From: Gemmatimonadales bacterium
Lineage (GTDB): Bacteria > Gemmatimonadota > Gemmatimonadetes > Gemmatimonadales > GWC2-71-9
Assembly (NCBI GenBank): GCA_037189525.1
Contig: JBBCJC010000005.1
Location: 88,412 to 152,411, forward strand
Reading direction: 5' to 3'
DNA length: 64,000 nucleotides
Shown: one piece after another, positions 1-64,000 of the stretch
How the letters are laid out: each line of letters starts with the position of its first letter
How positions within the stretch are numbered: the stretch's first letter is position 1
The notes under the pieces: generated by a model
What the model was told of the DNA's origin: nothing
What the model saw: the letters and a program-made list of their open reading frames with translations, nothing else
The model's database searches: none
Made by a program: the position numbers and the translations under genes

Positions 1-707
1 CCGGTTACTTCGATGACGACCTGCCCCGCCTGGTCCTGCCCGCCGAGCGACGCGGGCGGCCCGAATGCCAGCAGGCGCCGCTGCAGGATACCCACGACAT
101 CCGCCAGCTCCGCAGCTTCGGCCAGGTTGTGGGTACAGACGAGGATGGTCCGTCCCGCCTGCTTGAGCGACCGGATCAGGTGCCGCACCTCGCGCGCCGA
201 TTGCGGATCGAGCCCCGAAGTCGGCTCGTCGAAGAAGATGACCGATGGGTCGTGAAAGATCGCGCGGACGATCGCGAGCCGCTGCTTCATGCCTTTGCTG
301 TAGGTCGCCACCAGGTCGTCGCGCCGATCCCAGAGCTGCATGGCCGTGAGGTGGCGTTCGATGGTGCTCGCGAGGCGCTGGCCCTCGAGCCCGTAGAGCC
401 GGCCGAAGAGCGCCAGATTCTCGTACGCCGAGAGCCGGTCGTAGAGCCCGGGTGTCTCGGTGAGCAGGCCGGTGGCGGCGCGGAGTCTGGCCATCTCATC
501 CCGGGCGCCGGGAATACCCACCCCTGCCACCCGCGCCGACCCCGCCGTGACCCCGATCAGGCCCAGCAGCATCCGCACGGTCGTGGTCTTGCCCGCTCCG
601 TTCGGACCGAGCAGAGCGCAGAGCTCGCCCTCCCGGAGCGCAAAGCTCACCTGGTCGACCACCACCCGGTCGCCGAAGGTGCGCGTCAGGCCATTGAGTT
701 CAACCAT
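1..707 (-). CDS. ABC transporter ATP-binding protein (3' end runs off window start)
   Basis: Absent from the ORF track because there is no stop in the window. Reverse translation from ATG 707-705 reads MVELNGLTRTFGDRVVVDQVSFALREGELCALLGPNGAGKTTT (Walker A), then YSKGMKQRLAIVRA, then VIFFDEPTSGLDP (Walker B). The frame stays open to nt 1. Confidence 0.85.
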   Translation of the reverse strand, partial: MVELNGLTRTFGDRVVVDQVSFALREGELCALLGPNGAGKTTTVRMLLGLIGVTAGSARVAGVGIPGARDEMARLRAATGLLTETPGLYDRLSAYENLALFGRLYGLEGQRLASTIERHLTAMQLWDRRDDLVATYSKGMKQRLAIVRAIFHDPSVIFFDEPTSGLDPQSAREVRHLIRSLKQAGRTILVCTHNLAEAAELADVVGILQRRLLAFGPPASLGGQDQAGQVVIEVT

Positions 708-828
708 GCATCGGGGTCACCTTCCGCGAGAATGCCGGGCCCTTGCCCTAGCTAGCTCGACCCGGCTAGCTTAAAAGGCTATTGCCCGACTGTCGTCGGG
801 GCCGAATTGCCGAATCGTCGAGGAAACG

Positions 829-1095
829 ATGCCGAGGATCAAGTCCGCCAAGAAGCGGTTGCGTCAGACCAAGACCCGTACCGCCGCGAATCGTCAGAAG
901 CGGAGCCAGCTCCGGACCGCCGTGAAGAATGCGCGGAAGGCCACCGACGCCGCTACCCGGGCGACCACGTTCGCCACGGCCGAGAAGCTCCTCGACCGCG
1001 CCGGCCAGAAGCGCCTGATCCATCCGAACGCGGCCGCTCGCCACAAGAGCCGGCTGGCCAAGGCCAAGAACGCCGCGGCTGCCGCGAGCGCCTGA
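829..1095 (+). CDS. rpsT: 30S ribosomal protein S20
   Basis: 88 aa. MPRIKSAKKRLRQTKTRTAANRQKRSQLRTAVK is the canonical S20 N-terminus; the protein is basic and Ala-rich throughout. Confidence 0.97.
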   Translation: MPRIKSAKKRLRQTKTRTAANRQKRSQLRTAVKNARKATDAATRATTFATAEKLLDRAGQKRLIHPNAAARHKSRLAKAKNAAAAASA

Positions 1096-1124
1096 TCGAT
1101 CGGACGGACGACGCACAAGACAAA

Positions 1125-1150
1125 GGGGCCGGCATTCGCCGGCCCCTTTT
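1125..1150. terminator. Rho-independent terminator shared by convergent rpsT and the 1171-2106 gene
   Basis: Perfect 9-bp GC stem ggggccggc (1125-1133) / gccggcccc (1138-1146) with loop attc, followed by tttt on the plus strand. An A-run (caaa) precedes it, giving a T-run on the minus strand. Confidence 0.7.
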
Positions 1151-1170
1151 CTCATTCCCGCCCGCCCGGC

Positions 1171-2106
1171 TCAGACCGCCGCGAGTTCGGCGCCGCAGCG
1201 CTCACAGTACCACTCGGTCGGCCGGTTGAGCGAGCCGCACTCACCGCACTTGAGCGTCTTGGCCGACGTCGGGGCCGGCCGTTCGGGGCCGCGGACTTCC
1301 GGGACGGTCGTGGTCGCCTGCCCGGCCGCGTTACGCGGATCGAGCGTCATCGACTTGAGGAAGGTCAGCTCATCCACCGACGAGGCCGGCGGAGGCGCCA
1401 GGGGCTCCTTGGAGGCGGCGGGAGCCGGGAACGGAATCGACCGGGCCGGGCCGGACTCGCGCGGCTTGAGGCCGCCACGAGGCACGAACCGCGGAGCCTC
1501 GGGGAGTTCGATCGGCGCCGGCGCCGCGGTGGCCGAAGGCGGCGTCGGGGCCGCCGGCTCCTCCTCCAGGCTCAGCACCACGGGCGCTTCGAGTTCCGGC
1601 TCCGGCACCGGTTCGGGCTCGGGCGCAAAGGCCACCGGCTCGATCACGGGCTCCGGTTCCGGCGCCGGCGGCGGCGCGATCTGACTCAGCACTTCCTCGA
1701 GCCGGCCCGTCTCCCCCGCCAACCGGTTCAGCTCTTCGTTGAGCCCGGCAATCTTGCCCCCGCAGTCATCGGCGACCCGCTGCCACTCGGCCTCGCTGTA
1801 CTCGCCCACGGAATGCCGCAACTCGGCTTCGGCGAGGGTCTCCTCTTCCTCACTCCGGAAGGCCTGGTACTCCCGGGTCTGGCTCCGGAGTCCTTCCAGG
1901 GTGCTGCTGATGACATCGGAGTGACCGCGGAGGCTTTCCACGACCTGCGCCAGACGGGCCTCGTAGTCCGTCCGGACCCGCTGCCGTACCGTCGGGGGAG
2001 TCTTGCTTCCTGCGGCGTCGATCTTCTCGAGCCAGCCCGTCAGCTGCTGCCGCGACGCGAGGAGGGACTCGACCTCGCTCAAGTCCTGCCGCTCAAAATC
2101 AGTCAT
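1171..2106 (-). CDS. Hypothetical protein: N-terminal coiled coil, Pro/Glu-rich linker, C-terminal zinc ribbon
   Basis: 311 aa with an ATG start. The N-terminal 140 aa are heptad-like and charged. The middle is PEPEPV-type low complexity. The C-terminus is KCGECGSLNRPTEWYCERCGAEL (CxxC-x11-CxxC). Confidence 0.7.
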   Translation of the reverse strand: MTDFERQDLSEVESLLASRQQLTGWLEKIDAAGSKTPPTVRQRVRTDYEARLAQVVESLRGHSDVISSTLEGLRSQTREYQAFRSEEEETLAEAELRHSVGEYSEAEWQRVADDCGGKIAGLNEELNRLAGETGRLEEVLSQIAPPPAPEPEPVIEPVAFAPEPEPVPEPELEAPVVLSLEEEPAAPTPPSATAAPAPIELPEAPRFVPRGGLKPRESGPARSIPFPAPAASKEPLAPPPASSVDELTFLKSMTLDPRNAAGQATTTVPEVRGPERPAPTSAKTLKCGECGSLNRPTEWYCERCGAELAAV

Positions 2107-2188
2107 CCTGAGTGTCTCCCAACGTATCCCCGGTTCCCCAAGCCTGTGACGGTCGGATCAAGTCCCGTCAGGGCAACGTCTTACGAGA

Positions 2189-3490
2189 TCAGGTCGCAGC
2201 AGCCGTCCCGTCCCGATCAAAGACGATCCGGCCCCCCACCACCGTTACCTCGGCCTGCCCCGTGAACGTCTCACCAAGATAGGGGCTGTTGGTGCTCTTG
2301 GAGTGCAAATCCTCTGCCCGAACGATCCACTGGCGGCCCGGGTCGAAGACGACCACGTCGGCGGGGGCTCCGATCGCCAGAGTCCCCCCAGGTAACTTGA
2401 AGACCCGGGCCGGAACCGTGCTCATCCGCGCCACCAGGTCGGGCAGGCTCAGGAGCCCCGGGCTCACCAGCTCGCGGAGCCCGACCGCCAGGGCGGTTTC
2501 GAGGCCGACGATCCCGTTCGGCGCCTGGTCGAACTCGCGTTGCTTGGCATCATAGTGGTGGGGCGCGTGGTCGGTCGCAATGCAGTCGATGGTGCCGTCC
2601 CGAAGCGCCTCCCGAATGGCTTCGACATCGGGATCTTCCCGGAGCGGCGGATTCATCTTGGCGTTGGTGTTGTACGCCTCGCAACAGCGGTGGGTCAGGC
2701 TGAAATGATGCGGGGTCGCCTCGGCCGTCACGTTGAGGCCCTTTTCCTTGGCGCGCCGGATCAGTTCGACCGAACCGCGGGTCGACATGTGGCAGAGGTG
2801 GACGTGCCCACCCGTCAGCTCCGCAAGGATGATGTCCCGCGCCACCATGATCTCTTCGGCCGCCGAGGGGATCCCTTTGAGGCCGAGCCGGGTGGCCACT
2901 TCGCCCTCGTGCATGGCGCCACCCTGCGCCAGGGTGTGGTCTTCGCAGTGGTCGGCGACGGGGATTCCGAAGACCTTGGCATACTCGAGCGCCGTGCGCA
3001 TCAACTGGCTCGACACCACCGGCTTGCCGTCGTCGCTCACCGCCACCGCGCCGGCCCCGATCATCTCACCGAACTCGGCCAGCTGCTGGCCGTTCTGGCC
3101 CAGGGAGACACAGCCGATCGGATAGACGCGCGCCTTGCCGGCCCGGAGCGCCTGCCGCACCACGAACCCGACCGCCGCCTGGTTGTCGATGACCGGATCG
3201 GTGTTGGGCATGGCACAGACACCGGTAAAGCCGCCCGCCACCGCCGACGTGGTCCCGGTGGCAATCGTCTCCATGTGCTCCTGCCCCGGCTCGCGCAGGT
3301 GCACGTGCACGTCGATGAATCCGGGCGCCACCACTTTGCCCGTCGCATCGATCCGCGGGGTGCCTTCCTCGGCGACGATGTTACGGCCCACCGCTTCGAT
3401 CCGGCCATCCTGGATGTAGACATCGGCCACGCCATCGGTGCCGCGGGAGGGATCGATCACGCGCCCCCCGGCAATCAAAAGAGCATTCAT
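2189..3490 (-). CDS. pyrC: Dihydroorotase
   Basis: 433 aa. Contains [14 protein letters not shown] (metal-binding HxH) and a later ATDHAPH motif. ATGA overlap with pyrB. Confidence 0.95.
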
Positions 3491-4443
3491 CGGTCGTCTG
3501 CTGCCTGACTCCGCCAGTCGGGCGACCCGCCGGCGAGGAGATAGAGCACGGCCATTCGCACGGCCACGCCGTTGGTCACCTGGGGAAGAATTACACTATG
3601 CGGGCCGTCGGCCACGTCGCTGTCGATTTCGACGCCGCGGTTCATCGGGCCCGGATGCATGATGATGAGATCCTTGGGCGCCCGCTCCAACCGCTCGGTG
3701 GTCACGCCGAAGATCCGGTTGTACTCACGAAGGGACGGCACGAAGCCCCCTTCCATCCGTTCGAGCTGGAGCCGGAGCACGTTCAACGCATCGGCCCAGC
3801 CGATGGCCTCCTCGATGTGGTGCATCACGGTGACACCGAGCGACTCGAGCCCCTTGGGCAAGAGCGTGGGCGGCCCGCACACCGCCACCTGCGCACCGAG
3901 CTTGGTCAAGCCCCAGATGTTGCTGCGGGCGACCCGGCTGTGCAGCACATCGCCGCAGATGGCGACCTTGAGCCCGTCGATCCGGCCGAACGTGTCACGC
4001 AAGGTGAGCAGATCGAGCAGCGCCTGAGTGGGATGCTCGTGCTTGCCGTCGCCGGCGTTGATGACGTTGGACCTGATCCGTTCACCCAGGAACCGCGCGG
4101 CGCCGCTCGAGGGGTGACGGATCACCACCATGTCGATCCGCATCGCTTCGAGATTACGGGCGGTATCGACCAGAGTCTCGCCCTTGGAGACCGAACTCGC
4201 CTGGGTCGCCACGTTGACCGTGTCGGCCGAGAGCCGCTTTTCGGCAAACTCGAAGGAGATTCGGGTTCGGGTCGAGGCTTCGAAGAAGAGATTGACGATG
4301 GTCTTGCCGCGGAGTGCCGGAACCTTCTTGATCGACCGTTCGCTCACCTCTTTGAACGGCTCGGCCGTGTCCAGGATCGCCACGATCTGTTCGGCCGAAA
4401 GGTGCTCGAGCCCGACCAGGTCCTTGCCCAGAGCGCCGCTCAT
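3487..4443 (-). CDS. pyrB: Aspartate carbamoyltransferase catalytic subunit
   Basis: 318 aa. Contains [13 protein letters not shown] (STRTR carbamoyl-phosphate site), HPTQALLD and HPGPMNRG motifs. ATGA overlaps on both sides. Confidence 0.95.
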
Positions 4444-4979
4444 CGGGCCCGGACCAGCAGGACGGCATCTTCGCCGTCGTGTTCCGCGACCTGGACGTCG
4501 ACCCGATCGCCCGGCACGGTGCCGATGGTCAGGCCCACGATGTCAGCCTGGATCGGCAGTTCCCGACCACCGCGATCGACCAGGACACAGAGCAGGATCC
4601 GCTTGGGCCGTCCGAAATCGGCCAGCTCGTCGAGGGCGGCGCGAATGGTCCGTCCGGTATAGAGCACGTCGTCGACGATCACCACCGTGTGCCCGTCGAT
4701 TTCCCGGGGCAGGCTGGTTTCCCCGACCAGGGGTCGAGGACCGATCGACTGCAGATCGTCGCGGTAGAGGGTGATATCGAGTTTGCCCTGGGGAATCGGA
4801 TGCCCTTCGTTCCGCTCGAGCAAAACGGCGAGACGTTGAGCCAGCTCAACGCCCCGCCGCTGAATTCCCACGAGAATGACCCCTTCGACTCCCTGGCACC
4901 GCTCGACGATTTCACTCGCCATGCGGGACAGTGCGCGACTCATCGCGCGAGCATCGAGAACCCGGCTGGTGGATGTCAT
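4440..4979 (-). CDS. pyrR: Bifunctional pyrimidine operon regulator / uracil phosphoribosyltransferase PyrR
   Basis: 179 aa. Contains [19 protein letters not shown] (PRPP-binding loop) and the PyrR-type N-terminus [13 protein letters not shown]. First gene of pyrR-pyrB-pyrC. Confidence 0.93.
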
Positions 4980-4993
4980 GCCGGGAGCCCAAG

Positions 4994-6301
4994 CTAGTTA
5001 GCGATCATGAGGTCCGCAACCTTGGCGCGCCGGGTGAAAATCTCGGACTGCCCCACTCTCGGCAGCGACATCACCGACTTGGGGTCGTCCATGTTGGGAC
5101 GGGCCGCTTCATCGGCCCGGTACACCTCGGTGGCCTTCTGGCTCCAGGCGACCTGCAGAGTGTCCCGGAGCACCGCAAAGACCGGGTAGGTCGCGGCCCC
5201 GCCCTGGCTCAGCTGAATTTCGGGCCCGAAACTGCCACCCGGCGCGGCCGTTCGGAGCAGAATCCGGGGCGACTGACTCAACCCGTCGTCCCAGCCGACC
5301 ACCGTGCCGAAGTCGCCGACCGCCAGCTGCACATGGGCCGGCGCTGCCTTTTCCCCGACCGCGATGGGCGTGGCCTCGAAGGTTTTTCCGGCATCGGCCG
5401 ACCGGGCATAGTAGACCCCTGCCTCACCCGGCTTCCCGGTCCACCAGGCAATGTGCACCACGCCCGCCTGATCGATCTCGAGCGACGGGCCCGCGTGCGG
5501 GCACCCGCCGAAGACCCAGCCGTCCTCGCGGGGTCGCACCGGCTCGTTCCAGGTGGCGCCACCATCGGGCGACCGCATCACCACGACATCCCGGACTTCG
5601 CCCTCGAAGATCCGGCGCCAGGCCACATAGAGGCTGCCATCCGGACCAAGCGCCAGGCCCGTCCGGCAACAGGGACACGCGGCGGCGCTGTCGATGGCCC
5701 GCGCCGCATCCCAGGTCCGGCCACCATCCTTCGACTGCCGGAGCCAGACCATCGAGCGGCCATGATGGGAACTGAGCCACGCCGCATGCACCGCCCCACC
5801 CGGACCGCCCAGCACGGCGTGGAAATTATGCGAGCCGAACCGTTCGCCCTCGTTGACGCTGACCGGCTCGCGCCAGCTGCGGCCGCCGTCGTCGGACCGG
5901 ATCAGCCGCAGGGCGCTCCTCGGAAAGCGAGAGCCGGGGACTTCCTTCCCGACGGTGTACATCACGTAGATCGCCCCGTCGGACGACTCCGCAAGCTGCG
6001 GAGGCGCCTCCCCGTGCGGGTTGATCCCGCCCAGGGAGTCGCGCACGACGACCACCGGATCGCCCGTAGTGGCCCCGTCACGGGTGACCTCGACGAACAG
6101 CGCCTCGCGGCCGCTCACGGAATCGACCGCGACCCACGAGAGCATCCGGTCGCCGCTCGAGGTCACCAGCATCATCGGCGTGGCCCCCGTTGCGGTTGCC
6201 GCCGACGCCAGCTCGATCGGCGTCATCGGAACTTCGCCAGGTCCGCATCCCGCGGCTGCCGCCAGGGCCAAGGCCCCGATCACCCGTTTCCATTGCATCA
6301 T
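4994..6301 (-). CDS. BNR/Asp-box repeat beta-propeller lipoprotein (sialidase-fold-like, function unknown)
   Basis: ORF 4994..6679 trimmed to ATGATG at 6301-6296, giving MMQWKRVIGALALAAAAGC (signal peptide plus lipobox). Four Asp-boxes: SDDGGRSW, SKDGGRTW, SPDGGATW, SADAGKTF. The start overlaps the upstream receptor stop by 1 nt (TGATG). Confidence 0.8.
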   Translation of the reverse strand: MMQWKRVIGALALAAAAGCGPGEVPMTPIELASAATATGATPMMLVTSSGDRMLSWVAVDSVSGREALFVEVTRDGATTGDPVVVVRDSLGGINPHGEAPPQLAESSDGAIYVMYTVGKEVPGSRFPRSALRLIRSDDGGRSWREPVSVNEGERFGSHNFHAVLGGPGGAVHAAWLSSHHGRSMVWLRQSKDGGRTWDAARAIDSAAACPCCRTGLALGPDGSLYVAWRRIFEGEVRDVVVMRSPDGGATWNEPVRPREDGWVFGGCPHAGPSLEIDQAGVVHIAWWTGKPGEAGVYYARSADAGKTFEATPIAVGEKAAPAHVQLAVGDFGTVVGWDDGLSQSPRILLRTAAPGGSFGPEIQLSQGGAATYPVFAVLRDTLQVAWSQKATEVYRADEAARPNMDDPKSVMSLPRVGQSEIFTRRAKVADLMIAN

Positions 6302-8652
6302 CAGCCTCCCTGTCCGCCGAACCGGTACTGCAATCCGAGGTAGAACGTGCGCGGCGGGCCGGGCCGATAGCGACGACCCTGCAACGCCGTGTACGACGAC
6401 GTCTCGGCAAAGCGGGTATCTCCGATGTTGTGAACCCGGCCGACCACGTCGAACTGCGCCGTCACCGGCAGCGAGCCGGAGACGGAAAAGACGTCGTGTC
6501 CCGCATACTTCTCGGTGTTCTGCGGATCCATCCAGTAGGAGCCCATGTGGAGCCACTCCGCCGCGAGATGACCGCGCCTGAAGGCCCGCGGGGTCAGTGT
6601 CGCGCCGACCCGTCCCATGTCGCGGGGCGCAACCTCGATCTCGTTGCCGCTGTAGTCGAGCGTGGCACTCGGCCGCCACTCCAGGTACTCCTGCTTGGTG
6701 AGCGTCCAGCTGCCATCGATCCTGAGCCCGCGCACCGGCTCGACCGCCGCGCCGAGTTCAATACCGCGGTGCCGAGTGGCGCCGGCATTGCTGGCGCTGC
6801 GCAGGCCGGTGACCGGATCGGTCAGCGTCAGGATGTCGTCTTCGACATCGAGCTGATACGCCGTTGCCTCGAAGCTGACCCGACTCCCCACGGCAATCCG
6901 GGTACCCACCTCGTAGTTGTCCGCTTTGACCGGCGCCAGATCGACGGTGTTGAGCGCCGAGCCCTGCCGGAAGAGCTGACTCTCCGACGGCGCCCTGAAA
7001 GCGGCACGATACGATGCAAAGAGGTTCACGCCGCGTGACACCTCCAGCGAGGCCCCGAGCTTGGGACTCAACCGCTGGTAGGACACGCCCGTCGACGCGG
7101 GACGCCGGTGTGATCCGGTGGCCAGCGGGTCGAGCCGGGTGTCGTAGTCGAAGCCGACGTTGTCGAACCGGAGTCCCAGATCGAAGCGCAGGCCGGTCGC
7201 CGGATTGATCTCCGCCTGGAGATACGGCGACGTCTGCCAGAACGTGACATCGTAGTCGTACTGGACCGCGCCGAGATCGTAGTCGGGAAAGAACGCGCCG
7301 TCGCGCACCGGGACCACCTGCTGCTCGAGCCGGCTGCCCGGGCTCAACTCGAGGTCGACCCCCGCGCTCAGGTTGGTGCGCAGCGGCAGAACCGTATACC
7401 GGTACCGGCCCATCACGCCGACCGACTGATTCTTGCTGTCCCAGATCTGCGGATCGAAGCTGAGCTGCCAGGACGGCATCAGTTCGAGCCGGTTGTGTCG
7501 CCCGTAAAGCGTGGCGGTCAAATGCGACAACCCGCTCTGCCGTTCGAACGACGATGACGCCCGCACGGCCAACACTCGCCGGTAGGCAATCGGAGTGTAG
7601 TTCGCCGTCGGGCGAGTATCGAAGTCGGCCTGGGTGACGTCACTGCCGCCGTCCCCGGGCTGATCGATGTGCGAGAACGCCACGACCGTTTTGAGCAGAG
7701 CGCCGTCGTTGAAGCGGCGATCCCAGCGAACGGTTCCGCTCTGCCGGGCGTAGGGCGCCCCATCGCGGTAGCTGTCCGAGCGCGTCACATTCAGGTCGGC
7801 ACGGAGACCGTTGTTGCCCCAGCTGTTGCTGGCCGTGCCGAGCACCCGGGCGTAACCGAAGCGACCGCCCTCGATGAAGACCTCACCGGTGGGGCGATCG
7901 GTCGGTGAGCGCGTATAGGAACTGACCACGCCGCCGATGGCATCGCTGCCATACAAGGCCGAGCCCGGGCCTTTGATGACCTCGACCCGTTCCGCGCCCG
8001 GGAGATTGACCTCGTAGAGCGCATTGTGATTGAAGAAGCCGGTCGACCGAGTCGGCACGCCGTCTTCGAGAAAGGCGTACATCGGCTTGGTCGTGATCGG
8101 CTGACGGATGGCCGTGAAGTGACCCTCGCCGCTCAGATTGGCCACCCACGCTCCCGGCACCCGCGCCACCACCTCAGCCGGATGATGCGGCAGCGCCTGT
8201 TCGAGGACGCTCCGATCGACGACTCCGACGCTGGCCGTCGCCTCGGACCGGGACTGGGCCTCGCGCGAGACACTGACGACTACGTCGGACAGAACAACCG
8301 CATCGTTGTTGAGCACGGCATCGACCACCGCGACAGCGCCGCCCGTTACCGAGACCGGGATCCGAGCCGTCTTCCAACCAATGGCCCGGATCGCGACCGT
8401 GTAGTCGCCCGCGGGAATCCCCTCGATCCGATAGCGACCATCGGATGACGTCTGCACCGACTTACCGCTGCCGATGACCTGCACCAGGGCGGCGACGACC
8501 GGCTCCTTCGCGGCACCGGTCACCCGCCCTTCCACACCTCCTGTTTGCTGCGCATTGGCGGAGCCCATCATGGCCGTTGCCACGATGCCCGCCAGTCCCA
8601 ACGCCCGAAGGATCCGACCGGCTCTCGACCGGTCACTCCCAAATCCCATCAT
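6301..8652 (-). CDS. TonB-dependent receptor with N-terminal carboxypeptidase-regulatory-like domain
   Basis: ORF 6301..8667 begins at GTG; the first ATG is 8652 (MMGFGSDRSRAGRILRALGLAGIVATAMMGSANAQ, a signal peptide). It has a CarboxypepD_reg pattern (GRVTG..., SDGRYRIEGIPAGDYTV), a plug (VEVIKGPGSALYGSDAIGGVV) and a long beta-barrel ending LGLQYRF followed by GGQGG. Confidence 0.9.
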   Translation of the reverse strand: MMGFGSDRSRAGRILRALGLAGIVATAMMGSANAQQTGGVEGRVTGAAKEPVVAALVQVIGSGKSVQTSSDGRYRIEGIPAGDYTVAIRAIGWKTARIPVSVTGGAVAVVDAVLNNDAVVLSDVVVSVSREAQSRSEATASVGVVDRSVLEQALPHHPAEVVARVPGAWVANLSGEGHFTAIRQPITTKPMYAFLEDGVPTRSTGFFNHNALYEVNLPGAERVEVIKGPGSALYGSDAIGGVVSSYTRSPTDRPTGEVFIEGGRFGYARVLGTASNSWGNNGLRADLNVTRSDSYRDGAPYARQSGTVRWDRRFNDGALLKTVVAFSHIDQPGDGGSDVTQADFDTRPTANYTPIAYRRVLAVRASSSFERQSGLSHLTATLYGRHNRLELMPSWQLSFDPQIWDSKNQSVGVMGRYRYTVLPLRTNLSAGVDLELSPGSRLEQQVVPVRDGAFFPDYDLGAVQYDYDVTFWQTSPYLQAEINPATGLRFDLGLRFDNVGFDYDTRLDPLATGSHRRPASTGVSYQRLSPKLGASLEVSRGVNLFASYRAAFRAPSESQLFRQGSALNTVDLAPVKADNYEVGTRIAVGSRVSFEATAYQLDVEDDILTLTDPVTGLRSASNAGATRHRGIELGAAVEPVRGLRIDGSWTLTKQEYLEWRPSATLDYSGNEIEVAPRDMGRVGATLTPRAFRRGHLAAEWLHMGSYWMDPQNTEKYAGHDVFSVSGSLPVTAQFDVVGRVHNIGDTRFAETSSYTALQGRRYRPGPPRTFYLGLQYRFGGQGG

Positions 8653-8758
8653 ATCCCCATGCTCCACTGCGGCCCCGTATCATCGGCGCCAGTGAATAGC
8701 GAACTGCCCACCCGAAACGAGGGGCAGCCAGATCTGTCAGCTGTGGTTTACCTGCGAA

Positions 8759-9172
8759 TCAGGCGACAGGAGGAGCGTGCGACGGGGGGAGGAGAAACCG
8801 GGGACGCGCAATCCGCTCGGGAGCGGCGGCGGCACCGCGGACGGACACGGACGTGGTCGGCGCCTCGGCCAGTACGACGCCAGGCTCCGGCCCGAGACCG
8901 ACCGTTGCGGCACCGGTACAGGCGCCGATGCAGTGACAGTTCGCGTGAGTGCCATGCGAACCATCGGCATCGGACGACGACTCGCTCTGGGACGCATTCG
9001 CATGCTCGGCGTGGCCGCCGTGGTCATGCTGTCCGGATTGTCCTTGGGCGACCAGCCACGGTGTATCGACCGGGCACGGATCGATGAGGGGAATGATGGT
9101 TCCCGCCACCGGTGGTGAAAGCACCACCAGGAGGCTCGCCAACCATCGCCACTGCCGAAGCCGCCCGATCAT
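8759..9172 (-). CDS. Small His/Cys-rich secreted protein (hypothetical, possible metal binding)
   Basis: 137 aa with an ATG start. N-terminal hydrophobic segment RWLASLLVVLSPPVAG, then HDHGGHAEH, GSHGTHANCHCIGAC. Lies 91 nt upstream of, and co-oriented with, the TonB receptor. No family recognised with certainty. Confidence 0.5.
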   Translation of the reverse strand: MIGRLRQWRWLASLLVVLSPPVAGTIIPLIDPCPVDTPWLVAQGQSGQHDHGGHAEHANASQSESSSDADGSHGTHANCHCIGACTGAATVGLGPEPGVVLAEAPTTSVSVRGAAAAPERIARPRFLLPPSHAPPVA

Positions 9173-9224
9173 CCTTTCAAGGTAACAAATGAGCGAGAAG
9201 GGGCCAACTGACCCCGCCCTGACC

Positions 9225-9854
9225 CTACGGTGCGGACGACGGGCGCCGAGGCCGCAAGACCAGCCGGCTGGCCAGCAGAACGGCCAGAATGGTGGCGTAC
9301 ACGAGCGGCTCGCTCACGTCCCGCTTGACCAGCCAGAAGAAGTGGAGCACCGCGAGCGCGGCGGCGAGATAGACGAGCCGGTGGAGCCGCTGCCAGCGCC
9401 GGCCGAGCCGGCGCACCATGGCGTTCGGCGAGGTCACTGCCAGCACGGCCAGGATCAGAAAGGCGAGAAAGCCGACCAGGACCCAGGGATGCTCCACGAT
9501 GTCGGCGCTGATGTCCGCCACCGAAAGGCGATGATCGAAGACGGCGTAGATGGCCAGATGGAGCGTGGCGTAGAAAAAGGCAAAGAGACCGAGCGGGCGG
9601 CGGAGCCGGATCAGCACGGGCTGACCGAGCAGGCGGCGCACGGGTGTCACCGCCAGCGTCACGAGCAGAATGACCAGCGCCGAAAGCCCGGTGGTGTGGG
9701 TCAGCGTCTTGACGGGATCGGCGCCCAGATCCTGCCGGACGAGTCCGTGAATCAGCCAGGCCGCCGGCGCCAGGCAGGCAACCCAGAGCGCCGGTTTGAG
9801 GACCCATCGCACCAGCGCCGGCAGGCTGCCGGCCCTCCGCACGACATCGCTCAA
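9225..9854 (-). CDS. msrQ: Protein-methionine-sulfoxide reductase heme-binding subunit MsrQ
   Basis: C-terminal ~209 aa of ORF 9225..10115. Polytopic membrane protein with conserved His in TM helices ([19 protein letters not shown]), typical of YedZ/MsrQ. Start placed at TTG 9854 overlapping the msrP stop (TTGA); GTG 9842 is equally possible. Confidence 0.85.
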
Positions 9855-10765
9855 TAGTTCACTCGCAGATCGAGACCGCTGTAGAGCGAAGCCACCTGAT
9901 CGGCATATCCGTTGAACAGGAGAGTCGGCCGACGGAAAAATTCGCCCAGCCGCCGCTCCGACTTCTGGCTCCAGCGCGGATGCGACACGTCCGGGTTGAC
10001 GTTGGCGTAGAAGCCGTACTCCTGCGGAGCTGCCACGTTCCAGGTCGTCGCCGGCTGCGATTCGGAAAAGCGGATTTCGACGATGCTCTTGCCGCCCTTG
10101 AAGCCGTACTTCCACGGCACCGTGAGCCGGAGCGGCGCGCCGTTCTGGTTGAGCAGCGGCTTGCCGTAGATGCCGGTTGCCAGCAGGGTGAGCGGATGGC
10201 TCGCTTCATCCAGACGCAGCGCCTCGACGTAGGGCCAGTCGAGGGTCCGGCTCCGCTGCCCGGGCATCTGCTTGGGATCGTACAGCGTCGCGAACTCCAC
10301 GAACTTCGCCTTGCTGCCGGGTTCGAGTTTCCGGATCAGATCACCCAGCCGAATGCCCTGCCAGGGAATCACCATCGACCAGGCCTCGACGCAGCGCATC
10401 CGGTAGGTGCGCTCGACGACGGGCAGGCCCTTGAGCAGGTCGTCCAGGTCGTACGTGGCCGGGCGTTTGACCTCACCGGCCACCTTGACCACCCATGGCT
10501 TGGTGCGGAGCGAGCCCGCGTTCCGGGAGGGATCCTCTTTGTCGGTGCCGAACTCGTAAAAATTGTTGTAGGTCGTCACGACGTCGTACGGCGTCGGTTT
10601 GTCCTCGGGTTGACGGCCCTGTAAGGTGCGCGCCTGCACCATCCCGGGAGCGGCCAGCGCCGCCATGGTCACCCCCGCGGTTTTGAGCCACTCGCGCCGG
10701 GTGTGATAGAGCCCTTCGTCGGTGATGTCCGAATCGGGAATGTCTGGCGCTCGACGAATCAGCAT
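9851..10765 (-). CDS. msrP: Protein-methionine-sulfoxide reductase catalytic (molybdopterin) subunit MsrP
   Basis: ORF 9851..10831 trimmed to ATG 10765. [40 protein letters not shown] is a twin-arginine signal and is collinear with the E. coli YedY N-terminus. The YNNFYEFG motif is present. Confidence 0.92.
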
Positions 10766-10865
10766 GGCGGTTCTCCGTCTCCCTCTCGATCCTTCCAATC
10801 TATCACGTCCGGAGACGAGAAAGTCGGGCAACCCGACCGGGCGGCCCGACTTCGCGAATTTCCAA

Positions 10866-10953
10866 CGGTGCGAGTGAGATTCGAACTCACGAGACCCTTA
10901 GGAGGTCTGCCACCTTTCCAGGGTGGTGCCTTCAACCACTCGGCCATCGCACC
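10866..10953 (-). tRNA. tRNA-Ser (anticodon GGA)
   Basis: Minus-strand sequence GGTGCGATGGCCGAGTGGTTGAAGGCACCACCCTGGAAAGGTGGCAGACCTCCTAAGGGTCTCGTGAGTTCGAATCTCACTCGCACCG. It folds as a 7-bp acceptor, anticodon stem CCACC/GGTGG with loop CTGGAAA, a long variable arm (class II), and T-loop TTCGAAT. No encoded CCA. Confidence 0.9.
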
Positions 10954-11024
10954 TCATGACGACTGGCGCCCGTTTGGGCCGGCGGCAACATAGCCCGCCC
11001 GCCAGAGAGCGTCAACGCGGCACG

Positions 11025-13823
11025 CTATCGGGCGGTTGCCTTGGCCGGACGCCGTTTGGTGGCCGTTCCCTTCGCTTTGGCCTTGGGCTTGGCGGCTGCC
11101 TTGGGCTTGGCGGCCGACTTGGCCGTCGATCCCGCTTTGGCCTTGGCCGCGCGCTTGGCACTGCCGGCGCGCTTGACCTTGGCCGTCAGCGGATCGGGCG
11201 CCGAGCGACCTTTGACCGACCGCTTGGCCCCGCCCGCCGGCTTGGCGCCCGCGCGTTTGGCTTTCGACTTGGCCTTGCCGCCACCTCGGGCAGCAATCCA
11301 CTCGACCGCCTGCTCGACCGTGACGGTGGCAGGATCGATATCCTTGGGGATCGACGCGCTGACGTCGCCGTGCTTGACGTAGGGACCATACTTCCCTTCG
11401 TACAACCCGATGGGCGCCTGGTCGGCAGGATGCGGACCAACCTCGCGAATCGGCGTTGCCGCCATCCGGCGCCCGCGGCCCAGCTTGGGCTGCGCCAGGA
11501 GTTCGAGGGCGCGTTCGAGGGTCACGGTCAGGACGTGGTCCTCGCCCTTCAAAGAGCGATAGTCCTTGACCTTGCCCTGATCGTGCACGATGTAGGGACC
11601 GAACCGTCCCTGCCCCGCCAGAACCCGGGCGCCGGTCTCCGGATGCGCACCGAGCGTACGCGGCAGCGCCAGCAGACCGACCGCCATCTCCAGCGTGACC
11701 TGATCGGTGGTGACACCCTTGGGCAACGAGGCCCGCTTCGGCTTCGGATTGTCGTCGGAGACGATACCGAGTTGGACGTAGGGACCATACTGCCCGGTCA
11801 GGAGCAGAATCGGTTCAGCGGTGTCCGGATGGTTTCCGACGATTTCCGGGCCTTCGGCTTTCTGGCGCAGGACTTCGTCGACCTGATCCCGGGAGAGGTC
11901 GGCCGGCGCGGAATCGCGCGGGAGCGACGCTTTGAGGAGTTCGCCGTCTTCCGACACGACTTCGACGTACGGTCCGAAGCGGCCGATCTTGACGCTGGCA
12001 CCGTCCAGCCCGTCGATCTCGATGGTCCGCGCCGCAACCGGGTCGATCCCCTTTTCGCGCGATGCGACCTGTTGCCGGAGTCCGGTGCGGCCCAAATAGA
12101 AATCGCGGAGATACGGCAACCATTCGGCGTTGCCCTCCGAGATGTCGTCGAGGGTCTGTTCCATTCCGGCCGTGAACTTGGGATCGACCAGCGACGGGAA
12201 GTGGTGCTCGAGCAGACTGGTCACGCCGAACGCGGTGAAAGTCGGCACCAGCGCCTGCCCCTGCTTCTGGACGTAGCCGCGATCGATGATGGTGTCGATG
12301 ATCGATGCGTAGGTACTGGGGCGCCCGATCCCGTCGGCCTCGAGTTCCTTGACCAGACTGGCTTCCGTGTAGCGGGCCGGCGGCTGCGTCTCGTGGGAGA
12401 CGGCCGCGAGTTCCCGGCAAGCGGGGCGGTCGCCGACGGCCAGGTCGGGCAGCAAAACTTCCTGATCTTCGAGCGCCGCTTCCGGGTCGTCGCTGCCTTC
12501 GACGTAAGCGCGCAGGAAGCCGGGGAAATCGATCCGCTTGCCCGCGGCGCGGAAGGTGGCTTCCTCGACATCGATGGTGACGACCACGCTGGTGAGCCGC
12601 GCATCGAGCATCTGCGACGCCACGGTGCGCTTCCAGATCAGATCGTAGACCGCCAGCTCCCGTCCGCTCAGGCCGGTCTCCTCCGGCGTGCGGAAATGCG
12701 AGCCGGCCGGCCGGATGGCCTCGTGCGCTTCCTGCGCTGACGCGCTCTTGCTGACGTACTGGCGGGGCGACTTGGGCAGATACTGGTCGCCGTAGAGCCG
12801 CGAGACGCATTCGCGCGCCGCACCGAGCGCCTGTTGCGACAGGTGCACGGAGTCGGTACGCATGTAGGTGATGAAGCCCTCTTCGTAGAGCTTCTGCGCC
12901 GTCCGCATCGCCTCGCGAGCCGAGAGGCGCAGCTTGCGGTTGGCCTCCTGCTGCAAGGTCGAGGTGATGAACGGGGGCGCCGGCCGGCGGGTAAACGGCT
13001 TTTCCTCCGCCGACCCAACCGTCCAGGCCGCTGCCCGGAGCCGGTCGGCCAACGATTCGGCCCCGGGGCCGTCGAGCAGCACCACATCTTTTCCGGCCGC
13101 GAGCTTGCCGGTCCGCTCGTCGAAGTCCTTACCGGTGGCGAGGCGCTTTCCGGCCAGGGAGACCAACTGCGCGTCGAACGACTGATCGCGGTGTTCCAGG
13201 GTCGCGGCCAGGTCCCAGTAGACGCCGGGGACGAAGGCCCGCCGCTCGCGCTCGCGCATTACCAGGAGCCGCACCGCCACCGACTGGACTCGTCCCGCGG
13301 ACAGCCCGTACGCGATCTTCTTCCAGAGGAGCGGCGACAAGGTATAGCCGAACAACCGGTCCAAGATCCGCCGGGTTTCCTGCGCACGTACCAGACGGTC
13401 GTCGACCGCGCGGGTCTGCTCGAGCGCCTCCCGGATCGCTTCCCGGGTGATCTCGTGAAAGACCATCCGCTTGACGGGCACCCGCGGCTTGAGCAACTCG
13501 GACAGGTGCCACGAAATACTTTCACCCTCGCGGTCTTCGTCCGTCGCGAGGATCAGTTCGTCGGCGTCGGACAGGGCCGACTTGAGTTCCTTGACGATGT
13601 GCTTCTTGTCCGACGGTACCACGTAGAGGGGTTCGAAGTCCTGGTCGACATTGACGCCGAGCCGGCTCCACTCTTCGCCTTTGACCTTGGCGGGAATATC
13701 CGACGCCCGATCCGGCAGGTCGCGCACGTGCCCCATCGACGCGACCACCTTATATCCACGGGGAAGGAACTCGCGGATGGTCCGCGCCTTGGTGGGTGAC
13801 TCGACGATGACGAGAGTGGACAT
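11025..13823 (-). CDS. topA: DNA topoisomerase I (type IA)
   Basis: 932 aa. N-terminus [21 protein letters not shown] (Toprim), plus the ITYMRTDS active-site Tyr region. The C-terminal region has four G(R/Q/K)(F/Y)GPY(V/I) repeats with no Cys4 zinc fingers, followed by an Ala/Lys-rich basic tail. Confidence 0.97.
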
Positions 13824-14123
13824 GCCGTCCTAACTGTTGCAGTTCATGCGTGAGCGCCCGACCGCGGGCGACGCCTCCCTCCGCCGGGCCTGCGACCGGG
13901 TCGCGGGACGGGGCGGATGGGAAATTGGGGGAACAGAATGACGCCCAGAGCCGGGTCTGTCAATTGGCGGCCGAATGGGGCCGGCTGGTCAATTCACCCG
14001 TAACCGCTTACACAACAATGCGTTAGATGTCGTCAGCCCGAAGAAAGCCTGACCGGGCCCAAGCCCCGATTTCGCGGCTGAGCGGGGCCTGGGATAGTTT
14101 TCGGCTCCTTTCACGACTGCGCC

Positions 14124-14825
14124 ATGCCCGATCTCGCATCCGGCCTCATCTACTACATCGTCTTTCTCTTTTCCGTCACCCTGCACGAAGCGGCGCACGC
14201 CTGGGCCGCCAAGCGCGGCGGTGACCTGACCGCGTACCTGGGCGGCCAGGTCTCGCTGGATCCGCGCCCGCACATTCGGCGGGAACCTTTCGGCATGGTG
14301 GTGCTGCCGCTGTTGTCGGTGGCGGTGGCCGGATGGCCCTTCGGATTTGCCAGCGCTCCCTACGACCCGCAATGGGCCATGCGCTACCCGCGCCGGGCGG
14401 CGTGGATGGCCCTGGCAGGTCCGGCCTCGAACCTCCTGCTCGTCGTGATTGCCTTCGTGCTGCTCCGGCTTGGCATCGGCGCCGGAGTTTTCGAAGCGCC
14501 GTCGAGCGTGCAGTTCGGTCATGTCGTCGCCGCGACGGGAGCCGGCTGGTGGCCGAGCATTGCGTTCATGATCGGCGCGCTGTTTTCGATGAACCTGGCG
14601 CTCGCGATCCTCAACCTGATCCCGCTTCCGCCGCTCGACGGCAGCGCAGCAATCCCGTTGCTGCTTCCGCCCGCCGCGAGCACCCGGTACCAGCAGTTTC
14701 TCTGGAGCCAGCCATTCCTTGCGATCATCGGCATGCTGATCGCCTGGCGGATCTTCGGACCGATCTTCCAGCCCCTCTTCCTCGAAGCGATCCACCTGCT
14801 CCATCCCGGGACGCGCTACGGCTGA
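14124..14825 (+). CDS. Site-2 protease family (M50) membrane metalloprotease
   Basis: 233 aa. Contains the HEAAHAWAA (HExxH) motif in the first TM helix and a later NLIPLPPLDGS motif; polytopic. Confidence 0.85.
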   Translation: MPDLASGLIYYIVFLFSVTLHEAAHAWAAKRGGDLTAYLGGQVSLDPRPHIRREPFGMVVLPLLSVAVAGWPFGFASAPYDPQWAMRYPRRAAWMALAGPASNLLLVVIAFVLLRLGIGAGVFEAPSSVQFGHVVAATGAGWWPSIAFMIGALFSMNLALAILNLIPLPPLDGSAAIPLLLPPAASTRYQQFLWSQPFLAIIGMLIAWRIFGPIFQPLFLEAIHLLHPGTRYG

Positions 14826-14910
14826 CCGGCGGGCGGAGGTAGCGGTCGTATCCTCTGCCCCTGCCCGCCAGTGGCCCCATTGGTCTACACCAGTTTGCAC
14901 CGGAAAATCG

Positions 14911-14929
14911 GGGGGCGAAACTCGCCCCC
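14911..14929 (+). terminator. Terminator-like hairpin after the M50 protease gene
   Basis: Stem gggggcg (14911-14917) / cgccccc (14923-14929) with loop aaact. Only two T residues follow, so it is weak as an intrinsic terminator. Confidence 0.4.
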
Positions 14930-14958
14930 TTGACGGTTCGTAGGTCCAGACGGACAAT
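14930..14958 (+). promoter_or_regulatory. Candidate sigma70-type promoter for the IclR gene (would give a near-leaderless mRNA)
   Basis: TTGACG (14930-14935), a 17-nt spacer, then GACAAT (14953-14958). The ATG of the IclR gene is at 14969. This is pattern match only; promoter consensus for this lineage is not known to me. Confidence 0.25.
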
Positions 14959-14968
14959 CAACCATATC

Positions 14969-15772
14969 ATGGAACAGCGTTCCACATCGGTTCGGACTGC
15001 CCCAACGGGGACGCAGGCGATCGAACGCGCCTTCGCCGTGCTGCGCGCGTTCACCAGCACGGAACCGGTCTGGACCCTGGCTGCCCTGTCCCGCCATCTC
15101 GACCTGACCAAGCCTACCGTCCTCCGATTGCTGGGCGTCCTCGAACGCGAAGCGATGATCCAACGGACCGAGCCGATGGGCAGCTACCGTCTCGGCCCCG
15201 GAGCGATCCAGTTGGGCGCGGTGGCCCGGCGCTCGATCGACTTCCATACGGCAGCACGGCCGGAGCTCCAGCGCCTCGCCTGGAGTATCGGCGAAACGGC
15301 CAGCCTCGAAGTGCTGGTCGGGTCGGATGTCATGATCATCGACGAAATCCGCGGCCGTTTCCGGGGCAGCACCTTCGACGCCCTCGGCTCCCGCTGGCCT
15401 GCCCACGCCGCCGCGACCGGCAAGGTCCTGCTGGCCGCGGCGCGCAATGCCGGCAGCGATGCGTGGCTGCAGTTCGTGCGCGGCGTCACCCGCGGGCGTT
15501 TGCCGCGCTTTACCGATCGCACCATTACCACCATGAACCGATTGCTCACGGAACTCTCCCGCGTCAGCCGGCAGGGATACGCCACCGGCGTGGAAGAGCT
15601 GGAGAGCGGCTACGTAGCAATCGCGGTACCGATTTCCGATTTCCCGGGCAATGCCGTCGCCGCGCTGTGCGTCGGCGGACCGGTGGCACGGCTGCCGGCC
15701 CGGCGGTTCCCCGCGCTGGTACGGGAACTGACCGATGCCGCCCAAACCGTTTCACGGCGGCTGGGTGGTTGA
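14969..15772 (+). CDS. IclR family transcriptional regulator
   Basis: ORF 14930..15772 starts at TTG; the first ATG is 14969. Winged-HTH AIERAFAVLRAF...WTLAALSRHLDLTKPTVLRLLGVLE plus the C-terminal IclR effector-domain pattern (GYVAIAVPI). Confidence 0.88.
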   Translation: MEQRSTSVRTAPTGTQAIERAFAVLRAFTSTEPVWTLAALSRHLDLTKPTVLRLLGVLEREAMIQRTEPMGSYRLGPGAIQLGAVARRSIDFHTAARPELQRLAWSIGETASLEVLVGSDVMIIDEIRGRFRGSTFDALGSRWPAHAAATGKVLLAAARNAGSDAWLQFVRGVTRGRLPRFTDRTITTMNRLLTELSRVSRQGYATGVEELESGYVAIAVPISDFPGNAVAALCVGGPVARLPARRFPALVRELTDAAQTVSRRLGG

Positions 15773-15844
15773 CGACAGGTCGTTGTTGCAGAACGCATGA
15801 GACACATCGGGTGCAGTCACGGTCATCATCCTAGGAGAACCATC

Positions 15845-18800
15845 ATGGAGTATTGGCGATGTCGGTTCCTGACACCCATCGGTCTCGCATTGGCGTGCGC
15901 GGTGACCGGAGCGGCCGGGCTCGATGCCCAGTCGATCCGCGGCACCGTATCCGACTCGACCGACCAGCGCCCGCTCGAAGGGGCCAACGTCGTGATCGTC
16001 GGGACGATGCTGCGGAGCGTGACGGGCACCGATGGTAATTACGTCATCCGCGGCGCCCCCGCCGGACAAACCGTCACGGTGCGGGCTCAACGCATCGGCT
16101 ACGCGCCGGTCACTCGCGAGGTCAGCGTGCCCGCCAACGGCGAAGTCGTCGCGAACTTCGTCCTGGCCGTGCGTCCGATGCAACTCGATGAAGTCGTCTC
16201 GCTCGGTTACGGAACGGCGTCCCGAGCAAGCGTGACCGCGGCCGTCACCTCGATCGGCGGCGAGCAGGTCCTGGGCGAACCAGTGGCTGGCATCGATGCG
16301 GCACTGCTGGGCAAGGCCGCCGGGGTCCAGGTGATTCAGAACGCCGGCACTCCCGGGAACGGCATCACGATCCGGATCCGCGGCTCGGCCTCGCTGAGCG
16401 CCAGCAACCAGCCGCTGTATGTCATCGACGGTGTGCCGATCACCTCGGAAAGCATCGGGCAGCTCGACTTCGGCGGGCAGGAAATCACGGGCGTGGCCGG
16501 CCTCGCGATTGCTGATATCGAACGGATCGACATCCTGAAGGACGCGGCTGCCGCAGCCATCTACGGCTCACGCGGTTCCAACGGTGTCGTCCTGATCACG
16601 ACGAAGCGCGGCAGCGGCAGCCCGTCGATCACGCTCAATGCCTCGATCGGTACCCAGAAGGTTACCCGGCGCGTCGATCTGCTCAACGCGACCGAATACC
16701 TGATCTACATGAATGAGGGCGCCGAACGGGACGGCTATGGCCCCGACTATTACGGGGTCGTTGGCGTCGATGACGTCGTCAGCACCGATTGGCAGGACGC
16801 CATCTTCCGAACCGCGCCGATCCGCGACATCGTGCTCGCTGCCGCGGGCGGAACCGATTTTCTCCGCTACCGGGTGTCCGGCTCCTACTTCGATCAGGTC
16901 GGCACCACGCTCGGATCGGGGTATCGGAAGCTGAGCAGCCGGATGAACCTCGACTTCAACAAGGGACAGCGGCTGACTTTTGCCGGCGGGCTGTCCGTCA
17001 CCGGCGAGGACAACGCCCGCATCATCAGCGACGACGCCGTGCTCGGCACCATTCCGAACGGTCTCGCGTCGCCGCCGACCGTACCGGTCCGATTGGCCGA
17101 TGGCTCATACTCGACGATCGACGACGGCCTGATCTATCCGAACGCCGTGGCCATCGGCGAGTACAACACGGCCAACGCCCGCTCCAATCGCATCCTGGGC
17201 AGCTTCGAGACCCGGGCGCAGTTGCTGAGCACGCTCACGCTGTCCGGCCGGGTTGGGGTCGACTTCCTGCGGCTTCATGAAACCCGGTTCGCCTCCCAGA
17301 AGGTCGCCGGCTCCGACGCCGAACGCGGCAACGGTATCGCGACCGACGCCTTCTCGGCTAACAACAAGTACGTCTTCGACGCCATGCTCGCCTACCAGGG
17401 CCAGACGGGAAAGCATTCCCTCGGCATGACCGGTGGCGCGAGCGCCGAACTCAATCGTTCCAGCTGGAACTACGTGCGCGGCGAAGGGATGGGCGACGAG
17501 CGGTTCAACCAGGTGCAAAATGCGGCCATCATCACCGGGTGGGATGGCGCCTACGAGGAAAACAACATGCTGGCCGGCTTCGGCCGGGTCAACTACAGCT
17601 GGGCCGACCGCTACCTGCTGAGCGCGAGCTTCCGATACGACGGCTCCTCGCGATTCGGACCGAGCACGAAGTGGGGCTTCTTCCCGGCGATCTCGCTGGC
17701 CTGGATCGTCTCGGAAGAGTCGTTCCTCAAAGACTGGCGCGCCCTCGATCAGCTCAAGCTCCGCGGCAGCTACGGCCTGACGGGCAATCAGGCCAGCCAG
17801 TACTACCCTTGGCAGGGTGTGGTGTGCACGAGCAACTACGGCCCGGTGTCCGGCCTCGCTCCGTGCAGCCTGTCGAATGAAGACTTGAAGTGGGAGCGCA
17901 CCGCCCAGCTCAACCTCGGCGCCGATTTCACGTTCTGGACCGGCCGCATGACGTTCTCGGCGGACTGGTACCGGAAGCAGACCAACGATCTGCTGGTCGA
18001 TCGGCCGGTCACGACGACCTCCGGGCAGAACAGCATCTTCAGTAACGTCGGCAACGTGCTCAACACCGGGGTCGAGTTCCAGCTCACTGCGCAGCCGTTC
18101 TACTCGCGCACCGGGCTCAATTGGACCACGACGCTCAACCTGTCGCACAACAAGAACAAGGTCACGGCGCTCTACAACAATGAGCCATTTTCGGATGGAT
18201 GGAGCGATGCCAACCGGGTCGAAGTCGGCCTGCCCATCGGGGCGTTCCATCTCTTCCAATTCGAAGGTGTCGATCCGCAAACCGGCGATGCGCTCTATCG
18301 GACGGCCGACGGCGGCGTCACGACCGACCCGACCAACGAGGATCGAGTCATCGTCGGGAGCCCGTGGCCGACCTGGACGGGCGGCATTACCAACGCGCTG
18401 GCCTGGAAACAGTTCGACCTGAGCTTCCTGTTCCAGTTCAGCGTCGGGGCCAAGATCTACAACGCCATGCGGCTCTATGCCAACGACGGCGGATACTACG
18501 CCGACAACAAGTTCCGCTTCGCGTGGAATCGCTGGCAGCAGCCGGGTGACATCACCGACGAGCCGCGTGCCAGCGCCGACGGTCTTTCCGGCGCGCGGCT
18601 TCCCTCGAGCCGCTTCATCGAAGATGCGGACTACCTGCGGCTCCTGGATCTGACCTTCGGCTTCCAGTTGCCCTCGGGCATGGCGCGGTCGCTCGGCATG
18701 TCCAACGCCCGGGTCTATCTGTCCGGTCACAACCTCATCACCATTACACCCTACAGCGGATATTTCCCGGACGCCAATTCGACGGGCGCCAGCTCGAACG

Positions 18801-18874
18801 TTTCGCTCGGAACCGACTTCTATACTTATCCGCTCGCCCGAAGCATCCGGTTCGGCGTGCAGGCAGGGTGGTGA
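15845..18874 (+). CDS. SusC/RagA family TonB-linked outer membrane protein
   Basis: ORF 15797..18874 trimmed to ATG 15845, which has AGGAG 8 nt upstream. Signal peptide, CarboxypepD_reg domain (IRGTVSD...GANVVIVGT...TGTDGNYVIRGAPAG), the SusC signature LDEVVSLGYGTASRASVTAAVTSI, and a barrel ending FGVQAGW. Immediately followed by SusD. Confidence 0.92.
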   Translation: MEYWRCRFLTPIGLALACAVTGAAGLDAQSIRGTVSDSTDQRPLEGANVVIVGTMLRSVTGTDGNYVIRGAPAGQTVTVRAQRIGYAPVTREVSVPANGEVVANFVLAVRPMQLDEVVSLGYGTASRASVTAAVTSIGGEQVLGEPVAGIDAALLGKAAGVQVIQNAGTPGNGITIRIRGSASLSASNQPLYVIDGVPITSESIGQLDFGGQEITGVAGLAIADIERIDILKDAAAAAIYGSRGSNGVVLITTKRGSGSPSITLNASIGTQKVTRRVDLLNATEYLIYMNEGAERDGYGPDYYGVVGVDDVVSTDWQDAIFRTAPIRDIVLAAAGGTDFLRYRVSGSYFDQVGTTLGSGYRKLSSRMNLDFNKGQRLTFAGGLSVTGEDNARIISDDAVLGTIPNGLASPPTVPVRLADGSYSTIDDGLIYPNAVAIGEYNTANARSNRILGSFETRAQLLSTLTLSGRVGVDFLRLHETRFASQKVAGSDAERGNGIATDAFSANNKYVFDAMLAYQGQTGKHSLGMTGGASAELNRSSWNYVRGEGMGDERFNQVQNAAIITGWDGAYEENNMLAGFGRVNYSWADRYLLSASFRYDGSSRFGPSTKWGFFPAISLAWIVSEESFLKDWRALDQLKLRGSYGLTGNQASQYYPWQGVVCTSNYGPVSGLAPCSLSNEDLKWERTAQLNLGADFTFWTGRMTFSADWYRKQTNDLLVDRPVTTTSGQNSIFSNVGNVLNTGVEFQLTAQPFYSRTGLNWTTTLNLSHNKNKVTALYNNEPFSDGWSDANRVEVGLPIGAFHLFQFEGVDPQTGDALYRTADGGVTTDPTNEDRVIVGSPWPTWTGGITNALAWKQFDLSFLFQFSVGAKIYNAMRLYANDGGYYADNKFRFAWNRWQQPGDITDEPRASADGLSGARLPSSRFIEDADYLRLLDLTFGFQLPSGMARSLGMSNARVYLSGHNLITITPYSGYFPDANSTGASSNVSLGTDFYTYPLARSIRFGVQAGW

Positions 18875-18877
18875 GCC

Positions 18878-20212
18878 ATGACGACTCTGAATCGACACAT
18901 CACCCGATTGGCGCTCGGCGCCGCGCTGACCCTGTCGCTGGCAGGCTGTGATTCGCTGCTCAACACCGAACCGCCTACGCAGGTACCGGATCAGACCGCC
19001 ATCGTCAACGCCGGCGGCGCCCGCGCGGCGCTGATCGGCGCCTACGCATCGCTGACCCACGACGCGCTCTATGGCGGCGACCTGCCGGTCTTCAACGATC
19101 TCTACGCCGACAACGCCCGACACTCCGGCACCTTCCCCACCTATGCCGATGCCGGCGCGTATCGGCTCCGGGCCGAGAACGGCGATGTCGCCCGGATCTG
19201 GCGATACACCTACATCACGATCGACCGGGTCAACCGGATCATCGAGAAGGTGCCGGAACTGAGCGACCTCTCCGATGCGGAGAAAGCGGATATCATCGGC
19301 CAGGCCCGGGCGCTCCGCGCGCTCAGCTACCACAACCTGGTCCGGTCGTACGGCGGTGTCCCGCTGGTCCTGGTCACGCCGAGCGGCCCGGATGAAGCCT
19401 CTCAAATCACCCGTGCCACGGTCGACGAGGTCTACACCCAGATCACCACCGATCTCGAAGCAGCCTCATCCGGCATCACCACCACCAATACCAACCGGAT
19501 CACGGCGGGAGCGGTGCTGGCGCTGCTGGCGCGGATCCACCTGTACCGGGAGCAGTGGGCCCAGGCGGTGGCGCGCGCCAATCAGGTCGAAGCGCGCGGC
19601 TACGATCTGGCGTCGAGCTACGAAGACCTCTTCCCCGCCACGGCGACGGAAACATCCGAGGAAATCTTCAAGGTCTACTTCGACGCCGCCAACTATCAGT
19701 TGCTGGGCTGGTACTACCGGGCCCGCGGCTGGGGTGGCCGCGGCGAACTGAATGCCCGGCCAAGCCTGGTTGCGGCCTACGAAGCGAGCGATGAGCGGCT
19801 GGCCTGGAGTATCGACACCAGCGTCCCGACTGTGACCAAGTGGCCCACCGGCGACGGCGCGGAGCATTTCCACGTGATCCGTTTTGCCGAGGTGCTCCTG
19901 ATCAAGGCCGAGGCGCTCGCCAGGCAGGGACAACTCGGCCCGGCCGTCGACGTCTACAACCGGATTCGTGAACGGGCCGGCCTGGCCCCGCACACGCTGG
20001 GCGTCGAAGTCACTTCGCAGGCCGAGGTGATTGCGGCCGTCGACAAGGAACGCCGGCTGGAACTCGCCTTCGAGGGTGATCGGTTTCCGGACCTGGTGCG
20101 CACCGGCCGGGCCGTGGCGGTCATGGGTATCGAACCGTTCCGGCAGCTGTGGCCGATTCCCTACTCCGAAATCGTGGTGGCTCCGGGCCTGACCCAAAAC
20201 CCGGGTTACTGA
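18878..20212 (+). CDS. SusD/RagB family nutrient-binding outer membrane lipoprotein
   Basis: 444 aa. Lipobox LSLAGC. SusD-like features: ARAALIGAYASL, RALRALSYHNLVRSYGGVPLV, and C-terminal ERRLELAFEGDRFPDLVR. Lies 3 nt after SusC. Confidence 0.92.
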   Translation: MTTLNRHITRLALGAALTLSLAGCDSLLNTEPPTQVPDQTAIVNAGGARAALIGAYASLTHDALYGGDLPVFNDLYADNARHSGTFPTYADAGAYRLRAENGDVARIWRYTYITIDRVNRIIEKVPELSDLSDAEKADIIGQARALRALSYHNLVRSYGGVPLVLVTPSGPDEASQITRATVDEVYTQITTDLEAASSGITTTNTNRITAGAVLALLARIHLYREQWAQAVARANQVEARGYDLASSYEDLFPATATETSEEIFKVYFDAANYQLLGWYYRARGWGGRGELNARPSLVAAYEASDERLAWSIDTSVPTVTKWPTGDGAEHFHVIRFAEVLLIKAEALARQGQLGPAVDVYNRIRERAGLAPHTLGVEVTSQAEVIAAVDKERRLELAFEGDRFPDLVRTGRAVAVMGIEPFRQLWPIPYSEIVVAPGLTQNPGY

Positions 20213-20231
20213 GCCGTCTCCTGCACAGGCC

Positions 20232-20260
20232 GAGGGCCATGGGTCATCCCCATGGCCCTC
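20232..20260. terminator. Hairpin terminator between the SusD gene and the convergent small ORF
   Basis: 12-bp perfect stem gagggccatggg (20232-20243) / cccatggccctc (20249-20260), followed by gtcgtttct on the plus strand. Confidence 0.6.
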
Positions 20261-20298
20261 GTCGTTTCTACGGCGTCGTTTCTACGAACGCTGCAGTC

Positions 20299-20499
20299 CT
20301 ACGCCTCCGGACTCGCCGGCCCGCTCTCTGCCCGCGTCCGCCGATAGCGCCACAATCCGAGCACGCCGGCTCCGACCAGACCGATGGCAAGGTACATGAG
20401 CCCTGGCGGCGGACCCGGCGCGGGCGGCACTGCGCCACAGGTGCCCATCAGGGCGCAATCGGGTGGCCCGGGGATCTGGAGCAGCAGCGACAGCAACAT
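20299..20499 (-). CDS. Possible small membrane protein (66 aa, hypothetical)
   Basis: ATG start with GGGAG about 9 nt upstream. Third codon positions are mostly G/C, as in neighbouring genes. The product has a Cys pair, a Pro-rich stretch, then the TM helix LMYLAIGLVGAGVLGLW followed by RYRRTR. No recognised family. Confidence 0.3.
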   Translation of the reverse strand: MLLSLLLQIPGPPDCALMGTCGAVPPAPGPPPGLMYLAIGLVGAGVLGLWRYRRTRAESGPASPEA

Positions 20500-20519
20500 G
20501 GCGTCTTACTCCCGGAGAC

Positions 20520-20561
20520 ACGACGAGCGGGGCCGGATCGGATCCAGCACCCGCTCGTCGT
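20520..20561 (-). other. GC-rich hairpin immediately 3' of tRNA-Ser(CGA)
   Basis: 12-bp stem acgacgagcggg (20520-20531) / cccgctcgtcgt (20550-20561). No U-tract on either strand. Possible tRNA 3' processing or termination structure. Confidence 0.35.
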
Positions 20562-20573
20562 TATGACATGCTA

Positions 20574-20660
20574 CGGACAGGGAGGGATTCGAACCCTCGA
20601 TACCGTTGCCGGTATACCGGTTTTCGAGACCGGCTCCTTCAGCCACTCGGACACCTGTCC
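20574..20660 (-). tRNA. tRNA-Ser (anticodon CGA)
   Basis: Minus-strand sequence GGACAGGTGTCCGAGTGGCTGAAGGAGCCGGTCTCGAAAACCGGTATACCGGCAACGGTATCGAGGGTTCGAATCCCTCCCTGTCCG. It folds as acceptor GGACAGG/CCTGTCC, anticodon stem CCGGT/ACCGG with loop CTCGAAA, a long variable arm, and T-loop TTCGAAT. No encoded CCA. Confidence 0.9.
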
Positions 20661-20820
20661 TCTAAGTCTACAGCTCCCGACTGCAAACATCGGACCCACC
20701 GGAACCGGGAGCGCGCGGTAAGCTAACAACGGCGTCCCGCATCGCCAAGCGGCGGCGAACGATGCAGCCGCAGACTGCGGCATCGCCTCCAGAGCCGCCC
20801 ATGTCCCTCTAAACGAACTC

Positions 20821-20849
20821 GGGGGACACGGCGGAATGCCGTGCCCCCC
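20821..20849 (-). terminator. Terminator-like hairpin downstream of the minus-strand SusC/SusD pair
   Basis: Stem gggggacacggc (20821-20832) / gccgtgcccccc (20838-20849) with one mismatch. On the minus strand it is followed by gagttcgttt (weak T-run). Confidence 0.4.
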
Positions 20850-20898
20850 GAACTCACCTGCTCACACCATGACGGGCGTTATGAGCCCTGCTCGCTCG

Positions 20899-22275
20899 TC
20901 ACGGGTTACGGTCGAGACATGCCGCGGTCCCGCCGAGGTTGGGGTTGTTCGACTCCTCTTGCGGCAGCGGCATGTTGACGTCGGTTCCGTAGGAACCACC
21001 CGCCTTGTGCCAATCGCCGGTCGGGAAGACGGTGTTCTGCGCCCGGCCGTACTGGCGGACCAAGCGACGCAGGTCGCCCATCCGCTGGCCGCGGGCAAAG
21101 GTCCAGAACGCCTTTTCCCGGAGGATCTGATTCAACCGGGCGTCGGCGGAGCCGGCGTCGTCCAGCGGCGGGAGGTCAATCGTTGCCCGGGCGGCATTGA
21201 GGATGCCGAGGGCTGCACCGGCGTTGCCGGCCTCGAGTTGGGCCTCTGCCTCGATCATACGCCCATCGACACCCTGGAGCAGCGCCACCGAGGCCTCGCG
21301 GGTCGGCCAGAGCAGCTGCAAATGGAGCGGCTGCTGCCCGTCGTCCCGCGCGGCCAGCGTCACACCGGCCTGGGGACAGGGCGCCTGACATACGGGCACC
21401 CGCGGATCGGCCGCGGTCACGAAGTTGATCCCGTTGCCGCCCTCATTGTTCGCGACGCTGTAGCGCCGGGTGAGGATGTTCCAGTTCCAGATATTGTTGT
21501 TGGCCGCGTTGACCGAGTGATTGACGTCGTACGTGTAGTTGGTGGGCACACCGGCCACCGCGGTCGCCGCTTCGCCGGGCCGATCCAGATTGAGGAGGAT
21601 CCGTCCCTTGGTCAGATTGAGCGCGTGACGGACGCGCACATCGCCCGCCGTCGTTCCGGTCACGACCGCCAACCCGTCGTTGACGTGCCCGAGCGCCCGC
21701 TCATACGCCTGCGTCGTGGTGATCTGGTCACCGTAGCGCACCGTACCATCGAGCTCGATGTCACTGAAGATGAGCCCGTTGCAGAACGCCTCGGCCGCCT
21801 GATTGACCAGGAAGCCCTGAACGAAGTGCATCTCACCCGTCTGCCAGGCCGGCGCCGTCGGGAGATACTGCTGCAGCAACCCGACCGCCTGGAAGGCGGA
21901 CTGGCGGGCGCGATGCAAGTTGCGCACGGCCGCCGTCAGGAAGGTATTCGCGGGTAACATCTCGCGCCGATCGAACTGATGACGGTCGACGAAGGTGTCA
22001 CCGTTGATCCACTCGTCCGCGAAGAGGCCGCCCAGGAGGAGCAGGCTCTCGCCGCCGGTCGTAGCCGCGTTGAACCGCGCCAGCGCGCCGATGCGCACCG
22101 CGTTGGCGCCCGCGGGCGACTCTACGGCTCGTGGATCAATGATATCCGGCGATTCGACTTCCAGGAGATCGCCAGCCGAGCACGCCGACAGCGCCAGCGT
22201 ACTCGCCGCGAGGACGGCGGCAAAGCCCGCCATCCGAACACACCGCGGCCGGGTCTGATTCTGAGAGAAATTCAT
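20899..22275 (-). CDS. SusD/RagB-like outer membrane lipoprotein
   Basis: ORF 20899..22284 starts at GTG; ATG 22275 has AGGGTGG upstream. Signal peptide with lipobox TLALSAC. Contains the C-terminal ILREKAFWTFARGQRMGDLRRL pattern typical of SusD-like proteins. Lies 12 nt after the SusC-like stop. Confidence 0.88.
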   Translation of the reverse strand: MNFSQNQTRPRCVRMAGFAAVLAASTLALSACSAGDLLEVESPDIIDPRAVESPAGANAVRIGALARFNAATTGGESLLLLGGLFADEWINGDTFVDRHQFDRREMLPANTFLTAAVRNLHRARQSAFQAVGLLQQYLPTAPAWQTGEMHFVQGFLVNQAAEAFCNGLIFSDIELDGTVRYGDQITTTQAYERALGHVNDGLAVVTGTTAGDVRVRHALNLTKGRILLNLDRPGEAATAVAGVPTNYTYDVNHSVNAANNNIWNWNILTRRYSVANNEGGNGINFVTAADPRVPVCQAPCPQAGVTLAARDDGQQPLHLQLLWPTREASVALLQGVDGRMIEAEAQLEAGNAGAALGILNAARATIDLPPLDDAGSADARLNQILREKAFWTFARGQRMGDLRRLVRQYGRAQNTVFPTGDWHKAGGSYGTDVNMPLPQEESNNPNLGGTAACLDRNP

Positions 22276-22287
22276 GTCATCCACCCT

Positions 22288-25200
22288 TTACAGGCCGAGC
22301 GTGAGACGGAAGGTGAAGTAGGTCGGCGGCGCAAAGGACTGGAATTCCGACGGGTTGTTCCCCGTGGTTGCCAGGGCCTCGGGGTCGACCCCCGTGTACT
22401 CCGTCCACAGAATGCCGAGGTTCCGCGCGGCGAGCGACACCATGAGACTGCGGGCGCCGATGGCCGACGCCAACCGGTCTGATCCGCGGTACGACAGCGA
22501 CACCTCACGCAACCGGATGAAGTCAGCCTTCTCCATGAAACCACCGCCGCCGATGGCCGTGCCGTGCTGTCGGACGGCCACCACGCGGGCCTGCTCGAAC
22601 AACGGCGCCGTCGGGTCGATCAGCCCGCGGCAGTTGTTGCGGCTCTGGCACCGGATCCGCTCGGTGTTGTTGTAGTTGAGGTGCCCGCCCTTATAGTCGA
22701 ACTGGCCCGTCAACCGGACCTTCCGGTTGAAGAAATCGAACCCGTTGGTCACCACGAACTCGCGGGTCGGCTGCGACGGACCGAGGTATTCGGGTTCGGT
22801 GCCGACGAAGACCTCGTTCAGGTCCGGGTTGGCGCTGTAGCTGAGGATGCCGTTCCCGTCCTTGTCCTCCCAGCCCAGCAACCGGTGATTCCACCAGCCG
22901 AAGAGCGGATAACCTTCGACGTTGCGGGAGGTGGCGCCGGCGCCCGGCGGCACGCCGCCCAGGCTGACCAGTTCGTTCTGGTTGAGCGAGCCGCTCACGG
23001 CCAGATCCCATCCGAAGGCCCGGGCATCCAGGATCTGCCCCTGCACCATCAACTCCCAGCCCCAGTTGCGCACCTCGCCCAGGTTTTCGAACCGGGACGT
23101 GGCGCCCGTGCCGAGCGACGGCGGCAGCACCCGGCTGATGAGGGCGTCCTTGGACCGCTTGTTGTACCAGGTGACTTCGGCAATGACCCGGTTGCTGAAG
23201 AAGGTGCCGTCGAGCCCGACCTCGACCTCCGAGGAGCGTTCCGGCTTGAGGTCGCGATTGCCGAGCGCACTGTAGACCAGACCCGGCTCTTCACCGGATT
23301 CGCCCACGTTGGTGGTCGGCGAGTAGAACTGCACGGCCGCCGTGGTGCTCGGCTGCACACCCGACGCGCCGTATGCCGCGCGGAGCCGGAGCTGGTTCAC
23401 CGCGCTGCCCCGCGGGAAGAAGCCCTCCTCCGACACGACCCACGATGCCGACAGCTTCGGATAGAACACGGTCTTGAAGTCGGCGCCGAAGGCGCTGTTC
23501 CGATCCGAGCGCACCGCGCCGGTCAGGAAGAAGCGGTCGCCGAACGCAAGGTGCTGCTCGACGTAGGCGCCGATGGTCCGGGTTTCACTGTTCGACTCGT
23601 CGGAGGACAGGATCGCCGCCGACGTCACCGTGGTGGCTCCGGGAGGAAGCTCCGACCCCGAGGCGCCGTTCCGGTCGAAGGTATTGCGGTTGTACTGCAC
23701 ACCGACCGTCGTCTTGGACTCGATGGACGAGGTCACCAGCCGGGTGGCCGAGACCGCCGCATCGAGGGTGTGGGCGAACATGTTGGTGCGGTTGTCCCGC
23801 TTGAAACCGAGCGCGTCGGTTCCGGACACGGGGCACTCCGAGAAGCGGCAGAGCTGCGTTTCCTTGCGGCCGACGTAGTCGATGCCGTAGGTCGCGCGGC
23901 CGCTCAGCCACGACCGGGGCCGCCATTGGAACGTGGCAGAACCGACGAAGCGGTTGACGTCCTGATCGGTGGTGGTGCGATAGATCTCGCGCGGCGTGAC
24001 GGTGCGATACCCGTACAGCGTATCGCCCGCCGCATTGAGCATGTACTTGTAGCCGTGACCGCCGTAGGTATTGGTGGCCAACCCCGGCACGCCGGAGTCA
24101 TCGCTCCGGGTCAGGCGCACCTCCTGCTGCGTATAGCCGAGGCTCACCGCAATGTCGGCAGACGAACTCAGCGCCACGTCGAGGTTGGATCGGACGGAAT
24201 ACCGCTTGAGCGCGTTCGGGTTCTCCTGCTCGGGACGAAGCGCAATGCCGCGGGCCGAGAGCCAGCGCTTGTCGAACTCGGGGATCTTCGTCACCCCATC
24301 CTCGGTCTCGAACTCGCCGTGCACGAAATAGCGGACCGCATCCGAGCCGCCGCGAATCTGGAGGCCGTGCTGCTGGCGGTATCCGGTTCCGTACGGGGTG
24401 GCATCGGGATCTTCGTGGAGATTGTAGACGGTGACGCTGTCCTGCGTGCAAGCCCTCGAGACCACCTGCGTGAGAATACACTGGGTGAAGTTGGTCAGTC
24501 GGGAGGCGGCCGTCCAACCCCAGTAGGCATCCGGATACTTGTTGCGATCGGTGAGCGCCGTCTGCTCGGTGTAGTAGGTCCACTGCGAGCGGCCCGCGAC
24601 ACCACGCTTCGTCCGGATCACGATCACGCCGTTGGCGGCGTCCGTTCCGTACAGCGTGGCGGCCGACGGACCGCGGACCACTTCGATCGACTCGATCTCT
24701 TCCGGGTTGATGTCGTTCATGCGCGACACGGTCGTGCCGCCGACACCGATCGACGACGAGCCCGTCGTTCCTTCGACCCGGACGCCGTCGATCACAAAGA
24801 TCGGGTTATTGCTGAGCGACATCGAGCTGTTGCCGCGGATCCGGATCCGGCCGCCGCCGCCCGTCTGGATCGGCGGCGTCACGTACACGCCGGCGGCCCG
24901 GGAGGTCAGCATGTCGGTCATGTTGGAGATCGATTGCGTCTCCAGAACCTCGGCCGCTTTGACCGTGGCAATCGAGTTACCGACCTCGATGCGGCGCTGC
25001 TCACCGGTGGCGGTCACGACGAGGGGCGTCAACTCCATTGCCCGCGCCTGCATCTGCGCATCGACCGTGACCCGCTGTCCCGCCACGACCGTGACTTCGC
25101 GCGAGATCTCGGCGTACCCGATGCTCAGGATGCGCAACGTGAACGTTCCCGCGGTCACACTGGCGATGGTATAGGCCCCGCTGCTGTTGGTGACGGCACT

Positions 25201-25371
25201 GACGTTGGTACCGACCACGCTGACCTGCGCCGCCGCGATGGGCCGCTGCGTCAGCGCGTCGACGACAGTACCCGATATCGAGCCTGTCGCCTGCGCATGC
25301 ACCGGCCCCGCGAGCAAGGCAGCAGCGAGCAGCCCCAATACCGGCGCACATGGGTTCTTTCGACTCACCAT
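22288..25371 (-). CDS. TonB-dependent receptor, SusC/RagA-like
   Basis: ORF 22288..25830 trimmed to ATG 25371 (MVSRKNPCAPVLGLLAAALLAGPVHAQ, a signal peptide). CarboxypepD_reg domain (ISGTVVDALTQRPIAAAQVSVVGT...SGAYTIASVTAGTFTL), plug (IEVVRGPSAATLYGTDAANGVIVIRTKRG), ~1027 aa, followed by a SusD-like gene. Confidence 0.9.
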   Translation of the reverse strand: MVSRKNPCAPVLGLLAAALLAGPVHAQATGSISGTVVDALTQRPIAAAQVSVVGTNVSAVTNSSGAYTIASVTAGTFTLRILSIGYAEISREVTVVAGQRVTVDAQMQARAMELTPLVVTATGEQRRIEVGNSIATVKAAEVLETQSISNMTDMLTSRAAGVYVTPPIQTGGGGRIRIRGNSSMSLSNNPIFVIDGVRVEGTTGSSSIGVGGTTVSRMNDINPEEIESIEVVRGPSAATLYGTDAANGVIVIRTKRGVAGRSQWTYYTEQTALTDRNKYPDAYWGWTAASRLTNFTQCILTQVVSRACTQDSVTVYNLHEDPDATPYGTGYRQQHGLQIRGGSDAVRYFVHGEFETEDGVTKIPEFDKRWLSARGIALRPEQENPNALKRYSVRSNLDVALSSSADIAVSLGYTQQEVRLTRSDDSGVPGLATNTYGGHGYKYMLNAAGDTLYGYRTVTPREIYRTTTDQDVNRFVGSATFQWRPRSWLSGRATYGIDYVGRKETQLCRFSECPVSGTDALGFKRDNRTNMFAHTLDAAVSATRLVTSSIESKTTVGVQYNRNTFDRNGASGSELPPGATTVTSAAILSSDESNSETRTIGAYVEQHLAFGDRFFLTGAVRSDRNSAFGADFKTVFYPKLSASWVVSEEGFFPRGSAVNQLRLRAAYGASGVQPSTTAAVQFYSPTTNVGESGEEPGLVYSALGNRDLKPERSSEVEVGLDGTFFSNRVIAEVTWYNKRSKDALISRVLPPSLGTGATSRFENLGEVRNWGWELMVQGQILDARAFGWDLAVSGSLNQNELVSLGGVPPGAGATSRNVEGYPLFGWWNHRLLGWEDKDGNGILSYSANPDLNEVFVGTEPEYLGPSQPTREFVVTNGFDFFNRKVRLTGQFDYKGGHLNYNNTERIRCQSRNNCRGLIDPTAPLFEQARVVAVRQHGTAIGGGGFMEKADFIRLREVSLSYRGSDRLASAIGARSLMVSLAARNLGILWTEYTGVDPEALATTGNNPSEFQSFAPPTYFTFRLTLGL

Positions 25372-25540
25372 GAAGTACCTCGACAATTGTGGTAGGGAAG
25401 GCCCCGTTCGGAACCTGGCGGCACCCGACGGTGTCTGGCGCGCAGAGACGCCTATGGCAAGGTGAGGCATGAGGCGTGAGCCGTCAAGGTGCGCGGGCCA
25501 GCTTCTTGTCTGGCCCGCCCCGCCCGCTGTTGCGAGGCCG

Positions 25541-26884
25541 CTACGTTGCGACCGGCAGGCGCCGCTTGACCTCGAGATTGAGGAGCCAGAGAGCAAAGAT
25601 GGCGTGCACGGTCGTGGCCACCACAGAGACCCGCCAGGTCCAGTGCAGCTGGAAGCCCGGCAGCCGCGAAACCCAGATCGCCGGCCCGACGAAGACCACC
25701 AGACGGACCGTGCTGCTGATGATCGACGGCAAGGTGTTCCCCATGGCCTGGAACAGCCCGGAACAGGTAAAAACCAGCCCGGATGCCACGAAATTCCACG
25801 AAATCGTGCGCAAAAAATCAGTAGCGACAATGACTACCGCTTCGTCACCCGCAAATGGACGTACCAGCCATTCCGGACGCCAGTGCGCAAAAAGTGTCAT
25901 CGTCACCATCACCGCCGACCCGATCCGGGCCGCCGCCCAGAACGTCTCACGCACCCGCTGGTAATTCCGCGCCGCCACATTCTGCCCGGCCACCGGCGCC
26001 GCGGCAAACGCCACCGCCATGGCGGGGAGGAAAATCGCCTGCATCACGCGGGAGCCGACGCCGTAGCCCGCCTGCGCGGCCGATCCGAAATCCCGAATAA
26101 TCCAGTAGACTACCGCCATCGACAGAAACATCAGGGCAAACTCGCCCCCGGCGGGCACCCCGATCCGGAACAACCGTTTCCAGGTGGCCAGGTCGGGACG
26201 AATCAAGGCGGAGTCATAGCCGACGAAACGGTCGAACCGGCGGAAGTAGGCGTACAGAACGAAGACGCCGATTGCTACGGAAATGGTGCTGGCCAGCGCC
26301 GCCCCGGCCACGCCCAGCGGCCGCCCGGTGCCCCACCCCGCAATCAGGATCGGCGCCAGCAGCGCATTGAGGAGCACCGTGAACATCTGCAGCACCATGG
26401 TCGGCTTGGTGATGCCGTGCCCTCGCAGCGCCGACCCCATCGAGACCAGCGCAAACTGCAGAGCTAGCGCCGGCAGGAACCAGTAGAGATAGGTCACTCC
26501 GGCTGTGATGGTTGCCGCATCGGCGGCCACGAACTCGAGATACGGACGCGCCAGGAACGCCCCCGCACCCAGCACCAGCATACCGGCGCCGGCGGCGAGG
26601 ACCAGACTCTGATTGAAGACCAGATTGGCGTCGTGACGGTCTTTGCGTCCGGCCGCGTGCGCAATCAAAACCATGGTGCCGATCCCGAGCACCTGGGTCA
26701 GCGCCATCACGATGAACTGGACGTTCCCCGCGGCGCTGACGCCGGCAATTGCCGCTTCCCCCAGCCGCGCAACGAAGTAGAGGTCGACCATCAGATAGAG
26801 CGTTTGAAATACCATTCCGATGGCGAGCGGAATCGCCAGGCGGACGATATGCTTGGGGATAGAACCGACGGTAAGATCGTGCAC
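25541..26884 (-). CDS. MATE family efflux transporter
   Basis: 447 aa with a GTG start. N-terminus IPKHIVRLAIPLAIGMVFQTLYLMVDLYFVARLG is typical of NorM/DinF-type MATE proteins. 12-TM-like hydrophobic profile. Confidence 0.92.
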   Translation of the reverse strand: MHDLTVGSIPKHIVRLAIPLAIGMVFQTLYLMVDLYFVARLGEAAIAGVSAAGNVQFIVMALTQVLGIGTMVLIAHAAGRKDRHDANLVFNQSLVLAAGAGMLVLGAGAFLARPYLEFVAADAATITAGVTYLYWFLPALALQFALVSMGSALRGHGITKPTMVLQMFTVLLNALLAPILIAGWGTGRPLGVAGAALASTISVAIGVFVLYAYFRRFDRFVGYDSALIRPDLATWKRLFRIGVPAGGEFALMFLSMAVVYWIIRDFGSAAQAGYGVGSRVMQAIFLPAMAVAFAAAPVAGQNVAARNYQRVRETFWAAARIGSAVMVTMTLFAHWRPEWLVRPFAGDEAVVIVATDFLRTISWNFVASGLVFTCSGLFQAMGNTLPSIISSTVRLVVFVGPAIWVSRLPGFQLHWTWRVSVVATTVHAIFALWLLNLEVKRRLPVAT

Positions 26885-26935
26885 GAGGTCTGGTCGAGGT
26901 TGATGAACGAGAACGGGAATCGAGTATGAAGGCCG

Positions 26936-27559
<624 letters not shown>

Positions 27560-27592
27560 TTACACTCCCAGATGAGCATCGTTCTCACATGG

Positions 27593-27614
27593 GAATAATT
27601 CTCATTTATTATCA
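27593..27614 (+). promoter_or_regulatory. Fur-box-like operator in an AT-rich promoter region
   Basis: gaataattctcatttattatca contains a perfect ATTATCA half-site and a GAATAAT half-site. The match to GATAATGATAATCATTATC is approximate and needs one indel. It sits 17 nt upstream of the siderophore-receptor ATG, in the most AT-rich intergenic stretch of the window. Confidence 0.4.
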
Positions 27615-27630
27615 TCGAGGCATCTCACTC

Positions 27631-30057
27631 ATGAAGAAGCCGAAGAAGAAGCGGTCAGCCGATCACCCAGGCGACCGTCTGACCGACCCTGCCCCCGTTC
27701 CGGCGGACCAACCCGCCACCCGATTGGCCCTCCCCGGCAAACTGGCCCTGGCTGGCAGCCTGCTAACCGGCGCGTTCTTCGGATGGCTGACCCCCGACAT
27801 CGCGGAAGCCCAGGTTCCCACCGATCCCGAATCGACTCGCCAGACCGTCCGACAGTTCGACATTGCCCCCGGCACCCTTCGGACCGTCCTGGAACAGTTC
27901 CAGGCTCAGACCCGGATTCGCACCATTCCCCCGGCCGGGATCTCACTCGATGCTCCATCACCCGGCCTGACCGGTGCCTTTACACCGGAAGCCGCGTTGC
28001 GACAGATCCTCACGGGGACCTATCTGACCTTCCGGTTCGAAGGGCCCACGCTCGTTCGCCTCGTGCGCGCGGCGCCCGATGCGGATACCCCGGTCCGCCT
28101 GGCCGAGGTAACCGTCGCCGCGGCTCCGGTGCCCGCGCCAAGTTCGCCGAAACTCAACGGACCGCTGCGGGACACGCCCCAGACGATCACCATCGTCTCG
28201 TCGAAGCTGATCGAGCAGCAGGGCGCGGTGACCCTGCGCCAGGTCCTCCGCAACGTACCCGGCGTGACCATCAACGCCGGTGAAGGAGGCGCCACTCCCG
28301 GCGACAATTTCAACGTGCGTGGCTTCAGCGCCCGCGGCGACATGTTCGTCGACGGCGTCCGGGATCTCGCCGGATTCAGTCGCGAGTCGTTCAACATCGA
28401 ACAGGTCGAGGTGGTCAAAGGACCGGCGTCGACCTACAGCGGACGGGGCTCGACCGGCGGCTCGATCAACACCGTGAGCAAAACGCCCAAGGCCAGCACC
28501 CTGCGGCAGATCCAGGCCGGGATCGGCAGCGCAGACTATCAACGGGTCACCGCCGACCTCAATCAGCCGCTGGGCAACGGCGCCGCCGTCCGGGTCAACG
28601 CGCTCTATCACGATGCGGATATACCGGCCGTGGATGTCGTCACCAGCCGCAACTGGGGCATCGCGCCGTCCGTCGCCATCGGCCTGGGTTCCCGAACCCC
28701 GGTGAGCGTCAGCTACGCACATCTCGATATCAAGGGGATTCCCGGCTACGGGATTCAGACCTTCGACAGCGTGCCGCAGCAGTTCGATACCCACAAGTTC
28801 GTCGGCCTGCTCGCCCGGGATCACGAGTACGTGAAGACCGACCAGGCCACTGCCCGAATCGAGCACCACATCTCACCGAGCCTCCGGGTCAGCAACCAGT
28901 TGGGCTATTCCAAAGCCAGCGTCGACCGGGTCATCACCTTTGCCGGATTCAACGGCGCGCGTTCGTCACGCTCGCACGTCACGTCCGATGAAGCCCTGGC
29001 CAACCAGACCAACCTGACCGCCGAGTTCGGCACCAGACAGGTGGGACACCGGCTCTCGGTGGGAGTCGATTATACCCGGGAGGAAGGCACCTTTACCAAC
29101 TGGGCGCTCTCGGCCCCGCCGGCCATCACCAACCTTGCCAATCCCAACCCGAACGATCCGGTCACCGGAACGCCGACGCTCAATCCGGCGCGGCGAACCG
29201 TGGGCAAGACCCTCGCCGTCTATGCCTTCGAAACACTGCGGCTGGGCGACAAGATCGAACTGAGCGGTGGACTCCGCTGGGACGACTTCAGCCCCGAATT
29301 CTACCCGGCGTCGAACGCCACCACGATCCCCGACCCGCCGGCCCAGGCATCGGTGCTCAACTGGCGCGCAGGAGCCGTCTTCAAACCGCGGCCGAACGGC
29401 AGCATTTACGCGGCCTATTCGACCTCGTTCAATCCGTCGCTCCAGACGATCCAGTACGAGGGCACCAGCACGCTCGATCCGGAGCGCAACCGCAGTCTCG
29501 AAGTTGGTACCAAATGGGACGTCGCGGACGGCCGGCTGGCCCTGTCCGCCGCGATCTTCCGCACCGACAAAACCAACGCGCGCACCTCGGATCCAAACGA
29601 TCCGGCGCTTGGTACGGTACTCGAAGGAGAACAACGGGTTCAGGGTTTCGAGCTGGGCGCCACCGGGTATCTGACCCCGGCCTGGAGCCTGTTCTTCGGC
29701 TACAGCTATATGGATAGCGAGATCCTCAAATCCCGTAACGCGTCCCAAGTGGGCTCCGGGATGCCGAACGTACCGAAGCACAGCCTCTCGGCCTGGACCA
29801 GCTACGCCGTCGACCAGCGTCTCGATGTCGCGCTGGGCGCCCGCTTCGTCGACGATCGTCTCCTGTCGCTCGGGCGCACCACCATGGTGCCGAAGTACTG
29901 GGCATTCGATGCGACGGGCAGCTACCGCATCCTCAAGGAGCTCGCGCTCAAGATCGAAGTGCACAACCTGACGGACGAACTGTACTACGAAAGCGGGCGA
30001 TTCTGGACACCCGCGCCTGGTCGGTCGGTCCGCATGTCGACCCTGATTTCCTTCTGA
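27631..30057 (+). CDS. TonB-dependent siderophore receptor with N-terminal STN signalling domain (FecA/FpvA-type transducer)
   Basis: ORF 27589..30057 trimmed to ATG 27631 (MKKPKKKR...). STN pattern [23 protein letters not shown]...[24 protein letters not shown], plug ([26 protein letters not shown]), and a barrel ending MSTLISF. Confidence 0.92.
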
Positions 30058-30067
30058 CACCTCAACG

Positions 30068-30094
30068 GGCCGTCCGCGCACCTTGCGGACGGCC
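30068..30094 (+). terminator. Hairpin between the receptor gene and piuC (terminator or attenuator candidate)
   Basis: 10-bp perfect stem ggccgtccgc (30068-30077) / gcggacggcc (30085-30094) with loop gcacctt. No clear U-run follows. Confidence 0.4.
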
Positions 30095-30122
30095 GCACTT
30101 GCCCTACGAAACGAGTCCATCG

Positions 30123-30803
30123 ATGCTGTTCCATATCCCGGAGGTGCTGACGGCGGCGCAGGTTGCTGAGGTGCGCGCCCAACTCGACCAGGCCGTCTGG
30201 GTCGACGGTAAGGTCACGGCCGGTCACCAGTCCGCCCAGGCCAAGCACAACGAACAGGTGCCGGAAGATCATCCGGTCGCCCGCCAGCTGGGCGATCTGA
30301 TCCTCCAGGCCCTGCAGCACCATCCGACCTTCATTGCCGCGGCGCTGCCGCTCAAGGTCTTCCCGCCGCTGTTCAACCGGTACCAGGGCGGACAAGCCTT
30401 CGGCACACACGTCGACAATGCCATCCGCCAGGTTGTCGGTACTCCGTTCCGGATTCGGACCGATCTGTCGGCCACCCTCTTTCTGAGCGCCCCCGACGAA
30501 TACGACGGCGGTGAGCTCGCCATCGAGGACACCTACGGGGTCCACAGCGTCAAGCTGCCGGCCGGCCATCTGGTGCTCTACCCTTCGACCAGCCTTCACC
30601 ATGTCCGACCCGTGACCCGCGGCGCCCGGGTCGCGTCGTTCTTCTGGCTCCAGAGCATGGTGCGCGACGACGGCCAACGGGCGCTCCTCTGGGACCTCGA
30701 CACCGCCATCCAACACATCGGTCGAGATGTCCCCGACCACCCGGCCACGGTACAGTTGACGGGCGTATATCACAACCTGATCCGCCGCTGGGCCGACGCC
30801 TAA
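30123..30803 (+). CDS. piuC: Fe(II)/2-oxoglutarate-dependent PKHD-type hydroxylase (PiuC/YbiX family)
   Basis: ORF 30099..30803 trimmed to ATG 30123. [46 protein letters not shown] is collinear with E. coli YbiX. HVD...H iron-binding triad context (GTHVDNAIR). Confidence 0.9.
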
Positions 30804-30822
30804 CGTCCCTCCCCAAACGACG

Positions 30823-30855
30823 ATGTCCCGCAACGCACCGAGCGCTGCGGGACAT
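30823..30855. terminator. Bidirectional terminator-like hairpin between convergent piuC and clpB
   Basis: 10-bp perfect stem atgtcccgca (30823-30832) / tgcgggacat (30846-30855) with a 13-nt loop. Confidence 0.5.
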
Positions 30856-30877
30856 GGTCATGAACCGGCAAAGAGAA

Positions 30878-33475
30878 TCAGCGGCGCTCGATCGTCAACT
30901 CGCTCCCGCTCCGGTCGACCAGAACGGTATCACCCTCCTCGTAGCTTCCCGCCAGCAGAGCCGATGCGATCGGATTCTGCAGCATGCGCTGGATCGCGCG
31001 CTTGAGCGGGCGCGCACCATAGACCGGATCGTAGCCCCGCTCGGCCAGCAGCGAACGAGCCTCCGGCGTGACCTCCAGTACCAGGTTCTTGGCGCGCACC
31101 AGTGCCGCCAGCCGCTCGACCTGCAGGTCGACGATGCGGGCAATGTCCCGCTCCGACAGCGGATGGAAGACGACGATGTCGTCGACCCGGTTGAGGAACT
31201 CCGGCCGGAAATGGCTCCTGAGTTCGGTGCGGACCCGGTCTTCGACCGCCGACCACTGCTCCGTCCCGACCACCGCCGCGGCATCGACGATCAGATGGCT
31301 CCCGATGTTGGAGGTCATGATCACCACGGTGTTCCGGAAGTCGACCTGTCGCCCCTGGCTGTCGGTCAGACGGCCGTCATCGAGCAACTGCAGGAGGACG
31401 TTGAACACGTCCGGATGCGCCTTCTCGATTTCGTCGAACAGAACCACGCTGTACGGGCGCCGGCGGACGGCTTCAGTGAGCTGGCCGCCCTCTTCGTACC
31501 CGACGTATCCCGGCGGCGCGCCGATCATCCGGGCCACCGAGTGCTTCTCCATATACTCCGACATGTCGAGCCGGACCATCGCCCGCTCGTCGTCGAAGAG
31601 GAACTCGGCCAGGGCTCGCGCCGTTTCCGTTTTACCGACACCGGTCGGGCCCAGGAAGATGAACGAGCCGGTCGGCCGATGCGGGTCCTGCAACCCGGCC
31701 CGGCTCCGTCGCACCGCGTTGGCCACCGCAGCAAGCGCTTCGGCCTGGCCCACCACCCGGTGGCCAAGTTCGGCCTCGAGCTTCGAGAGCCGCTCCCGTT
31801 CGGATTCGAGCATCCGGGTTACCGGAATCCCGGTCCACCGCGCGACGATCTCGGCGATGTCCTCGTAATCGACCTCTTCCTTGAGGTACTTGGCGTTGGC
31901 CTGGATCGACGCCAGTCGCTCCTCTTCCCGCGCAATCTCCTGCTCCAGCGCCGGAATTCGTCCATAGCGAAGCTCGGCCGCCTTCTGCAGATCGCCGCGA
32001 CGGGTGACCTGATCGACCTCGGTCTTGAGCTGCTCCGCCTCCGCCTTCTTGCTCTGCAAGAGGTGGATCGCCGCCTTCTCGGCCTGCCACTGCGCCTTCA
32101 TCCCCGCCGACGTCTCCTTGAGCTCGGCAATTTCCCGCTCGACGGCCTCACGGCGCTCGACACCGGCCTTGTCCTTTTCCTTGAGCAGAGCCTGGCGCTG
32201 GATCTCGAGCTGCAGCACTCGACGCTCGACCTCGTCGATTTCGAGCGGCATGCTGTCGATTTCGATCCGCAGCTTGCTGGCCGCTTCGTCGACCAGGTCG
32301 ATGGCTTTGTCCGGCAGGAAACGATCGCCGATGTAGCGATCGCTCAAGGTCGCCGCCGCCACCAGCGCGTTGTCGGTAATCCGCACGCCGTGATGGACTT
32401 CGTACTTCTCCTTGAGCCCCCGCAAAATCGCGATGGTGTCCTCGACACTCGGCGCCCCGACCACCACCGGCTGGAAGCGCCGTTCGAGCGCCGCATCCTT
32501 TTCGACATGCTTGCGGTACTCGTCCAGCGTGGTCGCACCCACGACATGGAGTTCGCCCCGCGCCAGGGCGGGCTTGAGCATGTTGCTCGCGTCGACCGCG
32601 CCCTCGGCGGCGCCAGCCCCCACCAGGGTATGCAGCTCGTCGATAAAGACGATGAAGCGCCCCTCCGCTTCGGTCAGTTCCTTGACGACCGACTTGAGGC
32701 GCTCCTCGAACTCGCCACGGTACTTGGCGCCGGCCAGCAGCTGGCCGATGTCGAGTGCGACGATCTCCTTGTCCCGGAGGCTCTCCGGTACGTCACCCTC
32801 CACGATCCGCTGCGCCAGCCCCTCGACGATGGCCGTTTTACCCACGCCCGGCTCACCGATCAAAACCGGATTGTTCTTGGTGCGACGAGAGAGAACCTGC
32901 ATGACCCGGCGGACCTCTTCGTCCCGGCCGATGACCGGATCGAGTTTTCCGGCGCGGGCCTGATCGGTCAGGTTCCGGGTAAAGCGCTCCAGCGCCTGGT
33001 ATTTGTCTTCGGGCGACTGATCGGTCACCCGATGGCTGCCGCGGACCCCGGCCAGGGCATCCCGCAGATCGTCGGCGCTGACGCCGAGCCCGGTGATGAT
33101 CATCCGGGCGGCGGAGCCTTTTTCGTCGACCAGGGCGAGCAGAAGGTGCTCGGTGGAGACGTAATTGTCGCCCAGTTCCTTGGCGTCCTTTTCGGCCCGA
33201 TCGAACACCGCATGGAGTTCCCGGCTCAGGGTCGGCTCGACCCCGCCGGACTGGGTCGGCAGCTTGGCGAGCTCCCGTTCCGCCGCGTCGACCAGCGCCG
33301 TCACATTGAGTCCAGCCTTCTGCAGCAACGGGCGGACGACCCCTTCTTCCTGCTCCAGTAGAGCAGCGAAGAGATGGGCGTCATTGGCGACGGGATTGCC
33401 GCGGCTCTTCGCAAGCTCGATGGCATCGCGAAAGGCTTCCTGCCCCTTGATCGTCAAACGTTCCGGTCGAATCAT
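30878..33475 (-). CDS. clpB: ATP-dependent chaperone ClpB
   Basis: 865 aa. Clp N-domain, two AAA+ modules ([32 protein letters not shown]) and a long middle coiled coil. Confidence 0.98.
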
Positions 33476-33677
33476 CGATTCCTCGAGTCAGTCATTCGTG
33501 CCGCGACGGCTTCGCCTGCCAGCTCGTCTTTCATTTTAGGTAACATTTCCACGTCAGACGAAGAGGCAACCGCCGTACCTTGGAAATCGGCCTGTATGGC
33601 ACAACACCAACGACATGAATGACAATAGCTTACCTCGTGTTACCTAAGACCCTATCTTGGCTGCGCCGAAATGGCAG

Positions 33678-34448
33678 CTACTTCGCCGGATGAACCCAAC
33701 TCGGCTCGGACCAGAAGCCCAATGCCGGCAGCGCGGCCCCGTCTCCCAGGTGGTACCGGACGTAGCGATCGAGCAGCCGACGGTGCGCCGCCAGGTAGCG
33801 GCCGTCCAGCGCGGGCAGGTCGCCCCGCCCCTCGATCAGCGCCTCCAGGTCCCGCAGATCGTCCGGGCTCAATCGGCTGGTCTCGACCGTACGCGCGCAG
33901 GTTGGGCAGAGCACCCCGCCGTGGGCCGGGGAGAACGCGACAGCCCCCTGCTCCCGCCGAACCGGCATCCCGTCGCGAGCGCAGACGCCCAGCGTCGGAG
34001 CAAAGCCGAGATGCGCCACGAGGCCCCAGATCGAGCGGAGCCCCACGACGGCGACCACCTCCGCCGGGATCCCCTCCAGCACGTCGAGGGCATGACGAAA
34101 GAAGTCGTAGGTCGCGGCGTGCCGGTCGCTGGGGGCAAACCGGAGCATCAACTCGCCCAGGACCGTGGCCACGGCGTAGCGCTCGATGTTGGTCGCCAGC
34201 GCTTCGGGAACGCGGCCGACGTCGAACGCGCTCAGGGTGTGGAGATCGGAATGGCGGGCCAGGTGGATCGTCGCGGTTCCGTCGCTCAAGATCTGGAGCG
34301 AGGCACCGAAGGCACTGCGGGGTCGCCGGGCGCCCTTGGCAATGACGCTGACGACGCCGAGTTCCCGGGTCGCCAGCCGGGCAATCTTCGAGCTTTCACC
34401 GTACGGGATGGTGGACAGAATGGTGGCCGGTGTTTCGATCGGGGCCAT
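33678..34448 (-). CDS. recO: DNA repair protein RecO
   Basis: 256 aa. N-terminal OB-fold pattern (ATILSTIPYGESSKIARLATRELGVVSVIAKGARR) and a C-terminal Cys cluster (CARDG...LCPTC). Confidence 0.9.
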   Translation of the reverse strand: MAPIETPATILSTIPYGESSKIARLATRELGVVSVIAKGARRPRSAFGASLQILSDGTATIHLARHSDLHTLSAFDVGRVPEALATNIERYAVATVLGELMLRFAPSDRHAATYDFFRHALDVLEGIPAEVVAVVGLRSIWGLVAHLGFAPTLGVCARDGMPVRREQGAVAFSPAHGGVLCPTCARTVETSRLSPDDLRDLEALIEGRGDLPALDGRYLAAHRRLLDRYVRYHLGDGAALPALGFWSEPSWVHPAK

Positions 34449-34479
34449 GGAACCCGTTACCTCGGCCGACCAGGCCGGA

Positions 34480-35568
34480 TCACTGGGCCGTCAGCCCGAC
34501 TTGCCCGCCCAGTCCCGGCAACTGAACCAGCGTCACGGCCACCGGGCAGACGCCAACCGCGAGGTCCCGCGCCTGCGTCAGGTCCGGCCGGAAGACCCGG
34601 AGACGGCCGGCCTGGCCGGTTTCGCATCCAGTGGCCTCGATTGCGTAGATCCGGCCGGCGGGGTCAACCGCTGCCGCAACGTTACTCAGGACGAAGATCC
34701 CCTCGCCGGCGCCGCGGACCACCCGACGGGTCCGGGTGTTGAACTCCATCAGCCCGTCGCGAATCGAGGTCACGAACAGGCGCTCGGCGCCGTCGGAGGC
34801 CACCCCCCAAGGCACGAAGCCAAAGCCGGCAAAGCTGCCGACCTCCTGCCGCTGGATCGGATCGACGATGCTGAGCCGGCCGGAGACCTCGCTGGTCGTG
34901 TCGCCGGTGCTGACGATGTAGATGAGCCCGTCCCCGCCGAGCGTGGCAGACCGGGCGTTGCCGGGACTGGGCAGCGGAATCGAGTCGCGGCCGACGGCCC
35001 GCGCGTTGGTCTGCGGATCGACCACCGTGATCCAGCTCTCACCGAGCGAGCAGGTCCCTTCCGGACAGGGTTCCACGTTGGCATTGATCACGAACAGACG
35101 GCCGCGCGTCACGACCAGATCGCGCGGGTACTGGCCCACCTCCACGCTCGCGGTGTCGCCCGTGGTGAGGTTGAGCCGAGTAACGGTATTGGTCCCGGCA
35201 TTCGCGACGTAGGCGACCTCTTCGCTGAGCAACACCACGGCGGACGGCTTGGATCCGGCCGGAAACGTGTACCAGTCCCGGACGTCTTCCATCCGAAGGT
35301 CAAAGACAGCGACGGAGTCGGTGGTGAGGCTCGACACGATGGCGACCCTGCCAACCGCGGAGACATCGGACGCCCCGCCCCGGAGGCCGGGCGCCAGGAT
35401 CTTGCGCGACGGCCGCCCAACCTCGGTCGGAATGAGCGAGAGGGTATTTTCGCCGGCATTGACGACGAGAAGTCGTTCTTCGGGCGGCGGCAGCGGTTCC
35501 GTGGTCGCGGCGCAACCCGCCAGACCACCGACCAACAGGAGCGGAAGGAAACGATCGACGACAGCCAT
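34480..35568 (-). CDS. Beta-propeller repeat lipoprotein (YncE/YVTN-like)
   Basis: 362 aa. Lipobox LVGGLAGC. Repeated blade pattern: LLVVNAGENTLSLI, VAIVSSLTTDSVAVFDL, AYVANAGTNTVTRLNL, LFVINAN, IYIVSTGD, LFVTSIRDGLMEF, IYAIEATG. Confidence 0.75.
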   Translation of the reverse strand: MAVVDRFLPLLLVGGLAGCAATTEPLPPPEERLLVVNAGENTLSLIPTEVGRPSRKILAPGLRGGASDVSAVGRVAIVSSLTTDSVAVFDLRMEDVRDWYTFPAGSKPSAVVLLSEEVAYVANAGTNTVTRLNLTTGDTASVEVGQYPRDLVVTRGRLFVINANVEPCPEGTCSLGESWITVVDPQTNARAVGRDSIPLPSPGNARSATLGGDGLIYIVSTGDTTSEVSGRLSIVDPIQRQEVGSFAGFGFVPWGVASDGAERLFVTSIRDGLMEFNTRTRRVVRGAGEGIFVLSNVAAAVDPAGRIYAIEATGCETGQAGRLRVFRPDLTQARDLAVGVCPVAVTLVQLPGLGGQVGLTAQ

Positions 35569-35616
35569 CTCAGGAACGATACCGGGACCGACCGGTTCCG
35601 GGCAAATGGAGCCCGG

Positions 35617-36399
35617 TCAGGCTCCGCTCGGCTGACGTCTCGGCACGATCTGCGGCACCCCATCCTCCAGGCGAATCCGCACCGGCCAGGCAAAGACGCG
35701 CTCGATCAGCTCGGGCTCCAGAACCTCGGTCGGGGGGCCGCTCGCGACGGTCCGGCCCTCGTGCATCAGCACCATGGTGTCGGCAAAGCGCGCGGCCAGG
35801 TTGAGATGATGGGTCACCACGAGGCTGGCCATCCCGCCGTCGGTCAGCCGGCGCACCAGTTCGAAGATCTCCATCTCGTGGCCCAGGTCGAGCGACGCCG
35901 TGGGTTCATCCAGCAGCAGGATCGCGGGCTCCTGCGCCAGCGCCCGCGCAATCCGAACCCGCTGCCATTCGCCGCCCGACAGGGTATCGATCCGGCGACC
36001 GATCAGATGGCTCACGTCGGCCCGCGCCAACCCCGCGGCAATGGCAGCCCGGTCGCCGGGGCCAAGCGGTTCGAGCGCACCAAGCCAGGCATAGCGGCCG
36101 AACCCGACCAGTTCTTCGACCCGCCAGGAAAACGGATAGTCCTCCCGCTGCGCCACGGCGGCAATGCGCCGGGCCCGATCCCGGGCGGTCCAGCTGTCGA
36201 TCGAGCGTCCCTCGAGTTCGACCCGGCCGGCGTTCGGCGCTACCGCCCCGATCAGCGTCCGCAGCAAGCTGGTCTTGCCGCTGCCGTTGGGACCGACCAC
36301 GGCAACCAGCCGCCCGGGCTCGACCGTCAGGCTAACGTCGTCGACCGCCGGACGGCCGACGCCCGGATAGCGAAGGGTCACGCCATGCGCGGCAAGCAT
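35617..36399 (-). CDS. ABC transporter ATP-binding protein (iron-siderophore/heme/cobalamin importer type)
   Basis: ORF 35617..36582 trimmed to ATG 36399, which overlaps the permease stop by 1 nt (TGATG). Walker A GPNGSGKTSLL, signature LSGGEWQRVRIARAL, Walker B ILLLDEPTASLD. Confidence 0.92.
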   Translation of the reverse strand: MLAAHGVTLRYPGVGRPAVDDVSLTVEPGRLVAVVGPNGSGKTSLLRTLIGAVAPNAGRVELEGRSIDSWTARDRARRIAAVAQREDYPFSWRVEELVGFGRYAWLGALEPLGPGDRAAIAAGLARADVSHLIGRRIDTLSGGEWQRVRIARALAQEPAILLLDEPTASLDLGHEMEIFELVRRLTDGGMASLVVTHHLNLAARFADTMVLMHEGRTVASGPPTEVLEPELIERVFAWPVRIRLEDGVPQIVPRRQPSGA

Positions 36400-37364
36400 C
36401 AGGCCAGCGACCGCCGCACCAGCGCGGCAAAGAGCGGCACGCCGATCAACGCGGTGATCGCGCCGATCGGCAGTTCCGCGGGCCGAAGGACGGTGCGCGC
36501 GACCGCGTCCGCCAGAATCAGCAGCCCGCCACTGGCCACGAACACGGCGGGCAGCAGCGCCGCGTGCCGAGGACCGACCCAACCGCGCATGGCATGCGGA
36601 GCGAGCAGGCCGACGAACCCGATCATCCCGCTGACCGCGACGCTGGCGGCGGTGAGCAACGCGGTGGCCAGAAAGACGAGCCGTTTGGTCCGCTCGGTCC
36701 GGAGCCCCAGCGCATGGGCCGGTTCATCGCCCAGGGAAAGGAGGTCGAGCGAGCGGGACGCGCCGAAGAGATAGAGGAGCGGCAGCACGGCGTAGAGGAC
36801 GAACGCGGTCACGGCCGGCCAGCTCGCCGCCGCGAAGCCGCCCAGCAGCCAGAGAAACGCGTTGCGAAGCTGGGCCGCCTCCGACAAGGCCAGGAGCGCC
36901 GAGGTGAGGGCTCCGCAGAGCGCGGCAACCACCACGCCCACCAGCACCAAAACCCGAGGTTCGAGCCGGGTTCCCTGCACCACCGCCACGCTGTAGACGG
37001 CCGCGGATGCCGCCAGGGCGCCGACGAATGCCGCAGTCGGCACCGCAAAGAGCCCAGCAAAGCCGAGCGCAATTGCCGCAACCGCTCCCAGCCCTGCGCC
37101 GCCCGAAATGCCCAGCAGATATGGCTCTGCCAGCGGGTTCCGCACCAGCGCCTGGAGCGCAGCGCCGGACACGCCGAGCGCGCCACCGACGGCAAAGGCC
37201 AGGAGGATCCGCGGCAAGCGAAGCTGCCAGACGATGGCCCCGGCCGGTCCGTCGGGGTGCAGCACCCCGTCGATGACTTGCGGGATCGGCATGGCCACCG
37301 CGCCAATGGCCAGCGCCAGCAGAATTGCCGCCACGGTCGCGAGACCCAACAGCAGCAGTTTCAT
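36399..37364 (-). CDS. FecCD/BtuC family ABC importer permease
   Basis: ORF 36399..37493 trimmed to ATG 37364 (ATGA overlap with the binding-protein stop). MKLLLLGLATVAAILLALAIGAV..., with the LRLPRILLAFAVGGALGVSGAALQALVRNPLAEPYLLGISGGA signature of the FecCD family. Confidence 0.92.
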   Translation of the reverse strand: MKLLLLGLATVAAILLALAIGAVAMPIPQVIDGVLHPDGPAGAIVWQLRLPRILLAFAVGGALGVSGAALQALVRNPLAEPYLLGISGGAGLGAVAAIALGFAGLFAVPTAAFVGALAASAAVYSVAVVQGTRLEPRVLVLVGVVVAALCGALTSALLALSEAAQLRNAFLWLLGGFAAASWPAVTAFVLYAVLPLLYLFGASRSLDLLSLGDEPAHALGLRTERTKRLVFLATALLTAASVAVSGMIGFVGLLAPHAMRGWVGPRHAALLPAVFVASGGLLILADAVARTVLRPAELPIGAITALIGVPLFAALVRRSLA

Positions 37365-38272
37365 CGTCCGGCGGTTTCGAGGACGCTGCGCAACTGGCGG
37401 ACGGCCTCGCCGATCCGCGGGCTCGGCCGGTTGAACATCGACCCGGACACCCGGAGCAGACGCCGTTCCCGAACGGCCGGCACGACCTGCCACTCCGGCT
37501 TGGCGAGGAAGGCCGGTTCGCTGTCGCCGACGACCAGGATCCAGTCCGGATCGCGATCGACCACCGATTCGATCGAGACGACGAACGACGGGCGCTCGCT
37601 GTCGGCATACAGGTTGACCGCACCGGCTCGACGGAGAATCTCGTTGAGGTAGCTTCCCGCGCCGATCACGATGGGCGGGTCGCTCCAGGTGACGATCAGC
37701 ACCGTGGGTGGCGTGGCGCTCGATACGGTGGCGGCGTCGAGGTCGGCCCGCGTCTCTGCAACCAGACTGTCACCGGTGGCGGGACGGCCGAGTGCCGCGG
37801 CAAGGAGCCGGGTATCGCGTTCGAAGTCGCTCAGCTGATCGATGCCGATTTCCAGGACCGGAATGCCGAGCCCGCGCAGCTTGGTGATGGCCGAGACATT
37901 GCCCGGCGAGCGATACGCGACCACCAGATCGGGCCGCTGGCCGACTACGGCTTCGACGTTAGGCATCACGCCATCGCCGACCGACGGGACCTCGAGCGCT
38001 TCGGCCGGATAGTCACACCAGCGGGTTCGGCCGACCAGAGTGGTGCCGGCGCCGAGCGCATAGATCAATTCGGTGGCAGCGGGAATCAGCGAGACGACGC
38101 GCGTGGCCGGTGCGGCCAGGGTTGTGGTGTGGCCGCCGTCATCGGTAAAGGTGATGGCGGGAACCGGGTCGCTGCTGCGAGCACAACCGGCCAGCCACGC
38201 AGCCAGGAGCGCGGCGGCCAGGCGGCGGACGATCCGATCAGGTCCGCCGAGGACGGGTCGCGAGGGCCGCAC
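37361..38272 (-). CDS. Periplasmic substrate-binding lipoprotein (BtuF/FhuD-like, Peripla_BP_2)
   Basis: ORF 37361..38413. There is no ATG near the signal peptide, so the start is placed at in-frame GTG 38272, giving ...RIVRRLAAALLAAWLAGC (lipobox). Mature part RVVSLIPAATELIYALGAGTTLVGRTRWCDYP...PNVEAVVGQRPDLVV is typical of BtuF-like proteins. Start uncertain. Confidence 0.8.
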   Translation of the reverse strand: MRPSRPVLGGPDRIVRRLAAALLAAWLAGCARSSDPVPAITFTDDGGHTTTLAAPATRVVSLIPAATELIYALGAGTTLVGRTRWCDYPAEALEVPSVGDGVMPNVEAVVGQRPDLVVAYRSPGNVSAITKLRGLGIPVLEIGIDQLSDFERDTRLLAAALGRPATGDSLVAETRADLDAATVSSATPPTVLIVTWSDPPIVIGAGSYLNEILRRAGAVNLYADSERPSFVVSIESVVDRDPDWILVVGDSEPAFLAKPEWQVVPAVRERRLLRVSGSMFNRPSPRIGEAVRQLRSVLETAGR

Positions 38273-39353
38273 GAAGCTGTTCCGCGAGGACGGAGCGGTC
38301 GCGTTCGAGCTGCGCGCGCAACTCGGGCTGTGTGTCCGTTTGTTCCAGAGTCCGGTCGAGCCCGGCAATCCGATCGGCCAGCTCCACGGACGACGGCATC
38401 GGAAGCTGCGCATTGGGACGCCGGCGCTTCAGCACGACCCAGCTGAGCAGCAGGAGTCCGAGTGCGGTCACCGCCACCGCGACGGGCAACACCCCTGCCC
38501 CGAGCGAGGTCCGGGGAAACACCAGCACCAGGCCGGTTTCATTTCCCGCTGCCGCAAAGCGACGGAACGAACGCCCTTCGAACATCTGCGGCGGGCCCTG
38601 CACCCAGCGCCCTCCTTCGACCCGAACCGCCGCTTCCTCGATGAAGACGTCGACCGAATCGACCCCGAGCGTGGCCAGTTCCAGACGGCGCTGCTCAGCC
38701 GGCACCTCGTACTGGATCAGCAGTTCCTTCTCACCCGGCGACAACGGCGCAAAGACCAGGACGCTGTCGTCGCGAAACTCGATCGCATCGGGCGAAAGTT
38801 GCGAGAGCGCCCCGCCCCCCACCTGCGGATTGCGAACGTCCGAGGGCAGCGCCGCCGCCCAGGTCGGCGTCAGCGAATCGGTCCCGACCCGTGTCGCGAC
38901 GCCGCGGTTGTCGAGCACCAGCCAGTCGACCACGGTGCGCGCCCCGATCGCGTCGGGGGCGCCCACCACGAGCGTTCGGCTCCGCGCCGAAATGACGGCC
39001 GTCGATGCGGTGTCGAAGACGAAGAGCCGAACCATCGTGTCCGGGCGCGCCGGATTGGTTGCCAACGGTGTGGAGAAGTACTCGATCCCGGCATACCGGA
39101 CGCTGACCAGATAGTTGGCCGTGGTATCGGCCGGGAACCGAAAGGCAAAGCGGCCCCGCGGATCGGTGAGGACCGTATCGATCGGCCCCTGCGTGGCGCG
39201 ACCGACCTGATGCAGCACCACGCGCACTCCGCCAACCGCCGTCGTATCCGTCAGCTGCGGACGAACGACCGACCCCTCGGCGCGGGTTGGCCGCTGCGCC
39301 TCGAGCGGCAGCGCGGCCAGCGCCAGGAGCGCCAGCGACCAGCGGGCCGTCAT
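38238..39353 (-). CDS. Hypothetical single-pass membrane protein with CarboxypepD_reg-like periplasmic domain and cytoplasmic coiled-coil tail
   Basis: 371 aa. Signal peptide MTARWSLALLALAALPLEAQ. The stretch GGVRVVLHQVG...TDPRGRFAFRFPADTTANYLVSVRYAGIEY resembles a CarboxypepD_reg-like domain. TM helix VLPVAVAVTALGLLLLSWVVL followed by KRRR. ATGA overlap with the upstream gene. Confidence 0.7.
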   Translation of the reverse strand: MTARWSLALLALAALPLEAQRPTRAEGSVVRPQLTDTTAVGGVRVVLHQVGRATQGPIDTVLTDPRGRFAFRFPADTTANYLVSVRYAGIEYFSTPLATNPARPDTMVRLFVFDTASTAVISARSRTLVVGAPDAIGARTVVDWLVLDNRGVATRVGTDSLTPTWAAALPSDVRNPQVGGGALSQLSPDAIEFRDDSVLVFAPLSPGEKELLIQYEVPAEQRRLELATLGVDSVDVFIEEAAVRVEGGRWVQGPPQMFEGRSFRRFAAAGNETGLVLVFPRTSLGAGVLPVAVAVTALGLLLLSWVVLKRRRPNAQLPMPSSVELADRIAGLDRTLEQTDTQPELRAQLERDRSVLAEQLRAALATRPRRT

Positions 39354-39847
39354 GGCTGGAACCGTCCCAGATCCTCGGGGTCGAGCTTGGACAGGAACCG
39401 TTTGAGCGCTTGGGCGCCGGCAGTCGGGTCATCGGCGGCCGGCCCGGCGGGGTCCGATTGGCCGTCGTCGTGCAGCAGATCCTCGCTGACGAAAATCGGC
39501 GCATCGAAACGGAGGGCCAGCGCAATGCTGTCCGAGGGGCGAGCATCGACCACGAACATCTGATCGCCGCGCGCCACCAGCAACTCGGCGTAGTAGGTAT
39601 TGTCACGAAGCGCCGTGACGGAAACCCGGCGCAATTCGCCGCCCAGCCCCAGCAGCATCTGTTTGAGAAGATCGTGTGTCATTGGGCGGGAAGGATGGTC
39701 GCCCCGGAGCTCCGCCGCGATGGCATTGGCTTCCGAGGCGCCGATCCAGATTTGGAGACTGCGGCTGCCCCCGACCTCATGCAGCACCACCACCGGGGTG
39801 TTGGTGCTGCGCTCGACGCCGAGATGGGCCACCGTCATCCGAACCAT
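39350..39847 (-). CDS. Bifunctional nuclease (BFN/DUF151) family protein
   Basis: 165 aa. PVVVLHEVGGSRSLQIWIGASEANAIAAEL...RPMTHDLL...YYAELLV...VDARPSDSIALALR matches the DUF151 signature order. Confidence 0.85.
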   Translation of the reverse strand: MVRMTVAHLGVERSTNTPVVVLHEVGGSRSLQIWIGASEANAIAAELRGDHPSRPMTHDLLKQMLLGLGGELRRVSVTALRDNTYYAELLVARGDQMFVVDARPSDSIALALRFDAPIFVSEDLLHDDGQSDPAGPAADDPTAGAQALKRFLSKLDPEDLGRFQP

Positions 39848-39861
39848 GCCGGAAGGGTGGC

Positions 39862-41088
39862 CTACCTCTTGGCAACGGTCAAGAGATCCCGGACTTTGTT
39901 GGTCTCTTCCCAGGGGAACAGCGTGACCTGCTTGCCGCCAACTTTTGCCGATACCGATTTCCGGCCGAAGTGGCCGTACGCCGCCGTGGGCCGGTAAATC
40001 GGCCGCCGGAGCTTGAGCGCCGTCGTGATGCCGGCAGGGGTCAGATCGAAGACCTCGCTGACGATCCGCTCGAGCTTGGTATCGGGCAGCTCACCGGTGC
40101 CGAAGGTGTTGACCATGACCGACACCGGCTGCGCGACACCGATGGCGTAGGCCACCTGCACTTCGCAACGCGCGGCCAGCTTGGCTTCGACGATGTTCTT
40201 GGCGACCCAACGCACCGCGTAGGCTGCGGACCGGTCGACCTTGGATGGGTCCTTACCGCTGAAGGCGCCGCCGCCGTGCCGGGCCATGCCGCCGTAGGTA
40301 TCGACGATGATCTTCCGGCCCGTCAATCCCGCGTCGCCGTGCGGTCCGCCGATCACGAAACGGCCGGTCGGATTGATCAGGAACTTGATCCCGCGCGACT
40401 CGAAGCCCGCCTTCTCGAGCACCGGACGAATCACTTCGCTGATCACGGTGTCGCGAATGGTGCCGTACGAGAGCTGGCGATTACCGAATCGCTCGGCGTG
40501 CTGGGTCGAAACCACCACCGTCTTGACCGCGACCGGGCGATCGCCCTCGTACTCGACCGAGACCTGGCTCTTGCCGTCGGGACGGAGCCAGTCAACCTGA
40601 TCCAGACCGTGAAGGCCCTTGCGCACCGCGGCGAGCCGCTCGGCAATCCGGTGCGAGAGGATGATCGGCAGCGGCATCCGCTCGCGGGTTTCGCGAGTGG
40701 CATAGCCGAACATCATGCCCTGGTCGCCCGCGCCCTGCTCGCGGTCTTTCTTGACGTCGACACCCATCGCAATGTCGGGCGACTGGCGATCGATCGACGA
40801 CAAGACGGCGCAGGTGCGGCTGTCGAAGCCGAACGACGCATCGGTATACCCGATCGACGCGATGGTGTCGCGAACGATGTCGGGGATATGCACGTAGGTC
40901 TTGGTCGAAATCTCACCGGCGACGACTGCCATACCCGTCGTGACCAGCGTCTCACACGCCACCCGCGCGTTCGGATCATCGGCAATGATCGCATCGAGAA
41001 CGGCGTCAGAAATCTGATCGGCCACTTTGTCGGGATGGCCTTCGGTGACAGACTCGGAGGTGAAGACGTGGCGCGGAGCGCGAGCCAT
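39862..41088 (-). CDS. metK: S-adenosylmethionine synthetase
   Basis: ORF 39862..41127 trimmed to ATG 41088. [33 protein letters not shown] is collinear with E. coli MetK. ATG 41094 is an alternative start. [10 protein letters not shown] and [19 protein letters not shown] motifs are present. Confidence 0.96.
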
Positions 41089-41175
41089 GGGCATCGATCC
41101 GGGAAGAGGTGACGGAAAAAAGGGCACGAAACTCGGGCGGAAACCTAGTCGGCTCGGGACCCTGCGGCAACCGAA

Positions 41176-42939
41176 TCAGGGCGCCAGAAGTCGTTGGTCG
41201 ACATAGCCTTGCACGGCTTGCTGCAGCACCCGCGTGATGCTCGCGACATCGGGCTCGAGGAGCGCCTGACGAGCCGCCTCCCGACTGACCGAGGCGGGAA
41301 CGTTCCGAACCATCCATTTGACCAGCGGAAGGGTCGGCGGCGCCACGCTCAGAATCTGGAAGCCCATCCCGACCAGCAGGACGGCGCTCAGCGGGTCCGA
41401 TGCCATTTCTCCGCAGATGCTGACCGGGATGCCCGCATCGCGGGCGGCCACGCGGATGTGCTCGAGCTGCCGGAGCACGGCCGGATCGAGCGGATTGAAA
41501 CGATCTGCCAGGTGCGCACTGCCCCGATCGACGGCCAGGGTGTATTGCGTCAGATCGTTGGTGCCGATACTGAAAAATTGCGACACCGCCGCCAGCCGAT
41601 CGGCCATCACGACGGCCGCCGGAGTTTCGATCATGACCCCGAGGTCGAGCGCAGCAGCCGTGCGGACCCCGTCGGCCGCAAGCCGCGCAGATTCTTCGCG
41701 GATCAGCTCGCGCGTGGCCAGCACTTCGTCGACGCGGGTAACCAGCGGCAACATGACCTTCACGTTCCGCTCCGCCGCAATCCGAAGGAGCGCCCGGAGC
41801 TGGGGCCGGAAGATCTCCGGCCGATCGAGACAGACCCGGATCGATCGCCAGCCCAGGAACGGATTCGACTCGGCGTGGGTCTCGAAGGCCGCCGGGAACT
41901 TGTCGCCCCCCAGGTCGTAGGTGCGGATCACGACCGGATGGTTGGGAAAGGCGGCGCAGACCCGGCGGAAGTACTCGAGCTGCTCCAGTTCGGTCGGCAC
42001 GTGGGCCCGTCCCGCCACCAGGAGCTCGGTGCGCAGCAGGCCGACCCCCTGCGCTCCGTGCCGCACCGCCATCTCGATTTCCTCGGGCAGATCGACGTTC
42101 CCCATCAGGGTCACCTCGACGCCGTCGGGGGTCACGGCCGGCTGGCTGGCGGCCCCTTCGAGGGCCAGGCCGAGCTTGAAGCGACGATTGGCCCGGGCGC
42201 GCGCGAGTTCGAGTTCGTCGGGCGTCGGATCGATCACCACCGTTCCGGTATAGCCGTCGATCAGCACCATGGTATCGGTGCGGATCCGGTTCATCGCTCC
42301 CGACGCTCCCATGACGGCCGGGATGCCGAGCGAGTGGGCCAGGATGGCGGCGTGGGAGGTACGGGTGCCCTCTTCGCTGACCAGGCCCAGCAACTGATCT
42401 CGATCGAGCTGGACCGTCAGCCCGGGCGACAACTCACGCGCCACGATGATGACGTGCTCCTGCCTGCGTACCGCGGCCAGCTCGTCGTCGGGCCGCCCCA
42501 TCAGTTGCCGGAGGGTATGGATCTGGACCGCGGTCAGGTCGGTGAGTCGTTCCCGCATCCGCTGATTGGCCATTTCGGCAAACGAGACGCGGAGTTCCAG
42601 CGCCTTGAACTCGTAGGCCGTTTCGGCGCTCAGATTGTTCTTCCGGATCAGGTGTTCGACCGCGTTGAGAAAATCGCGGTCCTGCGCCATCATGATCTGC
42701 GCTTCGAAGATCTGGGATTCTTCAAGACCGGCGGAGTGCAACACCCGCTCACGGAGATGATCGAGATGCCGAACCACCGCTTCGACGGCGACCCGAAGCC
42801 GTTCGACTTCTCCTTCGACTTCGTCCGGGGTGACCGAACGATCCGGCACGTCCGGAAACCTGCGCTCGAGCACCGCCACCGGCCCGTACGCAATGCCCGG
42901 CGATACCCCGACCGCGCGCAGGGTCCGTGACTCGGTCAT
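41176..42939 (-). CDS. ptsI: Phosphoenolpyruvate-protein phosphotransferase (PTS Enzyme I)
   Basis: 587 aa. Active-site region EEGTRTSHAAILAHSLGIPAV and C-terminal PEP-utilising motif FFSIGTNDLTQYTLAVDR. ATGA overlap with ptsH. Confidence 0.95.
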   Translation of the reverse strand: MTESRTLRAVGVSPGIAYGPVAVLERRFPDVPDRSVTPDEVEGEVERLRVAVEAVVRHLDHLRERVLHSAGLEESQIFEAQIMMAQDRDFLNAVEHLIRKNNLSAETAYEFKALELRVSFAEMANQRMRERLTDLTAVQIHTLRQLMGRPDDELAAVRRQEHVIIVARELSPGLTVQLDRDQLLGLVSEEGTRTSHAAILAHSLGIPAVMGASGAMNRIRTDTMVLIDGYTGTVVIDPTPDELELARARANRRFKLGLALEGAASQPAVTPDGVEVTLMGNVDLPEEIEMAVRHGAQGVGLLRTELLVAGRAHVPTELEQLEYFRRVCAAFPNHPVVIRTYDLGGDKFPAAFETHAESNPFLGWRSIRVCLDRPEIFRPQLRALLRIAAERNVKVMLPLVTRVDEVLATRELIREESARLAADGVRTAAALDLGVMIETPAAVVMADRLAAVSQFFSIGTNDLTQYTLAVDRGSAHLADRFNPLDPAVLRQLEHIRVAARDAGIPVSICGEMASDPLSAVLLVGMGFQILSVAPPTLPLVKWMVRNVPASVSREAARQALLEPDVASITRVLQQAVQGYVDQRLLAP

Positions 42940-43199
42940 TCGCCGAACCCTGAGGCAATCAAAGCAACCAGCGCGTCCATCGCGGCCGCTTCATCGGCGC
43001 CGTTGGTCCGGATCAGCAGCGAACTGCCCTGCTCCGCGGCAAGCATCATCACCCCCATGATGCTCTTGCCGTTGGTGGCCTGTCCGTCTTTTTCCAGTTC
43101 GATCTCACAGGCAAACCCCGCAGCCAGCTTAACCAGCTGCGCAGCCGGCCGCGCATGCAGGCCAAGCGAATTGACGATCGTCGCGGTGCGTTCGGTCAC
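42936..43199 (-). CDS. ptsH: Phosphocarrier protein HPr
   Basis: 87 aa with a GTG start. His-15 site NSLGLHARPA and Ser-46 site GKSIMGVMML are both present. Confidence 0.93.
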   Translation of the reverse strand: MTERTATIVNSLGLHARPAAQLVKLAAGFACEIELEKDGQATNGKSIMGVMMLAAEQGSSLLIRTNGADEAAAMDALVALIASGFGE

Positions 43200-43927
43200 G
43201 AAACACTCCAGTACCAGAGGAGGACGACAGCCATCGTTGCAAGGGTAATGATTCGCGCGCTGGGCACCCGAACCCGGACCAGCGCCGCCACCGTGCCGCC
43301 GGCCGCGCCCACGCTTGCCGCCGCGATACCGGAACTCGCCGCTCCGGGCACCAGCAGCCAGCGGATCACGAACGGCACCGACAGGGCGACGAGAAACCCC
43401 GCCGCCAGCCCCACCTGTCCGACCCGTTCGGGCAGCCGGGATCGTTTGAGCGCCGCGGCCACGTCGACCCCGGCATCGAAGCCGAGCTGTACGCCCCAGT
43501 ACGTGACATAGAGTCGGAGTAGCGCATAGCCCATCACGCCCGCAATCACAGCGGCGGGCCCGACCACGATCGCGCCCAGCAGCAGGATCGCCATGACCGC
43601 CGGCACCACGCCGATCCAGAAGAGCTGGTCGCCCAGCGCACCGAGCGGACCCGCCAGCGCCGTTTTGAGCCGCTGAACGGTCGTGCCCGGCTTACCGGCC
43701 AGCTCCGCGCGAGCCGCAGCACCCACGGCGATTCCCGCCAGGTACGGATGCGCGTTGAACAGTTCGGTCGACCGCGCCACCGCGGCCGCATGGCGCTCGG
43801 GATCGGCGCGCAGGTCGTCGAGCAGCGGCAGGCTGGCGTACCCGGTGCCGACACCCTGCATCCGCTCGTAGGTCCAGGAGCTCTGCAGAATCAGGAGCCG
43901 CGCCACCACCCGCCCGAGCGACGTCAT
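43196..43927 (-). CDS. PTS mannose/fructose/sorbose family IID component
   Basis: 243 aa. The motifs LQSSWTYERMQGVG, ELFNAHPYLAG and GPLGALGDQLFW are collinear with E. coli ManZ motifs (SWNFERMQ, FNTHPY, GPLAGVGDPIFW). Confidence 0.88.
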   Translation of the reverse strand: MTSLGRVVARLLILQSSWTYERMQGVGTGYASLPLLDDLRADPERHAAAVARSTELFNAHPYLAGIAVGAAARAELAGKPGTTVQRLKTALAGPLGALGDQLFWIGVVPAVMAILLLGAIVVGPAAVIAGVMGYALLRLYVTYWGVQLGFDAGVDVAAALKRSRLPERVGQVGLAAGFLVALSVPFVIRWLLVPGAASSGIAAASVGAAGGTVAALVRVRVPSARIITLATMAVVLLWYWSVS

Positions 43928-44589
43928 AAAACGGTCGCTCCGAGCACACCAACCGCCGTCCCCGCCGCGACCCAGCGCCAGCGCGGCCCCGACCTCGCAC
44001 TTGCCACCGCGCCGTGCGCCACCGACCAGGCGCCGCCGGCCAGCGCCACGGTGCTGAGCGCCGTACCGAGCACGACCGGCGGCAGCCAGCCGGTGGCCGC
44101 CACCAGCGCGCCCAGACCGACCGCGATCGCGCCGACCAACGCGCTCCGCCCCACATCATAGCCGAGACAGGTCCAATGGACCCGTGTCACCGCTGCCGCA
44201 TCGCCTCCGCTCAACCGGTCACTGAAGCGCTGCACCGTCACAGCGCAGAGCCGACGAGTCAACGGCAGCGTCACTCCGGCCGCCATACCCAGTATGATCC
44301 CGGCGGCGGTCGCAATACCAAGGACGACCGGCCAGTCGCGGCCCGCGGCAATCAGCGTGGCCGCTACGGTGGCCGCGCCGAAATCGGGATAGCGGGAGCT
44401 GCCGACCGGTACCACATCGAGTGCAAACAGTTCGAGCAAGGCGCCGACCCGAAGGCCAGCTTCGACATCACCGGCGAGGGCTCCAGCCCCGGCGCCAACG
44501 ACGAGCGGCCGAGAGAGCAGCGCCTGCAGCACGCTCACCAGGTCGAGCCCGGCCAGCGTGGCCCAGAGCCACAACATGGTCAGCGTCAC
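43924..44589 (-). CDS. PTS mannose family IIC component
   Basis: 221 aa, polytopic, with a GTG start overlapping the IIB stop. Assigned by position between IIB and IID and by a ManY-like hydrophobic profile (LLELFALDVVPVGSSRYPD). Confidence 0.82.
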   Translation of the reverse strand: MTLTMLWLWATLAGLDLVSVLQALLSRPLVVGAGAGALAGDVEAGLRVGALLELFALDVVPVGSSRYPDFGAATVAATLIAAGRDWPVVLGIATAAGIILGMAAGVTLPLTRRLCAVTVQRFSDRLSGGDAAAVTRVHWTCLGYDVGRSALVGAIAVGLGALVAATGWLPPVVLGTALSTVALAGGAWSVAHGAVASARSGPRWRWVAAGTAVGVLGATVL

Positions 44590-45062
44590 ACGCGAAGGTC
44601 TCCAACGTCGACCGGAGGCGAGGTGGGCAGATCCTGCGCCGATACGGCCACGCCCGCGGCCGCAAGCGACTGGAGGTCCGCCAGCTCGGCATCGGTCAGA
44701 TAGACGAACCGGAGGTATTCGCGACGCCCCGGCCCGGCATGCACGCCGCCCACGTTGACGGCGCGAATCCCGTGGAAGGCTCGCGCCAGATCGGCCATGG
44801 CAGCCACCGTCCCGGTCAGCACCAGCACCCGTTCGGGGCCGGCCGCCAGTACCGCCAGCCGAGCCGGCGCGTCGTCGGGACTGAGGAACTCGACCGCGAT
44901 CCCGTCGGGTGCGGCCATCCGGTAGAGATCCTGTTCGAAGTCACTCGCCGCCACCTCGGCGTCCACCAGGACGACCCGGCCGATCTCGTAGGGACGTCCC
45001 CACCCGATCACCACCTGGCCGTGGATCAGCCGGTCGTCGATCCGGGCGACGACAATGCCCAC
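44586..45062 (-). CDS. PTS mannose family IIB component
   Basis: 158 aa with a GTG start. N-terminus IVVARIDDRLIHGQVV carries the phospho-His signature of IIB-Man. Confidence 0.88.
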   Translation of the reverse strand: MGIVVARIDDRLIHGQVVIGWGRPYEIGRVVLVDAEVAASDFEQDLYRMAAPDGIAVEFLSPDDAPARLAVLAAGPERVLVLTGTVAAMADLARAFHGIRAVNVGGVHAGPGRREYLRFVYLTDAELADLQSLAAAGVAVSAQDLPTSPPVDVGDLRV

Positions 45063-45437
45063 CTAGCGCACTCCGACGGCCCGGGAGCCGGTATCGATGA
45101 TCCGGCGCACCGCGTCGTCGAGCGGCAACTCGCGCCGGAAGACGAACTCGACCAGCATTGCGAGATTGACGCCGGTGATGACCCGGACATCGTCGCGTCC
45201 CGCGAGTTCACGGGCCGCCGCCAGCAGGCACGACCCCGCCGGCATGTCGACGAAGAGGATGCCCGGCCCCGCCGGCAGCGCCTGGGCAACCCGCTGCTGA
45301 AGCAGGCCCTTGTCGCAGCCGTCGTTGGAAATCGGCACCAGCGCGCCGCGGACGCCGCTGACCGACTCAGCCGCCGCCACCAGTGCCGCCGCGAGTTCGC
45401 CGTGGCACACGACGACACCCCGCAGAGGCTGGCTCAT
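45063..45437 (-). CDS. PTS mannose family IIA component
   Basis: 124 aa. GVVVCHGELAAALV matches the IIA-Man N-terminal His loop (usually THG). GILFVDMPAGS is equivalent to the D.GGSP region. Confidence 0.85.
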   Translation of the reverse strand: MSQPLRGVVVCHGELAAALVAAAESVSGVRGALVPISNDGCDKGLLQQRVAQALPAGPGILFVDMPAGSCLLAAARELAGRDDVRVITGVNLAMLVEFVFRRELPLDDAVRRIIDTGSRAVGVR

Positions 45438-46399
45438 TCGTAGTCCTCTTGGAGATACTCCCGCAAGCCGCGCTGCTCTTTCATCCGCTTGATCAGGCGA
45501 TCGTTGAATGCGGTGGCCGAATCGACGCCGGTCAGTCGCAGCAGGTGGGTCATGGCCACCACTTCCGAAATGACCGTGAGGTTCTTGCCCGGGTTGAGCG
45601 GCACCACGACCTTGGGCACCTTGACGCCGAGTACCGTGGTTTCGACCCGTGACAGGCCGGTGCGGTCGACCTCCCCGGCGTTGTTCCAGTCTTCCAAATG
45701 GACGATCACCTCGATCCGCTTCTGCTGACGCACGGCGCGGATCCCGAAGAGCGCCGGAATGTCGATCAGCCCGATCCCGCGAATCTCCATGTGATGCGCC
45801 GCCAGATCATGCCCGCGGCCGATCAGCACCTCGGTGCCGCGCAGCGTGGCAATCACGACATCATCGGCAACCAGACGGTGACCGCGCTCGACCAGATCGA
45901 GCACGCATTCGCTCTTGCCGATGCCGCTGCGGCCCGTGAAGAGCAACCCGACACCGTAGACGTCGGCCAGCGAGCCGTGCAGCGTCGTGGTCGGCGCAAA
46001 GGCCGCCTCGATGATCGGCTTGACCGCCCGATAAAACTCGGCCGTCTTGAGGGTGGTCCTGAGGACGGCAATGCCCCGTTCCCGCGCCGCCGTGATCATC
46101 GGCTCGGGCGGACTCTGCCCCTTGGTGATGAACACCCCGGGCAGATCGAAACTGAAGAATTGGGTCAGGACGTTGCGTCGAAAGTCTTCGGGCAGCGACG
46201 AGAGATAGCTGATTTCCGTCTCACCCAGGACGTGGAGCCGTTCGGGCACGAATCGACCCGTGTATCCGGCCAGCACCAGTCCCGGGCTCGAGATGTCGGC
46301 TTCCTGGAGCGCCCGGTCCAGCCCGACCTCCCCTGTCAGCGATTCGAGCTGCAGAGGATTGCCGCGCCGGACCAGGAGCTCCCGAAGCCGTAAGGTCAC
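45434..46399 (-). CDS. hprK: HPr kinase/phosphorylase
   Basis: 321 aa with a GTG start. Walker A GRSGIGKSECVLDLVERGHRLVADD and the MEIRGIGLIDI signature are present. Confidence 0.95.
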   Translation of the reverse strand: MTLRLRELLVRRGNPLQLESLTGEVGLDRALQEADISSPGLVLAGYTGRFVPERLHVLGETEISYLSSLPEDFRRNVLTQFFSFDLPGVFITKGQSPPEPMITAARERGIAVLRTTLKTAEFYRAVKPIIEAAFAPTTTLHGSLADVYGVGLLFTGRSGIGKSECVLDLVERGHRLVADDVVIATLRGTEVLIGRGHDLAAHHMEIRGIGLIDIPALFGIRAVRQQKRIEVIVHLEDWNNAGEVDRTGLSRVETTVLGVKVPKVVVPLNPGKNLTVISEVVAMTHLLRLTGVDSATAFNDRLIKRMKEQRGLREYLQEDYE

Positions 46400-46710
46400 T
46401 GACGGATGCTCGCCTCCCGGCGATCCCGCCGGGCCTGAGTAGTTGATCGTTCGAGTTGCCGGCGGATCTTGTTTTCCGCCCGATCGAGCGCCGTGCGGTG
46501 ATCCGGACCTACTGCGGAACCGACCAGTACCTGACCACGCCGGACATGGAGTCGCACTTCAGCCTGATGCCCCTCGGGAACTACGTCGAAGACTACCTGG
46601 CTCTCCAGTGTATGTGGCGAGAAATGCTCGAGACGGTCCATGACGGAAATGGCACGTTCACGAAGCAGATCCGTGATTTCACAGTGGCGGGCAGTGACGG
46701 TCGTCATCAT
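46396..46710 (-). CDS. hpf: Ribosome hibernation promoting factor / RaiA family (short form)
   Basis: 104 aa. ITDLLRERAISVMDRLEHF...AEVRLHVRRGQVLVGSAVGPDHRTALDRAENKIRRQLER fits the sigma-54 modulation protein / S30EA fold pattern. Confidence 0.9.
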   Translation of the reverse strand: MMTTVTARHCEITDLLRERAISVMDRLEHFSPHTLESQVVFDVVPEGHQAEVRLHVRRGQVLVGSAVGPDHRTALDRAENKIRRQLERSTTQARRDRREASIRQ

Positions 46711-47837
46711 GTCGTTTCTCCTCGGGTTGCACGATCGATGATTTCCTGCAGGTGCCGTTCGGTTCGAGCCGCCGCGTCCTCCCAGGTCCAGCGCGCTGCA
46801 TGCTGCCGAGCCGCAGCGCCCAGGCGGGCCACCGTGGCAGGCTCAGACACCATTGCCAGCATTTGCCGGGCCAGGGCGACGGGGTCGCCGTGTGGCACCA
46901 GAAGGCCAGTCTCGCCTGCCCGCACGGAATCCCGCAGGCCGGGACTGTCCGACGCAATGGAAGGGGTTCCACATGCCGCCGCCTCCATTACGGTGATGCC
47001 CCATCCCTCCTTGGGTGAAGGAAATAGATTTGCCCAGGTCGTGCGCAGGAGCCTGAGCTTGACGGCCTCGTCGACGAACCCGTGAAATCGAACCGATTTC
47101 CCGAGGCCGAGCGAGGCAACCAGCGCCTCCAGACGGGGGCGGTCGTCGCCGGCGCCGGCAATGTCCAGCCGGACCTCCGGGCGATCACGATGTACCAGGG
47201 CCAGGGCCCGAATGGCCAGGTCCACGCCCTTATACCGCTTCAAACGCCCTACGTATAAGAAGGAGGGAGGATCGGAACGGTCAAGGGCCGGGTCCGGGCT
47301 GAACCGGTCCGGATCGATTCCCGGATGGATGACCGTAATTCGGTCCCTGGGAACACCCCGGGCCACCAGGTCATCCCGGGTGCTCTCGCTGATGACATGA
47401 AACCACGACCGCCGGTAGGCCAGCGGCATCAACCGCTCGGCGAGCACGACAGCGGTGGCCATGGGCCACGACGCCTCGTGGTACGCAGTGGTTCCGAAGA
47501 GGTGCGGGACGATGACGCAGGACGGGATATCGACGCCAGCTGCGCAGTAGAGCGGCAGCTTGTTGACGTCTTCGACCAGGATATCGTAGGAGCCGGTGCG
47601 AAGCGCCCGGCGGACCGCCGCGCGGCCGCGTAGCGCAAAGCTGTGCCGGCCGCCGTGCCGCTCGATCGTAATGCCGTCGCGAACGGCCGTCGGCGCGCCG
47701 CCGGGCCAGCCGGCGCAGACCAGATGGACCTGGTGCCCTCGGGCGGCCAGACGGCTGAAGAGTTCGAACAGGTGGATTTCGGCTCCACCCGCGTAGGGAT
47801 TGTCGAGGTCCTGCCAGTTGAACAGCAGGATCCTCAC
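46707..47837 (-). CDS. Glycosyltransferase family 4 (GT-B, RfaB-like)
   Basis: 376 aa with a GTG start. MRILLFNWQDLDNPYAGGAEIHLFELFSRLAARGHQVHLV, and the C-terminal FPSPKEGWGITVMEAAACGTPSIASD (EX7E region). Confidence 0.88.
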   Translation of the reverse strand: MRILLFNWQDLDNPYAGGAEIHLFELFSRLAARGHQVHLVCAGWPGGAPTAVRDGITIERHGGRHSFALRGRAAVRRALRTGSYDILVEDVNKLPLYCAAGVDIPSCVIVPHLFGTTAYHEASWPMATAVVLAERLMPLAYRRSWFHVISESTRDDLVARGVPRDRITVIHPGIDPDRFSPDPALDRSDPPSFLYVGRLKRYKGVDLAIRALALVHRDRPEVRLDIAGAGDDRPRLEALVASLGLGKSVRFHGFVDEAVKLRLLRTTWANLFPSPKEGWGITVMEAAACGTPSIASDSPGLRDSVRAGETGLLVPHGDPVALARQMLAMVSEPATVARLGAAARQHAARWTWEDAAARTERHLQEIIDRATRGETT

Positions 47838-48247
47838 AAGAGGCCGAGGCTCCTGGCTACCCGGTCGAGCACTCCGTTGACGAACGGCGGCGACTGGGGC
47901 GTCCCGAACCGATGCGCCACCCAGAGCGCCTCGTCGATGGCCACTCGCGGCGGCACCTGCCCGCTGCGCAGTTCATGCGCACCGATCCGGAGGATGTTGC
48001 GGTCGATCGCGGCCAGGCGTTCGATCCGCCAGTTGTCGGTGGCCTGCTGCAGCACGGCATCCAGCTCGCCGCGCGCATCCCAGACCTCCTGCGCCAGCCG
48101 CTCGGCCAGATCCAGTACCGTCGGCTCCGGCCCCGTCAGGCGCGCCAGGCCGGGCACGACACTCGCGAGCGGACGGTCGAGCGTTTCCGCCGCATAGAGC
48201 AACTGCAGGGCGCGGGCGCGGCCCCGGGTTTCGGTACGGAGCCTCAT
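47834..48247 (-). CDS. nusB: Transcription antitermination factor NusB
   Basis: 137 aa. RGRARALQLLYAAE...ERLAAIDRNILRIGAHEL...AIDEALWVAHRFG...FVNGVLD is the typical NusB motif order. Confidence 0.93.
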   Translation of the reverse strand: MRLRTETRGRARALQLLYAAETLDRPLASVVPGLARLTGPEPTVLDLAERLAQEVWDARGELDAVLQQATDNWRIERLAAIDRNILRIGAHELRSGQVPPRVAIDEALWVAHRFGTPQSPPFVNGVLDRVARSLGLL

Positions 48248-48711
48248 GACGCCCTCACCTGGCGGATCACATCAGCCGCCCGAATCGCGGCCTCGGCCGC
48301 TTCATATCCCTTGTTGCCGGCCGAACCGCCGGCGCGCTCGAGCGCCTGCGCCATGGTATCGACCGTGAGCAGGCCGAACCCGACCGGCAGGGCGCGGGTC
48401 GTGGACACCGCACCGAGCGCGCGCGAGGTCTCGCCGGCGACGAACTCGAAGTGCGGCGTCTCACCCCGAATCACCACTCCGATGGCGACCAGTGCGGTAT
48501 ACCGATTCTGCTCGGCAAGCGCCGCCGTCACACTGCCCAGCTCGAAGGCGCCGCTCACCCAGACCACGTCGATGGCCGACTCGGCCACGCCGGCGTCGCG
48601 GCAACAGGCCAACGCCCCGTCGAGCAGCTTGGTCGTCACCCGCTCATGATAGCTGCTGACGACGATACCGATCCGGCCCGCGGCGCGGAGCTGACTGCGT
48701 AACTCGTTCAT
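48244..48711 (-). CDS. ribH: 6,7-dimethyl-8-ribityllumazine synthase
   Basis: 155 aa. Contains VPGAFELG-like WVSGAFELG, VIRGETPHFEFVA and GNKGYEAA motifs. Confidence 0.95.
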   Translation of the reverse strand: MNELRSQLRAAGRIGIVVSSYHERVTTKLLDGALACCRDAGVAESAIDVVWVSGAFELGSVTAALAEQNRYTALVAIGVVIRGETPHFEFVAGETSRALGAVSTTRALPVGFGLLTVDTMAQALERAGGSAGNKGYEAAEAAIRAADVIRQVRAS

Positions 48712-48718
48712 CGCTGCC

Positions 48719-49924
48719 TCAGTGACCGATCAGATGACCGAGCTTGTCGCGCTTGGTCGCAAGGTAGGCGCGATTGTCTTCGGTGGGCGGCAGCACCAGC
48801 GGCACCCGCTCCACGATCGACAGCCCGTAGGCATCGACACCCACCACCTTGCGCGGATTGTTGGTCATCAGACGAATGGTCGTGAGCCCCAGATCGCGCA
48901 GGATCTGGGCGCCGATGCCGTAGTTGCGCAGGTCGGGCGCAAAGCCGAGATCCTGATTGGCCTGCACCGTGTCGGCCCCGCTGTCCTGCAGCTCATAGGC
49001 GCGCAGTTTGTTGAGCAGCCCGATCCCGCGGCCCTCCTGATCGAGATAGACGATTACGCCCCGCCCCGCTTCAGCCACCTGGCGCATGGCGGCGTCAAGT
49101 TGTTCGCCGCAGTCGCAGCGCAGCGAATGGAAGACGTCGCCCGTCAGACACTTGGAGTGCATCCGGACCAGCAGGTTGGGCTGCCCTTCGGCATCGCCGT
49201 AGACCAGCGCGACATGCTCCGCGGCATCCACGTCGTTCCGATACCCGACGATCCGGAAAACCCCATACGGCGTCGGCAGCCGCGCTTCCGCAATCCGGTG
49301 GACCAGCCGCTCCTGCGTCAGCCGGTAAGCCACCAGCTGCGCCACCGTTACGAACGTCAGCCCATGTCGCTCGGCAAACTCGAACAGTTCGCCGCGTCGC
49401 GCCATGGTGCCGTCGGGATTCAGGATCTCGCAGATCACCGCCGCCGGGTTGAGTCCCGCCAGCCGCGCAAGATCTACCCCGGCCTCGGTCTGGCCCACCC
49501 GCTGCAGCACTCCGCCGGGCCGGGCCCGGAGCGGAAAGATGTGTCCCGGACGCCGGAGATCGTTCGGCTGCGTTTCCGGACGAATCGCCACCTGGATGGT
49601 GCGAGCCCGGTCGGCGGCCGAGATACCGGTCGTGACACCGAAACGCCGCTCGGCATCGATGCTGACCGTGAAGGCCGTTCCCATCGACTCCGAGTTTTCG
49701 AGCGTCATCTGCGGCAGCCCCAGCTGATCGCACCGCTCGGGCGTCAGGGTGAGACAGATCAGGCCGCGGCCATGAATCGTCATGAAGTTGATCAGGTCGG
49801 GCGTCACCAGTTCCGCCGCGGCGACCAGATCCCCTTCGTTTTCCCGATCTTCGTCGTCCGCCACGATGATGCACTTGCCGTTGCGGAGATCGCTGATTGC
49901 CTGCTCGATCGTTCCAAAACCCAT
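48719..49924 (-). CDS. ribBA: Bifunctional 3,4-dihydroxy-2-butanone-4-phosphate synthase / GTP cyclohydrolase II
   Basis: ORF 48719..49936 starts at GTG; the first ATG is 49924 ([17 protein letters not shown]). DHBPS motif [12 protein letters not shown] and the GCHII Cys cluster [18 protein letters not shown] are present. Confidence 0.95.
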
Positions 49925-49943
49925 ATCTGCCTGCACACCGCCG

Positions 49944-50540
49944 CTAGCCGCGGCGACTCCCGACCAGATGTTTGACGTACTTTCCGATCACGTCGCCCTC
50001 GACGTGGACTCGACTGCCCCGCTCCAGACTCCCAAGCGTGGTCACCGCCAGGGTGTGGGGAATCAGCGAGATCTGAATGATACCGACTTTCGGGATTGCA
50101 TTCACCGTGAGACTGACCCCGGCCACGGTAATCGACCCGAGCGGAATCGAGACGGCCGCCACCGCCCGGGGCACCTTGAGATCGACCAGCCAGGCGTCGC
50201 CCGCGTGCCGGGTACCGGTCACGGTCGCAATCCCGTCGACATGGCCCTGGACCAGGTGGCCGCCCAGGCGGTCGCCCACTCGCGCGGCCCGTTCGAGGTT
50301 GACCCGGCTCCCCGGCGCCAATTCTCGCAGCAGGGTCCTCTCCAGCGTGGTCGCAATCGCATGGACCCGAAAGCCGCCCCGGACCCGCCGCTCGACCGTT
50401 AGGCAGGCCCCGTCGACCGCGATGCTCTCGCCGATTTCGAGCCCGCGATACGGCGCCCGGATGGTCAGATCGAGTCCCCCACTCTTCGTCGGCTTGGCAG
50501 CCTCGATCCGGCCGATGGCGGTAATGATCCCGGTGAACAT
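49944..50540 (-). CDS. ribE: Riboflavin synthase (alpha subunit)
   Basis: ORF 49944..50660 trimmed to ATG 50540, giving the canonical MFTGIITAIGRI start. Internal duplication is seen in GESIAVDGACLTV / GSITVAGVSLTV. Confidence 0.93.
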   Translation of the reverse strand: MFTGIITAIGRIEAAKPTKSGGLDLTIRAPYRGLEIGESIAVDGACLTVERRVRGGFRVHAIATTLERTLLRELAPGSRVNLERAARVGDRLGGHLVQGHVDGIATVTGTRHAGDAWLVDLKVPRAVAAVSIPLGSITVAGVSLTVNAIPKVGIIQISLIPHTLAVTTLGSLERGSRVHVEGDVIGKYVKHLVGSRRG

Positions 50541-50541
50541 C

Positions 50542-51594
50542 TCAGGCCCGATCGAACATGAGGAGGGTGTCCTGACCCAGCGCCTGTCGCTCGACGATGG
50601 TCCAGCGCTCGGCCTGCAACAGCGAAGGAACCTCGAAGCCACGCACCGCCTTGATCCCATGATCGCCGAGCCAGACCGGACTCACGATCCAGGCAAAGCG
50701 ATCCACCAGCCCGCGCGCGAGCAGGCTGCCGCTCAGTCGCCCGCCCCCCTCGATCAGGATCGAGTCGATTCCCAACTGCTTGAGTTCCGAGAGCCCTTCG
50801 GCCAAATCACTGGTCAGGATGATGTCGACTCCGCGATCGGTCAGCGCATTCCGTTCGTTAGGCACGAGCCCGTCGCCGATCAGCACCGTGTGGCGCACCG
50901 CGGCGGTCCGGACCAGCGCCGAGTCGAGCGACAGCCGGCGCCGGCCAAGGAAAACCACCCGGGCGGGGGCGGTCCGGGGTTCGAGCGCGCCGCGCACGGT
51001 GAGCGACGGATCGTCGACCTGCGCCGTCCGGCCTCCGACCCCGATCGCTGCGAAGCCGGCCCGAAACCAGTGGACCCAGTCGCGCGCTTCCTCGCCGGAA
51101 ATCCAGCGCGACACCCCGGCACTGTCCGCGATACAATGATCGAGGGAGGTGGCCAGCTTGACGGCCACGAACGGGCGATCGAGCTCGCTCACCGCATTCA
51201 GAAACGCCGAATTGAGTCGCTCGGCCGCTTCCCGTCCTAGGCCGGTCGCGACCTCGATACCGGCCTCCTCCAGCCGGGCCCGGCCACCCGCCGCCACTGG
51301 ATTCGGATCCAGGCTGGCAATCACCACCCGGCGGATTCCGCTCGCAATGATTGTCTCGGCGCAGGAGGGCTGCTTGCCGGCGTGGGCACAGGGCTCCAGG
51401 GTCACCACCATCGTGGCGCCCCGGGCACGCGGACCCGCCGCCGCCAGCGCAACTGCTTCGGCATGGGGACCGCCATACTCGGCATGGTACCCCTCGCCGA
51501 CGATCTGATCGCCGGCGAGGACTACGGCCCCGACCATGGGATTGGGATGGACTCGGCCCCAGCCCCGTCGGGCCAGTTCGAGGGCGCGGTCCAT
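50542..51594 (-). CDS. ribD: Bifunctional diaminohydroxyphosphoribosylaminopyrimidine deaminase / 5-amino-6-(5-phosphoribosylamino)uracil reductase
   Basis: ORF 50542..51612 starts at GTG; ATG 51594 gives MDRALELARRGWGRVHPNPMVGAVV. Deaminase zinc site HAEAVAL...TLEPCAHAGKQPSC is present, and the reductase half follows. Confidence 0.93.
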   Translation of the reverse strand: MDRALELARRGWGRVHPNPMVGAVVLAGDQIVGEGYHAEYGGPHAEAVALAAAGPRARGATMVVTLEPCAHAGKQPSCAETIIASGIRRVVIASLDPNPVAAGGRARLEEAGIEVATGLGREAAERLNSAFLNAVSELDRPFVAVKLATSLDHCIADSAGVSRWISGEEARDWVHWFRAGFAAIGVGGRTAQVDDPSLTVRGALEPRTAPARVVFLGRRRLSLDSALVRTAAVRHTVLIGDGLVPNERNALTDRGVDIILTSDLAEGLSELKQLGIDSILIEGGGRLSGSLLARGLVDRFAWIVSPVWLGDHGIKAVRGFEVPSLLQAERWTIVERQALGQDTLLMFDRA

Positions 51595-51614
51595 GGCGCG
51601 AACTTCGATCACGC

Positions 51615-52601
51615 CTACAGTTTAAACCCGAGCCCCGCCCCGCCGAAGAACCGGCCCGATTTGGTATCGCTGGCCCTGAAAATGGTGGTCTGCCCGTCGC
51701 CTTTGCCGACCTGGAAGCCGGCCTCCAGCGTCAGCCGGGCCACCGAACCCAGCGCCACGGCAAAGTTGGTGGCGGTCACGATCCGCATGGTCGACACCGT
51801 CGAGTCAGCCCGGGAGGACGCGAGTCCGGTGGCCGGATCGCGGAACACGACCGAGTAGTTGCCCTTGATCAGGTCGGCCCCGCCCCCCGCAGTGAACTCG
51901 AAGGCGCCAAACTTGTGCCCCAGCATCAGCCGGGTGGTAATGGCCGAGACCGACAGCGTGTAGGCGTAGTCGCTGCCCGCATTGAGGTTCCCGACGGCGA
52001 ATTTGGGGAGATTACTCTGCCCCACGTTGAGACTCACGGTCGGCATCGCGGAGGTTGGCACGAACGCCAGACGGAGGCCGTAGCCAAAGCCGAGCGCCAT
52101 CCCGGCCACGCGACGCGTATCGGGAGTAAACCGGAAGTAGCCTCCCGCATCGTCGGGCATGGCGGTCACCGAGCCCAGGAAATCGGCCGAGGCGGCGCCG
52201 ACCGGGAGAGCTTTCTGAAAGAGACCGAGGCGGAGATCCAGCCTGGGAGCGATGAACGAGGCGCGCCGGAGCGCCGGAACGGTATCGACGCTGCCGTCAT
52301 AGACCGTCGACGGCAGCACGGCCCGGAGCGCCGTGAATCGGAAGGTGACCCCGATATCGCCGAAGCCTCGTCCGCCGGCGGCGGTGCCGAGGCTCGGGTT
52401 CCCGCCGGTTGCCAGGAGCGCGGCAAACGGCGTGGTGGTAGTCAGAGCGTCGTATCCGGCGCGACAGACGGCCTGGGTCGCGCCGATGTGGGTCTCACAC
52501 GGATGCGGAGCTGGCGGCTCCGGTTCGGTTTGGGCACTCGTGGTCGCCGCGCACACGAACGTGACGGCGAGGCCGATCAGCGTGGCGTATCGCCTCTGCA
52601 C
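51615..52601 (-). CDS. Hypothetical outer-membrane beta-barrel protein
   Basis: 328 aa with a GTG start. Signal peptide ATLIGLAVTFVCAATTSAQ. Alternating-hydrophobic strands throughout, with a C-terminal FFGGAGLGFKL strand. No family recognised. Confidence 0.6.
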   Translation of the reverse strand: MQRRYATLIGLAVTFVCAATTSAQTEPEPPAPHPCETHIGATQAVCRAGYDALTTTTPFAALLATGGNPSLGTAAGGRGFGDIGVTFRFTALRAVLPSTVYDGSVDTVPALRRASFIAPRLDLRLGLFQKALPVGAASADFLGSVTAMPDDAGGYFRFTPDTRRVAGMALGFGYGLRLAFVPTSAMPTVSLNVGQSNLPKFAVGNLNAGSDYAYTLSVSAITTRLMLGHKFGAFEFTAGGGADLIKGNYSVVFRDPATGLASSRADSTVSTMRIVTATNFAVALGSVARLTLEAGFQVGKGDGQTTIFRASDTKSGRFFGGAGLGFKL

Positions 52602-52625
52602 GCGGATCCCCCTGAAAAGCCAACG

Positions 52626-53648
52626 TCAGGTGAATCGCACTCCGCCCTGCCCGGCACGGACCTCTCCGGCGATCCACGTCTCGATGCCCACCTTGCGAGC
52701 GGCTTCCCGCACGCGCTCGGCTGCGTCGGGCGGAACGGCCACGACTAGCCCGGCCCCGATGTTGAAGACCTGGCGCATCTCGTCGACCGAGACCTGCCCG
52801 GCTTCCATCAGGAAGGTGAACAGCGGCGGCCACTCCCAAGAGCGGGACTCGATGACCGCGTCCAGGGTGGAGGGCAATACCCGGACCAGATTTCCCTCGA
52901 GCCCGCCCCCGGTGATATGGGCAATCCCGTGGACCAGATCGAGCACCGGATAGACCGCGTGAAAGTAGCTCTGATGGACCGCCAGAAGGGCCTCGCCGAC
53001 GGTCGTGCCGGTGGCGCTAAGTGCTGAATCGACCGAGAGTTTGAGCCGATCGAAGCAGATCTTCCGGGCCAGGGTGTAGCCGTTGGTATGGAGCCCGGTC
53101 GAGCGGTAGCCGATCAGGACATCCCCCGCCCTGATGGCGTCGCCGTGAAGGGCGGCAGATTCCTCCACCACCCCGACAATCGTGCCGGCCAGGTCGTAGT
53201 CGCCGGGGGCGTAGATGTCGGGCAGCGAGGCGGTTTCGCCGCCGGTCAGCGCCATCTCGTGGGCCCGGCAGCCGCGCGCCACCCCTTCGACGATATCGGC
53301 AAGCTGGATCTCAGTCAGGCCGTTGGAGCCGATGTAATCCTGGAACGCGATGCCGCGGGCGCCGTGCACCAGGATGTCGTTGACGCTGTGGTTGACGATG
53401 TCCTCGCCCACCGTGTCGTAGCGCCCCGCCAGCTTGGCAACCAGGACCTTGGTGCCGACGCTGTCGGTGCTGGTGACCAGGATCGGCTGCTTCATCCCTT
53501 CGGGAATGCGCACCATGCCGCCGAACGCGCCCACCAATCCGCGGGAAAGCGGCGTCCTGGTGCTGGCGACGGCCTGGCCGATCCGCCGCTTGGCGGCCGC
53601 GAGCGCGTCGAGATCGACGCCGGCAGCTGCGTACTGCGGCCCGCTCAT
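52626..53648 (-). CDS. purM: Phosphoribosylformylglycinamidine cyclo-ligase (AIR synthetase)
   Basis: 340 aa. Contains SYAAAGVDLD-like QYAAAGVDLD, DSVGTKVLVA and DIVNHSVNDILVHGA motifs. Confidence 0.96.
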   Translation of the reverse strand: MSGPQYAAAGVDLDALAAAKRRIGQAVASTRTPLSRGLVGAFGGMVRIPEGMKQPILVTSTDSVGTKVLVAKLAGRYDTVGEDIVNHSVNDILVHGARGIAFQDYIGSNGLTEIQLADIVEGVARGCRAHEMALTGGETASLPDIYAPGDYDLAGTIVGVVEESAALHGDAIRAGDVLIGYRSTGLHTNGYTLARKICFDRLKLSVDSALSATGTTVGEALLAVHQSYFHAVYPVLDLVHGIAHITGGGLEGNLVRVLPSTLDAVIESRSWEWPPLFTFLMEAGQVSVDEMRQVFNIGAGLVVAVPPDAAERVREAARKVGIETWIAGEVRAGQGGVRFT

Positions 53649-54565
53649 GGTAACTCCTCCGCCGAAGGGACTTTGGTCAGCTCGACGAACGCCTGAACCC
53701 GTTTCTGCACGGTGTCGAAGTCGACTTTTTCGAAACCCTTGATCCCGAAACCCTGCACCGCAAACGACCCCATCGCCGAGCCGTAAACCATGGCGCGGCG
53801 CATCTGCTCGGGCGCCGCCGAGCCCGCCCGCGCGAGGTAGCCCATGAACCCGCCGGCAAAAGCATCGCCGGCGCCGGTCGGATCGAAGACTTCCTCCAAC
53901 GGGTACGCCGGTACGTAAAAGGTTCGCCCCGGCTCGAGCAGGAGCGCACCGAACTCACCCTGTTTGATCACGACCCGGGTCGGGCCGTGTTCCAGAATCC
54001 AGCGGCCGGCCTTGTGGATGTTCCACTCGCCCGAGAGTTCGCGGGCTTCGCTATCGTTGACGAGCAGCATGTCGACCCGCTTGAGCAGCGCCATCAACTC
54101 CGGCCGCTTGCTCTGGATCCAGTAGTTCATGGTGTCGCACGCCACCAGCTTGGGCGTGTCGAGCTGTTCGAGTACCGTGAGCTGCAGCTCTGGATCGATG
54201 TTGCCCAGGAAGAGGAAGTCCGACGATTCCCACGCCGCCGGCAGCTTGGGCCGAAACGCCGCAAAGACACCGAGCCGGGTGTCGAGCGTTTCGCGGCTCT
54301 GCAGGTCGTAGCTGTATTTGCCCTTCCAGCGGAAGCTCTCGCCCTTGGCGCGCTCGACGCCGGTCCAGTCGATCCCGCGCGGCGCGAGCCGGTCGAGTTC
54401 GTGCACCGGATAGTCGTCGCCCACGACGCCGACCACCTTGACCTTGGACAGGAGAGACGCCGCCACACTGAAGTAGACGGCGGATCCGCCCAGCGCATCG
54501 GCGGTTTCGCCGAACGGCGTGTAGATGGAATCGAGGGCAACGCTCCCGACCACGAGCAAAGGCAT
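53645..54565 (-). CDS. PfkB family carbohydrate kinase
   Basis: 306 aa. N-terminal GSVALDSI...GGSAVYFS and C-terminal DPTGAGDAFAGGFMGYL (PfkB signature 2). Confidence 0.88.
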   Translation of the reverse strand: MPLLVVGSVALDSIYTPFGETADALGGSAVYFSVAASLLSKVKVVGVVGDDYPVHELDRLAPRGIDWTGVERAKGESFRWKGKYSYDLQSRETLDTRLGVFAAFRPKLPAAWESSDFLFLGNIDPELQLTVLEQLDTPKLVACDTMNYWIQSKRPELMALLKRVDMLLVNDSEARELSGEWNIHKAGRWILEHGPTRVVIKQGEFGALLLEPGRTFYVPAYPLEEVFDPTGAGDAFAGGFMGYLARAGSAAPEQMRRAMVYGSAMGSFAVQGFGIKGFEKVDFDTVQKRVQAFVELTKVPSAEELP

Positions 54566-54570
54566 GATGA

Positions 54571-56208
54571 TTACATCCGTTCCGGGGCGGAGAGCCCCAA
54601 GAGTTGGAGTCCGTTGCGAAGGACGATGCGGGTGGCGCGGGCCAGCACGAGACGCGCCCGTTCGACGTCGGGCGCTTCGCCCAGGACGCGGCAGTGATGG
54701 TACCAGCCGTGTGCAATCCCGGCGAGTTCTTCCAGGTACGCGGTCACTCGATGCGGCTCCCGATCGGCGGCAGCCTTGGCTACCTGCTCCGGAAAGACGG
54801 TCAAGGCCTTGAGCAGTTCCTGATCCTGCGGCGCCGGCAGTCCCGCCAGGTCCGCAGTATCACCGGCGTCCTCGGGCGTCTTCCCGGCGGTCCGGAAGAT
54901 CCCGCTCATCCGGGCGTGCGCCATCTGGACGTAGAAGATCGGATTCTCGTCGGTCCGCTTCTGCGCCAGGTCGATGTCGAAGACGAACGGGGTATCGGCT
55001 CGGCGCATCAGGAAGAAGTAGCGCGCGGCGTCGGTACCAACTTCGTCGAGTAGATCGCGCAGGGTCACGAAGTTCCCCGCCCGCTTGGACATCTTCAGCT
55101 CTTCGCCGCCCTTGACCACTTTGACCAGCTGGACCATCGGCACCTCGAAACTCGAGGCCGGGTGACCCAGCGCCACCAGTACGGCGCGCATCCGCGGGAT
55201 GTAGCCGTGATGGTCGGCGCCCCAGACATCGATCAGGTTCTCGAACCCGCGCGAGAACTTGTCGACGTGATAGGCAATGTCCGGGGTCAGATAGGTGTAG
55301 CTGCCGTCGCTCTTCTTGAGGACTCGGTCCTTGTCGTCGCCGAACGAGGTGGTCCGCATCCAGACCGCGCCGTCCTGTTCGAAGATCAGGCCGCGCGACC
55401 TGAGCAGATCGAGGGTCGCCTCGATCTTACCCGAGTCGTAGAGCGACTGCTCGGAGGTGTGGACATCGAAGACCACGCCGAAGTCGCGGAGCAGCGTGTC
55501 CTGCTCGATCCGCTGGCTCTCCAGCGCAAACTGGCGGCAGACCGGCAGCGCTTCGGCTTCCGGCAGCTCGGCAAAGGCCGCGCCCTCGCGGGCCAGCAGC
55601 GCAGCGGCGGATTCGATCAGATACTCGCCGTGGTAGCCGCCTTCAGGGATCGACGCCTCCCGGCCGGCCGCCTGCTGCACCCGGGCCCAGAGGCTCTGCG
55701 CCACCTTGTCGATCTGGACGCCCGCATCGTTGATGTAGAACTCGCGGGTCACGTCGTGTCCGGTCCACTCCAGCAGCGCGGCGAGCGCATCACCCAGCGC
55801 AGCACCACGACCGTGCCCGACATGCAGCGGACCGGTGGGATTGGCGGAGACGAACTCGACGTTGACCTTCTTGCCTGCCCCTGTCGTCGACCGTCCGTAA
55901 CCGGCATCGGCCGCGATGATGCTCGACAGTTGGCTCGCCAGGGCATCCTCGGCCAGCCAGAAGTTGATGAAGCCCGGGCCGGCGATTTCGGTCTTGGCAA
56001 TCAGCCCGGCCGGCAGCGCCAGCTGCGCAATGACCGACTCGGCCAGCTTGCGCGGATTGGCCTTGAGCGACTTGGCCAGCACCATGGCGAGATTGGTGGC
56101 GAGATCACCGTGGCCGGCATCGCGCGGCCGCTCGACCACGAAGGCCGCATCGGGCGCGCCGAGTGCGGCGGCAATGCGGGCCAGCTCGGCGCGAATCGGA
56201 TCGGTCAC
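54571..56208 (-). CDS. argS: Arginine--tRNA ligase
   Basis: 545 aa with a GTG start overlapping the fmdB stop. HIGH-region equivalent SANPTGPLHVGHGRGAALGDAL, the MSKRAG (KMSKS-like) motif and the typical C-terminal ...ERM are present. Confidence 0.96.
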   Translation of the reverse strand: MTDPIRAELARIAAALGAPDAAFVVERPRDAGHGDLATNLAMVLAKSLKANPRKLAESVIAQLALPAGLIAKTEIAGPGFINFWLAEDALASQLSSIIAADAGYGRSTTGAGKKVNVEFVSANPTGPLHVGHGRGAALGDALAALLEWTGHDVTREFYINDAGVQIDKVAQSLWARVQQAAGREASIPEGGYHGEYLIESAAALLAREGAAFAELPEAEALPVCRQFALESQRIEQDTLLRDFGVVFDVHTSEQSLYDSGKIEATLDLLRSRGLIFEQDGAVWMRTTSFGDDKDRVLKKSDGSYTYLTPDIAYHVDKFSRGFENLIDVWGADHHGYIPRMRAVLVALGHPASSFEVPMVQLVKVVKGGEELKMSKRAGNFVTLRDLLDEVGTDAARYFFLMRRADTPFVFDIDLAQKRTDENPIFYVQMAHARMSGIFRTAGKTPEDAGDTADLAGLPAPQDQELLKALTVFPEQVAKAAADREPHRVTAYLEELAGIAHGWYHHCRVLGEAPDVERARLVLARATRIVLRNGLQLLGLSAPERM

Positions 56209-56549
56209 TCCGCCGCCTTCTTGGTTGATTTCTTCGCCGGCTTGGCGGCGGGCTTGGCAGACGCGTCCTTGGGCGTGCTGTCACTCGAGGCGCTCGAGCT
56301 GTCGCTCTTGTCCGCCTTGGGCGCGCTGCTGCTCTCCGACGAGGAGGACTCCTTGCGGGGCCCCTTCCCGTCTTTGCCATAGTCGGTGATGTAAAAGCCG
56401 CTGCCTTTGAAAATGAGGCCGGCTCCACCGGAGATTACCCGCTTGGCCGCCGCCCCGCATTCGGGGCACTTGGACTTGGGCTTATCAGAGATGCGCTGGA
56501 ACGCTTCGAAACGGTGCCCTTTGGCACACTGATACTCGTACGTCGGCAT
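56205..56549 (-). CDS. FmdB family zinc-ribbon protein
   Basis: 114 aa. MPTYEYQCAKGHRFEAFQRISDKPKSKCPECG (CxxC_CxxC_SSSS family start), then FKGSGFYITDY, then a Ser/Lys-rich tail. Confidence 0.85.
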   Translation of the reverse strand: MPTYEYQCAKGHRFEAFQRISDKPKSKCPECGAAAKRVISGGAGLIFKGSGFYITDYGKDGKGPRKESSSSESSSAPKADKSDSSSASSDSTPKDASAKPAAKPAKKSTKKAAE

Positions 56550-56777
56550 GGATCCTGGTCAGACGGCGTAAACAGATACAACCAATAAACTTAGCCGACT
56601 TCCAGCCTCAACGCCAATCCCTCTGCCAAGCCCCTGCTGCCGCCCTAAATGCTCGAACGGTACGGCGCAGTACCGGTAGGCCTCTGGCGCCCACGCCGCC
56701 TGCGCACTAACGTGCGATCCACAGGGCCGGCCCGACTCTCCCGCTTGTTTATACCTTACATCCCGGATGTGCTTCGC

Positions 56778-58673
56778 ATGGACGAATTGCAGGCGCGAAT
56801 CCTCGTCAAGCGCCTGGAGCAAGAGGCTGCCGCGCGGCCCTTGGCATATCGACTGCGAGTCGCCTGCCTCGCACTACTTGGGTACGGATACTTCGCAATG
56901 CTGGCGGCTTTTTCAATTGCCATCCTCTATGCGAGCTACATAGAAGGGGAGATCATCCGCGGCACGATTCCAGCGCTCTTAATTCTTGTCTTGTTGCTCT
57001 CCGCCTTCTGGATCAGGCTGGCACCTCCACTTGGCGTTCCGCTTCGCCGGAGTGAGGCTCCGGATCTCTGGGCGGCAATCGACCAAATACGAGTTCAACT
57101 TCGGGCGCCCAAAATTCATGAAATTCGTATCAGTGACAAGCACAACGCCGCCATCGCGCAGATTCCCCGGCTAGGGATCTTTGGGTGGTACAAAAACTAT
57201 CTTGTCCTTGGCTTCCCATTGCTTCAGAGCCTCAGCCGAGATCAGGCGTTAGCCGTCATCGGGCATGAGCTCGGGCACCTGTCCAGGAATCACGGCCGCT
57301 TTGCTGGATGGATTTACCGCCTCCGCATCGCTTGGAGCCGTCTGCACGCAATGTTCGTACGTCTGCACGCAATGTTCGTAAACGAACCCCACAGCCGCTG
57401 GTACGTTCTGTTCGTTCCGTTCATCAATCGGTATGCCCCGTACTTCGAAGCCTATAGCTTCGTCCTGGCTCGAGCCGATGAATACATCGCGGATCAATGC
57501 GCTGCTCAGGTAACAGATCAGGAGGCCGTACGGAGTGGATTGGTCCGGTTGGCATCGGTATCTCGATTCGCTCACGAGACGTTCTTGAGCTCGATGACCC
57601 CGCACCTGAAGAACGAACCTGAGCCACCGGGTGACATTCCGACCAGACTGGCCACCTACCTCCAGGAGCACGCAACGCAAGAGCGTCTCGCCCGTTACAG
57701 GGTCAATGCGGCCGCAGAACGGACCGGTTGGTCCGATACGCACCCGAGTCTGACAGACCGCCTCCGGGGACTCGGGTGGAAGGAGGTGCCGGAGCCTTCA
57801 TGGTGCGCGCCGCCACAGCCTGGAGCAGATGCGGCTACCGTACTGCTGAGTCATACGACAATCGGACAGGTATTGGCTCGCCTGGGCGACCACTGGCGGT
57901 CCACCTATCGTGATTTCTGGAACACAACCCACCATCGGATTCTGATGATTCAGGAGGACTTAAGCGCGCTCGAGGCGCGCGCAGCAACCGAGACGCTACC
58001 GCGCGCGGAGGCATGGAGTCGAATTCGTCTGACGCATCAACTCGACCCCAATCGGGCGTATCCCATGCTGCTGCCGTTCATTGCGGCCCATCCGGACCAC
58101 GCCGAGGCCCGTCTCTATTTCGGCCGCCACCTGGCAGATTTGGGAGACGATGCGGGAATAGACCACCTTCGCAAGGCAAGTCAACTCGACGAGGACCTTC
58201 TGGTTCCTGCGTACCGTCTCATCGCCGTCGCTCTATCGTCCAAGGGCCGGCGTCAGGAAGCACTCTCGTTCGAGCGGACGGCAGAGGACCGTGCAACGAT
58301 CCTCGAAGCCGCCGATCTCGAGCGCCGTACCATGTCCCGAAAGATGGTTCTCGAGCCGGTCACTCTCCCCGCCGAGACCATTGCAGCTCTGCGGACGGCG
58401 GTAGCGCGATACCCAGATGCAATTCGAGTATATCTGGCCCGGCGGCGGGCTGAGACTTTGCCTGAGCGGCCCTGTTATCTGCTTGGCGTACTACCGCGCC
58501 GGAAGCACCACCAGCAAGTGATCGACGAAGCCGACCTCCTCACACGACTGACCAACGACATCGAATGGCCGAAGTACGTCCAGGGCGTGATCCTTGAGGA
58601 CGACAACCGATGGCTACTTCATCGGATGCGTACTGGAGCCATCTTGCTCGACTCTCGACCCAATGATCAGTGA
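56778..58673 (+). CDS. M48 family zinc metallopeptidase with a long C-terminal helical-repeat region
   Basis: ORF 56649..58673 trimmed to ATG 56778 (MDELQARILV...). Two N-terminal TM helices. VIGHELGHLSRNH (HExxH), a downstream ADEYIAD glutamate, and DTHPSLTDR. The C-terminal ~350 aa are helical and TPR-like. G+C is visibly lower than in flanking genes. Confidence 0.85.
   Translation: MDELQARILVKRLEQEAAARPLAYRLRVACLALLGYGYFAMLAAFSIAILYASYIEGEIIRGTIPALLILVLLLSAFWIRLAPPLGVPLRRSEAPDLWAAIDQIRVQLRAPKIHEIRISDKHNAAIAQIPRLGIFGWYKNYLVLGFPLLQSLSRDQALAVIGHELGHLSRNHGRFAGWIYRLRIAWSRLHAMFVRLHAMFVNEPHSRWYVLFVPFINRYAPYFEAYSFVLARADEYIADQCAAQVTDQEAVRSGLVRLASVSRFAHETFLSSMTPHLKNEPEPPGDIPTRLATYLQEHATQERLARYRVNAAAERTGWSDTHPSLTDRLRGLGWKEVPEPSWCAPPQPGADAATVLLSHTTIGQVLARLGDHWRSTYRDFWNTTHHRILMIQEDLSALEARAATETLPRAEAWSRIRLTHQLDPNRAYPMLLPFIAAHPDHAEARLYFGRHLADLGDDAGIDHLRKASQLDEDLLVPAYRLIAVALSSKGRRQEALSFERTAEDRATILEAADLERRTMSRKMVLEPVTLPAETIAALRTAVARYPDAIRVYLARRRAETLPERPCYLLGVLPRRKHHQQVIDEADLLTRLTNDIEWPKYVQGVILEDDNRWLLHRMRTGAILLDSRPNDQ
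57339..57380 (+). repeat. Perfect 21-bp tandem duplication inside the M48 gene
   Basis: cgtctgcacgcaatgttcgta occurs at 57339-57359 and again at 57360-57380. It is in frame and duplicates RLHAMFV. Confidence 0.95.
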
Positions 58674-58712
58674 GGTACCGCGCGTCGTCCGAGGATTGCC
58701 ATATTGGTACAC

Positions 58713-58919
58713 ATGAAGACGACACGAAACATCGACGACCGGCTACTGGCCGAGGCTCGCAGACTCACCCAGATCGAGGAAAAAACTGAGCCGGTTCGCG
58801 CTGACCTCGAAGCGCTGATCGCTCGGGAAAGCGCTTGTCGACTCGCTCGCCTCGGCGGATCCGAGCCTGTCATGCGACCGATCCCTCGCCGGCGGTCGCG
58901 GTCGCGCCGCGCCTCGTGA
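58713..58919 (+). CDS. vapB: Type II toxin-antitoxin system VapB-family antitoxin
   Basis: ORF 58704..58919 starts at TTG; ATG 58713 gives MKTTRNIDDRLLAEARRLTQIEEKTEPVRADLEALI, the typical N-terminus of MxTT(L/R)xIDDxLLxEA antitoxins. Its stop overlaps a GTG (GTGA) that opens a PIN-type reading frame. Confidence 0.8.
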   Translation: MKTTRNIDDRLLAEARRLTQIEEKTEPVRADLEALIARESACRLARLGGSEPVMRPIPRRRSRSRRAS

Positions 58920-59110
58920 TCCTGGTCGACACATCGGTCTGGATCGACCACCGCCGCCGGGATAACGACCTGCTGGAGATGTTATGGCGCCCCACGGACG
59001 CTGATGGGAGCCTTCAACGTGGGCAGTCCCTCGAGGTCGACCCGAACCCGATACGTGCCGCGCGAAACGTTGGCGAAGAGTGCAGTGCGATACGTCACGC
59101 CTACCGATAG
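58916..59110 (+). pseudogene. vapC: Truncated vapC (PIN-domain toxin) remnant
   Basis: From GTG 58916 the frame reads VILVDTSVWIDHRRRDNDLLEML, a canonical PIN N-terminus with the first catalytic Asp. All resemblance ends near 58985 and the frame stops at 59110 after 64 codons. That is too short for a PIN domain, and the remaining acidic residues are absent. Confidence 0.6.
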
Positions 59111-59412
59111 CAATCGTGTCGACCCACGATTCCAAGCAGAGGGTGGTACTCACCCGGGGAAACGCTCCCGAGCCGAGATCGTGTTCGACAGCAACGTTTA
59201 TCTCACGTGGATACTGTGTACACGACGGGTTCGTCACCGCGGTTGCTCAGATCGACACGCGCGATAAACTTCCCACCCCGTTCCACGATGGCGGGCTCGA
59301 TCGTCAGTGTGGCCTGGAGCGGTCCGGACTCGGCGGATAGGCCCCCGCGGTAAATAGGACGCTCGCCAGGAGCGCAGCAACCCATGGCGATGATCGATGA
59401 GTCGAAGTCACC
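58982..59412 (-). pseudogene. Decayed fourth copy of the Cys-pair lipoprotein family
   Basis: Homology to the 59416-59868 product is split over three minus-strand frames. The first frame reads ..SSIIAMGCCAPGE...IEPAIVERGGKFIARVDLSNRGDEPVV. After a shift near 59221-59226 it reads CTQYPREINVAV...GSGAFPRVSTTLC...TLRQ. After a shift near 59066-59070 it reads VSRGTYRVRVDLEGLPTLKAPISVRGAP*, with the stop at 58984-58982. The signal peptide is truncated: only 10 codons follow the upstream stop. Confidence 0.6.
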
Positions 59413-59415
59413 GGG

Positions 59416-59868
59416 CTACTCCACCTGCAGCTTTCCGGACAGTTCGGGCAACTCCATATGGAAATTGAAGTCGACCCGAAGATCGAACGTTCCGGACCTG
59501 CTGCTCGCCATGAGCGGCTGACGGAGGGTGATCTGTTCCGCGGGTGGAATCGTCTCGGTCAGTCCCTCGGGTACGCAGACGTCGAACCGCTGGATCGGTG
59601 AGGCCCCCGGCTGCCCATCCGGCCCGTTACTGACCGAAACGGTCAGCGGATAGCAACCGCGCGTCTGTAGTGAGATCGGCTGATCGGTCCGGTTGATCAG
59701 GTCGACCCGCACGTCGAACTGCTGGTTCACGGCTGCGGTCCCTGGCTCGAGGGAGAGGACGGCCCGCAAACCGTCACGTTCGAATTCGGGTCGCATGGAG
59801 TCGCAAGCGGAGGTGACCCCACCAGCCATCAGCGCGACAACGGTCCTTACTGCTACTCGATATGACAT
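59416..59868 (-). CDS. Cys-pair lipoprotein family member 1 (hypothetical)
   Basis: 150 aa. ATG with GGGAGAGG upstream. Lipobox GVTSAC. Shared family blocks LRAVLSLEPG, FDVRVDLINRTDQPISL, two Cys, and SGTFDLRVDFNF...LPELSGKLQVE. Confidence 0.75.
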   Translation of the reverse strand: MSYRVAVRTVVALMAGGVTSACDSMRPEFERDGLRAVLSLEPGTAAVNQQFDVRVDLINRTDQPISLQTRGCYPLTVSVSNGPDGQPGASPIQRFDVCVPEGLTETIPPAEQITLRQPLMASSRSGTFDLRVDFNFHMELPELSGKLQVE

Positions 59869-60082
59869 TTAGGTACCTCTCCCGCGGCAGATCCAGGTAG
59901 AAACTGACTTACACTCCCCCCCATGCCTGCCGCGATGAATCGAAAGTATCCCGCGCAGCTTCGTGGGGCAAACACCCTCACACTACCATGACCCGCGCAC
60001 AACCGAAAACGTCACTTCCGACGGTGTATTCGGCCCAGGTTCAATACTCGGGTATGACGAAGCGGCTTAAGTCAGCCATGGT

Positions 60083-60541
60083 TTACTCTACCCGCAGCTT
60101 CGCGCCCAGGCTCGGCAACGCTTCGGTGAAATTGAAGTCGACGCGAAGGTTGAAAGTCCCGCTGGTTACGTTTGCAACCAGCGGCATCTTGGGAGAGACG
60201 CGGCCACCCGGCGGAATGGTATACACACCACCAATCCCAGTGCAAAAGACCGTCGGGGGTACGAACGCCCCAGCGAGTTGCTTCGACCCCTTCGTCACCG
60301 TGACCTCGAACGCGCGGCACGATCCCGTCCTCAGTTCGATCGACCGGTTACCACGATTGATCAGGTCGACCTGGACCTCGAACGAGCCATTGGTCGGGAC
60401 GACGTCGGGCGCCACCACCACGACGGCGCGCAAATCCCCGAACTCGAACGACGAGGGACCAACGGCGTTACAACCTCCCAGAAGCAGTCCGATCGTCATA
60501 GCCAGGGACGAATATCCCAGGGAAATGATCCCGCGGATCAT
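60083..60541 (-). CDS. Cys-pair lipoprotein family member 2 (hypothetical)
   Basis: ORF 60083..60592 trimmed to ATG 60541 (ATGA overlap with the upstream paralog stop). MIRGIISLGYSSLAMTIGLLLGGC lipobox. LRAVVVVAPD, FEVQVDLINRGNRSIEL, two Cys, and SGTFNLRVDFNF...LPSLGAKLRVE. Confidence 0.75.
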   Translation of the reverse strand: MIRGIISLGYSSLAMTIGLLLGGCNAVGPSSFEFGDLRAVVVVAPDVVPTNGSFEVQVDLINRGNRSIELRTGSCRAFEVTVTKGSKQLAGAFVPPTVFCTGIGGVYTIPPGGRVSPKMPLVANVTSGTFNLRVDFNFTEALPSLGAKLRVE

Positions 60542-60987
60542 CGAATCACCATCTTCGTGGTCACCTCTCGCACGAACGGCTGGAGGATCCATCTCACCGT
60601 CACCTCATACTCACCCGGGGGCGCGTTGGCCGTCAAATGCGACGGGAATTCGCGCGAGCCCTGGGCAGGAACCGGAAAGGACGTGATCGCCGCCGTACAT
60701 ACATTGGTGGTCCCAGGGGTCATCGGCGTGTAGTCGACCCCCTTGCGAACGACCCGCACGCCGTACGCACATCCACTTCCACTCGAATAATTGGCCAGAT
60801 TGTCCGATCGGTTCTGGATCAAAGCCCGAACCGTGAGCTGCTGGCCACGTTCGACGACCGCAGGATCGAGCGACACGCTGACGGCGCGATCGCCTTCATC
60901 GTAAGATTCCGGCGCGACCGTGCCGCACCCGGCAATCAGGCCGATGGCTGCGATTCCTCTCAGTATGAAACCGGCGGATTGGCGCAT
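60538..60987 (-). CDS. Cys-pair lipoprotein family member 3 (divergent, hypothetical)
   Basis: ORF 60538..61014 starts at TTG; ATG 60987 is preceded by a perfect AAGGAGG 6 nt upstream. MRQSAGFILRGIAAIGLIAGC lipobox. RAVSVSLDPAVVERGQQLTVRALIQNRSDN and two Cys are present; the C-terminus diverges from the other copies. Confidence 0.75.
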   Translation of the reverse strand: MRQSAGFILRGIAAIGLIAGCGTVAPESYDEGDRAVSVSLDPAVVERGQQLTVRALIQNRSDNLANYSSGSGCAYGVRVVRKGVDYTPMTPGTTNVCTAAITSFPVPAQGSREFPSHLTANAPPGEYEVTVRWILQPFVREVTTKMVIR

Positions 60988-61037
60988 GGTCGACCTCCTT
61001 AATCTGTCAGACAATCGATGATTCGGAGGCCGATCCC

Positions 61038-61065
61038 GCTACCTGCGCTATGTTACCTGCGCTAT
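61038..61065. repeat. 14-bp tandem direct repeat (two copies, 13/14 identical)
   Basis: gctacctgcgctat (61038-61051) and gttacctgcgctat (61052-61065). The second copy contains the amidohydrolase stop codon (61062-61064). The repeat lies 51-78 nt upstream of the lipoprotein ATG at 60987. Confidence 0.9.
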
Positions 61066-62522
61066 TGTCGCGCGGCGGCCTCCGCCGTTTGCAACAACCG
61101 ATCCAGCATCGAACGTTCGAGCAGTTGCCCCCGCACCACGACCGTCTCGATCGTCCGGGTATTGCCGATATCCGCCAGCGGGTCGAGCCGCAGCAGTACC
61201 AGGTCGGCAATCTTCCCCTCCGCCACGGTGCCGCTCTCCGGCCGGCCCGCTGCCTCCGCAGCATTACGCGTGGCGGCCTGAATGGCCTGGAGCGGCGTCA
61301 GTCCGATGTCGACCAGCACCTGCAGTTCCCGATGCAGGCTGAATCCGGGTACCAATGGCGGCACTGGTACATCGGTGCCTGCGACGAACTTGGCTCCCGC
61401 CCGCGCCAGCGGCGTAAACGACGAGATGAGCACCTTCCAGCGCGCCTGCTCCGCCTCGACTACGGCCCTGGCCGCGAGCGCCGTCGCCGGGAGACGACCA
61501 CCCGAGGCATAGCGGAGTTCCGGCAGCGCGCGCAGCACCGGGTCGTTTGGTCTATACCTGTTTTCCATGACCACGAACGTCGGGTCGAACCAGACATCCT
61601 TGCGCGCCGCGTACTCCGCAAACTCCCGGGCGGCCACCGTGTCAGTGACCGCAATGGCTGAATCGATGGCTGCGATCTTGAGAGCAAAGACACGCTCCAC
61701 CAGCTCCCGCCCTGACTCGGCGGTTGCCCGGACCTCGGCGGCCGCCGCCTGGAAGGCCGAGCGGATCGCGGCGGCCTGCGCGCCATTCTCGAAGGCCAGG
61801 CCGAACGAATGCTCGATGGTCCGCTGCCCCGAATCGATGGCCTCCCTCGCCGTGACCTCGTCGGGAATGTGGCCGGCGACGGCCAAGCCATGCTTGCGCG
61901 CCTGGCGCAGCACCGCAAAGTATGGCTCTCGCGGGAGCAGCGAATGGACCTTGATGACGTCGACCCCGGCCGCCGCGAGCGAATCGACCACTCGCTCCGC
62001 ATCTCCCGCAGTAGTGAGCCCCACTCGGCCGTTAGGCGCCATCTCGAGGACCTTCGGATCGTCGAGGATCGGCCCCGCCATCATGATGGTCGGGCCAAGC
62101 ACTCGGCCGGCCCGCACCTCCTGGCGCCAATAACCGATCTGCTGCAGGTCGGTGCCGACATCGCGAACAGTGGTAACACCGTTGGCCAGGTAGAGCGGAA
62201 AGCCCAACTCCCGATAGCCGCCCTGATGGGTATGCATATCCCAGAGCCCGGGAATGACATACATCCCCCGCCCGTCGATGCGCAGCGTCACGGAGTCGGA
62301 GGCAAACGCCCCCATCGGTCGGATGGCCACGATGCGATCGCCATCGATGGCAATCGACATCCCCGGCACCGCGCCACGATCGGTGCCGTCGATCAGGACG
62401 ACGTCCTCGATCAGCATCGAGATGCGGAGCGGTGTATCCTGGCACCCGACAAGACCAATCAGCATGGCGAGACCCAGCAGACTGGACCATAGCGAGCGGC
62501 GGTAACGACGCATCTGTCTCAT
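61062..62522 (-). CDS. Amidohydrolase family lipoprotein (metal-dependent hydrolase, COG1228-like)
   Basis: ORF 61062..62555 starts at GTG; ATG 62522 gives MRQMRRYRRSLWSSLLGLAMLIGLVGC (lipobox). ATG 62513 is an alternative. VIPGLWDMHTH (HxH metal site), VIKVHS and AGHIPD motifs are present. Confidence 0.88.
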   Translation of the reverse strand: MRQMRRYRRSLWSSLLGLAMLIGLVGCQDTPLRISMLIEDVVLIDGTDRGAVPGMSIAIDGDRIVAIRPMGAFASDSVTLRIDGRGMYVIPGLWDMHTHQGGYRELGFPLYLANGVTTVRDVGTDLQQIGYWRQEVRAGRVLGPTIMMAGPILDDPKVLEMAPNGRVGLTTAGDAERVVDSLAAAGVDVIKVHSLLPREPYFAVLRQARKHGLAVAGHIPDEVTAREAIDSGQRTIEHSFGLAFENGAQAAAIRSAFQAAAAEVRATAESGRELVERVFALKIAAIDSAIAVTDTVAAREFAEYAARKDVWFDPTFVVMENRYRPNDPVLRALPELRYASGGRLPATALAARAVVEAEQARWKVLISSFTPLARAGAKFVAGTDVPVPPLVPGFSLHRELQVLVDIGLTPLQAIQAATRNAAEAAGRPESGTVAEGKIADLVLLRLDPLADIGNTRTIETVVVRGQLLERSMLDRLLQTAEAAARQ

Positions 62523-62624
62523 ACCATTCGGTTCAAATGAAGTGAAACGCCGCACCAGCAGCAGCTGGCGCGGCGGTATTCGCTGGCAGCATCGCCAGCA
62601 AGTTAACTCACCACAGAGGCGGCC

Positions 62625-63569
62625 TCAGGCAAACGGCGCAGAGGCCTCGTCGAGCGCCGCGATCTCATCGGCCGAGAGGGCGAGCTCCGGCACAGCCAGC
62701 AACTCACGAAGTTGCGTCGGGCTGGTTGCGCTGGCCAGAGGGGCGGTGACGGTCGGTTTGGCAAGTACCCACGCCAACGCGACGGTCGCGACTGCAACGC
62801 GGTGACTCGACGCGATGGCGCGAAGCCGGTCGACGACGGCCAGACCGTCGGCATTGAGATACGGCGAGACCCCACCCGCCCGCGCCGCGCCCTCGAGGTC
62901 CGCCGCGGTACGGTACTTACCCGTCAGGAAGCCGCTCGCCAGCGCGAAGTACGGGAACACCGACAAACCGTGGCGCTGGGCCAACGGCGCGAAGATCTCC
63001 TCATAGCTCTTCCGGCTCACCAGGCTGTACTGCGGCTGCAGCGCAACCGGCTGCGCCAGGCCCTGCGATGCGGCCAGCCCGACCCACTCCTCGATCCGCT
63101 CCGGCGCGAGATTGGAGATCCCGACATAGCGGACCTTTCCCGCCTCCACCAGGCGGTCGAAGGCTCCGGCAATGTCTGCGACGGGAATATCCGGATCATC
63201 GTGGTGCGCATAGTAGAGGTCGATGTAATCGCTCTGGAGACGCCGCAACGACGCATCGGCCGCGCGGGCAACCGTCTTCGGTGCGAGCCCCTTGAGCTCG
63301 GGAAGCCCACCGACCTTGGTCGCCATGACGATGGCGTTCCGATTGCCGCGACGGCGCATCCAGTCGCCCAGGATCGTTTCCGATTCCCCGCCGACGTTAC
63401 CCGGCACCCAGATCGAGTAGGAATCCGCGGTATCGATGAAGTTGCCACCGCCAGCTACGAAGGCGTCCAGAACGACGTCGGCGCCGGCCCTGTCGACCGT
63501 CATGCCGAAAACGTTGCCGCCCAGACCCATGGGGAAGATGTCCAACTCGGAATTACCAATGCGTGCCAT
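62625..63569 (-). CDS. Aldo/keto reductase
   Basis: 314 aa. The motifs LGLGGNVFG, GGNFIDTADSY, LQSDYIDLYYAHHDD and VRYVGISN follow the AKR signature order. Confidence 0.93.
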   Translation of the reverse strand: MARIGNSELDIFPMGLGGNVFGMTVDRAGADVVLDAFVAGGGNFIDTADSYSIWVPGNVGGESETILGDWMRRRGNRNAIVMATKVGGLPELKGLAPKTVARAADASLRRLQSDYIDLYYAHHDDPDIPVADIAGAFDRLVEAGKVRYVGISNLAPERIEEWVGLAASQGLAQPVALQPQYSLVSRKSYEEIFAPLAQRHGLSVFPYFALASGFLTGKYRTAADLEGAARAGGVSPYLNADGLAVVDRLRAIASSHRVAVATVALAWVLAKPTVTAPLASATSPTQLRELLAVPELALSADEIAALDEASAPFA

Positions 63570-63577
63570 CGTACCCT

Positions 63578-64000
63578 CTATACCGTGGATGCCACTTGGC
63601 CCGCCCGATCACCCGTCGTGATCAGACCGGTCAGGAGTTCGTAGGAGTGAAGCCGAGCGGGAAACTCTGTGATCAAGTCCTGGATGATGAACTCGTCGAC
63701 GGCCAGATCCGCCCCCAGTTGCTCGAGTTGCTCACCAACCTGCTCGATGGTCCCACCGATGAAGCGGGGCGGAACACCACTACCGGGCTGATAGCGCTCG
63801 AGGGCGGGCGCGCCGCCCAACTGCGCGACGGCAGCATCCGGCCCAGGAAGCGGCGCCCGCAGGTTGCCCTGCCGCAGGTGCTGATACATGACGTGAACCG
63901 GCGCCAACTGTCGCCGCGCCTCCGCCTCGCTGTCTGCGCAGACGACGTGTACCGCCAGCCGCACGTCGGGACTGGTAACTCGCGTGATACCCGTCGCCGG
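63578..64000 (-). CDS. LLM-class flavin-dependent oxidoreductase (5' end beyond window)
   Basis: The ORF-track M at 63964 is an internal GTG; the frame stays open to nt 64000 (PATGITRVTSPDVRLAVHVVCADSEAEARRQ...). The C-terminal GGTIEQVGEQLEQLGADLAVDEFIIQD is typical of luciferase-like monooxygenases. Confidence 0.8.
   Translation of the reverse strand, partial: PATGITRVTSPDVRLAVHVVCADSEAEARRQLAPVHVMYQHLRQGNLRAPLPGPDAAVAQLGGAPALERYQPGSGVPPRFIGGTIEQVGEQLEQLGADLAVDEFIIQDLITEFPARLHSYELLTGLITTGDRAGQVASTV

Follow-up and report, generated by a model that had tools for sequence, protein, structure and literature searches.

A putative CruR/CutF-like leader gene precedes a TonB-dependent transporter and a propeller lipoprotein in Gemmatimonadales

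Introduction

Judged from its sequence, a small gene of a Gemmatimonadales bacterium, encoding 137 residues, looks like a divergent relative, not surveyed before, of CruR and CutF, leader peptides that sense copper. It lies in a 64,000-nt stretch of assembly GCA_037189525.1 (contig JBBCJC010000005.1, positions 88,412-152,411, forward strand), called the window here, and it probably acts in cis as a metal-sensing leader that gates the expression of the TonB-dependent transporter and the BNR-propeller lipoprotein encoded behind it. CruR (Bp2923, Pfam DUF2946) is the upstream ORF of the bfrG TonB-dependent transporter operon of Bordetella pertussis (Roy et al. 2022, PMC9426467), and CutF, of Rhodobacter capsulatus cutFOG, stands for the 'CutF-like' class (Öztürk et al. 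2023, PMC9973294). Both have a functionally important spacing of 45 residues between the Cys motif and xAPP (PMC9426467; PMC9973294), and in CruR the exchange R139A, which removes the Arg of RAPP, abolishes arrest in vitro (PMC12992588).

Layout of the locus

The three ORFs named in the original prediction are present on the minus strand, with matching translations: the CruR/CutF-like small ORF (8759..9172), recognised as a gene by its reading frame and family conservation, the transporter gene (6301..8652; 783 aa from the ATG at 8652, with an alternative GTG at 8667) and the gene for a six-bladed BNR/Asp-box propeller lipoprotein of 435 aa (4994..6301). The predicted TGATG overlap between the last two is confirmed (stop TGA 6303-6301, ATG 6301-6299), while the gap of 91 nt given between small ORF and transporter holds only to the GTG start and becomes 106 nt (8653..8758) when counted to the ATG. 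The co-oriented string also reaches further upstream than had been described, with msrQ (9225-9857) and msrP (9851 to about 10765) directly before the leader (9225..10765, minus strand; NCBIfam equivalogs MsrP, 1.1e-136, and MsrQ, 2.8e-61). The arrangement of a small ORF with a signal-like N-terminus and a long spacer immediately before a TonB-dependent transporter gene is that of CruR, but the window leader sits inside a string after msrPQ rather than first in its operon.

A conserved small ORF with a fixed-length spacer

The small ORF, whose conservation the original prediction had left to be checked, belongs to a family that forms about 85 clusters when grouped at 50% identity (E<=1e-3), nearly all of them full-length at 115-145 aa, in which the motifs are conserved; all matches in genomes come from Gemmatimonadales. 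Compared with its counterpart in locus L003, the window leader has 38 codon differences that are synonymous only and 29 that are non-synonymous. The N-terminal basic and hydrophobic segment (residues 1-24, MIGRLRQWRWLASLLVVLSPPVAG; 9101..9172, minus strand; family consensus LRRxRxLAxLLLxASPxxGG) resembles a signal peptide and is followed by the motif DPCPVDTPW (residues 31-39; 9056..9082, minus strand), which varies little or not at all at P32, C33 and P34 and, used as a search pattern, recovered 23 Gemmatimonadales loci. A His-rich linker connects the signal-like helix to H76-x2-C79-H-C81-I-G-A-C85 (8918..8947, minus strand), a candidate metal-binding (or redox) motif: across 80 sequences C79 and C81 are invariant, C85 and G83 are conserved in at least 90%, and the CxCxxxC pattern occurs in 69. 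At the other end, with two codons left before the stop, lies PPSHAPP (residues 129-135; 8768..8788, minus strand), a candidate translation-pause motif. In the corresponding family motif, LPPx(T/H)APP, P135 never changes, and conservation reaches at least 90% at P129, A133 and P134. Of 78 sequences, 63 have TAPP here, 6 have HAPP and 3 have NAPP, and 73 continue for two or three residues past the motif.

The distance between these two elements resembles that in CruR, in which the Cys motif likewise stands about 45-46 residues before an xAPP that is itself 2-3 residues from the C-terminus. In 72 of 78 family sequences the last Cys and xAPP are 46±1 residues apart, and since the residues in between vary freely but their number does not, the region bears the mark of a ruler, not of a fold. 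From a 13-sequence alignment AlphaFold2 models residues 3-18 as a single helix and assigns no secondary structure elsewhere (pTM 0.20); the body of CruR is predicted to be unstructured as well.

These observations bear on a less favoured reading: the small ORF would yield a stable metal-binder, exported or anchored in the membrane, that serves as a periplasmic chaperone or a trans-acting sensor, as proposed for CzcI and CopL, and works with the transporter and the propeller. The signal-like N-terminus and the invariant Cys and His residues would suit such a protein, as would the conserved DPCPVDxPW, for which a pure arrest peptide has no obvious need. Against it speak a prediction that shows no tertiary structure past the N-terminal helix, the spacer held to within one residue, an APP motif that is always 2-3 codons from the stop, and a leader GC3 (0.72) below that of the neighbouring genes (0.82-0.86); moreover, the stretch between leader and transporter is long and structured, whereas the transporter and BNR genes overlap. 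We consider this metal-binder unlikely, if still the foremost alternative to a cis-acting leader.

Relation to DUF2946, CopL and CzcI

The original prediction had likened the small ORF to DUF2946-type regulatory upstream ORFs. Architecture, motif spacing, C-rich 3' end, long spacer and synteny all bear out the likeness, while formal membership does not: the window protein scores 13.6 bits against a Pfam gathering score of 23.7, and CxCxxxC and (T/H)APP stand where CXXC and RAPP would be canonical. Across the family the DUF2946 signal appears weak but consistent, with 28 of 80 members matching at E<=1 and the next most frequent family matched by 3. Beyond the score and the altered motifs (T/H/N-APP for RAPP), the window leader departs from CruR in its extra DPCPVDxPW motif and in its host, Gemmatimonadales being absent from the published survey (PMC9426467).

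Some results run against a leader. Because the Arg essential in CruR is replaced by Thr, His or Asn, that reading is weakened, and in 487 larger ORFs of the leader loci TAPP is found 12 times where about 7 are expected; it is not depleted and thus probably does not arrest strongly on its own. Both facts lend the metal-binder some weight. In CutF, too, the proline motif is probably no strong arrest sequence by itself. The family also reaches towards CopL and CzcI, which, as distant sub-threshold relatives, are likewise small, rich in Cys and His and encoded upstream of metal-homeostasis genes: 14 of 80 members match NCBIfam CopL_fam (NF033807) and one member is a CzcI, again as a metal-binder would have it. 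The window protein itself has no CopL_fam match and a profile-profile comparison with a CopL-like set gave only 32% probability, both of which count against the leader reading too; CzcI lacks the C-terminal proline motif, and the genes downstream of CopL and CzcI belong to efflux or oxidase systems rather than to an uptake receptor.

Signals in the nucleotide sequence

The 3' end of the leader ORF (8760..8893, minus strand) is by composition C-rich and G-poor and is a candidate Rho-utilisation region, similar to the rut 'bubble' of cruR (PMC9426467). In the window, 42-50% C and 23-37% G are found when 78 nt are counted from starts between -134 and -56 relative to the stop; for the starts -56 and -30 the shares are 40-41% C and 23-24% G. 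The excess of C over G in the last 150 nt of the ORF is positive at 20 of 20 loci (mean +0.16), and is about zero in the interior of the transporter gene. The structured spacer that follows is 85-140 nt in the general layout of the family and 57-140 nt across all 20 relatives examined, with a mean folding z of -1.29 and z below -1 in 13 of the 20.

In the window the spacer (8653..8758, minus strand) folds into the hairpin at 8704-8727 and a second one that ends at the GGAG Shine-Dalgarno; Rfam has no family matching it. The first hairpin, already noted in the original prediction, is confirmed, its stem having 11 bp and a single bulge (5' arm 8727-8718, UUU loop, 3' arm 8714-8704), but it is not statistically exceptional alone (intergenic z = -0.66 against dinucleotide shuffles; -2.03 with flanks included) and carries little weight as evidence. 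The Pro-codon stretch of the leader is also predicted to pair with the transporter ribosome-binding site at -22.1 kcal/mol, rank 1 of 115 among windows of the ORF, and the same long-range helix, ending at GGAGG, recurs in a six-sequence subgroup. A structured spacer that contacts the downstream Shine-Dalgarno is shared by the window and CutF; in the leader's family, unlike CutF, such shielding is not conserved. Two further points against the leader are that the long-range pairing with the ribosome-binding site does not extend to the whole family (median rank about 0.24, top 10% at 4 of 20 loci) and that a stop-adjacent hairpin common in relatives is absent from the window. The window also differs from CutF in a spacer longer than most CutF-like cases, in a signal peptide that is putative, and in having a transporter instead of a multicopper oxidase encoded next.

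The transporter and the propeller lipoprotein

The transporter combines the Pfam domains CarboxypepD_reg, Plug and TonB_dep_Rec_b-barrel (barrel E = 7.6e-38). Among solved structures, the plug and barrel most resemble PqqU (9c4o, 5e-30) and YncD (6v81), at E of about 1e-30, and as for PqqU no inner-membrane transporter is encoded alongside; the window protein, however, reaches only 117 bits against an equivalog cutoff of 1200 and has the additional N-terminal CarboxypepD_reg domain. Across 37 orthologues H157, H209 and H628 are invariant; the protein has neither a Cys nor a conserved Met. An OprC-type copper receptor was considered and rejected, as the OprC copper site is missing along with Cys and Met; the protein is neither of the BfrG nor of the OprC type. 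These absences and the likeness to PqqU/YncD count against the copper-sensing leader. Its C-terminal GGQGG, present as predicted, had been taken for an unusual ending, yet an aromatic residue is terminal in just 6 of 73 orthologues, and short non-conserved tails past the last aromatic are the rule. Its codons, ggc gga cag gga ggc, contain the GGAGG Shine-Dalgarno of the BNR gene: the tail simply encodes the next gene's signal and has little weight as evidence.

The lipoprotein (lipobox LAAAAG|C) matches Pfam BNR_2 at E = 3.1e-13 (50.2 bits, cutoff 31.4) and contains the four Asp-boxes predicted earlier (SDDGGRSW, SKDGGRTW, SPDGGATW, SADAGKTF). It shares a sialidase-type fold with GH33 enzymes, found at 9e-9 in a PDB profile search and at TM of about 0.45 by Foldseek with a low-confidence model. 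In contrast to them, it is genetically fixed to a TonB-dependent transporter, and its (nearly) invariant residues in 14 orthologues include, besides the lipobox Cys19, H96, H158-N-F-H161, C209-P-C-C212-R-T, C267-P-H269, H283 and H323, that is, CPCC, CPH and HNFH motifs and single His residues, some 20 residues past successive Asp-boxes.

The BNR_2 domain and GH33 fold, together with the CarboxypepD_reg domain and a partial SusC/RagA match of the transporter, could be read as a SusC-like and GH33-like pair for uptake of sialic/nonulosonic acid-like glycans, to which the small ORF is unrelated or merely regulatory. We regard such a pair as improbable: no variable context holds SusD-like, sugar catabolism or inner-membrane transport genes, some trios have transporters that lack CarboxypepD_reg, the propeller's invariant positions, equivalent from blade to blade, hold Cys and His, and elsewhere the leader family accompanies CopCD-YcnI and CusBA.

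Genomic context and the probable ligand

The trio is strongly syntenic, a point that the original prediction had left to be checked. Starting from the BNR gene in metagenomic loci, the small ORF is found at 29 of 29 and the transporter at 44 of 47; from the other side, every leader locus examined has a TonB-dependent transporter downstream of the spacer, usually paired with the Cys/His-bearing propeller lipoprotein. Exceptions are L005 and L010 (probably also L015), where a different transporter type follows the leader and the BNR gene is absent. The claim that a BNR partner lies outside the described versions is consistent with Roy et al., whose gene families do not include it and where CruR's partner is a PepSY_TM protein; neither 'BNR' nor 'Gemmatimon' occurs in their Table S1 (PMC9426467). 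A precursor of a ribosomally made, Cys-containing metallophore that the transporter re-imports would likewise be a small, exported Cys/His-rich peptide beside such a receptor, superficially as in methanobactin loci; with no maturase genes, of the MbnB/C type or other, in any context, and with conserved features over 130 residues, a fixed-length spacer and a C-terminal APP where a short core peptide would be expected, it is very improbable here.

The link to a metal made in the original prediction gains indirect support from two relatives. A paralogous leader, P0092, stands first in a TBDT-CopCD-YcnI operon, an indication of copper, and a CopL-like outlier (P0093) heads cusBA. One trio followed by a gene for a TlpA/ResA-like thiol reductase fits the same association; by analogy the locus is probably linked to a metal, copper being the likeliest.

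Alternatively, the leader could sense periplasmic or cytoplasmic oxidation through its three Cys thiols and tie transporter and propeller to repair by MsrPQ. It abuts msrQ tightly in about half of the loci, with overlapping stop and start codons in several; the TlpA/ResA-like thiol-disulfide oxidoreductase of that one trio would suit such a sensor as well, and the authors of the CutF study consider disulfide formation an alternative folding force (PMC9973294). However, of 23 genome loci 12 have msrPQ upstream, and of 29 metagenome loci 7 do, which leaves about half of the former and 22 of the latter with unrelated upstream genes; it is variable context outside the conserved core, and the paralogues accompany copper genes. 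Since MsrPQ of E. coli has its own tie to copper stress (PMC9302797), finding it next to the leader fits metal and thiol equally well, and we hold thiol sensing to be improbable, slightly more so than the glycan pair.

A model for the leader

Architecture, spacing, composition and synteny are observed to be conserved; by analogy with CruR and CutF, we infer the pause, its ligand and the direction of regulation as follows. A ribosome translating the leader would slow at LPPSHAPP, two codons before the stop, when the CxCxxxC/His cluster about 49 residues back would just have emerged from the exit tunnel. A metal, most likely copper, bound to this cluster may alter the dwell time, and ribosome occupancy would then set the access of Rho to the C-rich leader end, as in CruR, and/or how the spacer of roughly 100 nt, which contacts the transporter ribosome-binding site, folds, as in CutF. 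The outcome would set the level of transporter and lipoprotein. Because the leader sits after msrPQ in this genome, the uptake genes would switch independently of the repair genes upstream. The locus thus appears to be a known kind of regulation in a divergent form, joined to a propeller partner protein that was previously undescribed.

A conserved small gene ahead of the transporter

All three co-oriented minus-strand open reading frames (ORFs) of the original prediction are present: a Cys/His-rich small ORF of 137 aa (8759-9172), here called the leader, a TonB-dependent transporter of 783 aa (6301-8652) and a BNR lipoprotein of 435 aa (4994-6301). The leader product, which reads MIGRLRQWRWLASLLVVLSPPVAG...DPCPVDTPW...HDHGGHAEH...HGTHANCHCIGAC...RPRFLLPPSHAPPVA, is encoded in a single copy within the window and has a GC3 of 0.72, lower than the 0.82-0.86 of the neighbouring genes. 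When 1.84 billion representative proteins were searched exhaustively with phmmer, 85 clusters matched it at E<=1e-3, almost all of them over the full length and 115-145 aa long, and the pattern [DH]PCP[VI]DxPW occurs in 23 species-representative genomes, all of them Gemmatimonadales. A codon comparison of the window leader with the nearest relative among the genomes gave 38 synonymous-only and 29 non-synonymous differences, which indicates that the peptide is under selection. Across an alignment of 80 leader sequences C79, C81 and P135 are invariant, and conservation reaches 90% or more at R9, P20, G24, P32, C33, H51, H54, G83, C85, P129, A133 and P134. A profile of the 80 sequences searched against a word-indexed database gave 13 matches, none of the 13 with a Pfam annotation.

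Beyond its N-terminus the family has (H/D)PCPVDxPW, a His-rich linker of variable length, CxCxxxC, a spacer and LPPx(T/H/N)APP. CxCxxxC is present in 69 of 80 sequences, with no CXXC, and in the window it takes the form C79-H-C81-I-G-A-C85, that is, CxC joined to CxxxC. The last Cys and the terminal xAPP are 46±1 residues apart in 72 of 78 leader sequences, and 2-3 residues follow the motif in 73 of 78; in the window 46 residues separate C85 from H132 and two residues follow HAPP. The length of this spacer is fixed and its sequence free to vary. The end motif itself is TAPP in 63, HAPP in 6, NAPP in 3 and RAPP in none of the 78 sequences. Among 487 larger ORFs of these loci TAPP shows no depletion (12 observed, about 7 expected) and RAPP is mildly depleted (5 observed, 10-14 expected).

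The N-terminus is basic and hydrophobic, with a candidate signal peptide composed of a basic n-region, a hydrophobic helix and a VAG/T-like site. AlphaFold2 (pTM 0.20) predicts one helix, over residues 3-18, and leaves the remainder without predicted structure. The main rival explanation, that the product is a stable metal-binding protein acting in trans, has to be weighed here: the putative export signal and the conserved Cys and His residues stand on one side, and a peptide of a single predicted helix, with a spacer kept in length and free in sequence, on the other, and we consider this explanation unlikely. The reading that we favour, and hold to be somewhat more probable than its competitors taken together, is that the leader is a cis-acting, metal-responsive (probably copper-responsive) peptide that controls the transporter and the BNR lipoprotein.

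Relation to known copper-sensing leader peptides

Two leader peptides offer a direct comparison. CruR (Bp2923, a DUF2946 protein; Roy et al. 2022, PMC9426467) carries a CXXC, 45 residues and an RAPP three residues before its end; it lies upstream of the bfrG transporter gene, from which a spacer of 162 nt separates it, and has a C>G rut "bubble"; copper lifts its arrest and so permits Rho termination (PMC9426467). The Arg of RAPP is needed, as R139A abolishes the arrest in vitro (PMC12992588). CutF (Öztürk et al. 2023, PMC9973294) starts with a Sec signal, and its CxxxC is followed after 45 residues by a proline-rich end; here copper lengthens the pause, and a stem-loop over the cutO Shine-Dalgarno sequence opens (PMC9973294).

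The leader shares with CruR the Cys-to-xAPP spacing (46±1 here, 45 in CruR) and the position of the motif near the C-terminus, but has CxCxxxC in place of CXXC and T/H/N-APP in place of RAPP. A C>G bubble at the end of the leader ORF, as a matter of composition only, recurs in all 20 loci compared. The window leader lies 91-106 nt before its transporter and is not the first gene of its string, being preceded by msrPQ across a 52-nt gap. It also falls within the operational definition of the CutF-like class (PMC9973294): it has 137 aa, PP at 134-135 and 129-130, C81xxxC85 together with His, and a transporter downstream on the same strand.

Membership of Pfam DUF2946 (PF11162) did not hold: the leader scores 13.6 bits (E = 0.11) against a gathering threshold of 23.7, in an alignment that nevertheless runs end to end, from residues 10-135 onto profile positions 2-117 of 117. 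Three of the 80 family members match DUF2946 at E<0.01 (best 8.7e-5), a number that rises to 28 at E<=1, and the runner-up family is matched by 3 of the 80. Fourteen of 80 match CopL_fam (NF033807, cutoff 40 bits) at E<=1, the best at 1.2e-5 and below the cutoff, with no match at E<=1 for the window leader; one member of the family is a CzcI. A homologue search with the CopL-like protein P0094 returned 5 close relatives, and an hhalign comparison of the family with a small CopL-like set, used in place of a genuine DUF2946 alignment, gave a probability of 32%. Because the threshold is missed, CXXC and RAPP are absent and the sub-threshold matches are weak, we do not file the leader as a DUF2946 member. 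The proposal of a DUF2946-type regulatory ORF fits the architecture, spacing and synteny, but not the DUF2946 threshold, CXXC or RAPP. We class the leader as a divergent relative or an analogue, which most likely works like CruR and CutF and whose pause is probably weaker or context-dependent.

Features of the RNA between leader and transporter

The 91-nt gap originally measured between leader and transporter applies to an alternative GTG start at 8667; to the ATG at 8652 it is 106 nt. In relatives this spacer measures 57-140 nt at every locus. The hairpin noted at 8704-8727 does fold, into an 11-bp stem with one bulge, but it is not exceptional, the spacer having a z score of -0.66 (-2.03 with flanks). 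Compared with shuffled sequences, spacers across the loci are somewhat stabler (mean z = -1.29; z < -1 in 13 of 20). Over the final 150 nt of the leader ORF the excess of C over G averages +0.16, against about 0 within the transporter gene; at the end of the window leader, 78-nt windows starting at -134 to -56 contain 42-50% C and 23-37% G.

A GC-rich hairpin beginning within a few nt of the leader stop is enriched in relatives, where it ranks in the top 10% of the background in 9 of 20 loci, and is absent from the window and its nearest relative. Six relatives (L012, L013, L018, L019, L021 and L024) share a near-identical GCGCGC-(tetraloop)-GCGCGC hairpin from the first base after the leader stop and two more conserved hairpins before GGAGG, a series that the window does not have. 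Predicted pairing between the Pro-codon stretch of the window leader (CUCCCCCCGUCGCACGCUCCUCC) and the ribosome-binding region of the transporter reaches -22.1 kcal/mol, ranking 1 of 115 ORF windows and 8 of 121 target windows, and in a six-sequence subgroup RNAalifold pairs CCACCG Pro codons with CGGTGG immediately 5' of GGAGG. Over 20 loci such pairing is weakly enriched (median rank about 0.24), and shielding of the Shine-Dalgarno sequence by Pro codons as a family-wide feature is unsupported outside the window and this one subgroup. A riboswitch or other known RNA in the spacer was rejected because Rfam has no match there even at E<=1. A scan for intrinsic terminators over 4800-11200 found none on the minus strand. 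The sole sigma-70-like promoter match of the region (11015-10987) lies upstream of tRNA-Ser(GGA) and not directly before msrP or the leader.

The transporter and its propeller lipoprotein

The transporter (6301-8652, minus strand) has CarboxypepD_reg, Plug and TonB barrel domains in Pfam, with scores above threshold for PF07715 (2.8e-15) and PF00593 (7.6e-38). Its likeness is greatest to PqqU/YncD; PqqU is the nearest solved relative only, as the score against the PqqU equivalog NF041535 is 117.4 bits with a cutoff of 1200. TIGR01778 is missing from the best 25 of its 33 NCBIfam matches, and OprC from its PDB matches. Copper binding of the OprC/NosA type was rejected: the protein has 0 Cys and, over 37 orthologues, no conserved Met. 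Its stop codon shares one base with the start of the BNR gene (TGA 6303-6301, ATG 6301-6299), as had been read from the sequence. The GGQGG tail, which had been singled out as unusual, is present (ggc gga cag gga ggc, 6301-6316) but is no functional oddity: the last five codons hold the Shine-Dalgarno sequence, GGAGG, that serves the BNR gene, which explains the non-aromatic end, and 67 of 73 transporter orthologues have a short non-conserved tail past the last aromatic residue.

The BNR lipoprotein (4994-6301, minus strand) has a lipobox, LAAAAG/C19, whose Cys is kept in 13 of 14 orthologues as a sequence pattern, and a BNR_2 domain (PF13088) above threshold (50.2 bits, cutoff 31.4). The four Asp-boxes were correctly recognised and lie 54-57 residues apart. 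Profile and Foldseek searches, with matches at the level of fold only, give a sialidase-type six-bladed propeller, and the protein may have a hydrolase function. Invariant or nearly so in the 14 orthologues are H96-G-E, H158-N-F-H161, C209-P-C-C212-R-T, G-C267-P-H269, H283 and H323. Most of the conserved Cys and His fall about 17-21 residues past successive Asp-boxes, that is, at equivalent positions of consecutive blades, a regularity that suggests a site built of Cys and His on one face of the propeller. The AlphaFold2 model, predicted from the single sequence (pLDDT 47.5), is too poor for mapping residues.

Conservation of the gene order

The three genes occur in the order leader, transporter, BNR gene in about 15 genome loci. 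At L005 (7967-10443), L010 (about 9000-11465) and probably L015 the leader is followed by a different transporter of 681 aa with no BNR gene, and in L005 and L010 this transporter is without the CarboxypepD_reg domain; the other genome loci sampled from the leader side are truncated contigs. Synteny of the trio is also evident from the BNR side, sampled as 80 metagenomic loci of 43-73% identity: the transporter is directly upstream in 44 of 47 loci with enough flank, and a family leader precedes it in all 29 loci whose upstream sequence extends for 3 kb or more.

Upstream of the leader in the window are msrQ and msrP, minus-strand genes identified as NCBIfam equivalogs, then a tRNA-Ser(GGA) gene (10866-10953, minus strand) between msrP and topA. 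The mechanical ORF of msrP (9851-10831, minus strand) begins at a TTG (10831); the MsrP equivalog aligns from residue 23, and the true start is therefore probably a Met at about 10765. MsrPQ precedes the leader in 12 of 23 genome loci, where msrQ often abuts or overlaps it, and in 7 of 29 metagenome loci; elsewhere the upstream gene encodes a Ser/Thr kinase with TPR repeats or a class V aminotransferase, and at the locus L110 the unit begins with the leader. MsrPQ was rejected as an obligatory part of the module because its presence varies. From these counts, the conserved core is therefore leader and transporter, usually with the BNR gene, and MsrPQ is variable context.

On the other side (2189-4979, minus strand), a pyrR-like gene follows the BNR gene after 14 nt on the same strand, and beyond it are look-alikes, judged by eye, of aspartate carbamoyltransferase (318 aa) and dihydroorotase (433 aa). 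As pyrR stays downstream even where the type of transporter differs, the place of the leader-transporter unit, with pyrR on one side and msrQ or another gene on the other, is conserved.

A probable link to copper

The gene content of more divergent loci bears on the ligand. P0092, a Gemmatimonadales leader-family member (profile E = 5e-8) with the 49-residue Cys-to-PP distance of the family, ends LPFAIAPPAQA and stands first in an operon that continues with a TonB-dependent transporter, a CopC-CopD fusion and DUF1775/YcnI (L109, 6001-10714, from a Gemmatimonadales MAG); exactly these gene types are listed for DUF2946 operons by Roy et al. (PMC9426467). The CopL-like outlier P0093 heads cusBA, and in a more divergent trio, that of P0091, a TlpA/ResA-like thiol-disulfide oxidoreductase comes next. 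MsrPQ has been tied to copper stress in E. coli (PMC9302797). The context of these three small proteins, together with the MsrPQ link, points to copper.

In Gilvimarinus japonicus (L106, 6001-10987) a CopL-like small protein lies 62 nt before cusB-cusA-type RND efflux genes; it ends RLRPPIFA, and its last Cys is 40, not 49, residues from PP. At L108 (3583-8258) a divergent leader ending YTTGPPRA is followed by the transporter, the BNR gene and a gene for a TlpA/ResA-like thiol-disulfide oxidoreductase, a neighbour that hints that the propeller cysteines are kept reduced.

The absence of Cys and of conserved Met, and a likeness to PqqU/YncD and not to OprC, are evidence against the transporter being a direct copper receptor, so that it may take up a chelate or cofactor instead of the free ion.

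Implications

The observation underlying the original prediction is confirmed and its interpretation partly supported. The regulatory mode would be a known one, of the CruR/CutF type, and the BNR propeller an undescribed partner protein, as had been anticipated: neither "BNR" nor "Gemmatimon" appears in the published table of CruR homologues or in the available main text and supplements of the CutF paper.

We speculate further, as a rather doubtful composite, that a Gemmatimonadales lineage evolved an Arg-less (T/H)APP copper-sensing arrest peptide in the middle of a transcription unit, uncoupling the uptake module from copper/oxidant-induced msrPQ. The obligate partner of the transporter would then be a new sialidase-fold propeller lipoprotein whose central metal or cofactor site draws a Cys or His from each blade (HGE, HNFH, CPCC, CPH, H), and the propeller would be an unrecognised periplasmic or surface component of copper handling.

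Metal sensing by nascent peptides of the CruR/CutF type is recent, and the residues that cause stalling and the way in which the ligand signal is transmitted are still being worked out. If the leader does act in this way, a deep-branching clade that keeps the ruler of about 45 residues and the APP core, and has dropped the "essential" Arg and the CXXC, would help to tell indispensable features from lineage-specific ones, and nascent-peptide metal sensing would be carried into Gemmatimonadota. That the transporter is invariably paired with a BNR propeller bearing Cys and His points to an accessory protein of TonB-dependent uptake that is so far uncharacterised, and makes the propeller a concrete candidate for the acquisition of copper, or of a related cofactor, in these abundant soil bacteria.

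What the first reader, a model, noticed from the sequence alone, without database searches (positions are those of the whole stretch)
58982..60987. Tandem family of four homologous Cys-pair lipoprotein genes (three intact, one decayed) of unknown function, next to peptidase genes
Seen in the sequence:
- Four co-oriented minus-strand genes are clearly homologous to each other: 60987-60538, 60541-60083 (ATGA-coupled to the first), 59868-59416, and a frameshifted, 5'-truncated copy at 59412-58982.
- The intact products are ~150 aa with lipoboxes (LIAGC, LLGGC, VTSAC).
- They share the blocks (L/D)RAV..(L/V).P, a strand pair (F/L)x(V)(R/Q)(V/A)(D/L)(L)INR..., two conserved Cys 26-28 residues apart, and in two copies a near-identical C-terminus SGTF(D/N)LRVDFNF...LP.L..KL.VE.
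- I recognise no named family.

Inference:
- The alternating-hydrophobic pattern suggests an all-beta sandwich.
- The x-V-x-L-x-N-x-(S/T)-x-x-x-(I/V)-x-L strand pair followed by a small-residue turn is reminiscent of BsuPI-type proteinase-inhibitor domains.
- The array is flanked by an M48 metallopeptidase (56778-58673) and a secreted amidohydrolase (61062-62522), so a periplasmic or outer-membrane protease-inhibitor or immunity role is a testable guess.
- Recent duplication and decay within one locus points to rapid turnover, as seen for surface or conflict-related genes.
Basis: partly seen in the sequence, partly recalled or inferred. Interest (0 to 1): 0.7.

Follow-up and report, generated by a model that had tools for sequence, protein, structure and literature searches.

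The report
BsuPI-like lipoprotein gene array
Four neighbouring genes (one dead) in a Gemmatimonas-like genome encode small membrane-anchored beta-sandwich proteins distantly related to a Bacillus protease inhibitor, but their function is untested and the protease gene next door is a recent, unrelated insertion.

Summary
Three intact minus-strand genes (A 60987-60538, B 60541-60083, C 59868-59416) and one pseudogene (D 59411-58982) are true paralogues, with pairwise BLASTP E from 8e-5 to 6e-31. Each has a lipobox and two conserved Cys 24-26 residues apart.

D is not 5'-truncated. It is full length but broken by 13-, 2- and 2-bp deletions relative to an intact orthologue.

The BsuPI guess is supported at superfamily level:
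- A family profile hits only B. subtilis IPI (PDB 3ISY) in the PDB (E 4.6e-5; hhalign 93%).
- AlphaFold models (pLDDT 89-90) place 3ISY in the top four fold matches.
- The window proteins nevertheless fail Pfam's BsuPI threshold.

The family is small (67 hits among 1.84 billion representatives) and, where labelled, Gemmatimonadota-only.

The M48 link is not supported. That gene is a 2.1-kb, low-GC3 insertion absent from syntenic relatives, lies on the opposite strand, and its catalytic domain is predicted to be cytoplasmic. No neighbour is conserved across nine independent contexts.

The array sits in a copy-number hot spot (one to six copies) between a lipoprotein amidohydrolase gene and vapBC. 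The duplications are old and the losses recent.

Protease inhibition is the best single mechanistic guess (about 0.3). Interest is modest.

The parts
60538..60987 (-). Copy A: 149-aa lipoprotein (lipobox LIAGC, Cys21; domain Cys73/Cys97). It is the copy kept next to the amidohydrolase gene in every syntenic relative.
   Evidence: ORF with AAGGAGG 7 nt upstream of the ATG. Orthologues are 59%, 53%, 45% and 42% identical in L002, L013 and L017. dN/dS is 0.16-0.19. AF2 pLDDT is 90.1.
60083..60541 (-). Copy B: 152-aa lipoprotein (LLGGC, Cys24; Cys75/Cys100), ATGA-coupled to A.
   Evidence: Its orthologue P0004 in L002 is 59% identical. dN/dS is 0.18. AF2 pLDDT is 89.1. Pfam BsuPI scores 13.7 bits, below threshold. 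A 349-bp deletion removes most of it in strain L003.
59869..60082 (-). 214-nt B-C spacer (GC 0.565); the likely site of a separate promoter for C, though none was detected.
   Evidence: The consensus scan found no sigma-70-like site and only chance-level terminator-like hairpins.
59416..59868 (-). Copy C: 150-aa lipoprotein (VTSAC, Cys22; Cys72/Cys98).
   Evidence: It is 43% identical to B (E 6e-31). dN/dS is 0.25. B and C keep 72% DNA similarity over 78 nt at their 3' ends.
58982..59411 (-). Copy D: a full-length pseudogene with 13-, 2- and 2-bp deletions. The lipobox Cys codon and the first domain Cys codon are both destroyed.
   Evidence: Three-frame translation and DNA alignment to the intact orthologue in L003. 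HMM fragments score E 1.9e-12 and 1.1e-4. Against the intact copy there are 13 nonsynonymous and 5 synonymous codon changes.
61062..62555 (-). Upstream co-oriented amidohydrolase (COG1228-like) with its own lipobox (LIGLVGC). It forms the proximal boundary of the array and is conserved only in syntenic relatives.
   Evidence: Pfam Amidohydro_1 E 6.7e-20. The best NCBIfam hit is a Xaa-Pro dipeptidase model, far below its cutoff. N-terminus shown. Synteny.
58704..58919 (+). vapB antitoxin gene; part of the distal boundary of the array.
   Evidence: Pfam VapB_antitoxin E 2.9e-10. Syntenic in L002, L013 and L017.
58916..58985 (+). vapC (PIN) remnant. Only about 23-25 codons remain, and it is cut exactly where pseudogene D ends on the other strand.
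   Evidence: The translation VILVDTSVWIDHRRRDNDLLEM compares with the full 119-aa VapC in L002. Similarity to L002 stops at 58976.
56596..58694 (+). Lineage-specific 2.1-kb insertion carrying the M48 peptidase gene (56778-58673). It is not part of the lipoprotein system.
   Evidence: It is absent from L002 and L013, where about 70 nt occupy the site. GC3 is 0.65. Pfam Peptidase_M48 E 2.5e-15. It has two N-terminal TM segments and HELGH at residue 163.

Best explanation
The locus is a birth-and-death tandem array of genes for small single-domain lipoproteins.

**Anatomy.** Each product has a Sec/SPase-II signal ending in a lipobox Cys, a short linker (C-x3-G-P-S) and a beta-sandwich of about 120 residues. 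The sandwich belongs to the BsuPI/CARDB branch of Ig-like (E-set) domains. Two invariant Cys are predicted to form a disulfide. This disulfide would tie the long loop between strands 5 and 7 to the turn between strands 3 and 4. That loop is the counterpart of the conserved 'wedge' of B. subtilis IPI.

**Proposed mechanism.** Once lipid-anchored on a periplasm-facing or surface leaflet, the domain most likely acts as a tight protein binder through the stapled wedge. By homology with IPI, the best single guess is reversible steric blocking of subtilisin-type (or other) endopeptidases in the cell envelope. The diverged paralogues would cover different targets. The adjacent M48 peptidase is not the target.

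**Shown:** paralogy, lipoboxes, fold, remote homology to IPI, purifying selection on A-C, pseudogenisation of D, copy-number variation at a syntenic hot spot, and the non-conservation of M48.

**Inferred:** the disulfide, the localisation, binding through the wedge, and protease inhibition with its target class.
For: **Homology to IPI**
- The family profile hits 3ISY alone in the PDB: E 1e-3 with 3 sequences, improving to 4.6e-5 with 50. The next hit is at E 0.39.
- hhalign gives 93.3% probability, E 2.6e-7.
- Pfam BsuPI is the most frequent family hit among members (14 of 50). P0057 (31.2 bits) and the two-domain relative P0060 (25.1 bits) pass its threshold.

**Fold**
- AF2 pLDDT is 89.1 and 90.1.
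- 3ISY ranks 3rd and 4th in Foldseek and is the best-covered single-domain match (TMt 0.65 and 0.63).
- The strand order maps one-to-one onto IPI's strands as listed in PMC3901451.

**Wedge loop and Cys pair**
- Cys100 of B aligns to IPI F65, inside residues 62-68, which Rigden et al. docked into the subtilisin active site.
- The loop motif F-x-G-T-x-Y-x-C is the best-conserved loop in the family.
- All 50 members keep exactly two domain Cys, and 48 of 50 keep the lipobox Cys.
- Single-domain architecture is the commonest in the IPI family, and many IPI homologues carry signal peptides.

**Real, constrained genes**
- dN/dS is 0.16-0.25, the same as the flanking amidohydrolase.

**Repertoire-like behaviour**
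- Syntenic loci carry one to six copies, and different copies are lost in different strains.
Against: - IPI's own inhibitor status is unsettled. The family was removed from MEROPS (former I22) because it may act as a competing substrate (PMC3901451).
- The homology is at superfamily level. The window proteins fail Pfam's BsuPI cutoff.
- At similar E-values the profile also hits generic CARDB, PKD and N_BRCA1_IG repeat proteins. The best fold matches include complement MG domains.
- No peptidase neighbour is conserved. Peptidase genes lie nearby in only 2 of 9 independent contexts, and they belong to different families.
- No subtilisin gene was found among about 45 window proteins scanned.
- The residues after the second Cys are not hypervariable.
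- The disulfide geometry could not be checked.
Confidence: 0.3

Rival explanations
1. They are generic Ig-like envelope lipoproteins with a structural, adhesive or ligand-binding role and no protease inhibition. On this reading the resemblance to IPI reflects only a shared CARDB/BsuPI-type fold.
For: - The profile also hits CARDB, PKD and N_BRCA1_IG repeat proteins at E 1e-4 to 1e-12.
- P0057 passes both the BsuPI and the CARDB thresholds.
- The top fold matches are MG domains, the Fn3-like domains of GH3 enzymes and the biofilm protein RbmA.
- The IPI paper itself suggests that IPI may be a general protein-interaction module.
- No gene neighbour is conserved.
Against: - By sequence, the only significant hit among solved structures is IPI, not CARDB or MG domains.
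- The small single-domain architecture, a disulfide-stapled conserved loop and multi-copy arrays with differential loss are more typical of inhibitor or immunity repertoires than of structural proteins.
Confidence: 0.25
2. One reading: they are periplasmic or outer-membrane inhibitors or immunity proteins for the adjacent M48 metallopeptidase.
For: Physical proximity in this window only: M48 ends at 58673 and the array starts at 58982.
Against: - The M48 block is a 2.1-kb insertion absent from syntenic L002 and L013, and L003 has a different gene (map) beyond the array.
- Its GC3 of 0.65 marks it as recently acquired.
- It is on the opposite strand and separated from the array by vapB and a vapC remnant.
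- It has two N-terminal TM helices with positive charges at the N-terminus and after TM2. This places HELGH and the C-terminal domain in the cytoplasm, out of reach of an exported lipoprotein (inferred from the positive-inside rule).
- IPI was reported inactive against metallopeptidases.
Confidence: 0.03
3. They are accessory subunits or regulators of the upstream lipoprotein amidohydrolase (a putative periplasmic dipeptidase). Copy A would be the cognate partner.
For: - The amidohydrolase is co-oriented, lies 74 nt upstream of A and has its own lipobox.
- The order amidohydrolase then an A-type copy is kept in L001, L002, L003 and L013.
Against: - All of those loci belong to one closely related lineage (argS 85-86% nucleotide identity), so the adjacency is simply inherited.
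- Distant family members lack this neighbour. The one amidohydrolase near P0077 is 26% identical, 3.4 kb away and on the other strand.
- The copy number varies while the amidohydrolase gene stays single.
Confidence: 0.08
4. They are immunity-type proteins against foreign envelope-targeting effectors, such as interbacterial toxins or lysozymes. The array would be an orphan immunity repertoire.
For: - Tandem, diverged, differentially lost copies sit in a variable region beside toxin-antitoxin remnants, with relaxed codon usage (GC3 0.71-0.75).
- The proteins are periplasm-facing lipoproteins with a disulfide.
- One distant member lies next to an AmiA-like amidase gene.
Against: - No toxin or effector gene or fragment lies next to any copy.
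- PADLOC gives no hit.
- No structural match to a known immunity protein or lysozyme inhibitor appears among the top 50 fold hits.
Confidence: 0.1

Closest known systems
B. subtilis intracellular proteinase inhibitor IPI / Pfam BsuPI (PF12690; PDB 3ISY; former MEROPS I22)
   Same: - Single Ig-like beta-sandwich of about 110-125 residues with the same strand order.
- A conserved Asn in the strand-2 motif (x-V-x-L-x-N-x-S/T).
- A long conserved loop before strand 7 (the 'wedge').
- A G-x-Y-x-V-x-V strand near the C-terminus.
- Sequence-profile homology (E 4.6e-5; hhalign 93%).
- Many IPI homologues also carry signal peptides, and the upstream extension of IPI quoted in PMC3901451 ends in LLIGC, which looks like a lipobox (my reading).
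   Different: - The window proteins fail the Pfam gathering score (13.7 bits against 22.9 for B; no BsuPI hit for A or C).
- They carry an invariant Cys pair that IPI lacks.
- They are lipoproteins of a diderm phylum.
- They occur in tandem arrays.
- Identity to IPI is only 13-17%.
- Inhibitory activity has been reported only for IPI and is itself disputed.
CARDB (PF07705), DUF11 and NEW3-type bacterial Ig-like surface domains
   Same: They share the same E-set fold class and the V-x-N-x-G/S strand motif. The family member P0057 passes the CARDB threshold, and CARDB-repeat proteins appear among the weaker profile hits.
   Different: CARDB domains usually occur as repeats in large surface proteins. 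Here the domain stands alone behind a lipid anchor, has a conserved Cys pair, and is closer by sequence to IPI than to any CARDB structure.
Macroglobulin (MG) domains of complement C3/C4/CVF and alpha-2-macroglobulins
   Same: They give the best Foldseek E-values (1.9e-6 to 1e-5). Eight of 50 members have weak Pfam A2M hits.
   Different: MG domains are structural modules of proteins over 1,400 residues long, and they cover only a small part of the target (TMt 0.09-0.42). There is no thioester, bait region or multidomain context here, and the A2M hits are below threshold.
Chagasin/ICP (MEROPS I42) Ig-like cysteine-protease inhibitors
   Same: They are small single-domain Ig-like inhibitors that block the active site with loops. 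This is an analogue of how the proteins here might work (PMC3901451).
   Different: They have a different strand topology and no detectable homology. None appears among the top 50 fold hits.

Membership tests
Pfam BsuPI (PF12690) | Score at or above the curated gathering threshold (22.9 bits) | tested here: not met
   B scores 13.7 bits (E 0.063). A and C have no BsuPI hit. Of 20 single-domain relatives tabulated individually, only P0057 passes (31.2 bits); P0033 (20.7) and P0039 (20.1) fall short. The two-domain hit P0060 passes at 25.1 bits.
Pfam BsuPI (PF12690) | Detectable homology to the founding member IPI (3ISY) by profile methods | tested here: met
   hmmsearch of the family profile against the PDB gives 3ISY at E 1e-3 (3 sequences) and 4.6e-5 (50 sequences), with the next hit at 0.39. 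hhalign gives 93.3%, E 2.6e-7 over 92 columns.
Pfam BsuPI (PF12690) | IPI-type Ig-like sandwich with the same strand order and an extended conserved 'wedge' loop | tested here: inconclusive
   The fold and strand order agree. AF2 pLDDT is 89-90, and Foldseek gives 3ISY TMt 0.63-0.65 at ranks 3 and 4. The loop is present, confidently modelled and conserved. Its 3-D shape could not be superposed because model coordinates are not exposed.
Pfam BsuPI (PF12690) | Inhibition of subtilisin-type serine peptidases | not testable with these tools
   This needs biochemistry. Even for IPI the activity is questioned (PMC3901451).
Bacterial lipoproteins (SPase II substrates) | N-terminal positive n-region, hydrophobic h-region and a lipobox [LVI][ASTVI][GAS]C / PROSITE PS51257-like pattern | tested here: met
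   A has LIAGC (Cys21), B has LLGGC (Cys24) and C has VTSAC (Cys22). 48 of 50 family members have the aligned Cys, and the other two are N-truncated gene calls. Actual lipidation was not tested.
CARDB (PF07705) | Score at or above the gathering threshold (22.7 bits) | tested here: not met
   No window protein has a CARDB hit. Only the distant member P0057 passes, at 27.9 bits.
Alpha-2-macroglobulin family (PF00207, MG domain) | Gathering threshold met, and a multidomain thioester-protein context | tested here: not met
   The best member hit is 19.5 bits against a cutoff of 21. The proteins are single-domain and about 150 aa long.
Canonical (Laskowski) disulfide-stapled serine-protease inhibitors | An exposed reactive-site loop held by a nearby disulfide, with a variable P1 | tested here: inconclusive
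   Cys100 aligns 2 residues before IPI's proposed P1 (PMC3901451). However, the post-Cys residues are not hypervariable, and the geometry was not tested.
Operon-encoded cognate inhibitor of the neighbouring M48 peptidase | Conserved co-occurrence and the same cellular compartment as the peptidase | tested here: not met
   M48 is absent from syntenic L002, L013 and L003. Its catalytic domain is predicted to be cytoplasmic.

The most novel reading that the evidence does not exclude
These proteins could be the first diderm, lipid-anchored and disulfide-stapled class of IPI-like protease inhibitors. On this reading, Gemmatimonadota would keep a diversifying repertoire of them in a genomic hot spot to shield the cell envelope from their own or competitors' secreted serine proteases. 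The Cys-stapled wedge loop would be the reactive site. If so, the family would also settle whether the BsuPI fold (former MEROPS I22) really is an inhibitor fold.
Probability: 0.2. Interest if true: 0.55.

Novelty: new variant of a known kind. Interest (0 to 1): 0.3.

Why it matters
If the proteins do inhibit proteases, they would extend a poorly understood inhibitor fold (BsuPI/IPI) to diderm bacteria in a lipid-anchored, disulfide-stabilised form. They would also supply several natural variants for testing how that fold blocks proteases.

As it stands, the finding is mainly a clean example of birth-and-death evolution in a small family of envelope proteins. The family is lineage-restricted, is not captured by Pfam or NCBIfam, and carries no name other than 'hypothetical protein' where public sources name it.

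It is also a warning that gene adjacency can mislead. Here the adjacent M48 gene is a recent insertion.

Tried and rejected
**Searches that found nothing**
- The word-indexed homologue search with B found only near-identical sequences. With the 50-sequence profile it returned just 7 proteins.
- NCBIfam gave no hit and PADLOC gave none.
- With A4, the search for related loci found one genome locus (L002) and nothing in metagenomes.
- With the distant subgroup A7 it found two short metagenome loci with no informative neighbours.
- The consensus promoter/terminator scan of the array showed nothing above chance, and Rfam found only two tRNAs in the window.
- Literature searches found a single relevant paper.

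**Tools unavailable**

**Hypotheses rejected**
- M48 as the target (synteny, strand, codon usage and topology).
- A conserved amidohydrolase partnership. The L014 amidohydrolase is only 26% identical.
- A hypervariable reactive loop. Column entropies after the second Cys are average.
- Recent duplication. The paralogues are 20-45% identical.
- Sequencing error as the cause of D's frameshifts. One of them is a 13-bp deletion, all three fall within 430 nt, and the neighbouring genes are clean. D also shows 13 nonsynonymous against 5 synonymous changes.
Full report
**Observation**

The minus strand of 58982-60987 carries three intact ORFs and one broken one.
- A is 60987-60538 (149 aa).
- B is 60541-60083 (152 aa). 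Its ATG overlaps the TGA of A as ATGA.
- C is 59868-59416 (150 aa).
- D is 59411-58982.

With signal peptides removed, all pairs are significantly similar by BLASTP: B-C 43% identity, E 6e-31; B-D 4e-14; C-D 2e-12; A-C 3e-7; A-D 2e-6; A-B 8e-5. An HMM of the family scanned over all six frames of the 64-kb window finds these four copies and nothing else. The lipoboxes LIAGC, LLGGC and VTSAC are present. Each mature domain has exactly two Cys, 24-26 residues apart.

**The fourth copy**

D is not 5'-truncated. A 95%-identical contig (L003) carries an intact 148-aa orthologue, P0015, with signal peptide and lipobox LFAAGC. Aligned to it, the window copy has three deletions:
- 13 bp at 59344/59343, removing the lipobox Cys codon.
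- 2 bp at 59207/59206, destroying the first domain Cys codon.
- 2 bp at 59099/59098.

It also shows 13 nonsynonymous against 5 synonymous codon differences, close to neutral. The intact copies evolve under purifying selection. Their dN/dS is 0.16-0.25, the same as the flanking amidohydrolase at 0.17-0.25. L003 shows the reciprocal pattern: D is intact but a 349-bp deletion removes most of B.

**What the proteins are**

Curated libraries do not name them. For B, Pfam gives a sub-threshold BsuPI hit (13.7 bits against 22.9), and A has no Pfam hit at all. For C there is only a weak Transglut_C hit. NCBIfam and PADLOC give nothing.

An exhaustive HMMER search with the three paralogues found only 67 proteins at E <= 1e-3 among 1.84 billion cluster representatives. 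Most are lipoproteins of 140-180 aa with the same two Cys.

Evidence linking them to B. subtilis IPI (PDB 3ISY, the founder of BsuPI):
- A profile of 50 members hits one solved structure by sequence, 3ISY, at E 4.6e-5. The next hit is at 0.39. The three paralogues alone already gave E 1e-3.
- hhalign gives 93% probability.
- Fourteen of 50 members touch Pfam BsuPI. Among the members tabulated, only P0057 (31.2 bits) and the two-domain relative P0060 (25.1 bits) pass its threshold, and P0057 also passes CARDB.
- AlphaFold2 models of B and A are confident (pLDDT 89.1 and 90.1) nine-stranded sandwiches.
- Foldseek against the PDB ranks 3ISY third and fourth. It is the best-covered single-domain match (TMt 0.65 and 0.63), placed among complement MG domains.

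Membership of the curated family is not met for the window proteins. At similar E-values the profile also reaches generic CARDB, PKD and N_BRCA1_IG repeat proteins.

**Structural reading**

The only paper on this family (Rigden et al. 2013, PMC3901451) makes several relevant points:
- IPI has an unusual extended, conserved loop that forms a 'wedge'.
- Residues 62-68 of IPI dock into the subtilisin active site like the reactive loops of canonical inhibitors.
- Many homologues have signal peptides.
- A Gemmatimonas aurantiaca homologue exists.
- The family was removed from MEROPS because IPI may be a competing substrate rather than an inhibitor.

In the hhalign alignment, Cys100 of B falls on IPI F65, inside that stretch, and Cys75 falls on the turn between strands 3 and 4. 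The loop motif F-x-G-T-x-Y-x-C is the most conserved loop of the family. All 50 members keep both Cys.

I infer a disulfide that staples the wedge loop, as is usual for exported inhibitors. The geometry could not be checked because model coordinates are not exposed. The residues after the Cys are not hypervariable, so I make no claim of reactive-site hypervariability.

**Genomic context**

The window is an ordinary chromosomal region of a Gemmatimonas-like organism. Its argS region is 85-86% identical to a Gemmatimonas MAG (L002) and to a Gemmatimonadales MAG (L013). The window also carries housekeeping genes.

The syntenic frame is LLM oxidoreductase, aldo-keto reductase, lipoprotein amidohydrolase, the array, vapC-vapB, an FmdB-type zinc ribbon, then argS. 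Within that frame the array varies:

| Locus | Copies |
|---|---|
| L013 | one copy plus a C-terminal fragment |
| L002 | six copies |
| L017 | at least three |
| window | three plus a pseudogene |
| L003 | A, truncated B, C, D |

Paralogues are only 20-45% identical and fall into orthology groups shared between genomes. The duplications are therefore old, and what is recent is differential loss. The array genes have relaxed codon usage, with GC3 0.71-0.75 against 0.78-0.84 for the flanking genes.

**The peptidase neighbours**

The M48 gene lies in a 2.1-kb block (56596-58694) that is simply absent from L002 and L013. There, about 70 nt separate the zinc-ribbon gene from vapB. In L003 the array abuts a methionine aminopeptidase gene instead.

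Several other features argue against a link to the array:
- M48 has GC3 0.65.
- It is on the opposite strand, separated from the array by vapB and a vapC stub.
- It has two N-terminal TM segments flanked by positive charge at the N-terminus and after TM2. By the positive-inside rule, this puts HELGH and the C-terminal domain in the cytoplasm (inference).

It is therefore a poor candidate target.

The amidohydrolase is co-oriented, 74 nt upstream, and itself a lipoprotein. Its adjacency is kept only within this one lineage. Distant family members sit in unrelated contexts:
- an AmiA-like gene;
- uncharacterised genes, one of them a weak paralogue candidate;
- chlorite dismutase;
- glnA and a transposase;
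- SIMPL;
- Fic and toxin-antitoxin genes;
- an acetyltransferase;
- in one case, M1, S9 and a 26%-identical amidohydrolase within 5 kb.

No partner is conserved, as was also noted for IPI itself.

**Mechanism and probabilities**

The best specific model has four steps:
1. The proteins are exported and lipidated.
2. They are tethered by a short linker.
3. They present a disulfide-stapled wedge loop.
4. They bind and sterically block envelope or extracellular endopeptidases. Subtilisin-type enzymes are the likeliest targets by analogy with IPI. The diverged paralogues would cover different targets.

I put this at about 0.3. The rivals are:
- a non-inhibitory Ig-like envelope protein (0.25);
- an immunity-type protein against foreign effectors (0.1);
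- a partner of the amidohydrolase (0.08);
- an inhibitor of the M48 enzyme (0.03).

The remaining probability is unassigned.

**Novelty and verdict**

The family is small, labelled only as Gemmatimonadota where a label exists, unnamed apart from 'hypothetical protein', and outside Pfam thresholds. It is best described as a new lipid-anchored, Cys-stapled variant of the known BsuPI/CARDB Ig-like kind.

Interest is modest (0.3). It would rise if inhibition were shown, because that would also resolve the disputed status of the BsuPI fold as an inhibitor.

Noticed in passing
window 56596-58694: The M48 peptidase gene sits in a 2.1-kb insertion absent from syntenic Gemmatimonas loci. Its GC3 is low (0.65 against 0.78-0.84 in the flanking core genes). 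Its architecture is two N-terminal TM helices, an M48 domain and a long C-terminal, weakly TPR-like region.
   Followed up: yes
window 57339-57380: A perfect 21-nt tandem duplication lies inside the M48 gene. It gives an in-frame repeat, RLHAMFV-RLHAMFV, shortly after the HELGH motif.
   Followed up: no
window 58704-58985 (+): vapB is intact, but vapC is reduced to about 23-25 codons and is cut exactly at the 3' end of pseudogene D on the other strand. L002 and L013 keep a full vapC, while in L017 vapB abuts the array directly. The toxin gene therefore appears to have been lost more than once.
   Followed up: partly
L003 942-1124 (equivalent to window 60424-60076): A strain 95% identical to the window keeps D intact but has lost most of B through a 349-bp deletion. 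This is the reciprocal of the window's pattern.
   Followed up: yes
window 61062-62555 (-): The amidohydrolase upstream of the array has its own lipobox (LIGLVGC). Its best NCBIfam hit is a Caulobacter Xaa-Pro dipeptidase model, far below the cutoff, so it is probably a periplasm-facing lipoprotein hydrolase of unknown substrate.
   Followed up: partly
window 60541-60592 (-): A public gene call for B (P0001, 169 aa) starts at the upstream ATG 60592 and overlaps A by 55 nt. The ATGA-coupled start at 60541 gives a normal signal peptide and matches the orthologue P0004.
   Followed up: partly
L013 3558-3776: A C-terminal fragment of another family copy (HMM positions 87-153, E 4e-8) lies between the amidohydrolase gene and the single intact copy. 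This is further evidence of copy decay at the same hot spot.
   Followed up: partly
window 6301-8667, 15797-20212, 22288-25830, 27589-30057: The window holds four TonB-dependent receptor genes. One is paired with a SusD-like gene (18878-20212). A 461-aa protein with no Pfam hit (20899-22284) lies next to another and may be a divergent SusD-like partner.
   Followed up: no
window 10866-10953 and 20574-20660 (-): Two tRNA-Ser genes (anticodons GGA and CGA).
   Followed up: no
PMC3901451 (IPI N-terminal extension): The possible upstream extension of B. subtilis IPI quoted in the paper (MKRLLVMLLPVLLLIGCGKDE...) ends in a lipobox-like LLIGC. The authors treated it as a signal peptidase I signal. 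IPI may itself be a lipoprotein, like the family here.
   Followed up: no
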